Of a DNA stretch of 64,000 nt, positions 1 to 64,000 are shown piece by piece. Numbering within the stretch: position 1 is the stretch's first letter; every line of letters begins with the position of its first letter. The position numbers were made by a program, and so were the translations under genes. The notes under the pieces were generated by a model that was given only the letters and a program-made list of their open reading frames with translations, was not told the DNA's origin and searched no databases. Origin of the DNA: Nitrospirota bacterium (GTDB lineage Bacteria > Nitrospirota > UBA9217); assembly GCA_963790205.1 (NCBI GenBank), contig CAWBNQ010000001.1:640001-704000 (forward strand). The letters run 5' to 3'.

Positions 1-254
1 TTAATACGGAAATATTACTTATTTAGTCAATACTCTAAACCATCCGTATTGTTCTGTCAATATATTTAACAAAAAAATTGTGTAACAAAAGCAGTTATCT
101 ATTGTTTTTGCACGCAATATTGACGCGAAAATGTGTTAAAACTTTTTTGGAGACGTTTTTGTTGCTGATTTCTGAATGTACCCGAGAGAGGGTTGCATCA
201 GGCTTGCGGGGGGCAGCAGACGGCAAATTTCCTCGCCCGTTGAGAGAGGCACTT

Positions 255-836
255 TCACTTCCTCTTATACAGCCCGACCAACTCCGTTTGCGCGACAATA
301 TGCCCCTTCATTGCACGCTCCAGTGCCGCCTTGGTCGTGTCCGGTCCGATATTCAGGGTAGTGTCGAGGACATGCAACTTGAAGAAATAATGGTGGGTAC
401 CCGACGGAGGGCAGGGACCTCCATAGTCATGCTTTCTGAAGTCATTCATGCCCTGCTGAGCGGAAGAAGGGACAGATCCTTCTCTGATCTCCGCCGTTTT
501 CGGATCAATGTTCCAGAGGACCCAGTGGACCCAGGTGCCTGCCGGGGCGTCAGGATCGTCCATAATCAGCGCAAGTGATTTGGCTTCAGGCGGAATGTTT
601 TCTATGACAAGGGGAGGATTCACATCCGTGCCGTCGCAAGTATATTTTGTCGGTATCATCTGGTTATGCTTGAATGCAGGACTTGACAGTTTGAGCGTTC
701 CCATACCGGTCACCCCCGTACTCATGAATTGTGAAGCGAAAATAAGTGCGGCGCATATGACAATTCCCCTACGGGCCTTGTTTTGCGACAACGATATCGT
801 CCGAAGGCCGTTTTTTAAGGCATACCTCATCGCCAT
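255..836 (-). CDS. YbhB/YbcL family (PEBP / Raf kinase inhibitor-like) protein
   Basis: Motifs LIMDDPDAP, WVHWV, YGGPCPP, HHYFFKL; start codon uncertain. Confidence 0.9.
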   Translation of the reverse strand: MAMRYALKNGLRTISLSQNKARRGIVICAALIFASQFMSTGVTGMGTLKLSSPAFKHNQMIPTKYTCDGTDVNPPLVIENIPPEAKSLALIMDDPDAPAGTWVHWVLWNIDPKTAEIREGSVPSSAQQGMNDFRKHDYGGPCPPSGTHHYFFKLHVLDTTLNIGPDTTKAALERAMKGHIVAQTELVGLYKRK

Positions 837-941
837 GCCCTAATGATAGCACAGGCAGTAGGGAAGGTTTCTAGAACAGGTACAATTTTTTTACGGGGCA
901 GAATTACGAAGGAGAGCGAGAGCCGGAGCTTCCCGGGCGCT

Positions 942-1871
942 TCAGAGCTGTTCAATGATCGCGGCCGCGAGAAGGGGGAACATGATCTCGTGATGGCCGG
1001 TGATGGCATAGCCCCTGCCACCGCCCTGCGTGGGACGTCGTACCACGTTCGTGTTCGGCCGATAGTGCTGGACGAAGTCCATGTTCACCGTTGTGAAGTG
1101 CTGCAAGGGCTTGCCGAGGTTCCTGCAGAGGGTAACCGCTTTCAGGAAGATTTCGGGAAGAAGCACGGCGGACCCGAGGTTGATGTACACGCCGCCCTCA
1201 AGTTCCGATACGAGCGAGCAAAAGGTAAGGAAATCGCTCTGCGCAGCCGCTCCCGTGGCCTTGCCGTCGAAAGAGGGATGCATATGAATGATGTCCGTCC
1301 CGATCGCGACATGGACCGTCACCGGGACCCCCGTGCGGGATCCCGCGGCAAGCAGGCTCTTGTCCTTATGCGGGAAATCGCCCGCCTGTACCATTCTGCC
1401 GACAGCGGCGCCGATGCCTTCGCCGGCCGCCGCGGAGTTAATCGCCTCATTCAGCATGCTGCCCGTTTCCTCGGCCATGCCGAAGGCGCCCGAGAGAATT
1501 TCCTTGTCCACGTCTTCCGAAGTCCGGCCGATGAAGGCGAGCTCGAAATCGTGGATGATCCCTGCGCCGTTGAGGGCGAGGCTTGTGATAACGCCCCGCT
1601 CCATCAGATCGATGATGACGGGGTTCAGCCCTACTTTGATGGAGTGGGCGCCCATCCCGAGCATGACCGGCCGCCGGTCTTTCCGCGCCTGGACCACTGC
1701 GGCGGCGACTTCTTTCAGGCTTTTAGAAGCGAGGATATCCGGGAGTGATGAAAAAAAATCCCTGAACGCGCCACCCTTTGGGTGTGGTTTCGCAAAATCA
1801 TTGATCCGGACCTTGCTCTCCCTGCTTTTGAGCGAGTAGGTTTTTATCTTTGATGTATCGATCTTCTTCAT
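942..1871 (-). CDS. Deoxyhypusine-synthase-like conserved protein (GSU2086-like)
   Basis: GAHSIKVG, NGAGIIHDFE, VHVAIGTDIIHMHP, GSAVLLPEIFLKA, GHHEIM; ATG at 1871 directly after gmhA stop. Confidence 0.7.
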   Translation of the reverse strand: MKKIDTSKIKTYSLKSRESKVRINDFAKPHPKGGAFRDFFSSLPDILASKSLKEVAAAVVQARKDRRPVMLGMGAHSIKVGLNPVIIDLMERGVITSLALNGAGIIHDFELAFIGRTSEDVDKEILSGAFGMAEETGSMLNEAINSAAAGEGIGAAVGRMVQAGDFPHKDKSLLAAGSRTGVPVTVHVAIGTDIIHMHPSFDGKATGAAAQSDFLTFCSLVSELEGGVYINLGSAVLLPEIFLKAVTLCRNLGKPLQHFTTVNMDFVQHYRPNTNVVRRPTQGGGRGYAITGHHEIMFPLLAAAIIEQL

Positions 1872-1878
1872 AGCGGCA

Positions 1879-2457
1879 TCAGCGGGAGTTGCCGAACAGT
1901 TCTTCATCCACCATCTGGCAGATGGTATGGCCGAGCGTGATATGGGTTTCCTGGATGCGCGGCGTCTGCCTCGTGGAGACAATGAAGGTGTAGTCCGCCA
2001 TGTTCGCGAGCTTGCCGCCCGTGCCCCCCGTCAGAATAACGGTCTTGAGGCCGTTCTTTTTCGCAACCTCGACGGCTTTAATGACATTTGCGGAGTTGCC
2101 GCTCGTGCTGATGCCGATCGCCACGTCGCCCTCGTGGCCCAGGGCGGCAAGCTGCTTCGAAAAGACCTGCGAATAATCGTAGTCATTGCTGATGCTCGTG
2201 AGCACGGCAACATCGGTATTCAAAGCAATCGCCGGGAGGGGCGGACGCTCCATGAGAAAGCGGTTTACGAATTCCGCAGCGATGTGCGAAGCGTCGGTGG
2301 CGCTTCCGCCGTTGCCGAAGAGAAGGACCTTTTTGCCTTCGCGAAACGCCTGCGCGATCAGCTGTACCACCTCAACGATCTTCTCGGCGTTTTCCCTGGC
2401 AAACCTGACTTTTACCTGTGCGCTGTCCTCGAATATCTTGATAATCGTATTTTTCAT
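1879..2457 (-). CDS. gmhA: D-sedoheptulose 7-phosphate isomerase
   Basis: GNGGSATDASH, SNDY, ISTSGNS, RIQETH SIS-domain motifs. Confidence 0.95.
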   Translation of the reverse strand: MKNTIIKIFEDSAQVKVRFARENAEKIVEVVQLIAQAFREGKKVLLFGNGGSATDASHIAAEFVNRFLMERPPLPAIALNTDVAVLTSISNDYDYSQVFSKQLAALGHEGDVAIGISTSGNSANVIKAVEVAKKNGLKTVILTGGTGGKLANMADYTFIVSTRQTPRIQETHITLGHTICQMVDEELFGNSR

Positions 2458-2538
2458 ATCCTACTCTGCTTTTGAGACGATGATTATTATAGGATAAGAA
2501 GGCTAAATGTCAAGGCAAAAAGGGTATTGCAAAATAAG

Positions 2539-2672
2539 CCACAAGGCGCCAAGACACAAAACAACAGGGGGTTTAGGTCGAGAAAACTGATTAACCACAG
2601 AGGGCCGCGGATGGTAAAATCTTTAAGCCGTAGAATTATTCGTTGGCTTTATCCGCGCAAATTCCGCGTGGA
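2539..2672. repeat. Degenerate REP-like palindromic element
   Basis: aaccacagagggccgcggat...tccgcgcaaattccgcgtgg imperfect inverted repeat, intergenic. Confidence 0.4.
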
Positions 2673-2784
2673 GCAGTGGCTGAAAGATGGGATTTTCTTT
2701 TTTCTGTGATCAACGCGGTACAGCACTGCATGCCCGCAGTGTATCGGCGTTTTTGTTGTGCATTCACCTTTCGGCAGGTTTGCG

Positions 2785-3594
2785 TCAGGAGCCCAAAAAG
2801 TCAGCCAGCCGTCCGAACTCTTCAACCGATAACGTTTCCGCCCGGCGGCCGAGGTCAATACCCGTTTCGCTCAGAACCAGCTTCGTCTTTTCTCCGGGTA
2901 CCTCGAGCTGTTTGAGAGCGTTTTTAAGCGTCTTCCGGCGCTGGGAAAAAGCGGCCTTGACGACACGCATAAAAAAATTTTCATCTACGAGCGAAACAGC
3001 GGGATGCTTGCGGATCACAAGAGTGATAACCGCGGAATCCACCTCCGGCTGCGGCGTGAAGGCTTCCGGCGGCACCAGGAACTCGATCCTCGGCTCGGCA
3101 TACAGCTGCACAAGCACGGAGAGATATCCATAATCCTTGTTGCCCGGCGGTGAAGCGATCCGGACCGCGACTTCCTTCTGGAGCATGAGGGTAAGGCTGA
3201 CGAACTTATCGCGATGGGCAATGAGCTTTTGCACGATAGGCGTGGAAATATAATAGGGCAGGTTGGCAACGACCTTCCATCTGCCGGGCAGAGACCCATA
3301 GGCATACTCGAGCGCATCGGCATGAAGGATCTCGATATTCTGAACAGCGCCGAATTCCCGCTGCAAAAGCGGAATAAGCCGTTCATCGAGCTCGAGGGCA
3401 AGAACTTTTTTTGCCCGCTTTACCAGAACGCCGGTAAGGTGCCCAAGCCCCGGACCGATCTCGAGCACCCGGTCCTCGGGCCCCGCCTGCGCCGCGTCAG
3501 CGATCTTCTTAAGGTAGTGAGGGTCCCTGAGAAAATTCTGGCCCAGCGATTTTTTTGCGCGGATGTTATTGTCCATATATTCAAGCTTTGCCAT
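2785..3594 (-). CDS. rsmA: 16S rRNA adenine dimethyltransferase
   Basis: KKSLGQNFL, EIGPGLG, VANLPYYIST, QRRKTL, RRAETLS; start at 3594 or 3576. Confidence 0.95.
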   Translation of the reverse strand: MAKLEYMDNNIRAKKSLGQNFLRDPHYLKKIADAAQAGPEDRVLEIGPGLGHLTGVLVKRAKKVLALELDERLIPLLQREFGAVQNIEILHADALEYAYGSLPGRWKVVANLPYYISTPIVQKLIAHRDKFVSLTLMLQKEVAVRIASPPGNKDYGYLSVLVQLYAEPRIEFLVPPEAFTPQPEVDSAVITLVIRKHPAVSLVDENFFMRVVKAAFSQRRKTLKNALKQLEVPGEKTKLVLSETGIDLGRRAETLSVEEFGRLADFLGS

Positions 3595-3710
3595 GGATGA
3601 TCGAGAAGATCGAAGGCTAAGGCTGAGACCGGGAAGGAGAAGCCCTGACCTCAACCCTCACCATTCATTCTCGTCTATCCGCCTGTATCTGCGGCCAAAG
3701 AGTTCTGCCC

Positions 3711-4547
3711 CTATACCTGCATTCGCGGGTCGAGCTTGTCCCGCAAAAAATCGCCGAGGATGTTGAAGCTTATCACGGTAATGCTGATGGCGAGGCCGGG
3801 GACAAGCACCATCCAGGGGGCCGAGTTGATGTAGGCCCGGTTCTGGCTGATCATCGAGCCCCAGGTGGGGGTGGGCGGCTGCACCCCGAGACCGAGGAAG
3901 GAGAGGGCGGCTTCGAGCAGGATGAACCCGCCGACGCGCAGGCTGCCGGCAACGAGGAGGAGCGGAAGCGCGTTCGGCAGAATATGTTTGTTCAGTATTC
4001 GTGAAGAAGTGGCCCCGAGGGCCCGCGACGCTTCCACGTAGGTCTGCTCCTTGAGAGAAAGCGTGATGCCGCGCACGAGCCGCGCAAATCCCGCCCAACC
4101 CACCAGCGTAATCGCGAGCATGGCCGACGCGAGCCCGGCCGGCATGACCGCGCCGATACCGATCGCCAAAAGCAGGCTCGGGAAGGCGAGGAAGACGTCG
4201 AAGACCTGTGAGAGGACGGTGTCCGTCGTGCCGCCGAAGTAGCCCGCAAGCAGTCCGAAAAAAACGCCGATTGCAAGAGACAGCGCCGAGGCAATGATCC
4301 CGACGGAAAGAGATATGCGCGCACCGGAGATGACGCGCGAAAGAATGTCCCTGCCCTTGCTGTCCGTGCCGAGAAGGTGCACCCTGCCCGGGGGCTGTCT
4401 CAGGCTGTCGAGATCCATAGCATTGGGTTTATAGGGAACAAGAAAGGGCCCGAAAAGAGCCGTCAACACGAGAAAGACGAGCACAACGGCAGCGATGAGC
4501 GCAGGCGTGTTGCCCGTCAGGTCTTTGAGCGACAGAGAGTCAAACAT
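3711..4547 (-). CDS. dppC: Peptide/nickel ABC transporter permease (DppC/OppC type)
   Basis: LLGTDSKGRD, YVEASRALGA, HILPN, LSFLGLG, PTWG. Confidence 0.9.
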   Translation of the reverse strand: MFDSLSLKDLTGNTPALIAAVVLVFLVLTALFGPFLVPYKPNAMDLDSLRQPPGRVHLLGTDSKGRDILSRVISGARISLSVGIIASALSLAIGVFFGLLAGYFGGTTDTVLSQVFDVFLAFPSLLLAIGIGAVMPAGLASAMLAITLVGWAGFARLVRGITLSLKEQTYVEASRALGATSSRILNKHILPNALPLLLVAGSLRVGGFILLEAALSFLGLGVQPPTPTWGSMISQNRAYINSAPWMVLVPGLAISITVISFNILGDFLRDKLDPRMQV

Positions 4548-4626
4548 GCGTATGGTGTAACATATCGAGGTTATTTGAGCAAGAAAAAAAAGGGGCGTAC
4601 GCGCGCGAGCGAACGGCGCGTAAAAA

Positions 4627-6870
4627 TCAGTCGTCTAAAACAGCTCTGACCTTGTGAAGCAGATCGTTCGCCGACATGGGCTTTTGGATGAGGCTGATGC
4701 CGCTTCCGATCATCCCCTTGGTATGAAGATAGTCCTCAGCGTACCCGCTGGTGAACAGGATTTTTATATCAGGCTTGAACCGCCTGACCTCCTCAATCAC
4801 GGCTCTGGCGTTCTTTTTCGGCATGACAACATCAAGAATGAGGAGCCCGATACCGTCTTTCGCTTTCATAAACCGATCAACGGCCTCCTCACCGTCCGTC
4901 GCTACAATAACCGTATAGCCGGCCTCCTCGAGTCCGGATCGCGTGAGTTCCCGTACGATTTCGTTGTCCTCGGCGAGCAGCACCGTTTCCTTGCCGCCTG
5001 CCGGGATGATGACCTGCTCCTCCGGACGAGTCCGGTCGCCGGACTGCCGGCGCACCAACGGCAGGTAGATCTTGACCATTGTGCCGGCGCCCATCTCGCT
5101 GTAAACGTCAATAAGGCCCTCATGCTGCTGGATGATGCCGTAAACCATGGCGAGGCCGAGCCCGGTCCCTTTCCCGGCTTCCTTCGTGGTGAAGAACGGC
5201 TCGAAAATCTTTTCCTTCGTGGCGCCGTCCATGCCCGTTCCCGTGTCCGTCACGGTCATCAGCGCATAGGCCCCCGGCTTGCTCCAGGGATTTCTCTGCG
5301 CGAAGGCCTCGTCGAGCAGCGCCGTCCTTGTCGCGATGATAATGCACCCCCCGTCGGGCATCGCGTCCCTCGCGTTGGTTGCCAGGTTCAACAATACCTG
5401 CTCCATCTGTCCGCTGTCCGCCATGACAATAAGCGGCCCGTTGTGAAGCTCGGTCTTTAGTTCCACGTCTTCGCCGACCAGCCGCAGCAGGGTTTTCTCC
5501 GCGGTGATGACGATCTCGTTCAGGTCCACTGCCACGGGGTCGATGGCCCGCCTCTTGCTGAAGGTAAGAAGATTGCGGGTCATGTTCGCGGCCTGTTTCG
5601 AAGTGGCGACGATCCGGTCCGCGTACACTCGCAGGGGATCGTCTTTCTGCAGTTTCTTCTGGTATATGCCCGCATAACCGATGATCGCAGTCAGAAAATT
5701 GTTGAAATCGTGGGCGATGCCGCCGGCCAGCTGCCCCACCGCCTCCATCTTCTGAGACTGGAGAAGCTGTCGCTGGACCTTGTTCAGCTCCGAGGTGCGT
5801 TCCTCGACCGCCCGCTCAAGATTGCCGGTATATTGTGCGACGCCGTCCCGCCGCGTTTTCAGCTGCTTGCGCATGTTGTTGAAATGCCCGGCAAGGTCGG
5901 TCAGCTCGTCCCTTCCCGCTACAATGAGCTCATCGTCCAGCTCTCCCCGCGCGACCTTGCCGGTAAACAGGGTGATCTCGTTCAGCGGTTCAACAAGGGT
6001 CTTGATAAAAAGCTTTGCCATGATGAAAGAGAAAAAGCCTGCGAGACCGAGCATGCCGAACATGTAAAACCGGAGCTTGGCGGTGGAGGCATTCAGGACT
6101 TCATCGGAAAGGGCGACGACGATCATGCCGAGCGGTTCGCCGTTGATGCCGGTCAATGCCCGCTCGAGCACGGAATAAGTAACGCCATTTGCGCTCAGCT
6201 TTCCCTTCCGCGGTGAGTAGGGAGACGCCGCCGCCGTGGACTCTACACTGATCCTATTGCGGGTGTCTACCAGGAAGAGTTCGTTGCCGCTTATCTCTTT
6301 AAGCTCATTAAGGTAGGCCTCATCAACATACCTTCCGACTGCGATGTACCCCACCGTACCGTTCGTTACCCTGAGCGGGGACACGGCCACGATCTTGAGG
6401 ACATTGGAAGTCCCGCTGAATCCGTACATCACCTTCGTGGGAAGAACACCGCTGATGCCGGTTATGGTGTCCTCATTCCGGTCATTCGCGGCCACGCTGT
6501 CAAGGCTGAGCACTCTTCTGCCCCGGGAGTCGTATAAATCCAGGTCATTGATGCCGAGGGAAGTAGTCAGCGGCTTCAGCAATGCCCTAAGGGGCTCCCG
6601 GTCTCCTCCGAGCACCGTGGAGATATAAAGATATTCCTTCAAGGTCCTGTCGGTCTGGAAAAGATTTGCCAGCTTCATCATCTCTTTTCCGGTCATTCTC
6701 AGTCCGCTTTCCGTAAGCTGGGCCGTTCGCAAGAGCCGCTCCCGGTGCTCATCCTTGAGGCCCCTGGCCGAGACATTATAGATGATCAGCAGGCCGATCG
6801 CCATGAGCGCAAACAGGGGGACGAAGAGGGCCTGGACCTTCTTGCCGTATTTCAGCTTACGCATTGGCAT
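4627..6870 (-). CDS. Hybrid sensor histidine kinase (periplasmic sensor, HAMP, HisKA, HATPase, REC)
   Basis: Two TM segments, QKMEAVGQLAGGIAHDFNN H-box, NARDAMP, FEPFFTTK, GTGLGL, C-terminal receiver LDVVMP. Confidence 0.92.
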   Translation of the reverse strand: MPMRKLKYGKKVQALFVPLFALMAIGLLIIYNVSARGLKDEHRERLLRTAQLTESGLRMTGKEMMKLANLFQTDRTLKEYLYISTVLGGDREPLRALLKPLTTSLGINDLDLYDSRGRRVLSLDSVAANDRNEDTITGISGVLPTKVMYGFSGTSNVLKIVAVSPLRVTNGTVGYIAVGRYVDEAYLNELKEISGNELFLVDTRNRISVESTAAASPYSPRKGKLSANGVTYSVLERALTGINGEPLGMIVVALSDEVLNASTAKLRFYMFGMLGLAGFFSFIMAKLFIKTLVEPLNEITLFTGKVARGELDDELIVAGRDELTDLAGHFNNMRKQLKTRRDGVAQYTGNLERAVEERTSELNKVQRQLLQSQKMEAVGQLAGGIAHDFNNFLTAIIGYAGIYQKKLQKDDPLRVYADRIVATSKQAANMTRNLLTFSKRRAIDPVAVDLNEIVITAEKTLLRLVGEDVELKTELHNGPLIVMADSGQMEQVLLNLATNARDAMPDGGCIIIATRTALLDEAFAQRNPWSKPGAYALMTVTDTGTGMDGATKEKIFEPFFTTKEAGKGTGLGLAMVYGIIQQHEGLIDVYSEMGAGTMVKIYLPLVRRQSGDRTRPEEQVIIPAGGKETVLLAEDNEIVRELTRSGLEEAGYTVIVATDGEEAVDRFMKAKDGIGLLILDVVMPKKNARAVIEEVRRFKPDIKILFTSGYAEDYLHTKGMIGSGISLIQKPMSANDLLHKVRAVLDD

Positions 6871-6872
6871 GT

Positions 6873-7070
6873 TTACCGTATCGGGACCGCCCCGTATTTT
6901 TTCATGGTTTCCTTGACTTCCGGGCTCGGGCGTATGTAGTCGATGAACGTGACCACCTTGCCCTCGGCCTCGCCTTTTGTCGTGACGGCGAGAGGAGCAA
7001 ACAAAGGATACAGCCTTTTTTCCATTTTTTCACTGATGGGCAGATAACCGTCAAAGGCCGTCTTTCTCAT
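6873..7070 (-). pseudogene. C-terminal remnant of a PstS-like periplasmic binding protein
   Basis: YPLFAPLAVTTKGEAEGKVVTFIDYI..PEVKETMKKYGAVP resembles PBP2/PstS C-termini; only 65 aa. Confidence 0.5.
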
Positions 7071-7438
7071 CTTTTCTTCCTATCGGGTGAATTCTGGAGT
7101 AGCGCTAACCCCGCAGCTGCTGCGGGGAGCTTCAATTGCCGGTAAAAAAAAGGAACACGATGGCAGTTACGTTCACTATCGGTCATGAGCAGACAATATT
7201 CGTTCCGCGAATCAATATTATCACTCAATACAAGTGTTTTGACAACGTAAAGTTTTAATTTGAGAAAGCTCGATCTTTAGTACCGGCCGCGCGCGGAAGG
7301 TTGTAGGTCCGTGAAATACATTCCTCGCGGGACAAGACGGGCATGCTGAGCGTTTTTGATCGTATGATGCAGCCACAGAGGAGAAAAAGAATGCGGTAAA
7401 AAAGCTGCGAGGACCGGGCGAGGTGCTGAAAAAGAGGA

Positions 7439-8374
7439 TCAGCCTTCCTTTCGTATTCTTACCCGCGGATCGATAAAATGATAAGAAATATCCACGAGAA
7501 GGTTGAGAGAGACAAAAACCACCGCCCCGAAGAGGACCACTCCCATGATCACGGGATAGTCGCGCTTCATGATGCCTTCGAGCGCGTAGCGGCCGAGACC
7601 GTCCCAGCCGAAGATGGTTTCCGTAAGCACGGCCCCGTTCAAATAGGAACCGAGGTCCAGGCCGATGAGCGTGATAACGGGGATGAGAGAGTTTTTAAGC
7701 GCATGCTTGAGCACTACTTCGCTTTCGGACAGGCCCTTGGCCCGCGCTGTTGCCACGTAAGGCTGCGAGAGCGACTCAAGCATGGATGAGCGCGTTACGC
7801 GGGCGATATAGGAAAGCGAGAAGGTCGCAAGCGTCGCTGCCGGCAGGATGATGTAGCTGAGGTCGCCGCTACCCATTCCCGACGGCGGGAGCCACCGGAG
7901 GTAGAAGGCAAATAAAAGCATAAGCGCAAGGCCGAGCCAGAAAACAGGCATGGAGATGCCGCCCACGGTAAGGAGCGTCACCAGCCGGTCCCAGCCCGTG
8001 CCGTGCTTCACCGCCGCAAACACGCCTAGGCCGATGCCGAGGATCGAGGCAAAGAACATGGCCGCGAGAGCGAGCTTGACGGTGTTCGGAAATTTTTGCA
8101 ACAGATCGTCGGATATCTTGCGGTTGGTAAAGAGTGAGCGGCCAAGCTCTCCCCGGGAAAGGCGCTTGAGATACAGGAGATACTGGATTGGCGCGGATTT
8201 ATCAATCCCGATTTCCGCGCGGATACGCGCCACGGTCTCGGGTGTGGCCCGTTCACCGACCATGTTTGCCACCGGGTCGCCGGGCAGCGATCGCATCAGA
8301 AAAAAAGTAATGAGCGTGATGCCGAGAAGAGTGGGGATAAAGAGAAGGACTCTTTTCAGAATGTAAAGCGCCAT
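7439..8374 (-). CDS. dppB: Peptide/nickel ABC transporter permease (DppB/OppB type)
   Basis: LPGDP, GELGRS, YVATARAKGL, ETIFGWDGLG, RDYPVI, DPRVR. Confidence 0.9.
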   Translation of the reverse strand: MALYILKRVLLFIPTLLGITLITFFLMRSLPGDPVANMVGERATPETVARIRAEIGIDKSAPIQYLLYLKRLSRGELGRSLFTNRKISDDLLQKFPNTVKLALAAMFFASILGIGLGVFAAVKHGTGWDRLVTLLTVGGISMPVFWLGLALMLLFAFYLRWLPPSGMGSGDLSYIILPAATLATFSLSYIARVTRSSMLESLSQPYVATARAKGLSESEVVLKHALKNSLIPVITLIGLDLGSYLNGAVLTETIFGWDGLGRYALEGIMKRDYPVIMGVVLFGAVVFVSLNLLVDISYHFIDPRVRIRKEG

Positions 8375-8628
8375 GATTGGGATAATCTTACACAATCGGC
8401 AATAAAACCGCAATGGGGAACATGAAGCAAGAACGCAGGCCGTCTTTCGTAATGTTGTGCGTCCAACGCTTCTTTACGTAAGCGGTCGCCCTGAACAAAG
8501 TGAAGGGTCTTGCGACGGTCAGGAAATGCGAGATTCCTCACCTGCTCAGAATGACCACCTGTGTAAAAAAATTCAGGACGCACTACGCTCGTAAGCCCGC
8601 ATCTCATATTTCGAAATCCGCATTAACA

Positions 8629-9459
8629 TCACTTCGCGTTCGGGATAAATAAAGCATTGCCGTGCTTATCTTTATACGCGGCAACTGCATCCTGCCCTTC
8701 CCTGGAGATAATCCAGTTCACAAACTCCATCGCCTCCTTGTATTTCACGGTCCTGAATTTTTCCGGGTTCACGGCCATGACGCCGTACTGGTTGAAGAGC
8801 ACGGGATCTCCCTCGAGGACGATGACCATGTCGAGCTTGTCGTAGTCTTTCGTTGCAAGCCACGTTCCCCGGTCCGTGAGCGTGTAGGCCCGCTTCTCGT
8901 TTGCTATCCGCTGCGTCTTCTCCATGCCCTGGCCCGCATCGAGGTACCACGTTCGGCCTTTTGGATCGATTCCCGTTTTCTTCCAGATCGCGAGTTCCTT
9001 GGTGTTCGTGCCCGACTTGTCGCCGCGGGAGACAAAGGGCGAGCCCGATTCGGCGATTTTCCTGAACGCATCGGTCGCGGATTTCATGCCCTCGATCTTC
9101 GCCGGGTCGTTCGCCGGGCCGATGATGACGAAGTCGTTGTACATCACGTCGTGGCGGTTCACGAAGAAGCCTTCTTCCACAGCCTTCAGCTCCTGCTCTT
9201 TGGCATGGACGAAGACCACGTCGGCATCGCCGCGTTTCCCGATCTCGATGGCAGCGCCGGTCCCTACGGCGACGACGTCGATGTGGATGCCGGTCTTCTT
9301 CTCGAACAGCGGCAGGATGTAGTCGAACAGGCCTGAATTCTGCGTGCTCGTCGTGGACGCGCAGCGGATGCGGGTTTCGGCGGAAACAGGTGCAGCGTTT
9401 ACCGAGAAGAAGACACTAACCGTGATCAATGCCGCGAACATTTTTTTAAACGATTTCAT
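8629..9459 (-). CDS. tupA: Tungstate ABC transporter substrate-binding protein
   Basis: Signal peptide; TTS motif (STTSTQNSGL), VGTGAA, MYNDF, SRGDKSGT, DRGTW, NQYG. Confidence 0.9.
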   Translation of the reverse strand: MKSFKKMFAALITVSVFFSVNAAPVSAETRIRCASTTSTQNSGLFDYILPLFEKKTGIHIDVVAVGTGAAIEIGKRGDADVVFVHAKEQELKAVEEGFFVNRHDVMYNDFVIIGPANDPAKIEGMKSATDAFRKIAESGSPFVSRGDKSGTNTKELAIWKKTGIDPKGRTWYLDAGQGMEKTQRIANEKRAYTLTDRGTWLATKDYDKLDMVIVLEGDPVLFNQYGVMAVNPEKFRTVKYKEAMEFVNWIISREGQDAVAAYKDKHGNALFIPNAK

Positions 9460-9545
9460 AATGGTATCCTCTCTATAGTAATATATTTTGCGACTGCTCC
9501 CGGCTCTCTCCTCGAAGATGGAGGGCGGGAGCGTGATCCGAAGCG

Positions 9546-10331
9546 CTACTTTCTTTTTTTATTAATTTGCGACGGCACGGCATCGGGTGTGAACAAACGA
9601 GCCCCGTGCTTTATATACTTAGCTATGACTCCCTGGCCTTCAGGCGAGGTTATATAGGCGACAAAATCCATAGCCTCCCGGTAGCGCGCATCGGGAAACC
9701 GTTCGGGATTTACTGCAATGACGCTGTACTGGTTCCGGAGCGCCGGGTCGTCCTGGACAACAATTCTTAAATCGATCTTCGCTTCATAGTTCAGATAAGT
9801 GCCGATATCGGTGAGCGTGTAGGCCTTCTTCTGGCTTGCGATGAGAAGGGTATCGCCCATTTTGCCGCCGGTCTCGAAATACCATCCCTTGCCTTTGGGG
9901 CTGATGCCGGTATCGTCCCAAATGTCCAGCTCCTTCGCGTTTGTGCCCGAGTCATCGCCCCGCGACACGAAGGGCGCGCCTTTTTCCCCGATCAGCTCGA
10001 AGGCGTCTATGGCGCTCAGGCGGCCTCTGATGCGGGCCGGATCGCTTTTCGGTCCAAGGATGACAAAGTCATTGTGCATGACTTCCCGTCGGTTCACGCC
10101 GTACCCTTCTGCAACGAATTTCTCCTCCCGGAAAGGATCATGAACAAAGAGCAGATCGGCCTCGCCCTTCTTGGCGATGCGAAGGGCCTTCCCCGTGCCA
10201 ACGGCGATCACCTCTACCGTCACGCCGTATTGCGTCGCTTTCTCGTAGGCGGGTATAAGGATGTCGAAAAGACCGGAGTTCTGGGTGCTGGTGGTTGATG
10301 CAATGACGAGCTTGACGGTTTTTTTCTTCAT
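9546..10331 (-). CDS. tupA: TupA-like tungstate-binding paralogue lacking a signal peptide
   Basis: STTSTQNSGL at residue ~12, VGTGKA, SRGDDSGT; GGAGG RBS before ATG at 10331. Confidence 0.8.
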   Translation of the reverse strand: MKKKTVKLVIASTTSTQNSGLFDILIPAYEKATQYGVTVEVIAVGTGKALRIAKKGEADLLFVHDPFREEKFVAEGYGVNRREVMHNDFVILGPKSDPARIRGRLSAIDAFELIGEKGAPFVSRGDDSGTNAKELDIWDDTGISPKGKGWYFETGGKMGDTLLIASQKKAYTLTDIGTYLNYEAKIDLRIVVQDDPALRNQYSVIAVNPERFPDARYREAMDFVAYITSPEGQGVIAKYIKHGARLFTPDAVPSQINKKRK

Positions 10332-10390
10332 AGCGTCCGCCTCCTTTGCCGGGATGCCCTCATTGTAGGGGCGGCACCGCAAAAAGTAAA

Positions 10391-10427
10391 ATGCATTAAA
10401 ATCATATGACGTATGAATTTTGAGAAT
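10391..10427. promoter_or_regulatory. Putative LysR-type operator pair (ATG-N9-CAT)
   Basis: ATGCATTAAAATCAT at 10391-10405 and ATGAATTTTGAGAAT at 10413-10427, upstream of tupA. Confidence 0.5.
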
Positions 10428-10487
10428 GCACGCGGGTCCGCGACAACGCAACATCACGGTGCGCGCAGGCAATACGTTCGATGGATA

Positions 10488-11234
10488 TTAATTTCGACGA
10501 GTTGTTCCTGCGTGGAAAAGCTTATCCCGTGTGGCCACAAGCAGCTCAGCCTCGGGGCAGGCGGGTGAGTTCAACACTTCGCTTGCAGTACCGGTCTGTA
10601 CGACCCTGCCGTTAGCCAGAATGATCAGCCGGTCCGCAAGGGCAGCGGCCTCGGCAAGATCATGAGTCACGAGCACGACAGGAATGGGAAATTCGCGCCG
10701 TATCTCCTTTAAGAAGTTCCGCATTTCAGAACGCAGGGGTGCGTCGAGAGCAGAAAAGGGTTCGTCCAGGAGAAGCGCGTCGGGCCTGCGGATGAGCGCC
10801 CGGGCAAGGGCAACGCGCTGCTTCTGTCCTCCGGATATCTCAGTTGGGAACTTATTCTCCAGTCCCGCGATCATGAAACGATCCATCATATCCCGGCAGC
10901 GCAGCTCTCGCTCCATCTTATTCAATCCGTGGGCGCCGTAGTGAATGTTTCCCCGGACCGTCATATGCGGGAAGAGTGCGAGGTCCTGGAACACGTATCC
11001 AAAAGATCGCGCTTGCGGAGGCAGATTGATTGCCGCCGTGCCGTTGAACAGGGACTTTCCGTTCAAATAGATTTCCCCTTCGTCAGGCTTCATCAGACCC
11101 GCGATCATCCGAAGCGTCATGGATTTGCCCGCGCCTGAGTAGCCGAAGAGAACGGCCAGTTCATCGCCGATCTCCCATTGCGCGTGGAGCTTGAAGCCGT
11201 TGACGCCTTTTCTGATATTGATGGAAAGTCCCAT
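10488..11234 (-). CDS. modC: Molybdate ABC transporter ATP-binding protein
   Basis: GYSGAGKS Walker A, ISGGQKQR, LLLDEPFSALD; follows modAB. Confidence 0.9.
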   Translation of the reverse strand: MGLSINIRKGVNGFKLHAQWEIGDELAVLFGYSGAGKSMTLRMIAGLMKPDEGEIYLNGKSLFNGTAAINLPPQARSFGYVFQDLALFPHMTVRGNIHYGAHGLNKMERELRCRDMMDRFMIAGLENKFPTEISGGQKQRVALARALIRRPDALLLDEPFSALDAPLRSEMRNFLKEIRREFPIPVVLVTHDLAEAAALADRLIILANGRVVQTGTASEVLNSPACPEAELLVATRDKLFHAGTTRRN

Positions 11235-11899
11235 TAGATGACCCGTTTCGTCAGCCTGTTCGCCGCGTACAGGAAAAGCCCGCAGATCAGCGTAAACAGA
11301 AGGGCCATCGTGTTCGCCTCCGACCAGTCGCCGCTTGCCGCCGAAGAGTAAATCGCCAGCGGCATGGTGTTCGTTCTGCCGGGAAGGTTGCCCGCCAGCA
11401 TGAGTGTCGCGCCGAACTCTCCCATGGCTCGGGCGAAGGAAAGTATTGTCCCGGCAATGATGCCTTTTCCGGCCAGCGGGAAAACGACCTTAACGGCGGT
11501 CCACCATTCCGAATGGCCCAGGGTATAGGATGCGTTGATCAGGTTCTTATCCACGGATTCGATAGCTGCCCGCGCCGCCTTCACCATGAGCGGCAATGCG
11601 ACTACGAACGATGCAAGTACCGCAGCATACCACGTGAACATGATGCTCCACCCGGTCCAGGCGTACAGATGCCTGCCGAGAAGCCCGTTCCTGCCGAAGA
11701 GGACGATGAGGTAATAGCCGGTGACCGTCGGCGGAAGTACGAGCGGGAGAGTCAGCAATATGTCGAGCAATTCCTTGCCAGGAAAGTTTTTGCGGGCAAG
11801 AAGGTAGGCGGCAGACAGGCCGACGATCACGACAAATATTGTCGCGACCGTAGCCACCTGCACGGAAAGTTTCATGGAGAACAACAGGGAGTTATCCAT
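11234..11899 (-). CDS. modB: Molybdate ABC transporter permease
   Basis: LPLVLPPTVTGYYL, FARAMGEFGAT. Confidence 0.92.
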   Translation of the reverse strand: MDNSLLFSMKLSVQVATVATIFVVIVGLSAAYLLARKNFPGKELLDILLTLPLVLPPTVTGYYLIVLFGRNGLLGRHLYAWTGWSIMFTWYAAVLASFVVALPLMVKAARAAIESVDKNLINASYTLGHSEWWTAVKVVFPLAGKGIIAGTILSFARAMGEFGATLMLAGNLPGRTNTMPLAIYSSAASGDWSEANTMALLFTLICGLFLYAANRLTKRVI

Positions 11900-11933
11900 T
11901 ATGCCGCTCCTGTTCTCTCCGCATGGCAAACGC

Positions 11934-12722
11934 CTACTTTGTCGTTGTTATCGGCTTGAATCCATACTTGGAGAGTATTTTTCTGCCCTCGCCAGAGGTA
12001 ATAAAAGCTAGGAAGCTCTTTGCCGCCTTCTCGTTCTTCGTGCCCTTCACGACGGCAATGGGGTAGATGATGGGTTTATGGCTCGCATCAGGCGCGGTCG
12101 CGATAACCTTGACCTCCCGCTGCTTCACCATCGCATCGGTTGAATACACGACACCGGCGTCCACTTCACCCCGGGCCACGTAATCAAGCACCTGCCGCAC
12201 GTTCTCGGCAAAAATCAGCTTGGGCCGTATCATATCAGATATTTTGTAATATTGGAATGTCTCGTCCGAATATCTGCCGACGGGAACGGTTTTCGGATTT
12301 CCCACGGCGATTTTCTTTATCTCCGCCTTTTTCAGATCCTCAAACGAGGTAAGCGTGATCTTCGAGGATGAAGGGACGATAAGGGCCACGGAATTCGAGA
12401 CAAAATTCGTTCTCGTATCTTTCACGACAAAACCCGCATTGTCGAGTTCATCCATGTCCTTCTGCGCTGCGGAAGCGAACACGTCCACCGGAGCCCCGCC
12501 CTTGATCTGCGCCATCAGGTCGCCCGATGCGCCGAGGTTGAACGTGACCTTGCTGTCCTTGTTCTGTGACTCGTAAAGTTTGCCGATCTCTTCAAAGGCG
12601 TTCTTGAGGCTGATTGCAGCTGATACCGTTATTTCTGTTGCTGGTTCAGCAAGAGCGCTTCCAACATGAAGAACCGCCGCAAAATGAAATAGAACGAACA
12701 ACAAAACTGTTTTCTTTATCAT
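11934..12722 (-). CDS. modA: Molybdate ABC transporter substrate-binding protein
   Basis: Signal peptide, SAAISL, GASGDL, GAPVDVFASA, VPVGRY, NVRQVL, VYSTDA. Confidence 0.93.
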   Translation of the reverse strand: MIKKTVLLFVLFHFAAVLHVGSALAEPATEITVSAAISLKNAFEEIGKLYESQNKDSKVTFNLGASGDLMAQIKGGAPVDVFASAAQKDMDELDNAGFVVKDTRTNFVSNSVALIVPSSSKITLTSFEDLKKAEIKKIAVGNPKTVPVGRYSDETFQYYKISDMIRPKLIFAENVRQVLDYVARGEVDAGVVYSTDAMVKQREVKVIATAPDASHKPIIYPIAVVKGTKNEKAAKSFLAFITSGEGRKILSKYGFKPITTTK

Positions 12723-12769
12723 GATTCAAGCTTCTCTTTCGGCAACTGACCATCTGATGAGAATGACCT

Positions 12770-12786
12770 TGCAATGTCTCTGCCAA
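12770..12786 (-). promoter_or_regulatory. Sigma-54 (-24/-12) promoter upstream of modABC
   Basis: Minus strand TTGGCAGAGACATTGCA = GG-N10-GC consensus, about 50 nt before modA ATG. Confidence 0.65.
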
Positions 12787-13002
12787 TTTATATTTTCTTA
12801 ATTTTCAGGCAATCCCGCGTTCGGGTAAACTTAGGAGCTGATGAGTAAATAGGCATATGCACCGGGCGAATGCACTCCTCTATAGCTCGATTACATTATA
12901 TCATGATCGCAATGACGGCACGATTTCGGGAAGCTGCGCGGATGCCGCGTATTTTGATGGATTCTACGAGAAGCTGTGTAAAAGCATCAATAAGAGCAAC
13001 CA

Positions 13003-15744
13003 TCATATATCATCCGTACGGCTAATCGATTTTTCCTCAGCAAATAACTTCTCTATCCTCACGGCGCAGGCCTTGTACTCAGGCGTTCCGGTTATGGGGT
13101 CCCGGTGGCCGGAGGTAAGAATATTGGTGAGCGCATTCCTGAAGTGAAACGTAAGAAATACGTTGCCGGGCTGCGACCGGTCGGTTACTTTTGCCTTTAC
13201 CAGGACCTCGCCCCTTCGCGAAGCAACGCGGACCCGGTCCCCGCTCTTCATGTATAACGACTCCGCATCCTGTGCGTTCAGTTCCAGCAGCTCTTCGGGA
13301 ACCAGCTCCATGATCCCCGGCACCCTGCCGGTCATGGACCCGTTGTTGTAATGCTCGCGCACCCTGCCGGTGATCAACACGAAGGGATACTGTTCGTCAA
13401 TGGTTTCAGCGGAGCCTTTATGGTCGAGGGCCATGAACTTTGCCAGCCCGCCGGGACGAGCGAACAGATCGGTATAGAGCGTCGTCGTGCCGGGATGGTC
13501 CTTGGTCGGACAGGGCCACTGGATCCCTTGGTCCTCGATGCGCTCATAGCTTATGCCGCCGTAGATCGGCACCAGGCTTGCGATCTCATCCATGATGTCG
13601 GACGGATGATTGTAGTCCATGGGATAGCCCATGAGCGTTGAAAGCCTGCTGATGACCTGCCACTCCGCCATGCCCGCGACCGGTTCTATTGCTTTTCGTA
13701 CGCGCTGCACTCTCCGTTCGCCGTTCGTGAACGTCCCGTTTTTCTCGGCAAAGCTTGCGCCGGGGAGCACCACGTGGGCGTACTTCGTTGTCTCGGTCGG
13801 GAAGATGTCCTGCACCACGAGGAACTCGACCGACTCCAGCGCGCTCCTGACATGATTGAGGTCAGGGTCGGTCTGCGCAGGGTCTTCTCCGAGAATGAAC
13901 AAGCCCTTGAAATTCCCGCGCTTGCACTCATCCAGCATCTCGATCGATTTGAGCCCGGGCTTCGGACTGATCTTTACCTTCCAGGTCTTTTCGAATTTTT
14001 TACGGGCATGAGCGTCAGTGACCGGCTGATACCCCGGAAGCGTGGCCGGCAAGGGGCCGAGGTCGGACGCGCCCTGGACATTGTTCTGGCCCCGGAGCGC
14101 CATGATGCCCGTAGAAGGCCTTCCGAGGTGGCCGCAGACGATCGCGAGATTCGCGATCGCCATCGCATTCTCCGTGCCGGTCTGGTGTTCGGTGACGCCG
14201 AGGCCGTACACGATCATCGCCTTGTCAGCATGGGAATAGATTCTGGCCGCCTCGATGATGGTCTCTTTTCCAACGTTGGTAAGCTTCTCGACCCGGTCAA
14301 GATCGTATTCTTTCACCTTCTTCCTGAGATCGCCAAACCCTTCCGTTCTTTTTACGATGAACTGCGTGTTCTCCCACCCATTTTGCAGAATAACATTGAT
14401 CATGCCGTTCAGGAGCGCGATGTTGCTGCCGGGCTTCAGGTTGAGCCAGACGTCGGCCTTCCTCGCCATCCAGGTCTTTCTCGGATCAGCCACAACGAGC
14501 TTCGCGCCCTTGGCGAGCGCCTTCTTCAGCCACAGAGAAACGATGGGATGCGCTTCCGTGGGGTTCGACCCGAACAGGAAGAGCGTCTCGATGTCTGCCA
14601 TCTGGCTCAATGAATTCGTAGCGGCTCCCGCTCCGAGGCTCGTGGCCAGACCGGCCACAGTCGGGGCGTGTCAGACACGCGCGCAGTTGTCCACGTTGTT
14701 GGACCCGACTGCGCATCTGACCCACTTGGAAAGGAGGTAGTTCTCTTCATTCGTGCACCGAGATGAGGATAACCCGCCGACTTTTTCAGGCCCGTGCTTT
14801 ATGATCAATTCTTTAAATTTCGTTGCGACCAGTTCAAGCGCTTCGTCCCAGGTTGCCTCGTGAAAGACCCCGTCCTTTTTGATGAGAGGGGTCTTGAGCC
14901 GTTCCGGGCTGTGAATGAAATCGTAGCCGTATCTTCCTTTTATGCAGAGGTTGCCCTGATTCACGGGCGCTTCATAGTCGGATGACACTTTGATGACTTT
15001 TTTGTCTTTCACGTGCAAATAGAAGTTGCAGCCCGTGCCGCAGTAGGAGCAGGTGGTCTTCACTTTCGTCACGTCATGAGAACGTCCCTTGTGCCTGCCT
15101 TTCTTGTCGGTCAGCGCCCCTGTCGGGCAGGTGGAGACGCACTGGCCGCAGAACTCGCAGTTTTTTAACGAGCGCGGCTTGCTAAAAGCCGTATCGGGCA
15201 TCGTGTGAAAACCCCGGCCCGCCATCTCTATCGTGCCCGCCATGACCACGTCGTTGCAGATCCGCGTGCACCGCGAGCAGGAAATACATTTGTTCGGTTC
15301 AAACGTTATGAACGGATTATCTTCTCGTATCGGCAGGTCCCACCGTTCGCCCTCGTACATTCCGGGTTTAACATCATAGAAATAGGCCAGTTCCTGAAGC
15401 GTGCAGTCCCCGGCATTATCACAACACATGCAGTCATTGGGGTGATTCGAAAGAATCAGGGACAGCGTGGTTCTTCTGAGCCTCGTAAGTGTTTCGCTTT
15501 CCGTCGTGACTTCCATCCCGTCTTCAGCCGGCGTTGTACAGGAGGTCAGCGGCCTGCCCACGCCTTTCACCTCGACAAGGCATAACCGGCAGCCTCCGTA
15601 GGCTTCAAGCCGTTCGTCGTAACAGAGCGTCGGAATAAAGATGGCGGCTGCCCTGCAGGCCTCCAGAATGGATTTGCCCCGGTGGGCAGTGACGTGACGT
15701 CCATTGACGGTGAGCGTTATGGTTCGTTCTGCCGTTGTATTCAA
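13003..15744 (-). CDS. fdhF: Selenocysteine-containing formate dehydrogenase alpha subunit (913 aa, N-terminal Fe-S domains)
   Basis: ORFs 14671-15744 and 13003-14658 are in frame and joined by TGA at 14671-14673 in NCARV-U-HAPTVAGL; CSYCGTGC, LRGQNNVQG, PEYKACAV. Confidence 0.93.
14642..14658 (-). promoter_or_regulatory. Bacterial SECIS element
   Basis: GTGGCC-GGTCT-GGCCAC hairpin 12 nt after the in-frame TGA; GGUCU loop region like the E. coli fdhF SECIS. Confidence 0.88.
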
Positions 15745-15853
15745 TATCGTCGTGTCCCTTCACGAGGTTGCTGCCGGCTGTTTGCACCGATCACGATACT
15801 GCATGATATGCGACCGCTCGCATGAATGCAAATTCCTTTTTATCATCCCGGGA

Positions 15854-15892
15854 ATGAATTCCTTGCATGGAGCGTTTATGATTTTTTTTCAT
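15854..15892. promoter_or_regulatory. LysR-type operator pair in the fdh/lysR divergent region
   Basis: ATGAATTCCTTGCAT (15854-15868) and ATGATTTTTTTTCAT (15878-15892), both T-N11-A. Confidence 0.6.
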
Positions 15893-15990
15893 GCCTTCCA
15901 TGACTTCCCGACCGCAAACACCTTCCGCAGGAATTCATTGACAAAGCAGAAGGGTGTCCTTACAATGAAGCGCTGTAGGGCCTCCATGCC

Positions 15991-16896
15991 ATGGAAGACC
16001 ACCGATTAAAATCATATTGTCTTGTCGTCGAGACCAAGAGCTTTTCCCGGGCGGCCCAGGCAAAACACATGACTCAGTCCGCCATGAGTCGTCTGGTAAA
16101 AAGTCTCGAGGAGGAGCTGGGGGTAACGCTGCTCCATCGCAAGGGGAAGGCTGTCGCGCCCACAGCCGAGGGGAGACTGTTTTACGAACACGCGAAGAAT
16201 ATCCTTGAAGGCTATTTGCGTATGGAGCAGGACATCGGCGCCGCGGCACACGCGGCAAAAAGCGTCTTGCGTCTGGGAGCCAGCAGAACCCCGGCTGTAC
16301 ATCTTCTGCCCCAGGTCATCTATGAGTTTTCCAAAGCTCACCCCGGCATCAGCATAGACCTTTCGGTGTGCAAGACCTCGAGCGTTTTTCGGGACCTCCG
16401 TGAGAGCAGGATCGATATGGGAATTGTCGAGGGGACCATCATCGACAAGACCTTTTCCGCGGATGCCATAGCCGAGGACGAAGTTGTCATCATCTCCTCT
16501 GAGAACCATCCTCTGACGAAAAAAAAGAACATCACCTTGCAGGAGTTGACTGCTGAGCCGTTCATTCTTCCCGACCGCGGCTCGGGAACACGGGAACTGG
16601 TGGATGATTTTTTTCAGGAAGCGGGGATCGACGCGAGAACCATCAAGGTCCGCATGACTCTCGGCAGCCCGGAAATGATCGTTCAGATGGTCCAGGCGGG
16701 GCTGGGCATCGCATTCGCGTCGAAGTGGTCGGTATTTACCGCGGTCAAGGAAGGAACGGTGAAATTACTGAGAATACCGGGAAAGAAGATGAAGCGGCAC
16801 TTTTACCTTATCAGCAGCGACAAAGGAACTCTTTCGGCTACTGTTATCATATTTAGAGATTTCATTAAGAAGCACAGTTTTTTCATCCCGTTTTAA
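15991..16896 (+). CDS. LysR family regulator (CysL / selenium-metabolism-associated type)
   Basis: SFSRAA..MTQSAMS HTH, GSGTRE, GLGIAF; divergent from fdh. Confidence 0.9.
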   Translation: MEDHRLKSYCLVVETKSFSRAAQAKHMTQSAMSRLVKSLEEELGVTLLHRKGKAVAPTAEGRLFYEHAKNILEGYLRMEQDIGAAAHAAKSVLRLGASRTPAVHLLPQVIYEFSKAHPGISIDLSVCKTSSVFRDLRESRIDMGIVEGTIIDKTFSADAIAEDEVVIISSENHPLTKKKNITLQELTAEPFILPDRGSGTRELVDDFFQEAGIDARTIKVRMTLGSPEMIVQMVQAGLGIAFASKWSVFTAVKEGTVKLLRIPGKKMKRHFYLISSDKGTLSATVIIFRDFIKKHSFFIPF

Positions 16897-17014
16897 ATGG
16901 AGACTGACTACGGAATCGAACCGAAGACAAGCCATGCACGGCTGTCCAGCGGGGTTGAAGCCCGCTGCCGGCGCCAGCCGACAGAGCCAGTCCTGACAAT
17001 GAAAACTCTTCGTT

Positions 17015-17614
17015 CTATACCCACACGACCTTGTCGAAGTCCTGCATGCCTTCCACAATTTGATTGGTCGTGCCCCTGTTGCCGACCTTGAGTTCCGACT
17101 CAAGATTATAGTGCTTCAAACAGGTGCCGCAGGAATATATCTCCACGCCAAGTCCCGCGAGCTTTTTCAACACAGCCACGGTTTCCTCGTTCACCGTGGT
17201 CAGCTTTACGCCCGCGTTCAAGAAGAACACGGTGTGCGGAAGCTGCTTGTAGGCCTTCATGGTATCAAAAAAACCTTTGATAAGCTTTTTCCCCAGGTCC
17301 TCGTCCTTGCCAAGACTGTCGGTCCCGATAATGAGTAGCAGCGTCTTTTTCTTCGGTGCCGGTTCAGTACCTGCAACTACCGGCTCAATACTGGGTTTAC
17401 AGGTATATCCCTTCACGACCTTAACCTTCCAATCCTTGCCTTCTCTCGTAGTCTCGGCAAACATGCCGTGTTGCGTCGCATAACCCGATACATTGTCCGC
17501 CGAATCCTCATTGTCCACCAGCACTTCGATGATGCCCTCGTTGATCTTCGAGAGTGCTTCCTCGGTCATCATGACCGGAAGGGGACAGCCTTTACCACGC
17601 GCATCTATCTGCAT
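17015..17614 (-). CDS. yedF: Selenium metabolism sulfurtransferase-like protein (TusA/SirA + DsrE domains)
   Basis: IDARGKGCPLPV TusA motif; FLNAGVKL and SCGTCL DsrE-like motif. Confidence 0.88.
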   Translation of the reverse strand: MQIDARGKGCPLPVMMTEEALSKINEGIIEVLVDNEDSADNVSGYATQHGMFAETTREGKDWKVKVVKGYTCKPSIEPVVAGTEPAPKKKTLLLIIGTDSLGKDEDLGKKLIKGFFDTMKAYKQLPHTVFFLNAGVKLTTVNEETVAVLKKLAGLGVEIYSCGTCLKHYNLESELKVGNRGTTNQIVEGMQDFDKVVWV

Positions 17615-17659
17615 ATCGCCGCCTTTCGGCCGGGCTCCGTAAATTCGAGCTACTTTACC

Positions 17660-17696
17660 ATAGGCTTGCTTGATATGTAAAATAGGTATTTTCGAT
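17660..17696. promoter_or_regulatory. Putative LysR operator pair upstream of yedF
   Basis: ATAGGCTTGCTTGAT and ATAGGTATTTTCGAT, T-N11-A, 22 bp apart. Confidence 0.5.
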
Positions 17697-17759
17697 TAGC
17701 AGGAAGACAAGCATCGGCACTATCAGCAGACAGGAAAACCGGGAAGATGTTGTTTACGA

Positions 17760-18638
17760 TCATTCTTTAAGGTGATCGAGAAAAAGAGAATAGAGGAGCG
17801 GAAGGGCGCGTTTCTTGTGCGTCACCAGGTAAAGCATCCTTTTCATGGGCGGGGCGGCAAGCCGGACTTCCTTCAGGAGCTTGTGTTTGAGCTCTTCCGT
17901 GACGGAGAAGCGCGACAGGATCGTCAACCCCAGGCCCGCCTTGGCAGCTTGCTTGACGGCATCGGTGGAGCCGAAGATGCCGGCCACCTTCACGCTTCCG
18001 CAGGCGACCCCCTGCCCCTCAAGCAGCTTTTCCGCCTCACGCCTGGTTCCCGAGCCTTCTTCCCGCAGAACCATGGGATATCGGCACAGGTCTTTCAGGG
18101 CTATCCTGCTGCTCTTCATGAACGAAGGCGAGGCAACGATGATGAGTTCGTCCTCCAGGAACGGGATATAGTGTATTTGTGCATCGGTGATTTTTGAGCC
18201 CACAATTCCCAGGAGGACGTGATGCGACACCACCTGCTGTACGATCTCCTGTGAGTCCCCGACGCGCACCTGAAAGGATACCTCCGGATGTTTTCGTTTG
18301 AAACCGGACATCAGGGCCGGCAGCAGATAGGTGCCGGGAATGGTGCTCGCGCCTACGATCAACTCACCGGCGACCTCTTTTTTGAGCCGCCCGAGTACGC
18401 TCTTGACGTCCTCGGCCTTTTCGACCAGCTCCAAGGCATGGTTGTATAAGACATCCGCCTCACGGGTGGGAATGATCTTCTTGCCGAGCCGTTCGAACAA
18501 TGTGCAGTTCAATTCGCGCTCAAGTGTCTTGATGTGTTCACTGACGGTCGGCTGGGTCAGATGAAGCTCAATCGACGCTTTGGAAAAGCCCCGGTTCCTG
18601 AACACCGACAAGAATATCCTGAGATGATGCAATTCCAT
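17760..18638 (-). CDS. Selenium-metabolism-associated LysR family regulator
   Basis: FSKAS..LTQPTVSEHI, GASTIPGTY, REEGSGTR; directly upstream of yedF. Confidence 0.9.
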   Translation of the reverse strand: MELHHLRIFLSVFRNRGFSKASIELHLTQPTVSEHIKTLERELNCTLFERLGKKIIPTREADVLYNHALELVEKAEDVKSVLGRLKKEVAGELIVGASTIPGTYLLPALMSGFKRKHPEVSFQVRVGDSQEIVQQVVSHHVLLGIVGSKITDAQIHYIPFLEDELIIVASPSFMKSSRIALKDLCRYPMVLREEGSGTRREAEKLLEGQGVACGSVKVAGIFGSTDAVKQAAKAGLGLTILSRFSVTEELKHKLLKEVRLAAPPMKRMLYLVTHKKRALPLLYSLFLDHLKE

Positions 18639-18741
18639 AGCGTGACAATAGCATCTCTGTACGCTTCAAGTCAATAGAGATAAGAGGGATGGTTCTCTTT
18701 TCAACGCGGTGGTTGTTGACGGGCCGCGCCCTGGGGTTTAA

Positions 18742-19405
18742 ATCTTCCGCGGCGGCTATCGCAATCTGAAGAGCTTCCCGCTTGCGCAGCTTGTCTATGA
18801 CGTGACGGTCCGGTTTTGCGACCGTTACCTCGACAAGCGCAGCCGAACCCGCGATCAGATGGTGCAGGCGGCCAGGAGCGGAGTGCAGAACATCGCCGAG
18901 AGGAGCCAGGCGTCGGCAACTTCCAAGAAAACCGAGCTCAAACTGACCAACGTGGCCCGGGCGAGCCTGAAGGAGCTGCGCCTCGATTACGAGGATTTTC
19001 TGCGGCGGCGCGAGCTGCAGAAGTGGGAGCCGGACCACCCGGCTTTCAAGCGCTTCAAGGCGAAGCGTTGTTCCTCTTGGAGGATGTGCGGGCCTGGGTG
19101 GAGGAAGAACAAAATCACACGGACAAGAAAGAGCTCACAGGGGGACAAAAGCACACGGACAAACAAAGACAAACACGGACTGACACGGAAAAAAAACAAA
19201 AGTCAGGTGTCCGTGGCTGTCGGTGCAAATCCGTGCCGGTCCCTGTCAGAATCCACGCTGGTGGCCAATGCCGTGCTTTCGCGTTTTGAACTTGTGCTGC
19301 TACTTGCTTGATCGACAGATAGAGGCACAGGCAAAAGCTTTTGAAACAAAAGGCGGTTTCGCGGAGAGGCTGTATCGGGTAAGGAGCGCTAGAAGGAAAA
19401 GATGA
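18742..19405 (+). pseudogene. Four-helix-bundle (suffix-domain type) protein, disrupted
   Basis: GGYRNLKSF..DQMVQAARSGVQNIAE..TNVARASL, VANA, YLLDRQI..GGFAERLY pieces spread over three frames; in-frame TAA at 18739 and no start codon. Confidence 0.75.
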
Positions 19406-19428
19406 GGATGGCCTTTTCCTCATTGGAA

Positions 19429-20484
19429 TCAAGAAGGAACTGAAGGCTTTTCAATAATCCCTCCGCCCACGACAACTTCCCCATCATAAAACACGGCGGC
19501 CTGGCCCGGACAAACTCCGGGAACCGGTTTCTCAAAGATGACATGAACGCTGTTTGCGGTCAATGGTTCGATAGAGGCGGAGACAAAAGAGGAGCGGTAC
19601 CGGATTTTGACCGTAATGTTCATCCGATCTCGGAGTTCATTGACAGCGATAAAGTTCGGGTCCGACACCATCATCCCGCTGGTTTCAAGCTCGGACAGCC
19701 TCCCGAGTACGATCCTGTTCGTCTCCCGTTCAACTCTCACAACATAGAGCCGCTCCCCGGCAGCCACCCCGAGCTTCCTTCGCTGTCCCACGGTGAAGAA
19801 CGCGATGCCGTCGTGTTTGCCCACGACTTTTCCGTCGGCCATGACTATCTCGCCGGACCGAAGGACCCCGGGCGCGTGCTCCTTCAGGAACGAGCGGTAG
19901 TTATTGTCCGGAACGAAACAAATCTCCTGGCTCTCAGGCCGCTCGGCTGCGGGAAGGGCGCGCTCGCGCGCAAGCGTTCTCACTTCGGCTTTTCGTAATC
20001 CTCCGAGCGGAAAAAGGATGTGCGCCATTTGTTCCTGGGTCAAGCGGTACAGGAAGTAGCTCTGGTCCTTGCCAGCGTCGATTCCCTTTTTAAGAAGAAA
20101 GCGGGATGTGGATTGATCCTGTTCGATACGTGCGTAGTGGCCCGTGGCGAGATAATCAAATCCGTTCGAGCGGGTATAATCCAAAAGCAGCTGAAATTTG
20201 ACGAGGTCGTTGCACTTGATGCAGGGGTTCGGAGTACGGCCGCGACGGTATTCCGAAATAAAATTCTGAACAACGACCTGAGAAAACTCGGTCTGCGCGT
20301 CGATCATGCGGTGCGGAATGCCGAGGCGCCGGCACACGGCCTGCGCGGAGCCGATGTCGCAGCACAGCCCGGCCGTGAGTTTCATGGTCGCGCCTTCGAC
20401 AATGAATCCCTGGTTCTGAAGGAGTGCTGCGGCAACGGAGCTGTCCACTCCGCCGCTCATGGCTACAAGAACGCGCTTTTTCAT
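19429..20484 (-). CDS. mnmA: tRNA 2-thiouridine(34) synthase
   Basis: AMSGGVDSS, TPNPCIKCN, ATGHYA, KDQSYFL, ESQEICF, TVGQRR, PGQAAVFY. Confidence 0.95.
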   Translation of the reverse strand: MKKRVLVAMSGGVDSSVAAALLQNQGFIVEGATMKLTAGLCCDIGSAQAVCRRLGIPHRMIDAQTEFSQVVVQNFISEYRRGRTPNPCIKCNDLVKFQLLLDYTRSNGFDYLATGHYARIEQDQSTSRFLLKKGIDAGKDQSYFLYRLTQEQMAHILFPLGGLRKAEVRTLARERALPAAERPESQEICFVPDNNYRSFLKEHAPGVLRSGEIVMADGKVVGKHDGIAFFTVGQRRKLGVAAGERLYVVRVERETNRIVLGRLSELETSGMMVSDPNFIAVNELRDRMNITVKIRYRSSFVSASIEPLTANSVHVIFEKPVPGVCPGQAAVFYDGEVVVGGGIIEKPSVPS

Positions 20485-20591
20485 AAGAACCCGACCCGGA
20501 CAGGCGGGGACCAAAAGAAGTCTCCCGCGCCCTGCACTCGCGCTCGCCCTGCATTCGCGTAAACACTCATAAGCGCTGGGTGCAGGCAAAG

Positions 20592-20680
20592 CCCGCAAAG
20601 GACGCCAAGAACGCCTTTAAGTCCCGGCTTTAAAATACGAATGCTTTAGCCTTTCTTTGCGAGCTTGGCGTCGTTGCGAG
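20592..20680. repeat. REP-like palindromic element
   Basis: cgcaaaggacgccaag ... cttggcgtcgttgcg inverted arms. Confidence 0.55.
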
Positions 20681-20711
20681 GAATGATTTTTCGCCTTGAC
20701 TTCAGGTTTAT

Positions 20712-21428
20712 CTATGCCTTATTCCACTTCAACGCCAGCAGCATAACTGAGCCAAGCATGAACAATGTTCCCCCGACGAGGGCCCATGGCGCGCCGGGGT
20801 CCCTGGCAATAAGCAGGATGGCCGCCTGCCCGCGGTCGAAGTTCAGGTCCTTGAGGTAGATCCCGGTCCCGCCGTAGAACAGAGGGGCGTTCGGTCCGAG
20901 CGTGCCGCTCTTCACGAGTTGATTGTGCTCGTATAATGATACGTCCGCAGACCAGTCTGTCATGTAACCGTTCTTGTCAGTTTGCGCGCGGACCTCACGG
21001 AGCAGTAATGCCCTGTCCTCGGGAAGTCGAGCAATGGCGCCCTGGGGCATCATACCCGAAAGCTTGTATCCCCACCCTGCGCCGAGCAGATGCGCAAGCA
21101 GAATGAAAAGAAAGCCGAGGTGGATGATTTGCGGCGAGATGCGCGGCAGAAAGTCCGCGCGCGTCCAGTTGCCCTTGACGGCCTGGATGCCGCAGACCAG
21201 CGTGTTGACCGTAAGCAGCGCGAGAGCCGCTACGGCGGCGAAGAACCACCCTGTGTACCACGGGTTGCCCCACGCCGTATGCTCGACCCATCGGAAGAGA
21301 ATATCATCGTTCATCCGGGCAAAGACCTCGGGGTGCGCCGGCATCATATACGAGCCGATGAAGAACAGAACGACGAGCGCCAAGAGCGTCCAGACCGTTG
21401 TCTTGAGTGAGAGGAAAAAGTTTTTCAT
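20712..21428 (-). CDS. resB: ResB/CcsB-like cytochrome c biogenesis protein (short form)
   Basis: TM helices, IIHLGFLFILLAHL, PNAPL, RDPGAPW; next to ccsA. Confidence 0.75.
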   Translation of the reverse strand: MKNFFLSLKTTVWTLLALVVLFFIGSYMMPAHPEVFARMNDDILFRWVEHTAWGNPWYTGWFFAAVAALALLTVNTLVCGIQAVKGNWTRADFLPRISPQIIHLGFLFILLAHLLGAGWGYKLSGMMPQGAIARLPEDRALLLREVRAQTDKNGYMTDWSADVSLYEHNQLVKSGTLGPNAPLFYGGTGIYLKDLNFDRGQAAILLIARDPGAPWALVGGTLFMLGSVMLLALKWNKA

Positions 21429-21506
21429 ACAGTAAGTAAATTCACCGCGAGTCCGATTTTCTACGCGACTCCGCGTCTTCGTGGTCCACTCTGCGCGGAC
21501 TTGTCC

Positions 21507-22223
21507 TCAGAATGCATGCGAGCTCTTCATCAAGAGCCCCACGCCTGCGTAGGTGAACATCACGATCGCGAACCCGATGATCCCCATCCAGACGACCTTC
21601 GGGCCGGTCCACCCGCGCACGAGCCGCGCGTGAAGATAGAGGCTGTAGAAGAACCAGACGATGGTGGTCCAGAGCTCCTTCGGGGTCCAGAGCCAGTAAG
21701 CGCCCCAGGCAAGGTACGCCCAGATGCCGCCGAAGATCATTGCCGTTGAAAAAAGCACGTAGCCGAGAAGCAGGCTCCGGTATTGGTTGACCTCCGCGCG
21801 CTGCTCATGGGTAGAAAGAGAAAGTATCCCGAAGACAGCTCCGATCGCAAACAGCGCATAGGACAGAAATGACAGGACCACATGAAGCTCGAACCAGAGG
21901 GTTTTGAGCACCGGCGGAAGGGCCCCGGGCATGGACGGAGATGCAACGGAGCCGACGAGAAAAAGGACGATCAGCGGCACCGTAATATATGAAAAAAGAT
22001 CGCGCTTACGGTTCCACCCCGCAACCACGGAGACGAGGCCGATGGAGAAGGCAAGGAAACCGAGCGTGTCGTGGAGGCCGACGAGCGGAATTCTGCCGAA
22101 GTTCAGCGCCGTGTAAAGGATGAAGCCCGCGTGCAGCACGAGCGCCGGAAGCATCAGGCGGAGGCGGCGCAGGCCGATAAGATACAGTATGATGAGGACG
22201 GGTTCCATTAATACCGTTACCAC
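21507..22223 (-). CDS. ccsA: Cytochrome c biogenesis protein CcsA/ResC
   Basis: WWD domain GGIWAYLAWGAYWLWTPKELW, YLHAR, LHV. Confidence 0.9.
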   Translation of the reverse strand: MVTVLMEPVLIILYLIGLRRLRLMLPALVLHAGFILYTALNFGRIPLVGLHDTLGFLAFSIGLVSVVAGWNRKRDLFSYITVPLIVLFLVGSVASPSMPGALPPVLKTLWFELHVVLSFLSYALFAIGAVFGILSLSTHEQRAEVNQYRSLLLGYVLFSTAMIFGGIWAYLAWGAYWLWTPKELWTTIVWFFYSLYLHARLVRGWTGPKVVWMGIIGFAIVMFTYAGVGLLMKSSHAF

Positions 22224-22264
22224 TTCGAGAAAATTCGCGGCCGCTCAGCCGGGTCCTGTCCAGA

Positions 22265-22302
22265 CAGCAAAGGCATTCCGGAAGACCGGAATGCCTTTGC
22301 TG
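22265..22302 (-). terminator. Hairpin / terminator after hup
   Basis: Perfect 17-bp stem cagcaaaggcattccgg-aaga-ccggaatgcctttgctg. Confidence 0.7.
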
Positions 22303-22326
22303 ATTTCCTGATTGCCGGATAAAAAA

Positions 22327-22614
22327 CTACTTCTTGCCGAGGATAGCCTCTTTTGCGGCCTTGGCTACGCGGAACTTTACGACTTTCTTGGCCGGGATCT
22401 TGATGGCCTCGCCGGTCTGCGGGTTCCGGCCCATGCGCGCCTTGCGCTGCACGAGCACGAGCTTGCCGAGTCCGGGGAGCGTGAACGCGTTCTTCGCTTC
22501 CTTGTACGCGAGCGCCGCCATGTCTTCCAGGATCTGCACCGCCAACTTCTTCTTGATGTCCGCCTTCTTCGCAATGTGGTCCGCAATCTGAGACTTCGTC
22601 ATGGCTTTTGCCAT
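22327..22614 (-). CDS. hup: HU family DNA-binding protein
   Basis: MTKSQI, LPGLGKL, RKARMGRNPQTGEAIKIPAK. Confidence 0.93.
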   Translation of the reverse strand: MAKAMTKSQIADHIAKKADIKKKLAVQILEDMAALAYKEAKNAFTLPGLGKLVLVQRKARMGRNPQTGEAIKIPAKKVVKFRVAKAAKEAILGKK

Positions 22615-23085
22615 AAGACTTTCCTCCTTAAAAAAATTAATTAAAAAAATTCTAACCGCCCAAGGCAGATTAGGTGTGCTATTCGAAGCAAAGTATATAC
22701 ACTCTAAAATAAAATAGCAAGAGAATTTTTTTAAAAGGGCGCCTTTTTTCAGGGTATTTTCAGGGTATTGGACGCGGAAGGCGAGCGGAGCTGCTTTGCA
22801 TGAGAACCCCGGCGCCGAAAGAACGTCAAAGGTAGCATCGATAAAAATAGTTGGACTTTTTTTAAACGACGAGGCGACCGGATTCAACGCTTCTATTCCG
22901 GCGGATACGGCCCGTACCTATCTTGATTGATATTCATTTTCCCTTCAGTGCGCCGCTGCTCGTCGCGACATCGACTCCGCATGTGATCTGTCCTCCAGTG
23001 ATGGAGGCGAATTTCAGTCGGGTGTACGAACCGGATCCACAAGACCTGATAATCGCGTCAGCCCTCGGCCTATGCCCCTAAAAAA

Positions 23086-23739
23086 TTAAGCATCAAGCGA
23101 GGTCAGGCCCGCTCGAATGGCGTATTTGGTTAGCTCGGCGATGGTGTGGATGTCGAGTTTTTTCATGATCTGCTGTCGGAACGTCTCGACGGTTTTCGCG
23201 CTTACGCTGAGTTTGGCCGCGACTTCACGGGTGCTTTTTCCTTCCGCGAGGAGCTGGAGCACCTCCCGCTCCCGGGCCGTAAGCGCGGAGAACACCGAGA
23301 GGTTCTTTTTCGGGAAGAGCTTGACGTAGTCCTTGATCATGGTGTCCGACAGTTTTGAGCTCAGGTATGCCTTCTGGGAGGACACGGCGCGGATGGCGTG
23401 TATCAGTTCTTCGAACGCGCAGTCCTTCAGCAGATAACCCGCGGCGCCGGCCTTGAACATCTCCACGATGAAGTTCCTGTCCGCGTGCATCGAGAGGGCG
23501 ATCACCTTGATGCCCGGGCTGTCCGCCGCAATCCGGCGCGTCGCGTCGATGCCGTTCAAGCCCGGCATCGAGATGTCCATGACGATGATGTGGGGCGACA
23601 GCTCGGCCGCCAGCCGCACCGCGGACCTTCCGTCTTCCGCCTCCGCAACTACGGTCATGTTCCGCTGTTCCTCGATTAAAGCGCGGAGGCCCTCGCGCAG
23701 CAGCTTATGGTCGTCGGCGAGGAGAATTCTTATGCCCAT
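23086..23739 (-). CDS. NarL/LuxR family response regulator
   Basis: ILLADDH, MDISMPGLNG, GYLLK, LTAREREVL..AEGKS HTH. Confidence 0.93.
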   Translation of the reverse strand: MGIRILLADDHKLLREGLRALIEEQRNMTVVAEAEDGRSAVRLAAELSPHIIVMDISMPGLNGIDATRRIAADSPGIKVIALSMHADRNFIVEMFKAGAAGYLLKDCAFEELIHAIRAVSSQKAYLSSKLSDTMIKDYVKLFPKKNLSVFSALTAREREVLQLLAEGKSTREVAAKLSVSAKTVETFRQQIMKKLDIHTIAELTKYAIRAGLTSLDA

Positions 23740-23765
23740 GACGTTCCTTTCCTGGTGCCTGATTT

Positions 23766-25625
23766 TTATTTGAGCGGCGTTGCCAGGACCACTTTTGTCC
23801 CGGCTCCCGGCCTGGATGCGATTTCGCAACACCCGTCTGACTGCTTCAACCGCCGGCGGATCGTGAACAGTCCGAATCCTCCGTTTTTTTCCGCGACCGT
23901 TGCCGGGTCGAACCCGATGCCGTTGTCCTCGACGGAAACTTTCATGAGCTCGCTCGTTCGTGAAATGGATATTTTCACGCTGCTCGCCTGTGAATGCTTG
24001 ACAATATTCATCAGCAGTTCGCGCACGCTCCGGAAGAGAAGGTAGCGGGTGTCGTCATCAGGCTGCCCGGTCCGGCCGTCATCCGCAACGCTGATCGGTA
24101 TCTTGTGCGTTTTTTGAAAACCTTCGGCAAGAGACTCCACGGCGGCCTGAAAGCCGATTTCAAGCAGCACGGGGGGGCTGAGTTCCACGGTTAACGATCT
24201 CGTATACTGGATGGTCTGCCGGATAAGTTCGCGGATTTCTTCCACGTGCCTGATAAGTCCCGGAGAAGGGAGCGTCTTTCGCAGCGCCGCCAGCCTGAAT
24301 TGCGTGAGCACCAGGTTCTGGCCGACAAAATCGTGAAGGTCCGCGGCGATAAGATGCCGTTCCCGCTCCTCGATCTGCGACTCCATCGATGACATTTCCA
24401 GGGCCGTCGCGCGCAGTTCCCGCTGATATGCCAGGATCTTCTCTTCCATGCCCCGGTGTTCGGTTATGTCCTGCGCGACGCCGACGTAACAGGCAGTCTG
24501 TCCCGCCTCGTCCTGCACAGGATATCCGCGGTCCCATATCAACCGGAGGGACCCCTCGGGCCGAATGATCCGGTATTCCGCCTCATATAACTGCCCGAGC
24601 CTCTTGCGCTCAAGAGCGACCAGCACCCGGTCCCTGTCTTCCCCGTGGATGGCATCGAGGAAGGACCGGGGATGTTCGTACAGGCTCTCCGGGGAACGCC
24701 CCCAAACGCGCTCGTACCCCGGGCTTACGTAGACCATCTTTGTCGTCTCGACATTGGAAATCCAAAAGACCTCTTTAATGGTTTCCGCGATCAACCTGAA
24801 GCGCTGCTCGCTTTGCCGGAGCGCGTTCTCGGCCCGCCCGCGCGCAACGACCATGGCATTGAAGGCCGAGGCGAGGTTCCCGACTTCATCGGCTGTTTCA
24901 GCCGGCGCCTGCTCGACGGGCAACCCCTTTTCGAGGGCCTTCACGCTCTGGGTCAGCTTTTTGAGCGGCCCGGTGATCTTTTTTACCGCAAGATAGATAA
25001 TGACGACACTGGAGAAGATGAAGACCAGCATGATAACGGCGTTTCGGATCAACAGCGCGAGGATTTCCTTATAATAGGAGTCCTTGCTCAAGATGACCCT
25101 TACATAGCCGATGACCTTTTCCGACCCGTTCTCGACCGCGTCGCCGAAATAAAGCGACTCATTCGCTTTTGAAACGGATTTGATCATGACGGGACTTACA
25201 ACTTCAAAGGTGCGGGCTGTTTCAAGAACGCTTGTCGGCGTGGCGGCCCCCAGGCCCAGTATGCTGTTCTCGCGGAGCGGTGAAGTTTCTTTTGCGGAAA
25301 GCGTCTTGCTTTTAGCATAGATGATTTTTAAACGGGCATTATAAATCGAGATCGAGACAACGTCCTTCAGGCCCAGAGCGCCTTCCGCGGCATTCTCCAG
25401 CATTTTCCCGTTTTCCGCGAATACCCCCACCACGGCGCCGTGGGCGAGGAGTTCGGAAAGCATTTCGCCTTGTTCTCTCAGGCCCGCCTTTGCCTTGTTG
25501 CTTTCATGGACCACGGCAAACAGCGTGAACGCCGAAAGCACGACGACGATGACGACGATGAAAGAGGCAAGCATCTTGAGGCCGAAGCTTTCTCTGAGGG
25601 AAAAACGGAATTTATTAATCATCAT
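23766..25625 (-). CDS. Membrane sensor histidine kinase (HAMP, PAS, HisKA_3)
   Basis: Two TM, DEVGNLASAFN HAMP, YVSPGYERVWG PAS, ERHLIAADLHD, EDNGIGF, GFGL. Confidence 0.9.
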   Translation of the reverse strand: MMINKFRFSLRESFGLKMLASFIVVIVVVLSAFTLFAVVHESNKAKAGLREQGEMLSELLAHGAVVGVFAENGKMLENAAEGALGLKDVVSISIYNARLKIIYAKSKTLSAKETSPLRENSILGLGAATPTSVLETARTFEVVSPVMIKSVSKANESLYFGDAVENGSEKVIGYVRVILSKDSYYKEILALLIRNAVIMLVFIFSSVVIIYLAVKKITGPLKKLTQSVKALEKGLPVEQAPAETADEVGNLASAFNAMVVARGRAENALRQSEQRFRLIAETIKEVFWISNVETTKMVYVSPGYERVWGRSPESLYEHPRSFLDAIHGEDRDRVLVALERKRLGQLYEAEYRIIRPEGSLRLIWDRGYPVQDEAGQTACYVGVAQDITEHRGMEEKILAYQRELRATALEMSSMESQIEERERHLIAADLHDFVGQNLVLTQFRLAALRKTLPSPGLIRHVEEIRELIRQTIQYTRSLTVELSPPVLLEIGFQAAVESLAEGFQKTHKIPISVADDGRTGQPDDDTRYLLFRSVRELLMNIVKHSQASSVKISISRTSELMKVSVEDNGIGFDPATVAEKNGGFGLFTIRRRLKQSDGCCEIASRPGAGTKVVLATPLK

Positions 25626-26556
25626 TTCCCGCCTTTTTGATGATATCATCCCTGATCTTGAGGCCCATCTTCGCCGCCACCTTTGAGTTGACCGCGAGGT
25701 GCGACGCGCGCGCCCACACGCGAATTGCGCCCGTCTTGCCCGTTGACAGCTTGTTGACGATTTCGCCGGCCTGGGCCCCCATATCGTAAGGGTCCACATC
25801 CAGGGCCGCCACCGCGCCCATCTCGACATATTTTTTGGAAAAGGAGAAGATCGGCACGCTGTTCTGAAAGGAAAAATGAAGCAGATAGTCCACCGCTTCG
25901 GCCGCGGCGATGGTCTCATCGGGGACCATCCAGAAAATGTCTACGGTACCGCGCATCTTGTCCAAAAGACCGGGTATTTCGCGGGGGTCCCGCACCTGTT
26001 TGTCCACCAGCTCAAGGCCTGCGGCACGCGCGGCCGCTGCCGCTTCTGCCACGAACGCCGCGGTGTGCCGCGGGTCGTACAAGAGCCCGATTTTCTTCGC
26101 CTTGGGAAACAGTTCCTTCATCGTGGATATATAGGTCTCGGGGGAGATGTCCATGCTCACTCCCGACATGTTGGGGCGCAGTGAGAGAGCGGCCTCCGAC
26201 GGCATCACCATGGCGTAGACCACCGGCAGGCCTTCAAGCGCCCTCACTTTTTTAAAAGCGGTCGTTCCGATAGCGAAGACCGCATCGGGCGACTCCTGAA
26301 GGACCGCCCCGCTCCCCTCGTTTTCCTCCAGCGTTAATTCCTGCGCGTCACATTTGCAGGCGTCTCTGAAGCCCCGGAGCGCGTCTTGATACGGCCTTAA
26401 CTCGGCGCTTTTAACGACGATTACCTTGAATGCATCAGCGGAAAAGGGAAAAAAAGCGGTGAGCGCGGAAAGCGCACCAAGAGCGAAGAGAAAAACTAAA
26501 GTGCGCGATCGAATATTTCGGCAGAGGGGGTACATAAATGGCACGTGGGCTCTCAT
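25615..26556 (-). CDS. ABC-type substrate-binding protein with no adjacent permease (sensor partner)
   Basis: Signal-like N-terminus, KKIGLLYDP, GAVAAL..DPYDMGAQAG, VNSKVAAKMG; overlaps the kinase start. Confidence 0.8.
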   Translation of the reverse strand: MRAHVPFMYPLCRNIRSRTLVFLFALGALSALTAFFPFSADAFKVIVVKSAELRPYQDALRGFRDACKCDAQELTLEENEGSGAVLQESPDAVFAIGTTAFKKVRALEGLPVVYAMVMPSEAALSLRPNMSGVSMDISPETYISTMKELFPKAKKIGLLYDPRHTAAFVAEAAAAARAAGLELVDKQVRDPREIPGLLDKMRGTVDIFWMVPDETIAAAEAVDYLLHFSFQNSVPIFSFSKKYVEMGAVAALDVDPYDMGAQAGEIVNKLSTGKTGAIRVWARASHLAVNSKVAAKMGLKIRDDIIKKAGNDD

Positions 26557-26566
26557 GTCCGTTGCG

Positions 26567-27856
26567 CTACAAATCGTATTTGATGTCCTGGGCCACAAAT
26601 TGGGCAAGCGTTTTGTCGAAATACTCTTTGCGGCAATTAATTCCGCGCATAGTGTCGTCATGCAGCAGTTTCATGTAACCGCAGCCTCCGAAGCAGAGCG
26701 GCAGGTACGCGCACGCAAGGCATTTTTTGTTCTTCCATTTTCCGACCTGATGTGTCTTCTGGTAGTCATGTATTCCCGTTTTGAGGGAGCCCGCGCAGTA
26801 TCTTTTTCTCCCCACCAGACCCGGGCATTTATACAATGTCCCGTCGTAGTTCACGACGAGATTGTCCCGCTGCTCCACGGCGCAGACCGAGGGCACGAGC
26901 TTCTGCGTGGAAAAACCGCGCTTCAGTATTTCCTCACGGAGATAGAGGCTTGCAGCGCGAAGCCATGGTTCAGTTACGGAGCTGCAGCCGTCATGAAAAT
27001 CAGGCATCGCAAATTTTTTGCTCTCTTGAAAGACAGGAGCGAATTCAACAGAAGCAATTTTATCAGGACCGAGACCATTCCTGAGCAGATAATCAAGCAG
27101 CCCGGGAAATTCCCGGTAACGCTCCCGCGTATAATTGCCGCCGATATGCACATCAATCAAAGAGCAGACGTTCTTGATGTTTCTGACGATCGTATCGAAT
27201 GAGCCCGTGCCGGCCCTGAAGGGCCGGAACAGGTCGTGAAGTTCTTTGGATCCATCGAGGGTGGTGCTCGCGGACCTGAGGCCGAACGGTTTTAATTTTT
27301 TAACTATCTGAGGTGTAAGCAGCGTGCCGTTCGTGGTCAGGGTAAAGCTGAAGGCTATCCCTTGCTTTTGCGCAAGGGCTCGGATGTCTTTTGATATTCG
27401 GACGATCGTATCCATGCTCAGAAGCGGTTCGCCGCCGTAAAAGACAAGATTGATCTCTTGTTGGTTTTTAATGATGCCGGACTTTATAAAATCAACGAAA
27501 TCACCCGCTGTTTCCTCGGACAGGTAATGCTTGCCTTTTCTCTTGCCCTCGTAGCAGTACGTGCACCCGAGATTGCAGTCGAGGTTAAGTATTATGATGG
27601 CGGTGAACGTTTCATTTTCTGCGTTCAGCTCATCAACGTACCCGAGCAGTTCACGCGATTCAGCCTCGCGGCTCTTCACGAGAAAACCGAGTTCCGTCAG
27701 CGTTTTTTTCTCATTCTTCGGCAACCGGCCTTTTTCTATATCCTGAAGAACTGCCGGCGTGACTTCCACGGCTGCCATTGTCACGGTTGAAAAAAGCGTG
27801 ACCTTTTTCGGGTCATCGGGTAAGCGATATATTTTACAATATCGTGAAAGTGGCAT
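26567..27856 (-). CDS. Radical SAM/SPASM peptide maturase (geopeptide-maturase-like)
   Basis: CNLGCTYC, FYGGEPLL, TTNGTLL, SPASM C..YKC..CLACAYLPLCFGGC; N-terminal extension may be an RRE. Confidence 0.88.
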   Translation of the reverse strand: MPLSRYCKIYRLPDDPKKVTLFSTVTMAAVEVTPAVLQDIEKGRLPKNEKKTLTELGFLVKSREAESRELLGYVDELNAENETFTAIIILNLDCNLGCTYCYEGKRKGKHYLSEETAGDFVDFIKSGIIKNQQEINLVFYGGEPLLSMDTIVRISKDIRALAQKQGIAFSFTLTTNGTLLTPQIVKKLKPFGLRSASTTLDGSKELHDLFRPFRAGTGSFDTIVRNIKNVCSLIDVHIGGNYTRERYREFPGLLDYLLRNGLGPDKIASVEFAPVFQESKKFAMPDFHDGCSSVTEPWLRAASLYLREEILKRGFSTQKLVPSVCAVEQRDNLVVNYDGTLYKCPGLVGRKRYCAGSLKTGIHDYQKTHQVGKWKNKKCLACAYLPLCFGGCGYMKLLHDDTMRGINCRKEYFDKTLAQFVAQDIKYDL

Positions 27857-27887
27857 GGTTGTTCAACGAATAACGGGGTAAAACCAT

Positions 27888-27912
27888 GAGGGAGAGCAAT
27901 GCGCTCTCCCTC
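27888..27912 (-). terminator. Stem-loop between precursor and maturase genes
   Basis: Perfect 10-bp stem gagggagagc / gctctccctc with 5-nt loop. Confidence 0.65.
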
Positions 27913-27922
27913 TTTGAGATTA

Positions 27923-28084
27923 TCACCTGCCCGGCCTATAAATACCGGCGGTACAGCATACTAGCTCCGGATTAACAGCCATCTTTTTAGTTGCCTTCTT
28001 CTTGGCGGCTTTCTTCTTAGTGGTTTTTTTCTTGGCAGCCTTCTTCTTGGATCCTTTTTTCTTGATTGTGATGCGTTTTGCCAT
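27923..28084 (-). CDS. RiPP precursor peptide, 53 aa, geopeptide-like with Lys-rich repeat
   Basis: GGAGGTGAGG RBS; MAKRITIKKKGS-(KKKxx)4-KKMAVNPELVCCTAGIYRPGR; directly upstream of the radical SAM gene. Confidence 0.8.
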   Translation of the reverse strand: MAKRITIKKKGSKKKAAKKKTTKKKAAKKKATKKMAVNPELVCCTAGIYRPGR

Positions 28085-28144
28085 AATCCTCACCTCCCCC
28101 TTTTGTGAATTGGCCCGCTCGAGCATGCATTGCTTCAATTTCAC

Positions 28145-30043
28145 TCAGAAGTTATACCGTAGTCCCCCCTCGAACCACCGTTTCGGGTTCTTGTATCTCT
28201 CATCTTCATACTGATCGCCGTTGAACAGATTATGCACATCGGCAAAAGCTTCGAGCGAGGCATCTTTATGCTGCAATATCTTTTTTATCATATGCAGATC
28301 GAAAACAAAGGAACCATAGCTTGCATTCAAGCCCCAGGAGGAGTCTATGTTCCAGTCGATATAGCGGCCGTTCAACAAAGCCTTGAAAGATTGCTGATCA
28401 TCGTAGTGGAGCCCGAGGTCGTAGATACGCGTCGGCTGGAATTTCAATCTCGTGTCAGTATTCAGGTCTTGAGCATCTACATATTCTGTACCCGCGGTCA
28501 GGAAGGTATTGTACACGGGCGCTGTCTTTACTTCGAAATCGACGCCCCTGCGTCTTTGCCTGTTTCCATTTACAAACATTTGCTTAGCAGGATCAACCGG
28601 AGAAGTTTCGATAGTAAAGCCATCACGGATCTCATTCCAGAACACCGAGACCTTCGTCCAGAGGTATTTCAATGAAGCAGTCTCCACCCCTGCCTGATAC
28701 GAATAGACCTTCTCCATTTTCAGATCCGGATTAGGAGTATAAAAAATATTATCTGTATAAGCAAACCCGAGCGGCGGATTGGTGAAGCCCTTTGCAGTGT
28801 AGAGTCTCACTATGGTGCTGCTCCCGACATTGTAAGCAAGCCCCAGGCTTGGGCTGGTGATTGCGTTGTTTGAGTTTGTGCGGTCGTATCGCACGCCGGG
28901 GGTAATGGAGAGCCTGTTCAACAATATGGTATCGTTCGCGTAAACGGCCCATTTCCTTAATTCCCTTTCACCTCCGTCAACCTGCGTCGAATCGAATGTT
29001 CTAGCATCCGCATCCACACCGAAAATAATCGTCTGTGATTCATTCCTCCAGGTTAGTTTGGCGCTCGATCCGTAACTTTTGTCAGTAGTATGTTCGCCTT
29101 GAACTATTACGCCGGAAAAATCGTCTTCAAATACCTGGCGGAGTGATCGAATTGACACGTTCAGGTCCAGATTCTGAGTAAGGCTCGAATTCAGGGCAAC
29201 CGTGGCATGCTGGATGCTCTGAGCATCATCCTCGGATATATCGGTCGACGGGAAAAACGTGGCAAATCCGACTCCCCTGCGGCTCTTTTCATACCCCAAG
29301 GCAAAGAGCACGTTCGTTTTGTCAGTGAGATCATAGGTCAGCTTCGTATAGACATTGTCTCCGTTGACGTGAAAATTCGGCAGCAAGCCATCCGTCTGCA
29401 GCCTCCCCGCGGCCAGATAATAACCGAACCCGTCCTGCTTGCCCCGCGCCTCTGCGCGAAAATCCTCCGTGCTCCTGCTGCCGTAAGACGCGGAGAGCAT
29501 TCCGCCCTGATTGTTTGCCGTGCCCGCCTTGGTGATGATGTTCACCACACCCCCAAGGGCCGAACCCCAGGCTGAAGAAGCGGGGCCTTTGATGATCTCC
29601 AGCTTCTCGATGTTCTGCACCGGGATCAACGCCACATCGACGCTGTTGTCGGCGAGATCGTTTAATACGACCCCGTCGATGATAACGGTCACCTGTTGGG
29701 CATCCGAACCCTGAATAAAAGCATTCGCCCGGGTGACGGGGTCTCCAAGCATAAACATCTGGACCCCGGTGACCGTGTTCAGGACCTCAGCGAGCGTATG
29801 AGCGTTCATGAGCTCGATATCCGAGGCCGTAACGACCGTGATGTTCTCGGCAGTCTTGGAAACAGGCTTCGGGCTCCTGGTGGGTGTTTCCACCACGAGC
29901 TCTTCCTCCTTGAAATACATCAGGAGGAAATTTTTTTCTTCATCGGATTGAGCGAAAACGGGAGAAGGGTTCGAAAGGAGATGGAGCGCAAATAGGGAAA
30001 GAGAAAGAATGGCAATTGTTATGAGGTCCCGTTTATTCGGCAT
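28145..30043 (-). CDS. TonB-dependent outer membrane receptor
   Basis: Signal peptide, plug motif IEKLEIIKGPASSAWGSALGGVVNIITK, NPDLKME, C-terminal RYNF. Confidence 0.93.
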   Translation of the reverse strand: MPNKRDLITIAILSLSLFALHLLSNPSPVFAQSDEEKNFLLMYFKEEELVVETPTRSPKPVSKTAENITVVTASDIELMNAHTLAEVLNTVTGVQMFMLGDPVTRANAFIQGSDAQQVTVIIDGVVLNDLADNSVDVALIPVQNIEKLEIIKGPASSAWGSALGGVVNIITKAGTANNQGGMLSASYGSRSTEDFRAEARGKQDGFGYYLAAGRLQTDGLLPNFHVNGDNVYTKLTYDLTDKTNVLFALGYEKSRRGVGFATFFPSTDISEDDAQSIQHATVALNSSLTQNLDLNVSIRSLRQVFEDDFSGVIVQGEHTTDKSYGSSAKLTWRNESQTIIFGVDADARTFDSTQVDGGERELRKWAVYANDTILLNRLSITPGVRYDRTNSNNAITSPSLGLAYNVGSSTIVRLYTAKGFTNPPLGFAYTDNIFYTPNPDLKMEKVYSYQAGVETASLKYLWTKVSVFWNEIRDGFTIETSPVDPAKQMFVNGNRQRRRGVDFEVKTAPVYNTFLTAGTEYVDAQDLNTDTRLKFQPTRIYDLGLHYDDQQSFKALLNGRYIDWNIDSSWGLNASYGSFVFDLHMIKKILQHKDASLEAFADVHNLFNGDQYEDERYKNPKRWFEGGLRYNF

Positions 30044-30347
30044 GCCTGCACCATTTACCTCAGGTTAGACTGGTGGGTCTTGAGTTTGCACTGCGCATAT
30101 GCCGCTTAGAATAGCATACTATTCACAATTTGTGCACTAAAAAATGCAACGACGAAAATCAGTAAAGCGGACGATTCTTTTGCATAAAAAGTCTCCCGGA
30201 ACGTCATTTCGATTACGCGTGACGCCCCGCCCGGGACCGGTTACGCCTCCGCTCTTTTCGGGGTTGACTTGAGCGCCGCGTTTGTGATAATTTATGCCTG
30301 TTGCCCGGCAACGATCCGAATATAATATTTTGTCAGGAGGCGTACCC

Positions 30348-30473
30348 ATGGCTACCAAGATGAATTTCATTCTCAAAGTTCAGGATGCGAAACTTGCCGA
30401 CGTCCAGAAAGCGCTCAAAGACGCGAACATCAACGTCGTGAGCATCATGGAAATCCATAAGGAAGAGGCGTAA
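30348..30473 (+). CDS. Small 41-aa protein MATKMNFILKVQDAKLADVQKALKDANINVVSIMEIHKEEA
   Basis: AGGAGG RBS, TATAAT upstream, host-like codons; below the ORF-track length cutoff. Confidence 0.65.
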   Translation: MATKMNFILKVQDAKLADVQKALKDANINVVSIMEIHKEEA

Positions 30474-30635
30474 GCGGCCGAACACCGCCGGTCTTCGGCA
30501 GGCGTGGACGTCCCGCCCGCCTGCGCCCTGATAAAAAGGCGCAAGACCGGACCCCGCCTGTTTGCCGCGGAGAACGGGACGCCCGCGGCAGCCGCTCATC
30601 CCGCAATCTGCTATACTTAAATCACCAGTAAGGTT

Positions 30636-30899
30636 ATGAAAATTACGCTCGCGGATCTTGAAAATATCGCAAAGACCCTTTCGATCAGGGTGTCATATGA
30701 CGACCTGAAGATGTCGAAGGGCGGCTCATGCCGGGTCATGGAGACCCGCAGAATCATCATCAACAAGCGCCTCCAAAACAGCGAGAAAATAAATCTTCTG
30801 GCGCGGGAGCTTGGCGGTTTCGACCTGGGCGGCCTCGATATTCCCGAGAACATCCGAAAAAAAATAGAACAGGAATCGCGAGAGCGGCCCGAGGCATAG
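30636..30899 (+). CDS. Conserved-looking hypothetical protein
   Basis: 87-aa ORF with KGGSCRV..IIINKRL..LAREL pattern. Confidence 0.6.
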   Translation: MKITLADLENIAKTLSIRVSYDDLKMSKGGSCRVMETRRIIINKRLQNSEKINLLARELGGFDLGGLDIPENIRKKIEQESRERPEA

Positions 30900-30970
30900 A
30901 CTGTTGCACATCCGTGATAATGCCCTGCACATGCCGGTTTTAATTAATATAGAGGGCGGGAGACCTGTTA

Positions 30971-31489
30971 ATGAAGAAGATCGTACTGCTGATGAGCACT
31001 GCGCTGTTTTTCCAGGGCTGTTCCTATGCCATCTCGCCCGATCTGGCCAAACGTGCCGACAAAACCATTCCCTTCGAAACGCTTGAGCGCGACCCCGAAC
31101 CGTACAAGGGCAAGCTTGTCATCCTCGGCGGCGTTATCGTCCAGACAACCACGGTAAAACAAGGGACCTTGATCGAGGTCCTGCAGAAGCCCCTGGACTA
31201 CTGGGGCAAGCCCAGGCGCACGGACACGTCCGGCGGCAAGTTCCTTGTCCACTATTCCGCCTACCTCGACCCCCTCGTATATGCGCCGGAGCGGGAGGTC
31301 ACCGTTGCCGCGGAGGTTGAAGGCACCCGCAGTAAGGCCCTCGGCGATATCGAGTACAGCTATCCTGTGGTCCTTTCAAAGGAACTCAAGCTCTGGCCGC
31401 GGGAACGTCCGCCCCAGTACAGACCGGACTATATGGACCCGCTCCTCTATGATCCGAACACCCCGGGCAATTCCACGCGGCAATATTGA
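30971..31489 (+). CDS. Slp family outer membrane lipoprotein
   Basis: Lipobox FQGC, GKLVILGG, IEVLQKPLD, GGKF, YLDP, YSYPVV..LKLW. Confidence 0.88.
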   Translation: MKKIVLLMSTALFFQGCSYAISPDLAKRADKTIPFETLERDPEPYKGKLVILGGVIVQTTTVKQGTLIEVLQKPLDYWGKPRRTDTSGGKFLVHYSAYLDPLVYAPEREVTVAAEVEGTRSKALGDIEYSYPVVLSKELKLWPRERPPQYRPDYMDPLLYDPNTPGNSTRQY

Positions 31490-31553
31490 TGGAGAAGCAG
31501 GCCGCGGGGAACATGAGAACATGCTATGATTGAGGCATTCACAAAAGCTTTTC

Positions 31554-31638
31554 AACGTTGGAGACGCAGAGGGCGCAGAGAAAAACCTTAAGATTTTGAC
31601 CGGGTTCTCTCCGCGTCCTCAGCGATCTCTGCGGTAAA
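31554..31638. repeat. REP-like palindromic element
   Basis: gagacgcagagggcgcagagaa ... ttctctccgcgtcctcagcgatctctgcggt. Confidence 0.6.
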
Positions 31639-31669
31639 TCCGAATTTTTACGACTTCATCACGATTGTC

Positions 31670-32176
31670 ATGAGAAAAAAATGTACCATGGTCCCGCTCG
31701 TCGTCCTCGCCGCGCTGCTCTTGGCCGGCGGCTGCGCGCCGCCCTTTTCCCAGGCGGCGCTCGACCAGGTCGACCGGACCGTTACGTTCACTGAACTGCG
31801 AAGCGACCCCGACCGCTACAAGGGGAAATGGGTCATGCTTGCCGGCGTAATCGTCTACGCCAGGAACACGCGGGAAGGGACCTTCATCGAGGTGCTCCAA
31901 AGGCCGACGGACCGCCGCGGCCGGCCGCTTGACACGGACGAAACCGAAGGGCGGTTCATCATCTCTTCCGCCAAGTTCCTTGATGCCGCCGTGTATCATG
32001 GCGGCAGGCTGATCACCGTCATCGGCGAGGTCGCGGGACTGAAAGTCCAGCCGCTCGGCGAGATAGAGTACCGGTACCCCGTGGTGACCCCCAAAGAGCT
32101 TCATCTGTGGGAGCCGAGCGCGGGTCCGCGGTTCTCCTTCGGCGTGGTGGGCGTCGGTGTTTTCCACGGGCGCTAG
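31670..32176 (+). CDS. Slp family outer membrane lipoprotein (tandem paralogue)
   Basis: Lipobox AGGC, IEVLQRP, EGRF, FLDAAVY, YRYPVV..LHLW. Confidence 0.88.
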   Translation: MRKKCTMVPLVVLAALLLAGGCAPPFSQAALDQVDRTVTFTELRSDPDRYKGKWVMLAGVIVYARNTREGTFIEVLQRPTDRRGRPLDTDETEGRFIISSAKFLDAAVYHGGRLITVIGEVAGLKVQPLGEIEYRYPVVTPKELHLWEPSAGPRFSFGVVGVGVFHGR

Positions 32177-32379
32177 ATGCTTGTTGTTTACGGCTGAGGC
32201 TTCGAGGGATTGAGAGAAACGCCGGATCCCGAGCGCCGAATATCAAGTAAATCCCGACTTCATCATACGGTCCCTTGCGCACATGCGACTAAGGGAAGGT
32301 CGGGGGCTTTGCGTTCTATTAAATAAATTGAAATTTTTTTCTCACGGCATCCGTGTAATCACTGGAACGGGGGACTGCT

Positions 32380-34209
32380 ATGAAGAAAGGTTCTCAACTC
32401 TTCTTTTATGTCCTGATCTTTCTGGCGTTTTTAAGCATGTTCCGGCTGTTTTCCGAAACGCCGAGCGAAGAAATACCCTATAGTACGTTCAAGAGCCTCC
32501 TGGCGGAGAAAAAAGTGCAGGACCTCGTCATCTCGCGCGACACCATCAAGGGAACGCGCGTGCCCGAAAAGGACAAGGGTGAGAAGGGGAAGCCCTTCAC
32601 GGTCGTGCGCGTCGAAGATCCCGACCTCGTAAAGGCCCTCGCAGCAAGCGCCATCACCTACCGCGGCGAGCTTTCGGACAACTGGCTCAGGGACTTTCTG
32701 CTCACCTGGATCCTTCCCCTCGCCGTGCTAATGCTCATCTGGAGCTTTGTCTTCCGGCGGATGGGGGCAGGCGGTCCGGGCGGAGAGACGTTCATGAGCT
32801 TCGGCAAGTCGCGCGCCAAGATCTACGGCGAGAGCGACGTCAAGGTGACCTTCAGCGATGTGGCCGGCGTGGACGAGGCCAAGGAGGAGCTCATGGAGAT
32901 CATCGAGTTCCTCCGTCACCCTGAAAAATTCACCAAGCTCGGCGGCCGCATTCCCAAAGGGGTGCTGCTGGTCGGTCCCCCGGGCACGGGCAAGACGCTC
33001 CTGGCCAAGGCCGTGGCCGGCGAGGCCAAGGTGCCCTTCTTTTCCATGAGCGGCTCGGAGTTCGTCGAGATGTTCGTGGGCGTGGGCGCCTCGCGCGTGC
33101 GCGACCTGTTCCAGCAGGCCGTGCAGAAGGCGCCCTGCATCATCTTCATCGACGAGCTCGACGCCCTGGGCCGGGCGCGGGGCGCGGGCATCGCGGGCGC
33201 ACACGAGGAACGGGAGCAGACCCTGAACCAGCTCCTTGCCGAGATGGACGGCTTCGATCCGCGGAAGGGCGTGATCATCATGGCCGCCACCAACCGGCCC
33301 GAGATCCTCGACCAGGCCCTGCTCCGCCCCGGCCGCTTCGACCGGCACGTGCTGGTGGACCGGCCGAACATCAAGGACCGCGAGGACATCCTGAAGATCC
33401 ATATCAGGGGCGTCAAGCTCTCCAAGGACGTGGACATTGCCGTGCTCGCGGCGCGCACGCCCGGTTTCGTGGGCGCGGACCTCGCCAACATGGTGAATGA
33501 AGCCGCGCTTCTTGCGGCGCGAAAGGGCAAGACCGAGGTGGACATGACGGACTTCGAAGCAGCCATCGACCGTCTCGTGGCCGGCCTCGAGAAAAAACGA
33601 AGGGTCATGAACAAGAAAGAGAAGGAGATCGTGGCCTATCACGAGTGCGGCCACACCATCGTGGCCGAGCTCCTGCCCACTACCGATCCGGTGCACCGCG
33701 TGTCCATCATACAGCGCGGTATTACGGCGCTCGGGTATACGCTCCAGCTCCCGACCGAGGACCGCTACCTCATGACCAAGACCGAGCTCCAGGACAAGCT
33801 CTGCGTCATGCTCGGCGGCCGCGTGGCGGAGGAGACGATCTTTCACGAGGTCTCGACCGGAGCGCAGAACGACCTCCAGCGGGCCGCTGACATTGCGCGC
33901 GGCATGGTCAAGGAATACGGCATGACCGAAAAGTTCGGGCCCCTTACCTTCGAAAAGGAACGGCGGCCCCTGTTCCTCGATCTCGGACTGCCGCCGGGTG
34001 CCAAGGAATACAGCGAGGACACTGCCCGGGAGATCGACCAGGAAGTAAAGCGCTTGATCGACGAGGCCTACCGAAAAGTCAAGGAAACGCTTGCCGCGAA
34101 CCAAGACAACCTGAAAAAGCTCGCCGCGGTCCTGCTCGAAAAAGAGACCATCGAGGGCGATGAGATCAGGAAGATCCTGGGGCTGCCGGAGAAGAAGGGG
34201 CAGGGGTGA
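32380..34209 (+). CDS. ftsH: ATP-dependent zinc metalloprotease FtsH
   Basis: [43 protein letters not shown]. Confidence 0.97.
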
Positions 34210-34614
34210 TCGCGCTGGCTCCTGATACAGGATGCACGATGCAAAAAATATAAAAAGCGCCTGCATGGTTGAGAGCGCTTTTATTTATTACAACCATTAA
34301 CTGAACCGGCCAGTTACGGGGGGCTTCCAAGAAAAAGAAGATCACTCCCCGACGATCTTGACCAGCACCCGCTTCTTTCTCCTGCCTCCCGTTAAATGAC
34401 ATTCGAGTGTATTATATTGGAATAAACAGAGGAATTAAAGAGGTTTTTTGCTTTTAAGACAGATATTAAGTGTAGGACATATGTAAATTTTCGTATTTTG
34501 CGGACTTCAATCAATAAAGAAAAGATGCATCGCATAAAGACAGGCAGATAACCTCAGCTACAACATGATACCTCCGCACTCCAGACATTTTGCGAACTTT
34601 CAGTTGTATATGAA

Positions 34615-34672
34615 AATAATGGCGTGAGGGGCGCGGCTTTTAGCGACCCTCTCGACGCGTCTCGTTTACGTG
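34615..34672. other. Degenerate attC-like hairpin
   Basis: gcgtgaggggcgc-ggctttta-gcgaccctctcgacgc imperfect palindrome; core sites eroded. Confidence 0.35.
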
Positions 34673-34852
34673 CGGTTTCTGCTCTTCCGAGGCTTACTCC
34701 ATTTCAGACACTACGTTATATATGGGTAGAGCATGAGGTTAGATTCTCCCATTAAAGTATAGGGAAAATTATCTTCAAGACTACCCAAAATAGAAACCTC
34801 CTGCTAAGAATAAGTTTATAGCGAAACTAAATTCTTGTGGCAGGAGGTTCCT

Positions 34853-36160
34853 ATGAATTATGTAGATGATATCAGACTTGAGCAGTTTCTTCAACTGAAG
34901 AAAGAAATTCGCGGTTCGGAAAAGCATTTGATCGTCGGCATTGACGCGGCCAAGGAGAAGCACAACGCTTTTTTCGGTACGGCACGCGGAAAAACGCTGG
35001 TTAAGAATCTGGTCTTTGACAACACGCTTGAAGGCTTTCAAAAGCTGCTCGCCTATGTCGAGCGAATCAAAGTTCAATATAGCCTGACCACGGTCGTTTT
35101 CGGAATCGAGCCGACGGCGAACTATCACAAGCCCCTGGCGGAGCATCTGATCAAGTGCGGGCACATGGTCGTTCTCGTGGGAGGCGTCGCGGTCAAGAAC
35201 AACCGGCAGCTTCTGGACGGCCGCTGGGACAAACATGACGTCAAAGACGCGGCAAACGTCGCAGATCTTATCGCCCAGGGGAAGTGCCTGTTTTACGAAT
35301 ACCCCCTGATGACACTGCGGAACGTGCGCGTCCTGATCGCACTCAAACGGCGTTTAAAGAGAAGGGAACACGGCATGAGCGTATGTGTTCGCAATCACCT
35401 CATCGCGCAGTATTTCCCCGAGTTGGACCAACACTACGGCCCATCGGAAACCCTGACGGTGGTAAGGGAATGTCTTGACCCCTCGGAGATCGCCGGCATG
35501 GAATACGATGCCTTCTGCCGCACCGTCGCGCCGGGCAAAATGACGCTGGCGAAGGGCCGCAGGGTGGGAATGATCTGGAGGGCCGCGGTTGATTCCATCG
35601 GCTGCACTATGGGAGAAGCGGCGTCTTTCGAAGCTCAAGTCATGGTGGACGGCCTGAAGCAGATCAGGCAAACCATCAAGTCGGTGGAGGAAAAACTCGA
35701 AGATGCCTGCATGGAATTTCCGGAGTACACCTACTTGCTGAGCATTCCGGGGTTCGGACCGGATGTTTCCTCAAAGGTGCTTGGGGCCATTGGAAATCCA
35801 CGCCGCTTTACGAGCGCCAAGCAGGTATTGAAAATGGCAGGCCTCGACCTGTGCGCGGATCGAAGTGGCAAGAAGTCCACCAGCGCGATACCGGTCATCT
35901 CCAAGCAAGGCAAGGCCGATCTCCGCTACGGACTGTATCAGGCGGCATTTATCGCCTCGCTTAAGAACAAGGACTTTATCACCTACTTTACGAACAAGCT
36001 CAAGGGCCGGGCAAAGGAGAAAGGCATCGTCACAAAGATGCGCGTCAAGCTGGCCGCGAAGCTCCTGGTTATCGCTTGGACGCTGATGAAAAAAAAAGAA
36101 TGCTTTGATCCGAAATATCTCAAACAGGAGGATGAGGCCGCGAATAAAAAAGCGGCATGA
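34853..36160 (+). CDS. IS110 family transposase/recombinase
   Basis: DEDD tetrad VGID / IEPT / KHDVKDA; SIPGFG and RSGK C-terminal motifs; AGGAGG RBS. Confidence 0.93.
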   Translation: MNYVDDIRLEQFLQLKKEIRGSEKHLIVGIDAAKEKHNAFFGTARGKTLVKNLVFDNTLEGFQKLLAYVERIKVQYSLTTVVFGIEPTANYHKPLAEHLIKCGHMVVLVGGVAVKNNRQLLDGRWDKHDVKDAANVADLIAQGKCLFYEYPLMTLRNVRVLIALKRRLKRREHGMSVCVRNHLIAQYFPELDQHYGPSETLTVVRECLDPSEIAGMEYDAFCRTVAPGKMTLAKGRRVGMIWRAAVDSIGCTMGEAASFEAQVMVDGLKQIRQTIKSVEEKLEDACMEFPEYTYLLSIPGFGPDVSSKVLGAIGNPRRFTSAKQVLKMAGLDLCADRSGKKSTSAIPVISKQGKADLRYGLYQAAFIASLKNKDFITYFTNKLKGRAKEKGIVTKMRVKLAAKLLVIAWTLMKKKECFDPKYLKQEDEAANKKAA

Positions 36161-36164
36161 TCCG

Positions 36165-36440
36165 TGAAACGTAAAAAACCAATTTCGGCGAGAGAGCCCG
36201 GGACACTACGTTGAGGCTACGACCTCGGTGGGGACAATACAGGACCTCTCGTTTGAACGATAGAATCTGGATAAGGTATTCTGGGCGGCCAAACTGAAAG
36301 CGCGGCATGCCGAATAGGCTGTAACGATTAGAGTTATCGTTCGTCTGGATGCGAGAGACTCGCCGATCAAAGCGATGCTGGCAGGAATGCCGGGAGGAAA
36401 GCTGCGTCTTCAATCGACGCAGAAAACCATCTGATTGAAA
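36165..36440 (+). ncRNA. Putative bridge/seek RNA of the IS110 element (ends approximate)
   Basis: Loop segment GACACTACGTT (36202-36212) is identical to the left junction 34707-34717; enclosed by cgagag/ctctcg stem. Confidence 0.7.
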
Positions 36441-36698
36441 ATTATGAAAACTAAACTGTCACTTGACGGGAGCGTTATAGTATGTCCTCAAGATTCTGCT
36501 ATCACAGCAGACCTTAGCAGGCACACCTTTTCCGACTAAGCAACACGTCACCACTCACCGTTAACAAAGATTACTTCACCGAAGCATTACCCTAAATGTC
36601 GAAGCGTCTCGACCATCCTCCTGCCGCTACGGGCTTCTTGAACACTGGATTGGGTACGATGTGAAAATGTCGTCTCAATCCTTAAAGGTTAGGCCTCG

Positions 36699-37130
36699 CT
36701 ACCTTCCGGCGATAGTCCATGCTGCAAACACGAGCAGTGCTCCAAATCCAACAACAAAGCCACCGACTTGGATTGTGTCGGCGACCTTTCGCCGCCAATT
36801 GAGTTTCCAACGCCACTCCTTGGCAGACTTTTTCTCATAGTCGAGACCCCAGGAGATGTAGTACTGAGCCCAGAGTCGCATATGAAATATTCCTGCGATC
36901 GTCGAGATCGCTAGCGCAGCCCATCCTGCTAAGAGTGCAGCCTTCATAGCTGCAGAGATCGGACTACTGCCAAGGATATCCTTGGTGAACGTAACGGAAA
37001 AGACGAATGCGCCGGCCGCAATTGACATCAAATGCTTGATGTACTCGATTCTGTAGTTGTTCCCTAGGCCAATATCCAGATGGGCTTCTGAGAGCGTTCG
37101 ATTATCTGTTTCATGTGTTTTCTCGTTCAT
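36699..37130 (-). CDS. Small membrane protein (about 3 TM), hypothetical
   Basis: Three hydrophobic segments; GCCTAAC shortly after the stop codon. Confidence 0.7.
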   Translation of the reverse strand: MNEKTHETDNRTLSEAHLDIGLGNNYRIEYIKHLMSIAAGAFVFSVTFTKDILGSSPISAAMKAALLAGWAALAISTIAGIFHMRLWAQYYISWGLDYEKKSAKEWRWKLNWRRKVADTIQVGGFVVGFGALLVFAAWTIAGR

Positions 37131-37170
37131 CAGAGACTCTCCTTTAAATGTGCTGGCGGCACAGATGTGA

Positions 37171-37221
37171 GGCAACACGCGCGTGAACCGCAAGCATTTC
37201 GCGGCGACGCGCAGGTTGGGC
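37171..37221 (-). other. Degenerate attC-like site
   Basis: Minus strand GCCCAAC-ct-gcgcgt-cg-ccgc...gcgg-ttc-acgcgc-gt-GTT. Confidence 0.5.
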
Positions 37222-37254
37222 CATATTGGCCGTCTATTGACGGCGCTTGTCCTC

Positions 37255-38172
37255 TTATGGAAGCTTATTCTTTAGCAGCTGCGAGCGGATATGTTTCATT
37301 ATATGAGCCTGATGCGAAATGATATTGTCATTAGAACGCTTGAACACGTCACCAAACTTAGTCCCTTGGTTTTTCTGAAGACGGGCCTCGTCTGAAAACA
37401 AACATTCTTTAGAAGAACTAACGTAATTGCACAACCATGTCAATTTTGAAGACAACGGAGTTTCTGCTGCAATCATCTTATCGCTCGCCGTTTCCTGCAA
37501 GATGTTATCAATTTCATCAGCTAAATAAAAGTCACCAGCGATTGGATCGTAACCGAGATAATCAACAAAATATAGACCATCGGTATCAACACATACCATG
37601 TGAGCTATGCGATTTTTTATGAGTATAGGTATCTTTGGAATAGGGTCTGAAAGTAAAATTTTAATTAATTCGTCGTCAATTACTGCCCGGGGGTACAAAG
37701 CGGCCCTGGATTCAATGCGGTAAGCTTTGACTAAAGCTTCTCCTAAGACCATATCTCTCTTGTGAAATAAACGGCCACAAGAGATGCCGCCTCGCGTACG
37801 AACTCCTAGGCTTAGAAGACCCCTTTGTAACCAAAAAACCGATTGAAGACAACGTAATATTGGGACGACTCTACTATTCAAAGAATACTCGTTATCTCTT
37901 TCACGTTCAGGGAAAGACATCGTTATTGCATCAGAAAGCAATGTAATCTTGTCATACGCACCGAATGGCTTATCAAACTGTATTTGAACTTCTTTGCCAG
38001 TTCGCACATGGGGCAGTGAAAAAAATACTTCTTTTTTACTTCCTACTAAAGCGGAAAACAAACTATATATTGCTTGGGCATAATTTTCAGATTGATCTGT
38101 TGCAAGCATCTGGTCAGATATTCCAAGAACATCGATAAATGCTACATACCTATTTTTGTATTGCAGGTGCAT
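37255..38172 (-). CDS. Divergent class III nucleotidyl-cyclase-like protein
   Basis: YVAFIDVLG and LLSDAI (two metal-binding Asp), RGGISCG, LGEALVKAYRIE, YPRAVID. Confidence 0.6.
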   Translation of the reverse strand: MHLQYKNRYVAFIDVLGISDQMLATDQSENYAQAIYSLFSALVGSKKEVFFSLPHVRTGKEVQIQFDKPFGAYDKITLLSDAITMSFPERERDNEYSLNSRVVPILRCLQSVFWLQRGLLSLGVRTRGGISCGRLFHKRDMVLGEALVKAYRIESRAALYPRAVIDDELIKILLSDPIPKIPILIKNRIAHMVCVDTDGLYFVDYLGYDPIAGDFYLADEIDNILQETASDKMIAAETPLSSKLTWLCNYVSSSKECLFSDEARLQKNQGTKFGDVFKRSNDNIISHQAHIMKHIRSQLLKNKLP

Positions 38173-38241
38173 TCAATCACTTTTTAGACAATCAAATTAA
38201 ATTAAGAAATCTTTCGTAGCGTTGGAAGTTTCTATCAGATG

Positions 38242-38871
38242 TTAGGTCGGTTTTTTATCAATACCGTGCTTTTCATATACCTTCGATTTTTCCGGCTGTG
38301 CCCAGTGGGTATGAGGAAACGTCGGGATTTCCCGATCGAATTCTTTCAACAATTCTTTTCTTGCATCAGCCCAAAGCGCAAAGATTTTATCTCTCACAAT
38401 TTTTCCATCATCAGTTGTGATTTGCTTGTTATATCCCAAATCACTTATCAAACGGAGTATATCCTTGACCGGTTCAAATGGATAAAGACCGATTTTGTTA
38501 TCAGTTTCACCCAAGTTCATGAAGACACCCCGAACCTCTTCAATAGCAGCACTGAGACTACAAAGAGTTTCACTATACTGTTCCTTAGTAGGGTACTCGA
38601 TATGAGTATACTGACTTGCTGTCTGGACCGCCTTCACTAAGGTGCTCCACAAAAGCCGCAATTGCTGCATATAGCTTGAGCGTCGTTGCAAACAATAGCC
38701 AAGCCAAGCTGCGGGAATAGCAATTATAAATGGAATCATGTCCTTATACGTTGAATAGATCACAGAGTTAGTTGTTTTGTCATATAATCGAAGCGATATG
38801 CCCAAAGCAACTGCCGTAAGGTAAATAACGCTGGCTACGAAGAACCACCTGAATAATTGTCTTTTTGTCAT
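38242..38871 (-). CDS. Hypothetical protein with two N-terminal TM helices
   Basis: 209-aa ORF; stop codon lies inside ACCTAAC. Confidence 0.7.
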   Translation of the reverse strand: MTKRQLFRWFFVASVIYLTAVALGISLRLYDKTTNSVIYSTYKDMIPFIIAIPAAWLGYCLQRRSSYMQQLRLLWSTLVKAVQTASQYTHIEYPTKEQYSETLCSLSAAIEEVRGVFMNLGETDNKIGLYPFEPVKDILRLISDLGYNKQITTDDGKIVRDKIFALWADARKELLKEFDREIPTFPHTHWAQPEKSKVYEKHGIDKKPT

Positions 38872-39238
38872 ATTCTATTTTTTACGCTCGAATTAAAGGC
38901 ACAGCTGGGCCGCCCCAGTTGCCACGCTTTCATATTTTCGAAAGAACATCTTATTGACTATTATGAACCAGCCATCTATAGGGATATAGAGCTATCTACC
39001 GGTATATACTTTTCGAGGTTTGCTTATTTCACGAACCAGATCCCGGAGGAACCGATCCGCTACCATATCGTACAATGCCACGAATATATGCCGAATCCCG
39101 TGGCATGTCAATCGCCCGAGATGGATATAGAGGGGTAGCAGCCAATCAATTCCACTTGTAGTATTGGAATTTCGCGGACCCGTAACTAAAACAAGTGCAG
39201 AAAGAATTCTTCGAGATGTAGAAAAGGTTTATTCTGTA

Positions 39239-39823
39239 TTAATGCTTCTTTGTAGAATGCTCTTGCCGGTTTATAATTTCCTCAGAGCTTATAAACATAT
39301 AACCTTGATTCAAAACTTTGTTATATTCCATTACGATGTTGGTCGCATTTGTAAACCAGTAATATTTATTCTTCAATTTATTCGGTTTGTCCGGCCTGCC
39401 ATATTTATGAGCTGTGACCTTCTTGAGTTTATTGAAATTGTCATATCCTGCAAATTTTATATCCACATCGGATAGTTTATTTTGCCAAAATCCATATTGA
39501 ATGCTTGTAAGTGTTACCCCTCCGACTTCAAGTGGATCGTCTTTTCTAGAATAAAACTTGACTCCTCCGTAGCTGGGATCTGTTCTGGGATGGATCATCA
39601 CGTCTTTTACCAAAGAAAAATCAGTACCCCAACTAATGCCTCTGAACCCCTCCGCCTCTTCGGATATGCCTTTCGTTGAGGATGCAAATGATAACGCAAT
39701 CACTATGATAAAAATCGCTACCCGTTTTATAACAACCTCGCTTTTATTACGAATGGTAAAAGCAATAGTCTTGGCCAGATTAATCTCCGGAATAACTATC
39801 CAAATCGGGCGAAACAGGGCCAC
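39239..39823 (-). CDS. Hypothetical exported protein
   Basis: Signal-like segment followed by EGFRGISWG; start uncertain. Confidence 0.6.
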   Translation of the reverse strand: MALFRPIWIVIPEINLAKTIAFTIRNKSEVVIKRVAIFIIVIALSFASSTKGISEEAEGFRGISWGTDFSLVKDVMIHPRTDPSYGGVKFYSRKDDPLEVGGVTLTSIQYGFWQNKLSDVDIKFAGYDNFNKLKKVTAHKYGRPDKPNKLKNKYYWFTNATNIVMEYNKVLNQGYMFISSEEIINRQEHSTKKH

Positions 39824-39849
39824 TTATCTACCGAATATGCAGTTGAGTC

Positions 39850-40401
39850 TCATCTGGGAACGCATCTCTCTGACAAGCGGCGTAAATCAGCAGAGTAACA
39901 AGCTGGAAACAATACACATAGTTGTTCAAACGTCACAGCATTAAGACTTCCTGCAATTGCACGAGCACGATAAGCTGCAGGAAAGGTACCCCCAGGAAGC
40001 GCACGAGTCAATTGAAGCGCCTCAAGGTAATTTCCAGATTGAGGGACTTGAGCAGCAAGGCCGTATAGGCCTTGCGCGTAAATAGAAAACTCAACGGCGA
40101 CCCCTTCCTCAAGGAAGTTCGTGTTGCTTACAGTCGGATTTAATAAGTGAATCGTCTCGTGAGCCATTTCGTACACGACGGTAGGCCAATAGATTTTGCT
40201 AGTCGGGCTGAGCTCAGCAAACGCACCATCGAGCGTAGGTGTATTGCGTAGATGAGGTCCGTTGTCGTGAAAAACGGGTTGATAGATTGTTTTCGTTCGG
40301 TCACGTTCGCCGAGAAGTTTTTCGGCCAGTGTCAGCAGTTCTTGCTGTAAAGCCCAAAGGCCTGGATAGTCATGTTCCGGAATCGAGGTGGGTAGTTGCA
40401 T
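39850..40401 (-). CDS. HExxH metallopeptidase-like protein
   Basis: EMAHETIHLL ... LEEGVA. Confidence 0.6.
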   Translation of the reverse strand: MQLPTSIPEHDYPGLWALQQELLTLAEKLLGERDRTKTIYQPVFHDNGPHLRNTPTLDGAFAELSPTSKIYWPTVVYEMAHETIHLLNPTVSNTNFLEEGVAVEFSIYAQGLYGLAAQVPQSGNYLEALQLTRALPGGTFPAAYRARAIAGSLNAVTFEQLCVLFPACYSADLRRLSERCVPR

Positions 40402-40444
40402 ATTGAGCTATCGTTATCGCTTTTCTGAGTTCAGGTTGGGGCAA

Positions 40445-41488
40445 CTAAATATTTTCCCCGTAGTATTGCTTGTAAACATCTTTAAAGATGAGCGGGAAAT
40501 TACTCGTGAATTCTCTAAAACCTTCGCTATTATCCTGGTACTCATAGTGTCTCAGATGTTTAAAGTCAAAGGGAATGTCAGATATATCCTGAGTAAGGAG
40601 GATTGCAGGTTTTCCGATGGCATGAACAATTCCTACTTCGTACAGGACATTCGGATTTTTTGCTGTCAAATCAGCAACAATAATTGCGCATTGGTTTATT
40701 TTAGTCCATATATCCTCAATGATAATAGGTCCGTTCAAATTATCCGCACGTAGGCATTGAAATCCGAGTGCTTCAACATTTTCTCTTATCAACTCTTTGT
40801 AGACATGATCGGACCATTCCTTTTTAAAAGGCATCAATACGAAGCAAAGTCTCGGATCTATTTGTTCAATCTTCGTTCTAAAAATTGGATGCGGTTTATT
40901 TGAGGATGAATTATCTTCGGCTGAATATCCTAACGGATTTGCTACGGGTCTTACTTTTGGTGATGATTCTCTTTGGTGATTAATTATCAACTGCTCGATG
41001 TCTCGATATTTTATATATTCGTCGAAAACCTCATTTCCGTCTAGGGCAAATTTGGCAATGCCGCCGTAATTAGTGAGTGAATATGAAGTAGATGTGAAAC
41101 TGCCAAGTCCACTAATGAATCGCAGGATAACCTCAACTTCATATTTGTCAATGCCAGACTGTGTTGATATCTCTTCTGATGATATTTCTCTCAGCTCCGG
41201 ATTTTTAAATAGGAAGTCTTTTATGAGCAGAATGACCTTATGTGTTTTTTCTATTAAATCTGTTTCCGGATCTAAATGCCATATACCTAGAAGGGTTAAT
41301 CTGTCTTCTCCTTCTAGCAATCGTCTGTCAATCTGATAGGGATTAAAGTCGTCAGGTATTTTTCCGAGTAATTCAATCTTTAAACTTCTATGGCCTGCCT
41401 TTTCTCGTGTCTTAAATTTTGTATATATCGCTCCAAGCCACGCTTTAGCGTCATCGGTAATTTCTATTTTAGGAAAATTATAGGGCAT
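40445..41488 (-). CDS. Protein with a C-terminal nucleoside 2-deoxyribosyltransferase/TIR-like domain
   Basis: CFVLMPF, RAD, VADLTAKNPNVLYEVGIVHAIGKP, IPFDF. Confidence 0.7.
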   Translation of the reverse strand: MPYNFPKIEITDDAKAWLGAIYTKFKTREKAGHRSLKIELLGKIPDDFNPYQIDRRLLEGEDRLTLLGIWHLDPETDLIEKTHKVILLIKDFLFKNPELREISSEEISTQSGIDKYEVEVILRFISGLGSFTSTSYSLTNYGGIAKFALDGNEVFDEYIKYRDIEQLIINHQRESSPKVRPVANPLGYSAEDNSSSNKPHPIFRTKIEQIDPRLCFVLMPFKKEWSDHVYKELIRENVEALGFQCLRADNLNGPIIIEDIWTKINQCAIIVADLTAKNPNVLYEVGIVHAIGKPAILLTQDISDIPFDFKHLRHYEYQDNSEGFREFTSNFPLIFKDVYKQYYGENI

Positions 41489-41597
41489 GGAGATTCCATT
41501 GCTATTTAACGGTTGCTCGCGACTTTGTCGAGTCCGTTATAGTTGATATTTCCAACTGTCTACATGACTAGACTGTCTTCACTCTGCCGGCAGTCTG

Positions 41598-42779
41598 TCA
41601 ATTTATCGAAAAAACCTCATGCAATAGTGATTGAAATAAATGTTCTGCCTGTCGTAATGATTCCACCTGTGTCGTATGCAGACCTTCGTGGTTCCGAATG
41701 CCCTCAACATATTTTATTTGCAGCGGCATCGGGGGCAGTGGAATCCGTAATTCGGACAAGGTTGATGTGTTCATGAAAGTGTACGCATCTTCTTGCCCGG
41801 TCTTTAACTTACCAATTTTTGAAGCAAAATAGGTCATCAGTATCACGAAATATTCGGGCAAGCACTTTGTCGGATCAAGAGAAAGTCTAATAGTGTTACT
41901 GTGAATGATGGACTTCTCATAGCTGGTCTTAACTATAGCCATTCTTCCGACAGTTCCAGCACGCGATACGATGATATCACCGTTCCTAACCGTGTAAGCT
42001 TTAAGCTCCTCATATTTTTGGGGAGTAATGTAAAAACATTTGTCCTCGCGGAATTCGTTCGCACCCACGCAGTCCACCGTCCATACCGGGATGCCGCTTG
42101 AAACATATTCATCCTTCTTAAGGGCGCTACCAAATGGACCACATTTTACACCATCTTTATTGTTAGGGAACAATTCTTCAACCTGATAAAGAGAATAGTT
42201 GTTTGGATTGTGAAAGGGATCGCCAAAAAATTTCAGGAAAACTGATGGAAGCACTGTATCATTAATGTCCAGAGCATATCGGCGCATTTGTCTCAAATTG
42301 TCGGCACTTTTTAACATCTCAGCTATAAGCTTTTGCTCAGGCATATCGCGATAGGGTATTTCAACAGCCTCCATAATTTCTTTTGTGACCTCGTCAAAAG
42401 TTGCTCCTCTCCCTTTATTGACGATGGCAGGTGTCAAATATTTAAGCGCGAAGTATCCGTAAAGTGGATTGAGATATTTATTTGGAATAATATTTTTGAA
42501 ACCTTGATTTGTACAAAGCGGGAAGGCAGTAACGGCACAATGTCCGATTGGCGCTCGGCTACTAAACAAAATGGTTCCTGTCGGTAGCATTTTTAAAGAA
42601 CAGCTGTCATATCCTTTTTTTGATATTTTTTTTAATGCTCCGTGAAAATATATTTTGTCATTCGATGATAAATCCGCGGGTGTTACCCATGGGATATCAC
42701 CATTCCAATATTTTGGCTCGTTAGTTCTAGGCGTAGATCCAGAGACTATTTTACCGAGCTCACTTAGAGGCTTTATCAT
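41598..42779 (-). CDS. hsdS: Type I R-M specificity subunit
   Basis: SGSTP, SSRAPIG, TNQGF, GPFGS, IPLPPMPLQ; two TRDs. Confidence 0.9.
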   Translation of the reverse strand: MIKPLSELGKIVSGSTPRTNEPKYWNGDIPWVTPADLSSNDKIYFHGALKKISKKGYDSCSLKMLPTGTILFSSRAPIGHCAVTAFPLCTNQGFKNIIPNKYLNPLYGYFALKYLTPAIVNKGRGATFDEVTKEIMEAVEIPYRDMPEQKLIAEMLKSADNLRQMRRYALDINDTVLPSVFLKFFGDPFHNPNNYSLYQVEELFPNNKDGVKCGPFGSALKKDEYVSSGIPVWTVDCVGANEFREDKCFYITPQKYEELKAYTVRNGDIIVSRAGTVGRMAIVKTSYEKSIIHSNTIRLSLDPTKCLPEYFVILMTYFASKIGKLKTGQEDAYTFMNTSTLSELRIPLPPMPLQIKYVEGIRNHEGLHTTQVESLRQAEHLFQSLLHEVFSIN

Positions 42780-44493
42780 ATTTAGAAATTACCTTGTTTA
42801 GCAAAGCTATTTTTTTTGTAGACGCTATATCAATTTGCTGTAGACGTCTGAGAGTCATCTCTGGCTTCTCGAAAAACACTTCTTCATATTCCATCTGCCT
42901 ATAACGGCTTACGGATAAGTCGTAGTTCTTATTCTTAACATTCTCTTTGGTAATCCAGAACTGACGGCCGAGCTGATTTATTTCTTGCTGTAATGGTGAT
43001 ATTTTCAATTGAAGATTTGCTAGCTCACCCTCTGCTTTTTCCCTTGTCTTGCGCGCCTTATCTGAATCCTTCTCGGAAGCAATTACTTCCTCAAATTTCA
43101 ATCGATGAATTATTTGTTGATGTTTTAACTGTTCTTTCTTTAGCGGTGCAACTTGCTGCTTTAGCTTCTCTAGTCGGTCCGTTCTTTTTTGCATAAATTT
43201 CGTCTCACTACGTCTATCCCAGCATTCAAGAAGGTCCGGGATATCATTCTCTGATACCTTTTCTCTTTTATCATCAAGCGAAAATCCATCATGCTGCATG
43301 TCATAAAACCATATTTTATCGGTTGTTGCGCCCTTTGTAAAAACAAGCACCGCAGTTGATACACCGGCATACGGGCGGAATACACCTGACGGCATAGAAA
43401 TAACGGCGTCCAGACGGTTTTCCTCAATTAGCTTCCTTCTTATTTCCACATGGGCTTTAGATGAGCCGAAGAGGACTCCGTCTGGAACAATTACCGCACC
43501 TCTGCCACCGTTTTCCAACAACCTTACAAACAGGTGAAGAAACAGTATCTCTGTCTTTTTCACCTTGGTCGGAAGTGTCGGATTTACATCGAGTGAGTCA
43601 ATTGCTCCTTTGAATGGCGGATTTGCAAGAACCACATCATAGCTTCGCTCTTCGCTATATGCTTTTGACAGGGTATCCTTCCACCTAAAGTTCGGTTCAT
43701 CGATTCCATGGAGAATAAGGTTCATGCAGCCGATTCGGAGCATGGTCATGCCTGAGTCGCTGTCATAACCAGTAAACGCCTTTGATTGAAGAAATTTATG
43801 CTCCTCTTTTGAGAGCTTATCCCCAACAAGAAAGTGTGGCCAACCTTCCTCGTCATACTTGAGAACATCTTTCTGTGTGTGTCTCTCAAGAATGTGCTGA
43901 TAAGCGTTAACCAGAAACCCGCATGTGCCGGCTGCTGGATCACAGATACGCTCACCCGGACGAGGGTCGATTATTTTCACCATCATGCGGATAATGTGGC
44001 GAGGGGTTCGAAACTGTCCATTCTTTCCAGCAACGCTAAGATGGTTCAGGATGTATTCGAATATATCTCCCTGCACATCCTGGTTCTGGGAAGAGAGCTG
44101 CATTTCCTCAAGTGATTTGCACGCCTCGATGAGCAAGCTGGGTTTACTGATCTTAAATTCAGCATTGGCCATGTACTCCCCGAAAGCGCCGCCCTCACCA
44201 CCAAGACCCTTCATAAATGGGAACACTTCTTCCTTCACATGCTTTAATGCCTTTTCAGCAGGAAGTTGCGTCCAATAATCCCAGCGCAGTTCTCTCTTAG
44301 GAAATATCGGCTTATACTTAGTACCCTTCCTCTTCGCTGCATGTATGCCATCTTCTTCCTTTTCATTAAGCCTTTTTAAGAAAATTAAGTAGGAAAGTTG
44401 CTCGATAACATCTGCCGGATTTGCTAATCCGCCGGACCAGAGCTTATCCCATAACGCATCAACTTTTGAACGAAGTACTGAGTCGGTGAGCAT
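42760..44493 (-). CDS. hsdM: Type I R-M N6-adenine methyltransferase
   Basis: GQFRTPRHII, DPAAGTCGFL, ANPPF, VPDGVLF. Confidence 0.93.
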   Translation of the reverse strand: MLTDSVLRSKVDALWDKLWSGGLANPADVIEQLSYLIFLKRLNEKEEDGIHAAKRKGTKYKPIFPKRELRWDYWTQLPAEKALKHVKEEVFPFMKGLGGEGGAFGEYMANAEFKISKPSLLIEACKSLEEMQLSSQNQDVQGDIFEYILNHLSVAGKNGQFRTPRHIIRMMVKIIDPRPGERICDPAAGTCGFLVNAYQHILERHTQKDVLKYDEEGWPHFLVGDKLSKEEHKFLQSKAFTGYDSDSGMTMLRIGCMNLILHGIDEPNFRWKDTLSKAYSEERSYDVVLANPPFKGAIDSLDVNPTLPTKVKKTEILFLHLFVRLLENGGRGAVIVPDGVLFGSSKAHVEIRRKLIEENRLDAVISMPSGVFRPYAGVSTAVLVFTKGATTDKIWFYDMQHDGFSLDDKREKVSENDIPDLLECWDRRSETKFMQKRTDRLEKLKQQVAPLKKEQLKHQQIIHRLKFEEVIASEKDSDKARKTREKAEGELANLQLKISPLQQEINQLGRQFWITKENVKNKNYDLSVSRYRQMEYEEVFFEKPEMTLRRLQQIDIASTKKIALLNKVISKYDKASK

Positions 44494-44501
44494 TACTCTC
44501 C

Positions 44502-47291
44502 TTACGCTGCTAGTTTAGCAGTTAAATCAATCAAATCCTTAATCTGCTGCGGAGAAAAATATCGTTCCACCGCGTTCCGTCCGAAAATCGTTAACGGCGG
44601 TTCGTAGAGATCGGCCTCGGAAATAGTCCTTTTCTGTAAGAAAACTTCTTGCACTGACCGAAGAAATCTGATCTGGTCCCCTGTATAGTTGTGGCTGGTA
44701 ATGTGCTCGTCAAAAGCCTGTTTAACTATATGCTGATAATCAGGCAGGTCGTCCATCTCGAGGATATACCAGATAAATCCAAGGAAATCGAAAGACCTTG
44801 AACCGGCATTAATATCTATGAAGTTTTTGCCGTATGCCTTCATAATATTCTGCTTCGTTACACGGAGATCGCTCTTGCCCAATTCTTGGCTAAGCGTCCG
44901 CTCTAATGCTGCCATATCTTCTAGGGAAATGGTTTTGCCTTCGCGTATGGCTTTAAGCGTGGGATGAGTTTCTGCGATTCTCAATATACGTGCTTCTATT
45001 TGTTTTCTGTATTCTTCAACATAAATCTGCTTGCCGCCTTCCCCGATGGTTATATATCCTCGGGTTGCAATGAAGTCTGGCAAGTCCAAATTAAGGAAAT
45101 AGCCCGGCCTGTCCCTTCGGTTCTTCATTTCCCCGGCAAAGTCAGTGATTATCTGATGTATCTGTTCCGAAGATGCAACCGCAAGATCCTGAGATAAGCT
45201 CAATTTCACTGAAGATTCTTTTGCCGGATTCTTCAATACAAACTCCGGTAATAAACTTACGTCCTCAGCAATAGAGGTTAATAGATCTGCTGACGGTTTG
45301 CTGCACATTATTTGAAGCTTCAAGCGCTCAAGCTTACTCGTAAATGTTTCTGCTGCAACATCCACATTGGGTACGTGACGCAGCAGAGGACCCACCTTGA
45401 GCCGCAAATAATTTATCTTATCAGTCGTCATAAAGAGCCAAAATGAATCTTCCCAAGCTTCCGACACTTCTCCCCACATTTTTCGAATCGGAAATGACTC
45501 GACAGGAATTCTCCCGATCATTGCACGCATGTCTTGCAATGCCTGTTGGTAAGTAAATGAGCCCTGGTCTCCAAGATTGTTTTCCAGCAACTTCAGCCGG
45601 GTATTGAATATTGAAACAAGAACCGGCACCTGAACATGCTGTTTTTCTTCAGTCTTTTTCTCGAAGTCGTTCTGCCAAAAGTCAATTATCTTGAATTCTG
45701 TTTTTTTCCCATCAGGAAGACGATCGCGATATCTACATGCCTCGTTATTTCTGGTTCCTCTACCGATCATCTGCCATAGCTTTATCGGTGATTGAACAGG
45801 CTTCATAAAAACGAGATTTACTACCTCGGGAACATCGACGCCAGTATCGAGCATGTCCACGGACAAAGCAATTCTCGGAAGATCATTCTTCTTGAACTTA
45901 GTTATTAAGCCGTCACCGTACGTGCCGTCGTGCACGCGCTCCATGCCGTGGTAAATCGTTTGAACCATACCAACATGCTGAGGATACATTTCCTCAAAGA
46001 CTAGTCTTATTCTTTCAGCGTGCTTCTTGGTTATAGCGAAAATTATAGTTTTCCCCACCAGGTGGCCAGATTTGTCCTTAATGCTAACATCCAGAATCTC
46101 TTCCCACTGCCTGCGAAGCGTATCTTTGTTGCTGACAAGTACTTCAAGATCTGTTCCTGAATAATCAATCTGGTCAGGGTCGAGACCTTGTTCAATTAGG
46201 GCATTACGCTCTTCCTCACTCAGGTCTGCGCCCTTAATACCCTTGCGCTGAAATCCTGTCTGAGCCTGATATAAGCTGAAGTCAACGAGATAGCGTTCTT
46301 TAATGGCTTGATCATAGGGATATAGGAATGTAGGTTCTGTTCCGCTGCATTTAAAGACAAGAAACGTATCGCGATCAATGAAGTTCGCCGGGGTCGCCGT
46401 TAGTCCGATCATCCTGGCATCAAAATACTCGATAACTTCCGTGAATCTATTGAAGATAGAGCGGTGTGCTTCATCAAATATAATAAGATCGAAGAATGCG
46501 GGGCTAAACTGCTCGAAGCAGCGCCCCATGGTCTGGAGTGTGGCCACGAACAAACGCTTCGTAGTGTCAATATTATTGGTGAACACCCGGTCCCGAGGCT
46601 CATTTGGAAGGTAGGTTTTGAAACCATCACCTAGTGCTTGTTCTACAAGTGCATCTCGATCAGCTACAAACAGGACATGCTGGGCCTGAGACGCCCTCAA
46701 GAACAGGTCAACCAGAGCCATCGTCGTCCGTGTTTTGCCGGTGCCCGTTGCCATTACGAGAAGGGCGCGTCGTTTCCCTTGGACAAATGCCTCAGAAACC
46801 CTCCGGATAGCTTCGTGTTGATAAGGACGATTTACGATCGAATTGCTGATTGAGAATGACGCCAGAGGTTTCTGATTCTGTCGGATAAATTGAAGCCTCT
46901 TGATGTCGTCAGGTGTGAAGAATCCAGCTACGAGCCGGGGATTGGCTACTCCTATTTCCCAGAAATAGGTCTCATGGCCATTTGATAAAAATCCGAAGGG
47001 TTGAAAACCTTGTCGCTTTCCAATTTCCTCGATATAATACTGCAGTTGTGCTTCGCCTTCCCGGGGGCTTCGGGAGGTCCGTTTGGCCTCGATTACAACG
47101 CAGACATTCCCCTCAGCGTCATACAGGCAATAATCGGTTACTCCGTTCCACGGCTCGGCATCATAACCGTCAACAGGAACCTCAAACCGGACTTGTGTAC
47201 GATTCTTCAGATCCCATTGTGCGTGCTCGAGCTGAGGATCAATACGCTTGGTTCGAGTTTTTGATTCGCTTTCAGACATGTCTTTAGTCAA
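44502..47291 (-). CDS. hsdR: Type I R-M restriction subunit (EcoEI/EcoAI-like)
   Basis: DY..VIEAKR nuclease, ATGTGKT, DEAHRS, GLTATP, MLDTGVD, QMIGRGTR. Confidence 0.93.
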   Translation of the reverse strand: MTKDMSESESKTRTKRIDPQLEHAQWDLKNRTQVRFEVPVDGYDAEPWNGVTDYCLYDAEGNVCVVIEAKRTSRSPREGEAQLQYYIEEIGKRQGFQPFGFLSNGHETYFWEIGVANPRLVAGFFTPDDIKRLQFIRQNQKPLASFSISNSIVNRPYQHEAIRRVSEAFVQGKRRALLVMATGTGKTRTTMALVDLFLRASQAQHVLFVADRDALVEQALGDGFKTYLPNEPRDRVFTNNIDTTKRLFVATLQTMGRCFEQFSPAFFDLIIFDEAHRSIFNRFTEVIEYFDARMIGLTATPANFIDRDTFLVFKCSGTEPTFLYPYDQAIKERYLVDFSLYQAQTGFQRKGIKGADLSEEERNALIEQGLDPDQIDYSGTDLEVLVSNKDTLRRQWEEILDVSIKDKSGHLVGKTIIFAITKKHAERIRLVFEEMYPQHVGMVQTIYHGMERVHDGTYGDGLITKFKKNDLPRIALSVDMLDTGVDVPEVVNLVFMKPVQSPIKLWQMIGRGTRNNEACRYRDRLPDGKKTEFKIIDFWQNDFEKKTEEKQHVQVPVLVSIFNTRLKLLENNLGDQGSFTYQQALQDMRAMIGRIPVESFPIRKMWGEVSEAWEDSFWLFMTTDKINYLRLKVGPLLRHVPNVDVAAETFTSKLERLKLQIMCSKPSADLLTSIAEDVSLLPEFVLKNPAKESSVKLSLSQDLAVASSEQIHQIITDFAGEMKNRRDRPGYFLNLDLPDFIATRGYITIGEGGKQIYVEEYRKQIEARILRIAETHPTLKAIREGKTISLEDMAALERTLSQELGKSDLRVTKQNIMKAYGKNFIDINAGSRSFDFLGFIWYILEMDDLPDYQHIVKQAFDEHITSHNYTGDQIRFLRSVQEVFLQKRTISEADLYEPPLTIFGRNAVERYFSPQQIKDLIDLTAKLAA

Positions 47292-47772
47292 CTAATAAGC
47301 ACTTACACGCTCAGTTTTCCGCGATAAGATCGTGGAATTGCACGATAGTCATCCAGCTGAAGTTTCTAAGCAGCTCACCGGCCGCGATGGAGAGGGAGTC
47401 GGCCAGGTTCTTGAGATCGCTGAATTGAGTCTAGTCGCAGTCGATCCGGAATATGATAACTTTTGCCGAATAGTTGCAAAGATTATCCGCAAACGACGCA
47501 GATATTTGTCACCGACCGACTTTACTACAGATCGTTACAAAAGTCCAGAATATGATGGGTATTTTGGTGGGAGCAAGTGCAGAGGAGGTATGATGCCGTT
47601 TAAAGATTATAAAGCTCAAATCATGACCGCAAGTCAGCTTCCGAATAAATCTCGTATTCTATTCTAACCAGCAAATCAAACATAGTATGTATCCCGGCAA
47701 AAGTGCTCATAAAGCGTTGCGGAGTTTTATCACCTAGTGCCTTGATCAAGGTACTCATCCCTTTGCAGAATC

Positions 47773-48012
47773 TTAAACGGGATCATTGATATTACTGGCG
47801 CTTTCAATACTTTTAATAAATCGGATAACGAACTGATGAAAAGGCAAACCATCAACTTCACCGATTTTGCCCGTAATTTTAGCGACATATTTGTCACGGT
47901 CTGCTCGTACACTTGCGACAACATCTCCATAGTTGATAGACAGGCTCATATTTGCCGTAGGATCGATAGGGTTGCTTGCTTTGCCAGTTTCACTTTTTGC
48001 CTTACGGTGCAT
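47773..48012 (-). CDS. Small hypothetical protein divergent from the XRE regulator
   Basis: GAGGAG RBS before ATG; 79 aa. Confidence 0.45.
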   Translation of the reverse strand: MHRKAKSETGKASNPIDPTANMSLSINYGDVVASVRADRDKYVAKITGKIGEVDGLPFHQFVIRFIKSIESASNINDPV

Positions 48013-48180
48013 TTAATTCTCCTCTCGCTACCATTTATAAAACTGATACTCGCGAATTGCGATTCGCAGAACGTGTGTCTTAAGTCTACATTATATGACG
48101 GATTTGTCAATATTTTTCTATTTTTGATGTTGTGTTAAAAACCTCCTTGAAAGTTAATGATAACAAAACTTGGAGGACGC

Positions 48181-48504
48181 ATGAAACCGACAACGAAGAA
48201 GCTGCTGGGGGCAAGAATCAAAGAGCTGCGTAAATCAAGAGGCTTCTCGCAAGACGAGCTCGCGGAAAAAGTAGATATCGACGCCAAACACATGAGCCGC
48301 ATCGAAGTAGGTGGCAGCTACCCCTCCCTGGATACTTTGGACCGGATTGCCAAGGCACTCGGCGTCGAACTAAAAGATTTTTTCGATATAGTTCATGAAT
48401 CAAAGAGAGCCGATCTCATACGAGCAATAATGAGCTTGATCAAAGATGCTGACGATGCCCAATTGAAACTCCTCGTCAAAATTGCTCGCGCCACTGTACG
48501 CTAG
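48181..48504 (+). CDS. XRE family HTH regulator (C-protein-like)
   Basis: LGARIKELRKSRGFSQDELAE..SRIEVG..PSLDTL; GGAGG RBS. Confidence 0.9.
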   Translation: MKPTTKKLLGARIKELRKSRGFSQDELAEKVDIDAKHMSRIEVGGSYPSLDTLDRIAKALGVELKDFFDIVHESKRADLIRAIMSLIKDADDAQLKLLVKIARATVR

Positions 48505-48582
48505 TTTCAGGCAGACGAATTAAATCTCTCTAGTCCGCGGCGGGAGTCTCTGACTCAGTGCATGCTAGACTTTTCGCAAAGA

Positions 48583-49059
48583 TCAGCCAACCTCAAGCTC
48601 GTTAAAGGGAAACAGGTTATCCGAGGGAGCAATGTTGTTCGTGCTTATGTATTCTTTTAATTCCTGGAATAACTGCTCTGGCAGCATCATGCCTCGCGGC
48701 TGCCAAGAGGGTACGAATAATCTATCGGCTGAGACATCAGCGCCTTTAAGTCCCGCCAATTCATTGATACGCAGTTGATATATTAGCAACAATTCAAGAC
48801 ATAAGGTGAAGGGTTCCATCATTTTTTTATTATTTTCTTTTGTGCTCGCTGAAGTAGTAAGTTTGCTCTTGCTCAGCATTGGTAGAAGCTTCTCTGATAA
48901 AACCGCAATTTTCTCCCACTCGCCACTACGTTTTTTCATTTCTTTTAACCATCTCATTACTTCTACAAACTTTTCTCTTTCGGTCTTATGGTTTGTGTCT
49001 TCACAAATGCCGCGTATTATTCCGAGGGCGCAGGAAGCAGCTATTGTGTCTATATCCAT
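48583..49059 (-). CDS. Hypothetical protein with a partial tyrosine-recombinase box I
   Basis: LLLIYQLRINELAGLKGADV; no HxxR or Tyr box. Confidence 0.5.
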   Translation of the reverse strand: MDIDTIAASCALGIIRGICEDTNHKTEREKFVEVMRWLKEMKKRSGEWEKIAVLSEKLLPMLSKSKLTTSASTKENNKKMMEPFTLCLELLLIYQLRINELAGLKGADVSADRLFVPSWQPRGMMLPEQLFQELKEYISTNNIAPSDNLFPFNELEVG

Positions 49060-49079
49060 TCGAGTTTCTCCTTGTATCG

Positions 49080-49556
49080 CTATTTGATACGCCTGATCTT
49101 CTCGTATTGTTTCAGTTTAGTCCGCAATAGGTCGATTTCTCGTTGGAAGCTCTGAAATCGATCCTTATAGTCATCATTCTCGGATTGCAGCCGATTATTT
49201 TCTCTTGCAAGATTCAACTTGTCGATCGACAGTTGTTTATTTGTCTGCAAAAGGATTTTATATCGTTCGTTGATGTTCGATGGTTCTACGTTGTTGTTTT
49301 TTTCAAGCGATATATTACTCTTATTTTTTACTTTCCGAATATATGCGAGTGCCCCGGGGTATCGGTAAATCGTATCTCTGCCAATTTCGGCTTCACGTGC
49401 TACTGACGTAGGGGTCATTTTGGTCCACTTACCGATTATCTGGGGCTTCCGGGATTCAATTCGCTGAATTGCCGAATGAATACGCTCTTCGGTTTGAGCC
49501 GTTCTTTTTGCTGCAGCTCTTTTGAGGGCTTCTGGATTTCCTTTTTTGGGCGTCAA
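49080..49556 (-). CDS. TnpC/GinD-like HTH + coiled-coil accessory protein
   Basis: TPTSVAREAEIGRDTIYRY HTH, C-terminal coiled coil. Confidence 0.7.
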   Translation of the reverse strand: MTPKKGNPEALKRAAAKRTAQTEERIHSAIQRIESRKPQIIGKWTKMTPTSVAREAEIGRDTIYRYPGALAYIRKVKNKSNISLEKNNNVEPSNINERYKILLQTNKQLSIDKLNLARENNRLQSENDDYKDRFQSFQREIDLLRTKLKQYEKIRRIK

Positions 49557-51342
49557 TCTTGTTCTCCTTATTAGATCCGCCTTGGAGTTTATTTATAATT
49601 GGCATGACAAAGGTGTCAAGCTGAGTCTTAATATATTGCCTGTTTATGGATTTATTTTTGCTCATCGATAGTAGTTTTTCGTGCTTTTCTTTTAAACGAA
49701 GCCAAAGGGGCAGATGTTCCTGAGTAACAACTGCATTGTCGCATATATTGGGATTGCATCTACATTCAAGGCCCGCCTCACATCTTGCCTGTTCGGGATT
49801 CCAGATGCATAGGCCGAGAAACGTGCTGCGAACATATAGATCTGCAATGATTTCTTTAAACAAACTTTCTTTCTCTCTCACTGTTTTGCCGCTAAAGTAG
49901 GCATCTCGATTATCAGCTATATGCTGGCCTCCCTTGCCCGCAAGAGCGATTGAATCCAGCAAGATTGGTCTCAGAATGTCCCGAGTCACTTCAATGCTCA
50001 TTGCGTAAACTTCCTGCTTCAAATCCTCGTCATCTGTTTCCGCATACCAGATGGTCATATCCATACTCAAATGCTTAAATTGTGTCTGCAAAAACTTTAA
50101 ATTACATTTATTTTCTTTCATCATATAATATGCAAAAGATCTTCTGAATTGATGGGTATGTATTCTCCACCGTTTACCATTATAAAGAGCCACATTGTTA
50201 TTTTTAATAAATTTTTTCAATTGACCATTGGCGCTCTGGTTTGACAGGATCATGACCCGATCGCCAGACTCGATCAGAAATAATTCTTTTAGCCCCGACT
50301 CCTCTCGTAACGGTTTCGTAAGCAAGGATAAAACGTCAACTGCTGTTTTAACAACTTTAGGTACCATCCAGTGTTCCAGTTTAGGCTGAGTGTGAGGCTT
50401 ATACGTGAGTGAAAAAATTTTATAAATAATGCCGCTGCCCTTTTTTTTCTTCTTTTTAATGCAATTATCTTGAATGCTGACAACTTCGGAGTCGCGCATG
50501 CCTGAGAAAAAGGCAATGATGATGTAGCAAGCCATTCTAAGATTTGTAACGTCTCGGTTTAGAGCGTGAATACTCGGTAAGTTATGTGTCTGGCAAAAAC
50601 GCGTGCGTGCCTTGTCTCGGAAGTTTGCCGATCGATTTTTAAATTGCTTTCTCAGATTTCGATACTCGTGATAAATATTAATGATAGAAACTTTTGTTTC
50701 TACATGTTTTAAGGCCTTGCCAATGAGGTCCGCGAGTACTATCTCGGGAATGCGAAGAGTCTTGTTCTTTTCTTGTTCGGCTAAATTATTACCGACCAAG
50801 CTTCCGGTTGGTTCGTAGTTGAAGGGATGTTCGCTAATTGCGTCATCAATCACCGATTTTTGTCTGAAAAGATCGACGAGAATATCAAGAAGTGCGCCTT
50901 TTCTTGATTTTGAGATTGATAAGGAAAGTACATATTTTAAATAATCTTGGCAGGCCGTTTTATCAAGCTCGGCAAATTTATTATAGGCTCTGCTAGCCAT
51001 CCATTTCAGTAGTTTTCTTAAAGGATATATTTTGCTCAAGATAGTAATGCGCTTTACGCGAGATGAGGAGCTGAATAAGAGAGAGTATATGAAGTTTCTG
51101 GTGCTATCATACAATTCTTCATGCTTCGCATCTGTGATCTTTGTCTTGTCGTTAAATACAAATCTGTTCCAGTCAATAATCTTTCGGTAATCGGTTATAT
51201 TCTTATTGGGGATTTCTTTGACAAAATCCCAACATTGGTCACTATAATTCGACACTTTAGAAACAAAGAGATTCTTTCTTCTTTTTTGAGAAATTTTATT
51301 TATGATGATCGGGCCAGACTCTGTATTTAAGCGAGTTATCAT
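49456..51342 (-). CDS. Tyrosine recombinase (third of trio)
   Basis: FSGMRDSE, THQFRRSFA, QFKH, MTIWY. Confidence 0.85.
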   Translation of the reverse strand: MITRLNTESGPIIINKISQKRRKNLFVSKVSNYSDQCWDFVKEIPNKNITDYRKIIDWNRFVFNDKTKITDAKHEELYDSTRNFIYSLLFSSSSRVKRITILSKIYPLRKLLKWMASRAYNKFAELDKTACQDYLKYVLSLSISKSRKGALLDILVDLFRQKSVIDDAISEHPFNYEPTGSLVGNNLAEQEKNKTLRIPEIVLADLIGKALKHVETKVSIINIYHEYRNLRKQFKNRSANFRDKARTRFCQTHNLPSIHALNRDVTNLRMACYIIIAFFSGMRDSEVVSIQDNCIKKKKKKGSGIIYKIFSLTYKPHTQPKLEHWMVPKVVKTAVDVLSLLTKPLREESGLKELFLIESGDRVMILSNQSANGQLKKFIKNNNVALYNGKRWRIHTHQFRRSFAYYMMKENKCNLKFLQTQFKHLSMDMTIWYAETDDEDLKQEVYAMSIEVTRDILRPILLDSIALAGKGGQHIADNRDAYFSGKTVREKESLFKEIIADLYVRSTFLGLCIWNPEQARCEAGLECRCNPNICDNAVVTQEHLPLWLRLKEKHEKLLSMSKNKSINRQYIKTQLDTFVMPIINKLQGGSNKENKIDAQKRKSRSPQKSCSKKNGSNRRAYSFGNSAN

Positions 51343-53402
51343 GAATTGAGATGGTCCTCCAAATACATTGTAGGCAGATCTATAGCTGGAGCAGGGTATT
51401 TCGCAGCACTTGTTCTTGCTTTTTCAACAGTAGTTTTGCTAAAACGAGGAAGAATATCGTTGTCAATTATTGAAAGAATGAACCCATATGTCTTCTTAAA
51501 TGCCTTTGCGCTCATACTTTTTTTAAACTGCGCTATGCGATTATAATGAGAGATTAGTTCCGGCAGATCAGTGTCTAAGACAAGCGTGTGTCGACACGTT
51601 ATGCATTTCCAAAAACGGCTACAACGCTTCATTGCTTTTTCTCCTTTTAGCGGTGATCTAAACGGATCAAGACAGTTGCCGAGGCCCGTGAAAAATATCT
51701 GGTTGCGTAAAAGAGTTATTACTTTTTCCTTAGTCGTTCCGACTTTTTCTGCGTATCGGCCGATTAAATCATTATTTCTTATAGCACTTAATATATTTGC
51801 GATTCCGCGGAAGGCTCGATCTTCAGCTTTTTCTTTATCGAACTGATGTATATATCTCTGTGTTGTCTTTAGTTGAGCGTGATTTAAAAGCGTGCGAATT
51901 TTGACGATATCCCCATCGCATAATTCAAAAGCTCTAGAAGCAAATGTTGGCCTGAAACGCGTAATATTAAGTTTGAGCGGGCTGCCATCATCTGCTTTTA
52001 AATTGTACTTTTTAATAAGCCAGTCAAATTCATTATTAGAGATATCATCAATACTTCTTATTCCATTTGAATAGCTATTATAGAGCCATAGATTTTTTTC
52101 ATCTATGCCTGCTCCGGGCACAAGCGAATCGGTCAGATGAAGAACGCGCTCGACAATCAATCTAGCGATTGGGCTCCAGGATCGGTGAATTGAATGGCCT
52201 CGGGTTTTCGACCACGTTACATATTTGCGTCCAAGTAGCGCATCTTCCCTTATGCAGTCGCGTTTCATCTCAATAAGCGGCGTCTTATTTGCGCCTGTAA
52301 CAATAGCAAAAAACATTACAAAGGGTGTTAGCGCCTGTTTCGTTGTTGATGACCATACGTCTAAGCGCTGCCACACTGCGTCGATACCGCCATGAAAAAA
52401 TCTTGCAGCTCGAATAAATGAGTGATGGCCATTATCACGCAGCCAGTTTATTGATCTATATTCACACTGAAGAACATTTTCAAAATACCAAACAATGTTA
52501 TTCCACTGCGTCCAGGGTACTTGTGCCCCCTTGGTAGGATCCGTCCCAATACGCTTTTTGGTGTATTGTCTGTCAGAACCCACCCCTAATTTTGTCCAAA
52601 CGGCTTTTAACCCGTTATGAAATTTAACACCGACGACAAAACTTAAATGTCCGTGCTTACAAAGCCACCTCTGCGTTCTCGGCGTGCACCGTAATTTGGT
52701 CTCGAAATACCAAACAACGTTTTCCCATCCTCTCCAGGGTGAGTCTTTGTTGTGATTGCCGACACGGGGATCACGCCCAACATTTTTTTTAATATAATGG
52801 TTTTCAAGCTTTATATTGACCTCCTCCAGTTCCGCTTCTATGGCCCTCATAATCTGTACGAGTTCGCTTTTGGAGTAGGGTTCTCTAGGCGTACTATGTC
52901 TTGACGCTTTTGCATAAACGTCATGAGGAAATACTAAATTAACGGAGCAATCTTGCCGTTTGTGAATAACGAGCCACTCAAGCATTTTTTTTACATAAGA
53001 ATAAAATTTTCTCTGTGTATTTGGATTCCAGGGCTCGTCCGAAATTTTGTTATTTTGCTTTAGCCAATATATGTATAATTCTATGAGCCCTGAGTCGATT
53101 TGATCTAAAGTTGTTATGACGTTACCATAAGAGTCCAAGTGATCCAGAAACCGCCAAAATATTTTTAGCGCAAAAAGATAGCTTACTCGAGATTTATGTC
53201 TCAGAAACTGGCCGCAAAATGCATGTTGAAAGTGACGGGCTAGTACAGGTCTTTTATGTGCAAACGGTGAAAAATCATAGGGATATTTTTTGCCGGATCT
53301 ATCTTTAAGAACAACCTTCCAAGTAGGAAAAGCAACGGCAGCCTTTCGGCTTGTCACTGCAGATTTCTCAGTCGGAATCCTTTTTCGTTTCGTTATGTCC
53401 AT
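51339..53402 (-). CDS. Tyrosine-recombinase-like protein (second of trio; degenerate active site)
   Basis: VTGAN (Arg replaced by Asn), TRFRPTFA, LLNH, TQRY. Confidence 0.75.
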   Translation of the reverse strand: MDITKRKRIPTEKSAVTSRKAAVAFPTWKVVLKDRSGKKYPYDFSPFAHKRPVLARHFQHAFCGQFLRHKSRVSYLFALKIFWRFLDHLDSYGNVITTLDQIDSGLIELYIYWLKQNNKISDEPWNPNTQRKFYSYVKKMLEWLVIHKRQDCSVNLVFPHDVYAKASRHSTPREPYSKSELVQIMRAIEAELEEVNIKLENHYIKKNVGRDPRVGNHNKDSPWRGWENVVWYFETKLRCTPRTQRWLCKHGHLSFVVGVKFHNGLKAVWTKLGVGSDRQYTKKRIGTDPTKGAQVPWTQWNNIVWYFENVLQCEYRSINWLRDNGHHSFIRAARFFHGGIDAVWQRLDVWSSTTKQALTPFVMFFAIVTGANKTPLIEMKRDCIREDALLGRKYVTWSKTRGHSIHRSWSPIARLIVERVLHLTDSLVPGAGIDEKNLWLYNSYSNGIRSIDDISNNEFDWLIKKYNLKADDGSPLKLNITRFRPTFASRAFELCDGDIVKIRTLLNHAQLKTTQRYIHQFDKEKAEDRAFRGIANILSAIRNNDLIGRYAEKVGTTKEKVITLLRNQIFFTGLGNCLDPFRSPLKGEKAMKRCSRFWKCITCRHTLVLDTDLPELISHYNRIAQFKKSMSAKAFKKTYGFILSIIDNDILPRFSKTTVEKARTSAAKYPAPAIDLPTMYLEDHLNS

Positions 53403-54499
53403 TTAAATTTATTTTTGAACATGCGCATGATCTCTTTGTCGAGCTCAGCGACCGTCTTCAATATGGTTTCTGGGTCTAAATGCGTATAAATTTCAGTGGA
53501 CGATATCCGGACATGTCCTAGAAGCCTTTTCAGAGCGTATATGTCCTTTGTTTTTGCGTAATACCTGAAAGCAAATGTATGCCTGAACATGTGGGGCGTC
53601 AGTCGAAACCCCGCTTTTCGTCCCCAATTTCGCACTCGGTTCCATAATGCCTTTCGTGTAAGTGGACCCCCTCTTGAGTTGAGCCAGAAAGATTTTATAT
53701 TTTTTTTCTTGAGTCGCTTGATCTTTATTGAACGATCGTAGTCTCGCCAATTTAAAAGTGCTACAAGGAGAGGACGCCCGATATATACAGTTCTTTCTTT
53801 ATTGCCCTTCCCTATGACCTGAAACTCATACGTTTTTCTTTTGCTAAGCAAGTCTTCTTCTGGTATATCATCAAGGTTGATACCGACGAACTCAGCTAAT
53901 CTAGTTCCGGTAGAGATTAGAAGCGCATAAATCAGTTTATCCTCTTCGGAATCTAAAACCTTCTCAATGAGAATTTTTTGCTGTTCTTTTGAAATATAAG
54001 GTGCTTCTTTGCGGATTTTAGAAGGCACGACATCGGCAACATCTATAAAAACGGGCGATTTGTATGCATGAGCAAAAAAACCTTGATCTCCTGATATAGT
54101 GGCTTGCTGCTTATTTAAGGTAAAAGGGAGTTTGGATATAAAACCTTCCCTAAACGCCCATTTGTAGAATCGCACGTTCGTACTGATATAATCATGTATC
54201 GAATTAACTTCGATCACCTTTCCAGGTCCGTTTGCACATTCAAGATAACTTCGATATCTTGCAATATCTTTCTCAATAACGTGATTCCATTCTAAGTTGT
54301 TTTTGTCAAGCCAGTCGAAATAATACAGAGAATGATATCCGTATGTAGACCACGTTTTATCGCTTTGCGTCCTGCCTCTGACAAGGGCCAAATATCGAAA
54401 CCAACGGTTGGGGACAGTGATCAACTCCATTTTGTCATTGACCAGGAAAGGGATGCCTACCTTGTCATGTTCTTTGCCTGTGAAAAAGATTTCAGCCAT
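53393..54499 (-). CDS. Tyrosine recombinase (first of trio, XerC/D-like)
   Basis: STGTRLAE, GKGNKER, PHMFRHTFA, LLGH, TEIY: full catalytic set. Confidence 0.9.
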   Translation of the reverse strand: MAEIFFTGKEHDKVGIPFLVNDKMELITVPNRWFRYLALVRGRTQSDKTWSTYGYHSLYYFDWLDKNNLEWNHVIEKDIARYRSYLECANGPGKVIEVNSIHDYISTNVRFYKWAFREGFISKLPFTLNKQQATISGDQGFFAHAYKSPVFIDVADVVPSKIRKEAPYISKEQQKILIEKVLDSEEDKLIYALLISTGTRLAEFVGINLDDIPEEDLLSKRKTYEFQVIGKGNKERTVYIGRPLLVALLNWRDYDRSIKIKRLKKKNIKSFWLNSRGGPLTRKALWNRVRNWGRKAGFRLTPHMFRHTFAFRYYAKTKDIYALKRLLGHVRISSTEIYTHLDPETILKTVAELDKEIMRMFKNKFKWT

Positions 54500-54911
54500 C
54501 TTCTGCTCTAACGGGTCACCCAAAAGGTCCTGTTCAAATGCTTTGTAAATGCGTGTGGGGACGCAACCGAATTGGATTATGAGCTCGGTTATTCATATGA
54601 CTGAAATGGTACGTTAAGTGGGCGGCATTGTCAATAGAAAAGCTTCGTAAGTAACTGAAAATATTAACTATTTCAGTGGCACTGACTCAGTGGCACTAAA
54701 ATAGTCGTTCTAAATTCGAGAAGCGATGCGGCTCCCATTGACACCGTTTTGAATCAGGCATATAGTCGTGCTATTACGGATTTTAAAAATAGCGAAAAAA
54801 GAGACCGCGCAGGTATTGTCATGAAAAAGCTGAGGCTGCCTTTACTCATCCTTGTTCTACCTGTCACTGTTAATGCAGAAGGACTCACTCTGAATATAGG
54901 GTCTAACTGAC

Positions 54912-56138
54912 GTGAAACTGGATGCTGTCACGTGGCTGGACTTCCGGGCCGACGATCTTTCGCAGGCGCGCAATTTCATTCGCTCGCTGCAAGAAGAAGG
55001 TGTGATCGACGAACTGGGATTCCTTGCCCTGCTGGGACGGTTCTCAGATCTCCTGCATCCCGCGACAACGACATTGATGCGTTCAGCGCGGTATTTTTAC
55101 TTCGTTGCCGGAATCTATCGCGAACTCGAGAGAGAGAGTGTTCGCTCCAGCCAAGTTGCTCTTCGTGCTCAGCAGCGGCAGAATGCTCTTGCCGTAGAAC
55201 TTGCCGTCAAGGAGAGTGTCGGCGTTATTGGTAAAGAATCTGGGATGACGTTGCAACAGTTCCCCTCACTGATTTACTGGGGTGCACTGCGCAAGCTCGG
55301 GATGATGACCACCCAACTATCCGAGAGCGCATACCAGGAGCAGTTCGACGACATTCGTGTTCAGCGGCGCGGGTACAAGGACGATGACAAGACTGCTCAA
55401 GGACCGGTAGATTTCCTGTACTGGGACGCGACGTTACCGCCCGCAACGTTCCTCGACGCGCAAGGCGGTGTGAAGTCAGGAGTGACCTTCAAGCTCACCA
55501 ATGCTGAAGCCCAGGATTTGCAGAGGCGGTTCACGTCCAAATTCCCTAAATCACTGTTGTCGCACATGCTCACGAATCGTCTTGTGGGTACGCTGTGGCC
55601 TTGGGATTGCCCGAAGCCGCCGGCGGACCTCCATGTGTGGCTCTCCCACGCCAGGAGCATGAGTCTTTTTGTTCGTGGCGCGACACTTCAATACTACGCG
55701 CTCTTGATAGAGTCGCTCGACCAATTGGGGGATCGCCAGTCGAAAGACGTAGTCACTCCGGTCTTTGAGAATTGGTGGGTCGAAGCGAGAGGCATTCTGA
55801 AGAAGTGGAACACGAATGAGTTTGCGACCGTGCCCACGGTGGCTTCTGCGCTCCGTGTTGACCCTAAAGGAGATCGGTGGTTTATGGACGGCTGGCTTGA
55901 TCGCTTCCTAGCTGCGCCGAATGCTAAAGCCCTTCTTGCTGACAGGCAAGCACGCGACTTGATACGAGAAAGAGAAATTAGGGTAAAACCGGCCAAGGCG
56001 CGACTCAAACATCCAAAACACCTGAAGCAGTGGAAGCCCGATCGTGTTGGAGATGCCGTCTACCAGTTTGACTACCGGCACAACATTGGCTCCCGGTTTG
56101 TGTCTGAGATTCTTGGCGGCATGGGGTATGGGCAATGA
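54912..56138 (+). CDS. DUF6361-like protein (Azaca ZacA-like)
   Basis: N-terminal WLDF..EGVIDELG..FSDLLHPATTTL..ARYFYFV, YWGALRKLG, ARL, FDYR. Confidence 0.65.
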   Translation: MKLDAVTWLDFRADDLSQARNFIRSLQEEGVIDELGFLALLGRFSDLLHPATTTLMRSARYFYFVAGIYRELERESVRSSQVALRAQQRQNALAVELAVKESVGVIGKESGMTLQQFPSLIYWGALRKLGMMTTQLSESAYQEQFDDIRVQRRGYKDDDKTAQGPVDFLYWDATLPPATFLDAQGGVKSGVTFKLTNAEAQDLQRRFTSKFPKSLLSHMLTNRLVGTLWPWDCPKPPADLHVWLSHARSMSLFVRGATLQYYALLIESLDQLGDRQSKDVVTPVFENWWVEARGILKKWNTNEFATVPTVASALRVDPKGDRWFMDGWLDRFLAAPNAKALLADRQARDLIREREIRVKPAKARLKHPKHLKQWKPDRVGDAVYQFDYRHNIGSRFVSEILGGMGYGQ

Positions 56139-57928
56139 GTGTCCTCGACGTGACCCGTCAACGCAGCGCTTTCACGGACGCTCTACGCCCGCCGCCCGGG
56201 TACGTTTTGGGGGCCTGCATCGGAACCACCTACAGCTTGGACTTTGAAGCGTTTACCGCCGTCCTGTTGGCATTTGTCGGAGCGGATGTTGAAGATCCTC
56301 TCAATGATGCGCCATCCGTGCTGACTACAGTTTCGCGTTTACGGTCTCGTCTGGGTGTGTTTGTGAACAGTGGAAGCTTGCACCCGCCAAGAACGACCAA
56401 CAGGCTCTTTGCGCTGTACGACCGGATTCTGCGTCCAATCACACTGGATCGGGGAGCGTTTCATCCCAAGGTCTGGGTTTTGCGGTACGATCCTACGAGG
56501 CGACCCGAACAGAATAGTGTCGAGCCGATCTATCGAGTTCTCACAGCCAGCAGGAACGTGACGGATTCCGGTTGCTGGGAGCTTGGTGCGTTGCTGCAGG
56601 GCACCAAGCAATCGAGTCGCCAACAGTTTGGCTCCGATCTGTCCGCCTTCTGTCGAAAGGTGGCGGCAGCGCCGAATCTGCCAAAGGCACTCTGGCAGCT
56701 GATCAACGAGCTCAAGAATGTCGAGTTTGCCCAACCTCGGGAGGCGGCGACCAACCTGAGATTCGATTGGCAGTGGCCAGGTAAGCAAGTGCTCATCAAT
56801 CATCTGCCGAATCGTGCGACCCGAGTACTCCTGATCTCGCCATTTGTTCGCGCGGAATTTCTCACGAAGATTTGCGAGCGGGTTGACGAGCTTATCCTCA
56901 TCAGTACTCAGGAGGAACTTGACAGCCTGTCAGAAAATACTCACGCCCAGCTAGCCGATGCCCAAGTTTTCGTTGTCACAGGCAGCGGCGTTGAAGACAT
57001 GCCGACGCTGGATCTTCACGCCAAGTTGCTCGTGTGGGAAAACAACGCAGAGACCGAGACCATGATTGGGTCCGCGAATGCCACCGGTCCGGGTTGGGGT
57101 TGCGGTTCGATCACGAATTGCGAAGCCATGGTTTCGCTGCGGCCGGGGCTTGGGATAGAACCGGTCATGAAAGCTTTTGTGTCTCCGTCAAAAGGGCAAC
57201 TTCATGAGTGGATCGAGCAGTATAATAGAAAGCCCGAAGTCGTTGACCCCGAAAAAGAGGCGTGTAGGCATTTAGAGAAGTTTAAACGTATCCTGTTAGC
57301 TGACAAAATTCATGGGGACTACAAGCCCGACAAGAAGCTCTTGCGATTGGTTGCCAAGTCACCAGTGGCTGGAGATGCGTGGCCGTCAAGCGTTCGCGCC
57401 GAAATCGTCCCCCTCCTGCAGCGTGATCTAAAGATGTGGGAGGACTATCGTCTGATATATAGCGCAGGCGCGTCATTTGCCGGTATTGAGCTCGAGGATG
57501 TCACGGCCTTTGCGATAGTCATCCTTCGTGACGAACACTACAAGGACATCGATGTTTCATTCGTTGTTCAGTTTGAACTTAACATGGATCAACAGGAAGC
57601 TGACGCGCGAGACAACGCAGTGAATACGCGGCTTCTTGAAGGGGTTGACGCTCGCAACTTGCTCTTAAATGTCCTAAGCGGTTTACCAGGTGGAACGTCG
57701 CGCTCGCCTTCAGTCGACCAGCATCATGGTGGCGGGCATGGAAGCGAGCCACTTCTACGCCGGGCAAGCATCGAGCGGATTCTTGAAGTATGCACGGCCG
57801 ATCCCAGCCGTGCCGAGGAGGTCGAGGCTGTCCTGGCGGCCTGTGGCGATGCCGAGAACATGAGCTCATTCCGTAAGTTCTGGGCCGTGTTTCGGGAGGC
57901 ACTCGCAGAGGAGCGCGCCGGTGTCTGA
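56135..57928 (+). CDS. Phospholipase D-fold protein (Azaca ZacB-like)
   Basis: LRPPPGY..GTTYSLD, FHPKVW..SRNVT, ISPFV, LHAKL..GSANAT. Confidence 0.75.
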   Translation: MSVLDVTRQRSAFTDALRPPPGYVLGACIGTTYSLDFEAFTAVLLAFVGADVEDPLNDAPSVLTTVSRLRSRLGVFVNSGSLHPPRTTNRLFALYDRILRPITLDRGAFHPKVWVLRYDPTRRPEQNSVEPIYRVLTASRNVTDSGCWELGALLQGTKQSSRQQFGSDLSAFCRKVAAAPNLPKALWQLINELKNVEFAQPREAATNLRFDWQWPGKQVLINHLPNRATRVLLISPFVRAEFLTKICERVDELILISTQEELDSLSENTHAQLADAQVFVVTGSGVEDMPTLDLHAKLLVWENNAETETMIGSANATGPGWGCGSITNCEAMVSLRPGLGIEPVMKAFVSPSKGQLHEWIEQYNRKPEVVDPEKEACRHLEKFKRILLADKIHGDYKPDKKLLRLVAKSPVAGDAWPSSVRAEIVPLLQRDLKMWEDYRLIYSAGASFAGIELEDVTAFAIVILRDEHYKDIDVSFVVQFELNMDQQEADARDNAVNTRLLEGVDARNLLLNVLSGLPGGTSRSPSVDQHHGGGHGSEPLLRRASIERILEVCTADPSRAEEVEAVLAACGDAENMSSFRKFWAVFREALAEERAGV

Positions 57929-60900
57929 CCTGAAGCTTGCAGAGTTCCAGAGTGCCGCGGCTCAGACTATCTGTGATCGTCTGACGGACCGCAATGGTTC
58001 GCGACGCTTTCTCCTTGCTGATGAAGTCGGTCTCGGCAAAACCGTTGTTGCGCGCGGCGTCATCGAGGAACTGTTGCGTCGTCGAAGAGGAAGAGACCTG
58101 AATGTGGTCTATCTCTGCTCGAATTCGGAGATCGCAGATCAGAATCGAATCAAACTGGCGCCAAAAGCGCCGCCATCCGTGCGTAGGATCACCCAGCTTG
58201 CATGGAGCGGGAGCGGCAGTGATTCTGACCGGCTTCAGCTCTACTCGTTTACGCCTGGTACATCGCTAACAGCGGGCACCGGAATGGCTTGGGAACGCCG
58301 GATGCTCCTTTATTTAGCCTATCGGGTGCTCCGGCTCGACATTCTCCGAGGCAACTGGCGAAATTACTTCCGGTGCGGCGCGGGCAAGGAGAATTGGAGA
58401 AAGGACACCAGGTTCCGCTCGCTGAAGAACGAGTTTAGTCGCAAACTTCGCTCAGGCTTACAGGAGCGGATAGCCGACGAATGGAAGAAACCGATTGAGA
58501 TTGGCGGCGCCACGCTGGTGCCACTGTCAGCGCTGCGGGCTGAAGTGGATATGTTTGATCCGGAGGATCCGGAGAGTCGGAGGCGCCGCAACAAGCTTAT
58601 AGGCATTTTGCGTACGGGCGCTCAGCGTGCTCTCTTGGATGAACTGGAGCCCCATCTCGTGATTCTTGACGAGGTTCAGCGCTTCAGAGAGGTGATTGAG
58701 GAGGCTGGAAGCAAGAAATCCATCGCGGCGCGTCTCTTCGAGCGCGACCCGGCGGTGCTGATTCTGTCGGCCACCCCGTACCGAATGCTGTCCCTGGATC
58801 ACGAAGGACAGGGAAACTACGACGAATTTCTCGATACAGTGCGCTTCCTGTTTGCGGCCAAGGGTAAAGGGGAAGTAAATAACCTCCGGGCTGATCTGAA
58901 GGCCTTTCGCGAGCGGCTGGAAGTCGGCGTCTTCTTGCGAGGGAACGATACGGATCTCTTGACGCTGAAGTTTAGGATCGAAACACGCTTGCGCAAAGTG
59001 ATCTGCCGTACGGAGCGGAATGCGTACATTCAAGACCAATCGAAGGGCATCGAAGAATTCCGTCCCACGGGAAATGCGTTTGCCGTGCCTCAGAAGCAAG
59101 AGGTGGTTGACTTCATCCGACTACGGCGGTTCCTACTCGATAAAGTAGATACCTCCCAACACATCACAGAGTATTGGAAATCCTGTCCGGCACCGTTCAC
59201 CTTCATGGATGCTCAATATGCTCCGATGGCAGCAGCGAAACGCAAAAAAGCCATTGTGCCCACGGGAGTGGTTGAGCCTCCCTCGAGACTCCGAGAACTA
59301 GCGCACCGGAACCTGCGTTTCCGCCAGCTGTTCCAAGCCGTGTTTGGCGCAACCAATACGCCGTGGAAGTTTCTATGGACTCGGCCGACTTACACTTATT
59401 ATCGAGACGAATTCTTCAGGGACGCAGATCCCGCAAAAATGCTGGTTTTCTCAGGGTGGCGTTTTGTTCCGAAGGCCATAGCACTTCTCACTAGCCTCGA
59501 GGCGGAGCAGCGAATCGCCCCTCACGGCCGCCTATGGGAGGCCGAGTATAGTCAACCTCTGAGTTTCACAGAAAAGGGCTCGTACCACATTTTTGACGTT
59601 TGCTTCCCGTCGCCGGCGCTTGCTCGGCTAATCGAGCCGTCATCGATGGCGTACGAGGAATTGACGGCCAAAGAAGTGCTTAAACGCTCTCGAAAGTCAC
59701 TCAAAGCGGCTCTGACGAAGGCCGGCATTGTGATCGCAGATACGAATAACTCGCCGCTCTGGCAAGTAGTTGCTCGTCTAGAAAAGAATGCAAGCACACT
59801 CGTGCATCTCAAGCTCAAAGAGTGCTCTGCCTATCGGGGCAACCACGCGACCGACCTATTCGAAGAGCACGTTGATACATTCGTCGACTGGATGAATAGC
59901 GACGAGCCACTGCGAATCTCAGAGGAGCGATTGACGCACCTGGCCATGATTGTCGCCTTCTCGCCCGCAATAGCGCTCCTGCGTGCATTCTGGTCGACGT
60001 TTCCTTCTGCGGGAAGACAGGTACCAATTGGTTTAGTCGACCTGTGCTTCGGAGCACTCAGAAGCTATTTCAACCGGCGCACCGTTCGAGCTATCGTCCA
60101 ACGGAGCGTGCCGGAAGGTCGACGCTACGCGCGCGCAGTAATTGAGTACTGCCAACGCGCACATTTTCAGGCGGTGGCCGATGAGTACCTCTACGTCGGG
60201 AAGAATGTGCTTCAGCGAAATACGCCCGGCGAGATGGCGGAGCATTTGCAACGAGTATTGGGTATCGGAACGGGAAGCCCCAACATCAACCTGACCACGG
60301 ATACAGGACGTCTGCGTCAGGACCAGCTGGCGAGACGTGCCCATTTTGCCCTTGCTTTCGGCGAAGACCTCAAGGCTGATCAAGAATCACACCTTGAGCA
60401 ATCGGGGCCCAGCCGAAAGACGGCGGTGCGTGAAGCCTTCAATTCGCCATTCTGGCCGTTTGTGTTGTCAACGACCTCGGTGGGGCAGGAAGGTCTGGAC
60501 TTCCACCTCTTCTGTCGTGATATCGTGCATTGGAACCTGCCGTCCAATCCGGTGGACCTTGAGCAACGCGAAGGGAGAATCAATCGCCGCGATGGACTCG
60601 TCATTCGCCGCGCCATTGCCAGAGAATGGCCGATGAAGCGACTTACCAGAGCGCTCACGGGTGAGCCGACAAGTTTCTGGGATGGCGTATTTAACGTGAT
60701 CGGCGAGGCCTCTGATGTGCAGCGCTATAAGCACGGGCTATATCCTCACTGGATTTTTGAATCAAGAGGCGGTCAGGTTGAGCGTATCAGGCGACACCTG
60801 TTTTTCTATGCTGACAGCCAAGATGCGAGTCGTTACGATGAACTGAAGGAGCGACTTGCGCTCTATCGCTTGGTATTCGGCCAGCCGCGTCAGCAGGACC

Positions 60901-61343
60901 TGCTTGATCGCATCCAGCGATCTGTACGAGACGTGTCTGGGCAACGGGTGAGCCACGTTTCGCTGACCCGATACATGATTAATCTCTCGCCACTTGGAAA
61001 AGCACATGCAATTGCCAGGGCGGCGCTTGAGGCCGATGAGGTCGCAGGTTCAACCGAGAAGCTGAAGCAGCTACTTACGGATGTCGAGCGAATTGAGGTC
61101 GATCGCAGTACCGAGTTGCTCGCGGTCAAACGTGACCTAGAGCAGCTTAAAGCCATCGTCCGACGGCAATTAAAGGCGCTAAACGAAGACGTTGTACCGC
61201 TAACGGCAGCGGTCCGCGCCCTTATCTATTTGCGCGATCCATACGACGCCGTGATGGATCAGCACGTTGCCCTTGGACTACAAGATGACCTCGAAGTGAT
61301 TCGATCGGCAGCCCGCGTGCTGGCGAGGATTCCCGTCAATTAG
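57921..61343 (+). CDS. SF2/SNF2-like helicase (Azaca ZacC-like)
   Basis: LADEVGLGKT, DEVQ, LSATPY, FNSPFWPFVL, GQEGLDFH, NPVDLEQREGRINR. Confidence 0.85.
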   Translation: MSDLKLAEFQSAAAQTICDRLTDRNGSRRFLLADEVGLGKTVVARGVIEELLRRRRGRDLNVVYLCSNSEIADQNRIKLAPKAPPSVRRITQLAWSGSGSDSDRLQLYSFTPGTSLTAGTGMAWERRMLLYLAYRVLRLDILRGNWRNYFRCGAGKENWRKDTRFRSLKNEFSRKLRSGLQERIADEWKKPIEIGGATLVPLSALRAEVDMFDPEDPESRRRRNKLIGILRTGAQRALLDELEPHLVILDEVQRFREVIEEAGSKKSIAARLFERDPAVLILSATPYRMLSLDHEGQGNYDEFLDTVRFLFAAKGKGEVNNLRADLKAFRERLEVGVFLRGNDTDLLTLKFRIETRLRKVICRTERNAYIQDQSKGIEEFRPTGNAFAVPQKQEVVDFIRLRRFLLDKVDTSQHITEYWKSCPAPFTFMDAQYAPMAAAKRKKAIVPTGVVEPPSRLRELAHRNLRFRQLFQAVFGATNTPWKFLWTRPTYTYYRDEFFRDADPAKMLVFSGWRFVPKAIALLTSLEAEQRIAPHGRLWEAEYSQPLSFTEKGSYHIFDVCFPSPALARLIEPSSMAYEELTAKEVLKRSRKSLKAALTKAGIVIADTNNSPLWQVVARLEKNASTLVHLKLKECSAYRGNHATDLFEEHVDTFVDWMNSDEPLRISEERLTHLAMIVAFSPAIALLRAFWSTFPSAGRQVPIGLVDLCFGALRSYFNRRTVRAIVQRSVPEGRRYARAVIEYCQRAHFQAVADEYLYVGKNVLQRNTPGEMAEHLQRVLGIGTGSPNINLTTDTGRLRQDQLARRAHFALAFGEDLKADQESHLEQSGPSRKTAVREAFNSPFWPFVLSTTSVGQEGLDFHLFCRDIVHWNLPSNPVDLEQREGRINRRDGLVIRRAIAREWPMKRLTRALTGEPTSFWDGVFNVIGEASDVQRYKHGLYPHWIFESRGGQVERIRRHLFFYADSQDASRYDELKERLALYRLVFGQPRQQDLLDRIQRSVRDVSGQRVSHVSLTRYMINLSPLGKAHAIARAALEADEVAGSTEKLKQLLTDVERIEVDRSTELLAVKRDLEQLKAIVRRQLKALNEDVVPLTAAVRALIYLRDPYDAVMDQHVALGLQDDLEVIRSAARVLARIPVN

Positions 61344-61549
61344 AGGGCGACTGCGTTGTCTGGCGGTTCTTGGTTTTCCAGCCGATGAGCCGGTGAGTTT
61401 CTGCGCCGTTCATTAGCGACGTTTATGTGCATGTTACCAGATAAGTAATCAGTATTTTGCACGATGTAGTGGGTGGAGCTGATATTGTCTGTCTATCTTA
61501 TCCGATGCTGAAATACTTCTTGAAGTATATACTATCGGGATCTAAAGTC

Positions 61550-61643
61550 AGTGTCCGGCCAGATCGGAATTGATGTCTGACGCAAACTGGAGCGGTCGTT
61601 CGAACGCGATCGGAACGGATGTCCGATCCTATTGGAATACGCA
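61550..61643 (+). mobile_element. Orphan IS21-family-like terminal end
   Basis: GGAATACGCA terminus (61634-61643) preceded by two 19-bp imperfect repeats (61562-61580, 61608-61626); no istAB in window. Confidence 0.45.
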
Positions 61644-61664
61644 GCTCTTGACAGGAGAATCAAT

Positions 61665-62135
61665 ATGGACGCAATAATTGAGCTCTTTACTGTTGCGATA
61701 CAAGATCTAAAAAATAAAGACAACCCCATTTTGCGAAACCAGATAAGAGAGGAATCTATAAATCATCGGCTTGCTTGTTATTTGGAAAAACACCTGAATG
61801 AGTTTCAAGGCGGAAGTACTTGCGTAGATATTGAATACGACAAGCATGGTGATGATAAAAAAGAGAATGTCTATAAAAAAGAATTTAGGCCCGACATAAT
61901 AATTCATCGAAGAATGGTCGACAGCCATAATTATGCTTATGTTGAGGCAAAGAAAAATCCAACACAAAGAGAAATAATCGAAGATGAGAAGAAAATAGAG
62001 CTGGCAATAAAACCACCGTTCAATTACAAATGGGGGATCCGAGTCACGTACGGAAATGGTTTTGAAAAAATAAGACTAAAGCTGTTCTGGCTAAACAAAG
62101 ATTCTGCTGTAGAAAAAAAAGACTTAGAAATCTAA
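61665..62135 (+). CDS. PD-(D/E)XK nuclease-like hypothetical protein
   Basis: REESINHRLA..VDIEYDK..RPDIIIHRR..VEAKK; AGGAG RBS. Confidence 0.65.
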   Translation: MDAIIELFTVAIQDLKNKDNPILRNQIREESINHRLACYLEKHLNEFQGGSTCVDIEYDKHGDDKKENVYKKEFRPDIIIHRRMVDSHNYAYVEAKKNPTQREIIEDEKKIELAIKPPFNYKWGIRVTYGNGFEKIRLKLFWLNKDSAVEKKDLEI

Positions 62136-62191
62136 GCCAGCTCGTTGTCAATAAATTAAATAGTGAAAGATAGTAGGAGACTTGGTCGATT

Positions 62192-62755
62192 ATGGGCGCC
62201 ACACGTATAAAATATCAAGAGGCCGAGTTCTTCCTCAACAAGCTGGACGAGCATTACTACGATGATATTCAAAACATGCTTGCCGGCAAAATCGATCGGC
62301 CTATTTTTCTTTATAATCTAAGTGCCTTCTTGAGTGCTGCCCGAAGTGTCACATGGATTATGCGCAATGAATATGCCACCATTCCTGGATGGGAGCAGTG
62401 GTTCCGAGGCCAGGCCCCCGAGAAGGAAGAGGCTCAATTGCTCTCGCTATTTAACCAGCTTCGTATCAAGAGTGAGAAAATTCGTCCAATTCGTCCGGGA
62501 AGGGCATTCCGCCTCGAGGGTGATAAAGGTTCTCCGATTGAGCGCGATCCGCGCCTACCGCGGTTTCACATCACTATAACCGCAGTCGACCCAGAATCAG
62601 GTTCCGGGCCGGTTATGGCCGGCGAGGTCGTCGAGTGTAGTTGGACTATTGATGAACTCGATGGTGCAGATCTCGTAACAGCCTGCCGTAGGTATCTTCA
62701 ATCGATCGGAACTCTTCTTGAAAAATGCGAAGCACAGTTCGGATCACCTACATAA
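62192..62755 (+). CDS. Hypothetical protein
   Basis: 187-aa ORF, AGGAG RBS, EAEFFL..LSAFLSAARSV helical pattern. Confidence 0.65.
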   Translation: MGATRIKYQEAEFFLNKLDEHYYDDIQNMLAGKIDRPIFLYNLSAFLSAARSVTWIMRNEYATIPGWEQWFRGQAPEKEEAQLLSLFNQLRIKSEKIRPIRPGRAFRLEGDKGSPIERDPRLPRFHITITAVDPESGSGPVMAGEVVECSWTIDELDGADLVTACRRYLQSIGTLLEKCEAQFGSPT

Positions 62756-62815
62756 TAATGTCAGATAAATCAGGCTTGGCGATATCCCCCCTTGTAATGG
62801 AATAATATCAAGCAA

Positions 62816-64000
62816 TCAAGCAGATTCCCGACATGGTAGTCTGAATCGATCTCCCTTGGCTCTACGACTCCTGCTCCCATCCCCGCAGTCCAGACATTCT
62901 TTATTCGTTGCAGGCTCCACACTACTTACTGTGCGCTCCCGTATAAACCCTATCAGGTGATTCAGGGAAACAGTGCCCTCATAAAGGCCGGTAAACATCA
63001 TCATTAGATCATTGACCACTTGTGCCGCAGAGAGAACATTGAGCGTAATTACGCTTGGTTCCTTGATTTCTTCGTCATCAACGTAGCGCTGCGATTTTTT
63101 TTCACCCTCTGAAAGCGCCTCCTGTCTGAGTCGTTCTGGAGAGATCAACTGATGGCAATCTAAACAGCCACCACCGTTATACGGAAGAACCAGGCGGCTC
63201 GCAACATGGATGTCGCCGACCGCGCCAGTGTTCTTATCAATCCCGACTTTCGCACCGATCTGTGCTCCAGGAATGAGATATTGATGAACGAGAGCATTAA
63301 ACACAAGGCGGCTCTGTGTTGTGTCGCTTGCCAAAAACAAAAAATCGGCATCTGTTAATAGGCAGGCAGTCTGTTTATCGACGACGTCACCGACGACAGC
63401 ATCGTAGCGTATTCTTGGCCTGGCTTGTTTCGCCACACGTTCGGCGACTCTTACCTTGTGTCGCGCATAACGCCTCCCGAGTTGTTGAAAAAAAGGATGC
63501 TTGCTCCCCGACAGGAAGGAGAGAGCATCCCAGTGAGTCGCACCGACAATCCGCGGCAAGTTCGTAATATCGACCCTGTCAAAATCAACAGCCACGATAT
63601 GGCCGACCCCGAGACGGGCAAGCCACTCATTTATCAGTGAACCGCCGCCGCCGAGACCAATTATCCCAACCTTCAGATTTGAAAGTATATACTGCCCGAG
63701 ATCACCAAAGAGCCTGGCATTTCGATCATCAATGAGATCGGCTTTCGGAGGCCGTTTTGCTCGTTCAGGGTATAAGTGCTGGATCCGGGGACCGATTACT
63801 GTGGCATGATTTAATGCAAACCGTCCTTCGGGTGTCCATATATCCCCGGCAACCGCATTTTTTGCAAAGACTAGTGCCCCAACAGGACCGCCGTGGGTTA
63901 TGTCAAGAAGGGCTGGGTAGCCCCGTTCGTGCGATGCAATATCTGTACTGGAAAAAGCGACGCTGTCTGAACCGCGGTGGCAGTGAACCGCGAGATAGCA
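62816..64000 (-). CDS. JAB-domain + ThiF/E1-like fusion protein, 5'-truncated by the window edge
   Basis: Frame is open to 64000: VHCHRGSDSVAFSSTD (JAB HxH..SxxD), IIGLGGGGS..VDFD..NLPR, GCLDC and CLDC Zn pairs. Confidence 0.8.
   Translation of the reverse strand, partial: CYLAVHCHRGSDSVAFSSTDIASHERGYPALLDITHGGPVGALVFAKNAVAGDIWTPEGRFALNHATVIGPRIQHLYPERAKRPPKADLIDDRNARLFGDLGQYILSNLKVGIIGLGGGGSLINEWLARLGVGHIVAVDFDRVDITNLPRIVGATHWDALSFLSGSKHPFFQQLGRRYARHKVRVAERVAKQARPRIRYDAVVGDVVDKQTACLLTDADFLFLASDTTQSRLVFNALVHQYLIPGAQIGAKVGIDKNTGAVGDIHVASRLVLPYNGGGCLDCHQLISPERLRQEALSEGEKKSQRYVDDEEIKEPSVITLNVLSAAQVVNDLMMMFTGLYEGTVSLNHLIGFIRERTVSSVEPATNKECLDCGDGSRSRRAKGDRFRLPCRESA

Follow-up and report, generated by a model that had tools for sequence, protein, structure and literature searches.

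The window analysed here is a stretch of 64,000 nucleotides from a Nitrospirota bacterium (GenBank assembly GCA_963790205.1, contig CAWBNQ010000001.1), in which positions 23086..30043 hold a cassette of six co-directional minus-strand genes, every one of which was confirmed as real (Table 1). Reading from receptor to regulator, the genes are separated by gaps of 60, 66 and 10 nt, an 11-nt overlap and a gap of 26 nt. The tight same-strand packing described in an earlier sequence-only reading stands, although its gap sizes of 61, 67, 11 and 27 nt were each one nucleotide too large. That reading also held the cassette to be free of permease, exporter, immunity and protease genes, which is correct for the first three; as for a protease, an FtsH gene on the opposite strand begins at a distance of 2.3 kb, and this gene is absent from the recurrent neighbours at 80 related loci surveyed.

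Table 1. Features of the cassette, with positions in the window.
Feature	Position	Strand	Basis
TonB-dependent receptor ('clade A'), 632 aa	28145..30043	-	Plug and barrel domains exceed cut-off (Pfam PF07715 and PF00593); signal peptide hydrophobic, last residue Phe
Receptor N-terminal segment, about residues 32-49, aromatic LMYF core	29897..29950	-	Conserved, precedes TonB-box-like strand; predicted partner-docking site
Shine-Dalgarno site of precursor gene, GGAGGT	28092..28097	-	Sequence inspection
Precursor peptide, 53 aa	27923..28084	-	Leader motif, Lys-rich insert, Cys43-Cys44, 9-residue tail
15/30-nt tandem repeat encoding histone-H1-like Lys/Ala/Thr insert	27976..28064	-	Repeat analysis
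RNA hairpin in precursor/maturase gap	27888..27912	-	Folding against shuffles
Geopeptide radical SAM/SPASM maturase (family by profile), 429 aa	26567..27856	-	TIGR04280, 570 bits
Periplasmic PF04392 binding protein, 313 aa, no adjoining ABC permease	25615..26556	-	Pfam; N-terminal hydrophobic stretch
Sensor histidine kinase, 619 aa	23766..25625	-	Pfam; two membrane helices, periplasmic sCache_4, HAMP, PAS, HisKA_3 (His431), HATPase
NarL/GacA-type response regulator, 217 aa	23086..23739	-	Receiver-GerE domains

The maturase scores 570 bits against TIGR04280 (cut-off 400) across residues 1-427, and by database profile it is likely to be a geopeptide radical SAM/SPASM enzyme that would modify the precursor. 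The geopeptide identity proposed for the pair from the letters alone is upheld for the enzyme; the precursor fails TIGR04229. In terms of the database system (TIGR04280, a hypothetical equivalog, together with TIGR04229), the enzyme passes its cut-off over the whole length, whereas the window precursor lies outside its model and has a basic leader and a Lys-rich insert. The CxxxCxxC motif (positions 94, 98 and 101) and seven SPASM cysteines (325, 344, 379, 382, 388, 392 and 408) provide ten cysteines that are invariant in 94/94 maturases, 85 of which have an additional Cys291 that could fill the open iron site used by thioether-forming enzymes. A predicted model (pLDDT 90.6) begins with three strands followed by three helices, forming an RRE-like domain, and the enzyme carries all of the features that define an RRE-dependent radical SAM/SPASM maturase: CxxxCxxC, a seven-Cys SPASM domain and an N-terminal RRE. 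The nearest solved structure is CteB (5WGG/5WHY), which matches the fold over the whole length (E 4e-32, TM about 0.68), and the RRE, radical SAM core, SPASM domain and Cys-containing precursor are all shared with the CteB/SCIFF ranthipeptides. Sequence identity to CteB is, however, about 21%, the SCIFF-maturase profile gives 100 bits against a cut-off of 425, the precursor has two cysteines compared to six in the clostridial SCIFFs, and the extra Cys291 may complete the ligation of the first auxiliary cluster, as happens in SuiB and anSME, unlike in CteB. SCIFFs are entered as quorum-sensing related in a table of one review (PMC8326336).

The window precursor gives no match to TIGR04229 even at E 10 (membership cut-off 30 bits), and its short-form Nitrospirota relatives reach at most 13 bits, but peptides in the same position pass the model at three of six tested loci (L180, 40.5 bits; L189, 32.5 bits; L183, 30.0 bits). 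Like those members that pass, which are the source of this criterion rather than the text of the model itself, the window precursor has a leader strand and a CC pair near the C-terminus, and its gene lies directly upstream of the TIGR04280 enzyme. In its own genome it is the top hit of a profile built from family precursors, the alignment being split in two. As judged from these features, the predicted precursor is a Cys-Cys geopeptide relative bearing a Lys-rich, histone-H1-like insert; the H1-like profile match of the insert is weak (E 0.11, far under cut-off). Lysine accounts for 18 of the 53 residues, arranged as a tandem repeat, and in the window lineage leader and core are kept apart by a polycationic spacer of about 20-30 residues, so that leader motif and CC lie 31-39 residues apart in long forms with a matched motif versus 8-11 in short forms. 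No hydrophobic signal stretch was found in the precursor sequence. The CC pair is invariant in a precursor set for which it was itself the selection criterion, while the tail varies (entropy 2.4-3.7 bits per position), ranges from aromatic to basic to acidic, and diverges fast: the window enzyme is 77% identical to that of locus L064, yet only one of eight tail positions is. Such a variable, fast-diverging tail is easier to square with a signal than with a cofactor. Between precursor and enzyme genes, the hairpin has a z-score of -3.7 (0/200 shuffles as stable), and z is at or below -2 at 83/92 related loci when mononucleotide shuffles are used; this structure likely sets the ratio of precursor to enzyme transcript, as far as folding predictions indicate.

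Leader charge opposes RRE charge across the family (raw rho -0.61), with contrasts giving r -0.45 (p 0.003, n 41) and r -0.22 (p 0.058, n 73) and a control on the catalytic domain giving +0.13. Moreover, a charge swap at RRE position 55 agrees at 67/74 loci, which represent only four independent pairs (p about 0.25). The idea that a more acidic enzyme matches the Lys-rich leader was rejected; enzymes paired with such leaders are more basic.

The gene linkage was surveyed at 101 related loci, with counts taken over scorable loci. The receptor adjoins the enzyme at 94/95 loci and a CC peptide does so at 91/97, which indicates that the precursor call is not due to chance; a binding protein is present beside the enzyme at 60/64 and a kinase at 55/64. 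Loci L115, L182, L184 and L067 yielded no precursor. Peptide, maturase and one receptor clade are thus tightly linked across two phyla, in support of the earlier reading. The enzyme is encoded in 20/57 genomes of the window's Nitrospirota family and in 58/69 of a second, Geobacteraceae-type family, where the receptor lies within 6 kb of 74/77 enzymes. An alignment-based scan of GTDB species genomes gave 443 matching stretches, whereas a single-protein scan of these genomes gave no match. On the question of whether such triads of receptor, binding protein and kinase mostly occur apart from the peptide pair, the answer depends on the clade. Within clade A they do not: 22/22 receptor loci in the window's family and 73/117 in the Geobacteraceae-type family carry the enzyme; for the other 44, some of which sit at the end of a contig, none lies within 5 kb. 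In a distant receptor clade with the same arrangement, they do, the enzyme being found at 0/18 loci, so the triad appears to be a general sensing module that is not peptide-specific by design. Among 20 of the 44 enzyme-less loci that were examined, the binding protein is kept in 19 and the enzyme or precursor in none; 37 of the 44 receptor-only triads occur in genomes carrying the enzyme elsewhere, and these triads are nested within peptide-linked lineages (seven changes, outgroup counted).

The receptor scores below cut-off for all listed named TonB receptor families; its nearest solved relatives are BtuB and Cir, and from residue 50 onward it aligns with BtuB from residue 8, which we take to be the TonB-box region. 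Ahead of this point, a YfiR-type N-terminal motif, in patterns defined after the sequences had been inspected, is seen in 18/19 YfiR-linked receptors versus 0/86 PF04392-linked receptors. There are five motif/partner changes on a plug-barrel tree, and five of five independent pairs agree (p 0.0625). That the motif tracks the type of periplasmic partner suggests that the receptor N-terminal segment is a docking site for that partner, and docking could transmit a signal whether or not the peptide is handed over. This motif-partner correspondence is new in this analysis.

The nearest solved structures to the PF04392 binding protein are 3LKV, 3LFT and 6HNI. Kinase and regulator pairing varies among loci, being either HisKA_3 with a LuxR-type regulator or HisKA with a sigma-54 activator. 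Binding protein and kinase are absent at L085 and L092 and replaced by YfiR at L070 and L095, but the receptor remains with precursor and enzyme at all four. A relay of this general layout is known from Cycloclasticus, where a signal passes along the TonB receptor PahS, PahP and PahK through pairwise binding (PMC10570129). In that system, PahS and PahK each bind PahP, the regulator PahR is GacA-like and no transporter role is assigned, in parallel to the cassette, which has the same clustering of TonB receptor, permease-less periplasmic binding protein and membrane kinase. The Pah system differs in its external hydrocarbon ligand, its unlinked regulator and its lack of peptide genes. The likeness of PahP to the PF04392 protein is drawn at the level of role; a term search of the paper and its supplement found no family assignment for PahP. 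Pseudomonas YfiB/YfiR/YfiN offers a second parallel, in that an outer-membrane protein sequesters the periplasmic controller of an inner-membrane signalling enzyme, and YfiR stands in for the PF04392 protein in two geopeptide loci; YfiB, however, is a lipoprotein rather than a TonB receptor, and the output is c-di-GMP, with no peptide involved (PMC4655355).

A dedicated processing or export gene, as expected of peptide quorum sensing, was not found at the locus, nor was a conserved exporter or protease found among recurrent neighbours at the 80 related loci. Only five of these 80 have an MFS fragment (188 aa) after the enzyme, and the window locus has none. Elsewhere in the genome there are TldD/E-type and TonB genes and two C39-type peptidase matches, in frames of 210 and 248 aa that are too short to be a fused exporter. 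Upstream, there is no excess of Fur boxes (0/79 loci) by an E. coli-type consensus that may not suit these phyla, and sigma-54 sites occur at 2/79 loci versus 0-2 in shuffles; no conserved sigma-54 site being present, positive feedback is unsupported.

We consider there to be about an even chance that a self-made modified peptide is sensed across the envelope by way of the TonB receptor, periplasmic protein, kinase and regulator. This proposal builds on what is directly observed, namely the gene identities, their linkage, the leader motif, the invariant CC and the variable tail. The leader strand would bind the maturase RRE, and the enzyme would cross-link one or both cysteines, for which thioether formation is the closest precedent. 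Proteases and exporters of general function, with genes elsewhere in the genome, would free the product, and the released tail would be the signal, binding the TonB receptor at the cell surface. Before its arrival the PF04392 protein would sit on the receptor N-terminal segment; ligand and TonB engagement would then move it to the kinase sCache domain, whether or not its cleft holds the peptide, and His431 would phosphorylate the NarL-type regulator. No robust covariation was found between tail charge or hydrophobicity and receptor or binding-protein properties (one of eight contrasts at nominal p 0.016). A fuller version, which we offer tentatively and regard as the less probable outcome, would make the product a widespread pheromone of two-membrane anaerobes: a cross-linked CC peptide with strain-specific tails, sensed at the surface by its own TonB receptor clade, in which the receptor N-terminal segment binds and lets go of an interchangeable PF04392 or YfiR partner that gates the kinase, receptor-only copies are eavesdroppers and peptide-free triads follow the same docking rule.

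The persistence of triads without the peptide pair (44/117 clade A receptors, 18/18 in the distant clade) could also mean that an unrelated molecule from outside is what the triad detects, the modified peptide being the regulated output, like the streptococcal radical SAM peptides under shp/rgg, of which about 600 clusters lie under a separate quorum operon (PMC9389541). PahS/P/K likewise detects an outside chemical (PMC10570129). An output would need the regulator and not the receptor, yet the receptor nearly always stays (94/95), in contrast to the kinase type and the regulator, which differ between loci or, as at L085 and L092, are absent, and we think this arrangement rather unlikely. If the peptide left the cell through the receptor, and binding protein and kinase monitored its passage across the outer membrane, this would account for both the lack of an exporter and the tight linkage of receptor to peptide. 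TonB-type exporters exist, but passage across the inner membrane is left unsolved, and same-clade receptors retain the binding protein and the kinase at loci that have no peptide to export; such an exit role strikes us as highly improbable.

Two further readings give the product a function other than signalling. Methanobactin is the model of a re-imported metal chelator, and a vicinal Cys pair, a TonB receptor whose nearest solved relatives are BtuB and Cir, and a periplasmic binding protein could likewise serve a chelator or cofactor taken back as a nutrient, with the kinase reporting loading. The marks of metallophore uptake, a Fur-type box or riboswitch and an inner-membrane permease, were, however, not found: neither permease nor exporter is among the recurrent neighbours, there is no Fur-box excess, the window stretch has no Rfam riboswitch, and the tail varies among aromatic, basic and acidic forms, making this quite unlikely. 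Fast-changing tails, patchy occurrence in the window's family (20/57 genomes) and Lys-rich expansions with at least three independent origins would suit a toxin of narrow range, or a kin-discrimination factor, entering neighbours via the receptor clade, its polycationic variants targeting membranes or DNA. Nevertheless, immunity or export genes are never recurrent, the producer itself encodes the receptor, and the cassette, found in 58/69 genomes of the second family, is common enough there to suggest a core role instead; we give a toxin very little credence.

The enzyme family is already named by databases, and the Lys-rich CC precursor, as far as its sequence tells, is a variant of the geopeptide kind. 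Widespread as the enzyme is in the two families and across GTDB, a literature search on the geopeptide family, TIGR04280 and TIGR04229, covering few subscription papers, found no study; the term matches listed include no hit to either TIGR number and appear to be unrelated words (e.g. gageopeptide). What the enzyme does at the two neighbouring cysteines may likewise be novel chemistry. The motif-partner rule provides a simple, testable mechanism for a common and unexplained gene trio, and predicts that a swap of about 15 residues would switch the partner. If the proposed circuit is true, these anaerobes would possess a peptide signal that is read across the outer membrane.

The six minus-strand genes described in the sequence-only reading are present as stated. 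In cassette order, the first three gaps are 60, 66 and 10 nt, the fourth and fifth genes overlap by 11 nt, and 26 nt separate the fifth from the sixth. Their products, in the same order, are a TonB-dependent receptor, a peptide of 53 aa, a radical SAM/SPASM enzyme, a periplasmic protein of family PF04392, a kinase with two helices and sCache_4-HAMP-PAS-HisKA_3 domains, and a NarL-type regulator; the closest relatives bearing a name are from Nitrospirota. A strong Shine-Dalgarno site precedes the peptide gene and a hairpin lies on its 3' side; an equivalent hairpin (z ≤ -2) is seen in 83 of 92 related loci. The cassette is genuine and conserved. Its enzyme scores 570 bits against the geopeptide maturase profile TIGR04280 (cut-off 400), bearing out the proposed geopeptide-type assignment. 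The precursor does not pass the corresponding profile TIGR04229, which is passed by 3 of the 6 Geobacteraceae-type peptides tested. Judged by the enzyme profile, this is a geopeptide system whose precursor is a variant.

Locations of features in the window and in related loci
Feature	Location	Strand	Observation
Six-gene cassette	window, 23086-30043	minus	
Transposase-like frame	window, 34835-36160		Low-GC part starts past this frame
Low-GC stretch, likely an island	window, 36000-54000		GC 0.38-0.47 versus about 0.55
Second receptor and PF04392 pair, distant clade	L049:9194-12201 (window's genome, G000:C1, about 109,200-112,200)		No kinase, peptide or enzyme found alongside
Precursor/maturase tandem repeats (L186)	G132:C1:2264000-2282000		Two enzymes, at least three CC peptides with differing tails, one receptor ahead
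Second same-clade receptor directly 3' of maturase	L090:3328-5244		No binding protein found in this locus

Linkage was surveyed over 101 distinct loci drawn from the best 80 of 443 GTDB matches, 20 loci chosen, with long contigs favoured, from 79 matches in the Geobacteraceae-type family of the L100 genome, two further loci and the window. Counting only loci with sufficient flank, and tallying L186 by hand, the enzyme is accompanied by a receptor in 94 of 95, a precursor in 91 of 97, a binding protein in 60 of 64 and a kinase in 55 of 64 of these mutually related, and hence not independent, loci; the kinase figure is a lower bound, since BLAST overlooked the L180 kinase, which Pfam then confirmed. 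Among the six loci where no precursor was called, L061 has one broken by Ns and L112 has a longer frame ending in CC. L182, L184 and L115 have a receptor and an intact maturase with no precursor detected nearby; the L182 and L184 genomes contain one further maturase locus each. Throughout the Geobacteraceae-type family, a receptor lies within 6 kb of the enzyme in 74 of 77 enzyme loci. Gene order, kinase type and regulator type all vary across the survey. ATP synthase genes adjoin the cassette in L078, L080, L082, L086, L089, L098, L104, L108 and L129, and also the distant-clade receptor pair of the window's genome.

Seen from the receptor, the outcome is divided. The sequence-only reading took as its refuter the occurrence of most receptor-binding protein-kinase triads without the peptide/radical SAM pair. 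This is not the case for same-clade receptors in the window's family (57 genomes), where an adjacent enzyme is found at 22 of 22 receptor loci (receptor matches at E ≤ 1e-60), one enzyme gene containing stops. It is the case for a distant clade, about 24% identical, in which a PF04392 protein lies alongside in 18 loci and a kinase next in 14, and no enzyme was found in the 18 (sample of 20 loci from 51 matches, plus L049). Receptor and enzyme are missing from two close binding-protein/kinase pairs, of which L130 sits at the end of its contig and L131 lies on a long one. Among 117 same-clade receptor matches in 69 Geobacteraceae-type genomes, the enzyme lies within 5 kb in 73 and not in 44, 37 of the latter being in genomes carrying the enzyme elsewhere. 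Binding protein is kept at 19 of 20 orphan receptors examined, and neither enzyme nor precursor was found at these 20 loci. On a FastTree receptor tree rooted on the distant clade, with a long outgroup branch and 35 of 94 inner branches weak, orphans fall at several points within peptide-linked lineages, a placement consistent with loss or duplication. The receptor, binding protein and kinase thus form a general module, with same-clade receptors linked to the peptide mostly, not exclusively.

Precursors of 93 of 103 loci combine a hydrophobic leader strand with a CC pair, mostly some 10 residues further on, and a high-entropy tail of 7-14 residues; that of L100 is a CWWC-type variant. The L196 precursor, directly upstream of its maturase, has a single Cys and no CC, and could reveal which Cys is essential. 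Most Geobacteraceae-type loci have acidic leaders and most Nitrospirota loci basic ones, with RRE charge opposite (contrasts, r -0.45, p 0.003, n = 41; tree made without the RRE, r -0.22, p 0.058, n = 73; control, +0.13). Because these charges run opposite, they suggest that the maturase binds the leader strand. The window precursor contains 18 Lys, with a 15/30-nt tandem repeat placed between leader motif and CC. On the enzyme tree (FastTree), Lys-rich expansions require 3 changes if defined loosely and 5 if defined strictly, and the window falls in a supported group of six, all with the expansion; in some other lineages the repeat, on reading the precursors by eye, seemingly precedes the leader motif. 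We read the insert as a tolerated spacer, gained repeatedly; binding to DNA or to membranes is conceivable. Compensation by more acidic enzymes was ruled out, enzymes of Lys-rich lineages being no more acidic.

P0034 is a 742-aa maturase fused to domains of methyltransferase type, and L086 has a methyltransferase-like frame between maturase and binding protein; extra tailoring is possible in both. The predicted structure of the window maturase (pLDDT 90.6) has an RRE-like element at its start, and CteB is its best match in sequence and fold alike. Ten Cys are shared by all 94 relatives compared, 85 of which also retain Cys291. The auxiliary iron site is open in thioether-forming CteB and fully ligated in SuiB and anSME, according to a review (PMC8326336), so with Cys291 as a possible ligand, thioether formation is only one candidate chemistry.

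Before a TonB-box-like strand, the receptors have a short conserved segment with an aromatic core (LMYF-type). In L070 and L095 the PF04392 gene is missing, a YfiR gene sits 2-6 kb ahead of the receptor on its upstream side (confirmed by Pfam in L070; in L095 it seems to be split and was assigned via BLAST clustering), and the receptors have a different, leucine-rich segment. A YfiR set of 20 loci, from 25 matches in 121 genomes of the phylum, has the receptor upstream at 17. Among 105 receptors, near-full and with either partner, the leucine motif occurs in 18 of 19 YfiR-linked versus 0 of 86 PF04392-linked receptors, and the aromatic motif in 78 of 86 PF04392-linked versus 0 of 19 YfiR-linked, with patterns defined after the data were seen. 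On a tree of the plug and barrel only, motif and partner type each change five times, and they match in 5 of 5 independent pairs (p 0.0625, the lowest value that five pairs can give). We infer that the segment binds the periplasmic partner. The closest solved PF04392 proteins, 3LKV, 3LFT and 6HNI, presumably bind aromatic amino acids; if so, the aromatic motif may fill the binding-protein cleft.

No recurrent exporter or protease was found in 80 related loci. In 5 of the 80 (L119, L120, L121, L124 and L127) a half-length MFS gene, a fragment of about 188 aa, directly follows the maturase and is a candidate exporter for a single sub-lineage. The regions upstream of 79 receptors showed no excess of Fur boxes or sigma-54 sites, the window gave no Rfam match, and tail properties did not clearly track those of receptor or binding protein. 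A literature search, its coverage mostly outside subscription journals, found no papers on the geopeptide family.

The main rival, that the peptide is a regulated output, has its model in streptococcal radical SAM peptides, which answer to a quorum system of separate make-up according to a review (PMC9389541). The same review describes a Parabacteroides-type cluster, as yet uncharacterised, in which a TonB receptor and two-component genes occur together with a peptidase-ABC exporter that the window cassette lacks. We rank this output reading next, and consider it rather unlikely. In Cycloclasticus, as PMC10570129 describes, the genes for PahS (a TonB receptor), PahP (periplasmic) and PahK (a kinase) adjoin one another; SPR, two-hybrid and FRET show PahP binding to PahS and to PahK, and it moves from receptor to kinase in the presence of ligand. 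By its architecture the window cassette would work in a similar way. The best reading, which we hold at about even confidence, is that the organism would make its own peptide signal and relay it across the envelope.

Follow-up and report, generated by a model that had tools for sequence, protein, structure and literature searches.

An IS110-group insertion sequence from a Nitrospirota bacterium with a predicted IS621-like bridge RNA behind its recombinase gene

The described systems with which the element reported here can best be compared are IS621 and ISCro4 (IS622), the only structurally solved relatives of its recombinase, to which the similarity is weak (E values of 1e-16 and 9e-15). According to the IS621 literature, the left donor guide of that element pairs with the first core base only, a handshake signal has been described (PMC11208158), and a model of the mechanism has been put forward (PMC11208160, PMC11208158, PMC13626964); further work on IS621, ISCro4 and IS110 includes Perry et al. 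(10.1101/2025.05.14.653916) and 10.64898/2026.03.19.712850. The bridge RNA was reported to lie on the left in the vast majority of IS110 elements (PMC11208160). IS110-type elements with a downstream non-coding region have been noted as well (PMC11187229), and it is among these that the present element fits. A second set for comparison is provided by the IS1111 seekRNA elements ISEc11, ISKpn4, ISPst6 and ISPa11, for which an extended non-coding sequence downstream of the transposase, short stretches matching each of the two strands of the target and natural re-targeting among relatives were described (PMC11187229), features that are also seen here.

Here, we analyzed a stretch of 64,000 nucleotides from a Nitrospirota bacterium (the window). 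Positions 34717-36485, counted with one core copy, are an intact insertion sequence of the IS110 group with a repeated GT core on both sides (Table 1). On the basis of the comparisons described below, we consider it highly probable that the 3' end of this element encodes a bridge RNA with two loops, by which the recombinase would be directed both to the target and to the element's own ends. The original prediction had proposed such a bispecific, bridge-type RNA spelling out the insertion site; this main reading stands on the covariation of the target guides, and all the strings quoted in its favor were present at their coordinates. The target loop had been located in that prediction, but its TATA-type junction, right guide, donor loop and RNA end had all been misassigned.

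The recombinase gene encodes an intact IS110-family protein, as had been proposed, which is borne out by its domains, by its score against NCBIfam NF033542 (IS110 RNA-guided transposases; 150.6 bits, cut-off 140) and by the catalytic set D31, E86, D129, D132 and S338, identified by alignment to IS621, each residue of which was kept in 64 of 64 aligned relatives. The closest plasmid matches of the protein were only ∼28-30% identical. A lone copy of the hairpin predicted over its ribosome-binding site was observed elsewhere in this genome (G000 C3:438253-438308), with GT and then a sequence resembling a right target after it; two metagenome contigs end in the same way.

Table 1. Coordinates of the element, its flanks and the features assigned to them in the window
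Feature	Positions	Strand	Basis or remark
Left target, host DNA, AGACACTAC	34706..34714	+	Fits left target guide 8/9 plus one G.T wobble
Left GT core copy	34715..34716	+	Empty sites carry a single GT
Left non-coding end, 136 bases; starts with right donor TATAT, doubling as predicted -10 box (TATATA) of the promoter at the circle junction	34717..34852	+	
Internal GT followed by TAGATT; right-donor look-alike, 23-base scar endpoint	34738..34745	+	
Predicted hairpin over the recombinase ribosome-binding site, -24.7 kcal/mol	34795..34849	+	Putative role
IS110-family recombinase, 435 aa	34853..36160	+	Open reading frame; both IS110 Pfam domains
Predicted bridge RNA, ∼180 bases	36185..36366	+	Outer stem 36185-36192 with 36359-36366 around target loop and donor loop
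Left target guide, 9 bases plus core GT	36201..36211	+	Covariation with left flank
GAGG/CCTC hairpin between both target guides	36213..36226	+	Pairing at each of 4 positions in 77/80 distinct right ends
Right target guide, TGGGG plus core complement AC	36229..36235	+	Reads CCTCA; covariation with right flank
Target-loop handshake position	36236..36240	+	A36236 opposite T36483
Left donor guide ATAAGGTAT, then TC at core positions	36271..36281	+	Core not paired in this clade
Right donor guide GTAAC	36321..36325	+	Complementary to GT-TAT, one wobble
Donor-loop handshake base G, opposite the target's last base C34714	36326..36326	+	24/33 Watson-Crick
Predicted -35 box TTGACG	36463..36468	+	17 bases before core end
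Left donor, the element's right end, TTATAGTAT	36475..36483	+	Shared ends of copies and relatives
Right GT core copy, the element's end	36484..36485	+	Boundary comparison across copies and relatives
Right target, host DNA, CCTCA	36486..36490	+	Fits right guide 4/5 plus one wobble

Four full copies could be identified in the genome, three of them identical inside and the fourth (C5:354321) 90.6% identical in DNA. All four start with GT-TATATATGGG and finish with TAGTAT-GT, GTATGT being the same in each apart from variation upstream of it, and the right ends of relatives read TAG[T/G]ATGT and diverge beyond. Empty sites consisting of the left target, a single GT and CCCC were found at C3:426771, C6:-59576, C8:-2795 and C14:-212254. 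The core could be settled as GT because these empty sites and the relatives fit only the GT pair 34715-16/36484-85; a TATA-type core, as in the earlier boundary model, and a core at the internal GT (34738-34739) were both ruled out on the same grounds. A subterminal repeat, CTCCC/GGGAG, was also considered and dropped, being only five bases long and missing from the fourth copy. In this element the right end (323 bases) is longer than the left (136 bases), and the same order was found in all 84 of 84 complete loci, with medians of 322 and 137 bases, respectively.

The surroundings of the element showed several further features. Just to its left, at 34622-34659, there is a short repeat that also occurs at C14:122130 in this genome and in many metagenome contigs, and which we take to resemble an integron attC site. 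To its right, a run of unrelated low-GC genes occupies the minus strand (36699-41488); four of the five genes scanned there had no Pfam match, one gave a weak nucleoside deoxyribosyltransferase-like match below the cut-off, and no repeat family marks this array. Elsewhere in the window, a selenocysteine tRNA gene is located at 16899-16993 on the minus strand.

For comparison, 151 related loci (51-98% protein identity) were collected in two scans and, together with the four genome copies, gave 155 parsed loci, among which the left junction could be parsed in 111, the right junction in 116, the target loop in 124 and the donor loop in 117. One locus (L128), whose loop was misread by the pattern, was left out of guide counts. 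Stems were counted on 80 distinct right ends, joint changes were followed on a tree of 64 proteins, and the significance of guide-flank agreement was measured by 5000 permutations in which kinship was ignored. One of the related genomes (G041, L006-L032) contained 24 left ends with several guide variants; many of its copies appear to be embedded in a repeated palindromic element of greater length. In the genome studied here, part of the flanking sequence outside the guides is also shared.

The region behind the recombinase gene likely encodes a two-loop, IS621-like bridge RNA, as predicted from a consensus fold of 17 sequences that has two internal loops and compensatory changes in 12 of 39 pairs. 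This fold was confirmed on the 80 distinct right ends, in which G-C/A-U switches occur in the stem of the donor loop as well as in the outer stem. Folding had been suggested earlier as a check, and its outcome was divided: the single sequence folded no better than shuffles (z -0.79 and -0.67) and was not used as evidence, and the consensus of relatives gave the two loops. A search of positions 30000-41000 against Rfam returned no match up to E 1. The GAGG/CCTC hairpin that had been recognized from this sequence is borne out by almost all of the distinct right ends (Table 1). The cgagag/ctctcg stem said to enclose the loop failed, its outer pair being broken (C-A) in 20 of 80 relatives; ctctcg pairs with CGAGAG at 36352-36357 instead, and at the same base a G-C/A-U switch divides the relatives (55 and 20 of 80). 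The RNA itself is predicted to end near 36366 rather than at 36440. The present copy has a C.A mismatch in the closing stem of the target loop, where 75 of 80 relatives have C-G: the base A36244, shared by the three identical copies, is G in those 75, and one pair of the closing stem is broken. Either these three copies spread nonetheless, or they were moved in trans.

The evidence that carries the main reading is the agreement between guides and flanks across homologs, which had been named as a test of the original prediction and which held for each of the two target guides. The left guide agreed with the left flank at 6.74 of 9 positions compared with 3.86 after permutation (26 distinct guides, 51 pairs), and the right guide with the right flank at 4.22 of 6 compared with 1.97 (23 guides, 90 pairs); with kinship ignored, 0 of 5000 permutations did as well in either case. 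The guide signal spanned positions -8 to -1 and +1 to +4, was weaker at +5 (0.49 vs 0.26; 38 of 5000) and was absent at +6. At position -9 of the left guide the strict match was not above chance (0.29 vs 0.26), with 16 matches and 8 wobbles out of 49. The natural variety of guides was considerable, with 20 different four-base right guides and 65 guide combinations, and these natural changes support the view that the recombinase would be programmable. The sites of the three identical copies scored 13, 13.5 and 13 of 14, and none of the 424390 GT positions in the assembly scored 13; for the fourth copy, agreement with its own left guide was limited to 6 of 9 positions.

The length of the left guide was nine bases in 87 of 123 loci and eleven, with a likely two-base bulge, in 28. 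For the 11-base guides, the best fit was obtained when the two bases following the third were looped out (7.0 of 9 vs 5.35; 17 pairs), for example at L013, L025, L043, L062, L087 and L088. Eight of the 123 left guides have AT rather than GT at the core positions, including those of L077, L083, L096, L099 and L106, among which some are apparently shifted by one base against the target.

An exact 11-base match between 36202-36212 and 34707-34717 had been part of the original prediction, and it does exceed chance: a match of at least 11 bases appeared in 5 of 20000 resamples of 36161-36440, and the 11-mer occurs only five times in the 4.3-Mb genome, always in element copies or their left junctions. 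Its eleventh base, T36212, is not part of the guide. Among 123 parsed loci, the base after the core in the left guide was T in 86, G in 24 and A in 13, whereas the first base of the element is T throughout; this last match is thus incidental.

The right guide had to be moved. The match originally proposed for it, 'GGACAATAC' (36232-36240 against 36480-36487), gives way to a true right guide at 36229-36235. GTATGT (36480-36485) is shared by the four genome copies and thus belongs not to the flank but to the element, of which it forms the right end together with the core, so that the GGACAATAC match runs across the right junction. The first base by which this match exceeds the guide coincides with the target-loop handshake position, where A stands opposite T in 58 of 62 cases and is invariant. 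The fourth base after the AC of the right guide was C in 17 of 36 elements ending in GGAT and in 0 of 27 ending in GTAT, which hints at a longer pairing of 36236-36240 with the right end of the element and at some pairing across the junction. The tree does not support it: this base changes 10 times, and five close GGAT-ended relatives are without compensation. These observations bear on the layout originally drawn, in which GTATGTCC was counted as part of the right target and 36391-36430 as the donor loop, with CGGGAG and CCAT matching the element's ends. All strings of that layout are present. However, besides GTATGT belonging to the element, CGGGAG fits the element end at 6 of 6 positions in only 1 of 37 close relatives and CCAT is likewise kept in 1 of 37, the sole case being this element itself in both instances. 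A six-base match of the CGGGAG kind arose in 3531 of 5000 resamples, i.e. at chance level, and the 36391-36430 region is among the least conserved (0.57 vs 0.75-0.90 for the scaffold). We therefore regard this layout as scarcely tenable.

The donor loop was assigned to 36271-36327. In its left guide, only one base (-3) varies, and in 66 of 67 distinct cases it agreed with the element end (G in 37, T in 28 and A in 1). Guide and element end changed jointly at all four changes on the 64-protein tree, although for some of these joint changes an exchange of the entire 3' end, rather than independent mutation, may be the cause. Positions 1-5 of the right donor guide were paired or wobbled in 31-32 of 32 cases; this guide is nearly invariant and shows no covariation. 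The donor-loop handshake base was complementary to the last base of the target in 24 of 33 cases compared with 12.0 expected (0 of 5000 permutations, kinship ignored). The core positions of the left donor guide read TC in 57 of 117 loci, and in this clade neither core base is paired; in distant relatives, the guide pairs with the first of the two core bases but not with the second (G in 39 of 67).

An alternative in the manner of seekRNA would be that only a short, processed target-loop RNA (∼36190-36250) matters, the ends being read mostly by the protein or by the target loop itself and the donor loop being secondary. The 3' RNAs of the IS1111 type are reported to be processed to forms of 70-100 bases (PMC11187229), a target-loop-only RNA was reported to make up 90.4% of the bound RNA of CazIS110-1 (10.1101/2025.10.25.684509), and in the present clade neither core base is matched by the donor guide, and the right end of the element could pair with the bases that follow the right target guide. 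Against this, the donor loop is well preserved, compensatory changes are present in its stems, its guide tracks the element end and its handshake base tracks the target, and complete transposition of CazIS110-1 was still reported to require the full RNA (10.1101/2025.10.25.684509). This alternative thus appears rather improbable, and we favor a two-loop RNA in which both loops would take part.

By every test that a sequence permits, the element appears to work like IS621. It shares with IS621 and ISCro4 a recombinase of the DEDD plus serine type, two loops in the order left target, right target, left donor and right donor, a two-base core read by guides, handshake bases and a second core base that is unpaired by the left donor guide. 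The scaffold word GAGAGCCCG, which precedes the left guide, was counted 177 times in supplementary file 4 of PMC11208160. In contrast with IS621 and ISCro4, the RNA lies behind the gene instead of before it and the protein has 435 residues rather than 328 and 341; compared with IS621, the core is GT instead of CT (GT works for IS621 in published work) and the left guides have nine bases instead of seven. Neither could the element be placed in the IS1111 group, because it is without a long subterminal repeat, has 435 residues as against 330-350 and shows the IS110 guide order, with the bottom-strand guide first, whereas the top-strand match is 5' in IS1111 (PMC11187229). A subterminal inverted repeat of 11-13 bases of the IS1111 type was absent, the longest exact match being five bases and the best window 8 of 11, with none at the 7/3 offsets. 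No description of this branch was found in the titles and opening abstract lines of the IS110 literature, and bioRxiv supplements may list such elements; in those supplements of PMC11208160 that could be searched, the junction word did not occur. The view that this is an uncharacterized variant of a known system, with a 3' bridge RNA, a GT core, longer left guides and recurrent scars, is well supported.

The ends of the element also point to a promoter that would exist only on a circle. TTGACR was found 17 bases before the core end in 69 of 71 distinct right ends, and TATATA after the core in 72 of 73 distinct left ends, the junction -10 box lacking the usual last T in all 73. With this spacing, the closing of a circle at GT would restore a promoter, as has been described for the junction of IS621 (PMC11208160) and as is predicted here from sequence. 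No plus-strand site was found when the linear element was scanned for promoters. A circle junction was found neither in four metagenome assemblies containing relatives (85% identity) nor in the fetched loci, and the single match to the joined right-end/left-end pattern in 64 genomes proved to be an ordinary insertion whose flank starts with TA. Among sequencing runs, no RNA run containing the sequence was listed, and the best share in a DNA run was 0.21; neither these runs nor the four assemblies bear on expression.

Taking IS621 as a guide, the cycle might proceed as follows. A circle joined at GT would form and bring TTGACG and TATATA 17 bases apart, which would switch on a transcript that passes through the recombinase gene into the 3' end; the RNA of ∼180 bases could be cut from this transcript, or the transcript could be used directly. 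The target loop would open a site of ∼9+2+5 bases and the donor loop would open the circle junction. After top-strand exchange, the handshake bases would pair with the swapped strands and so favor insertion. Occasionally, the recombinase probably uses an internal GT of the left end in place of the true one, in which case all but 23 bases would be removed.

This last step was suggested by short left-end remnants. A 24-base left-end pattern, to which remnants of less than 24 bases are invisible, matched 83 places in 22 of 64 genomes of this bacterial family; 76 distinct places were examined, the others being six full elements already in the set of relatives and one duplicate. Forty-seven of the 76 left ends continue for at least 100 bases, three stop at a contig end and 10 stop between positions 31 and 76, whereas 16, in nine genomes, stop after 23-27 bases. 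Half of the short ones (8 of 16, in six genomes) read exactly left target, GT, 21 bases, GT and right target, where the right target is CCCC five times, AGGTG twice and ACTCC once. In this genome, the remnant at C3:423325 adjoins an empty twin (C3:426771), and a shorter remnant (C1:-108419) breaks at another internal GT. Remnants lying between target halves and ending at an internal GT were observed at C3:423325, C6:46362 and C1:-108419 in this genome and at L155, L168, L182, L184, L185, L192 and L218; they are 23 bases long, and 11 in one case. The exact pattern was absent from viral contigs and, among 401 genomes of the phylum, was found only in the same five genomes of this family. The internal site is GT in 32 of 40 close relatives and GG in 15 of 33 distant ones.

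The simplest reading, and a likely one given this arrangement, is that the element was excised between the internal GT and the right core and that the chromosome was rejoined. Host slippage or repair between short repeats, or the ends of another element, could also leave such remnants: several other truncated left ends stop within a run of CCCC (positions 31-44), at which micro-homology to a right target of CCCC could come into play, and the search pattern itself is blind to anything shorter than its 24 bases. However, in eight remnants from six genomes the break falls exactly at the internal GT and is followed by a right target of the family, with nothing but GT shared between the break points; the shorter remnant breaks at the other internal GT, and the twin of the C3 site is without the 23 bases. 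An origin by slippage, repair or another element is thus unlikely in our view, and excision by the recombinase remains the preferred reading. Partial or half-match excision of IS110 elements has been published (10.64898/2026.08.14.744561, 10.64898/2026.08.31.748434 and, for ISPpu9, PMC12288879), likewise with recurring internal points, one matched donor arm and several circle types per element. In the accessible parts of the literature on IS110 excision and footprints, no chromosomal scar of this sort was found.

On a circle formed from the internal GT, the last base of the -10 box would be T (25 of 40), which is never the case at the normal junction. The mean consensus match of that box was not higher, at 3.4 compared with 4.0, and no purpose is therefore shown for the internal-GT circle. 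Only tentatively, and with more doubt than confidence, could a wider picture be drawn in which a branch of IS110 recombinases of the long type, frequent among Nitrospirota and related groups, would combine a wider site (9+2+5) than that of IS621 and a 3' bridge RNA with a second built-in exit. This exit would use the conserved left-end look-alike 23 bases inside, give a circle with a stronger junction promoter (TTGACR-17-TA[G/T]ATT) and leave a 23-base scar that blocks re-use of the site.

Bridge recombinases are under development for genome writing, and nearly all bench work has been carried out on the short IS621/ISCro4 type. The present branch offers a natural GT core, left guides that are two bases longer in both loops and an RNA behind the gene, and the 65 natural guide combinations, together with their sites, are available as a series. 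Pairing along the whole of the wider guide, should it occur, could raise specificity. In addition, a rejoined target that still holds a remnant implies double-strand loss of the element in nature, at internal cores, which bears on the dispute over whether such elements are cut out or copied out.
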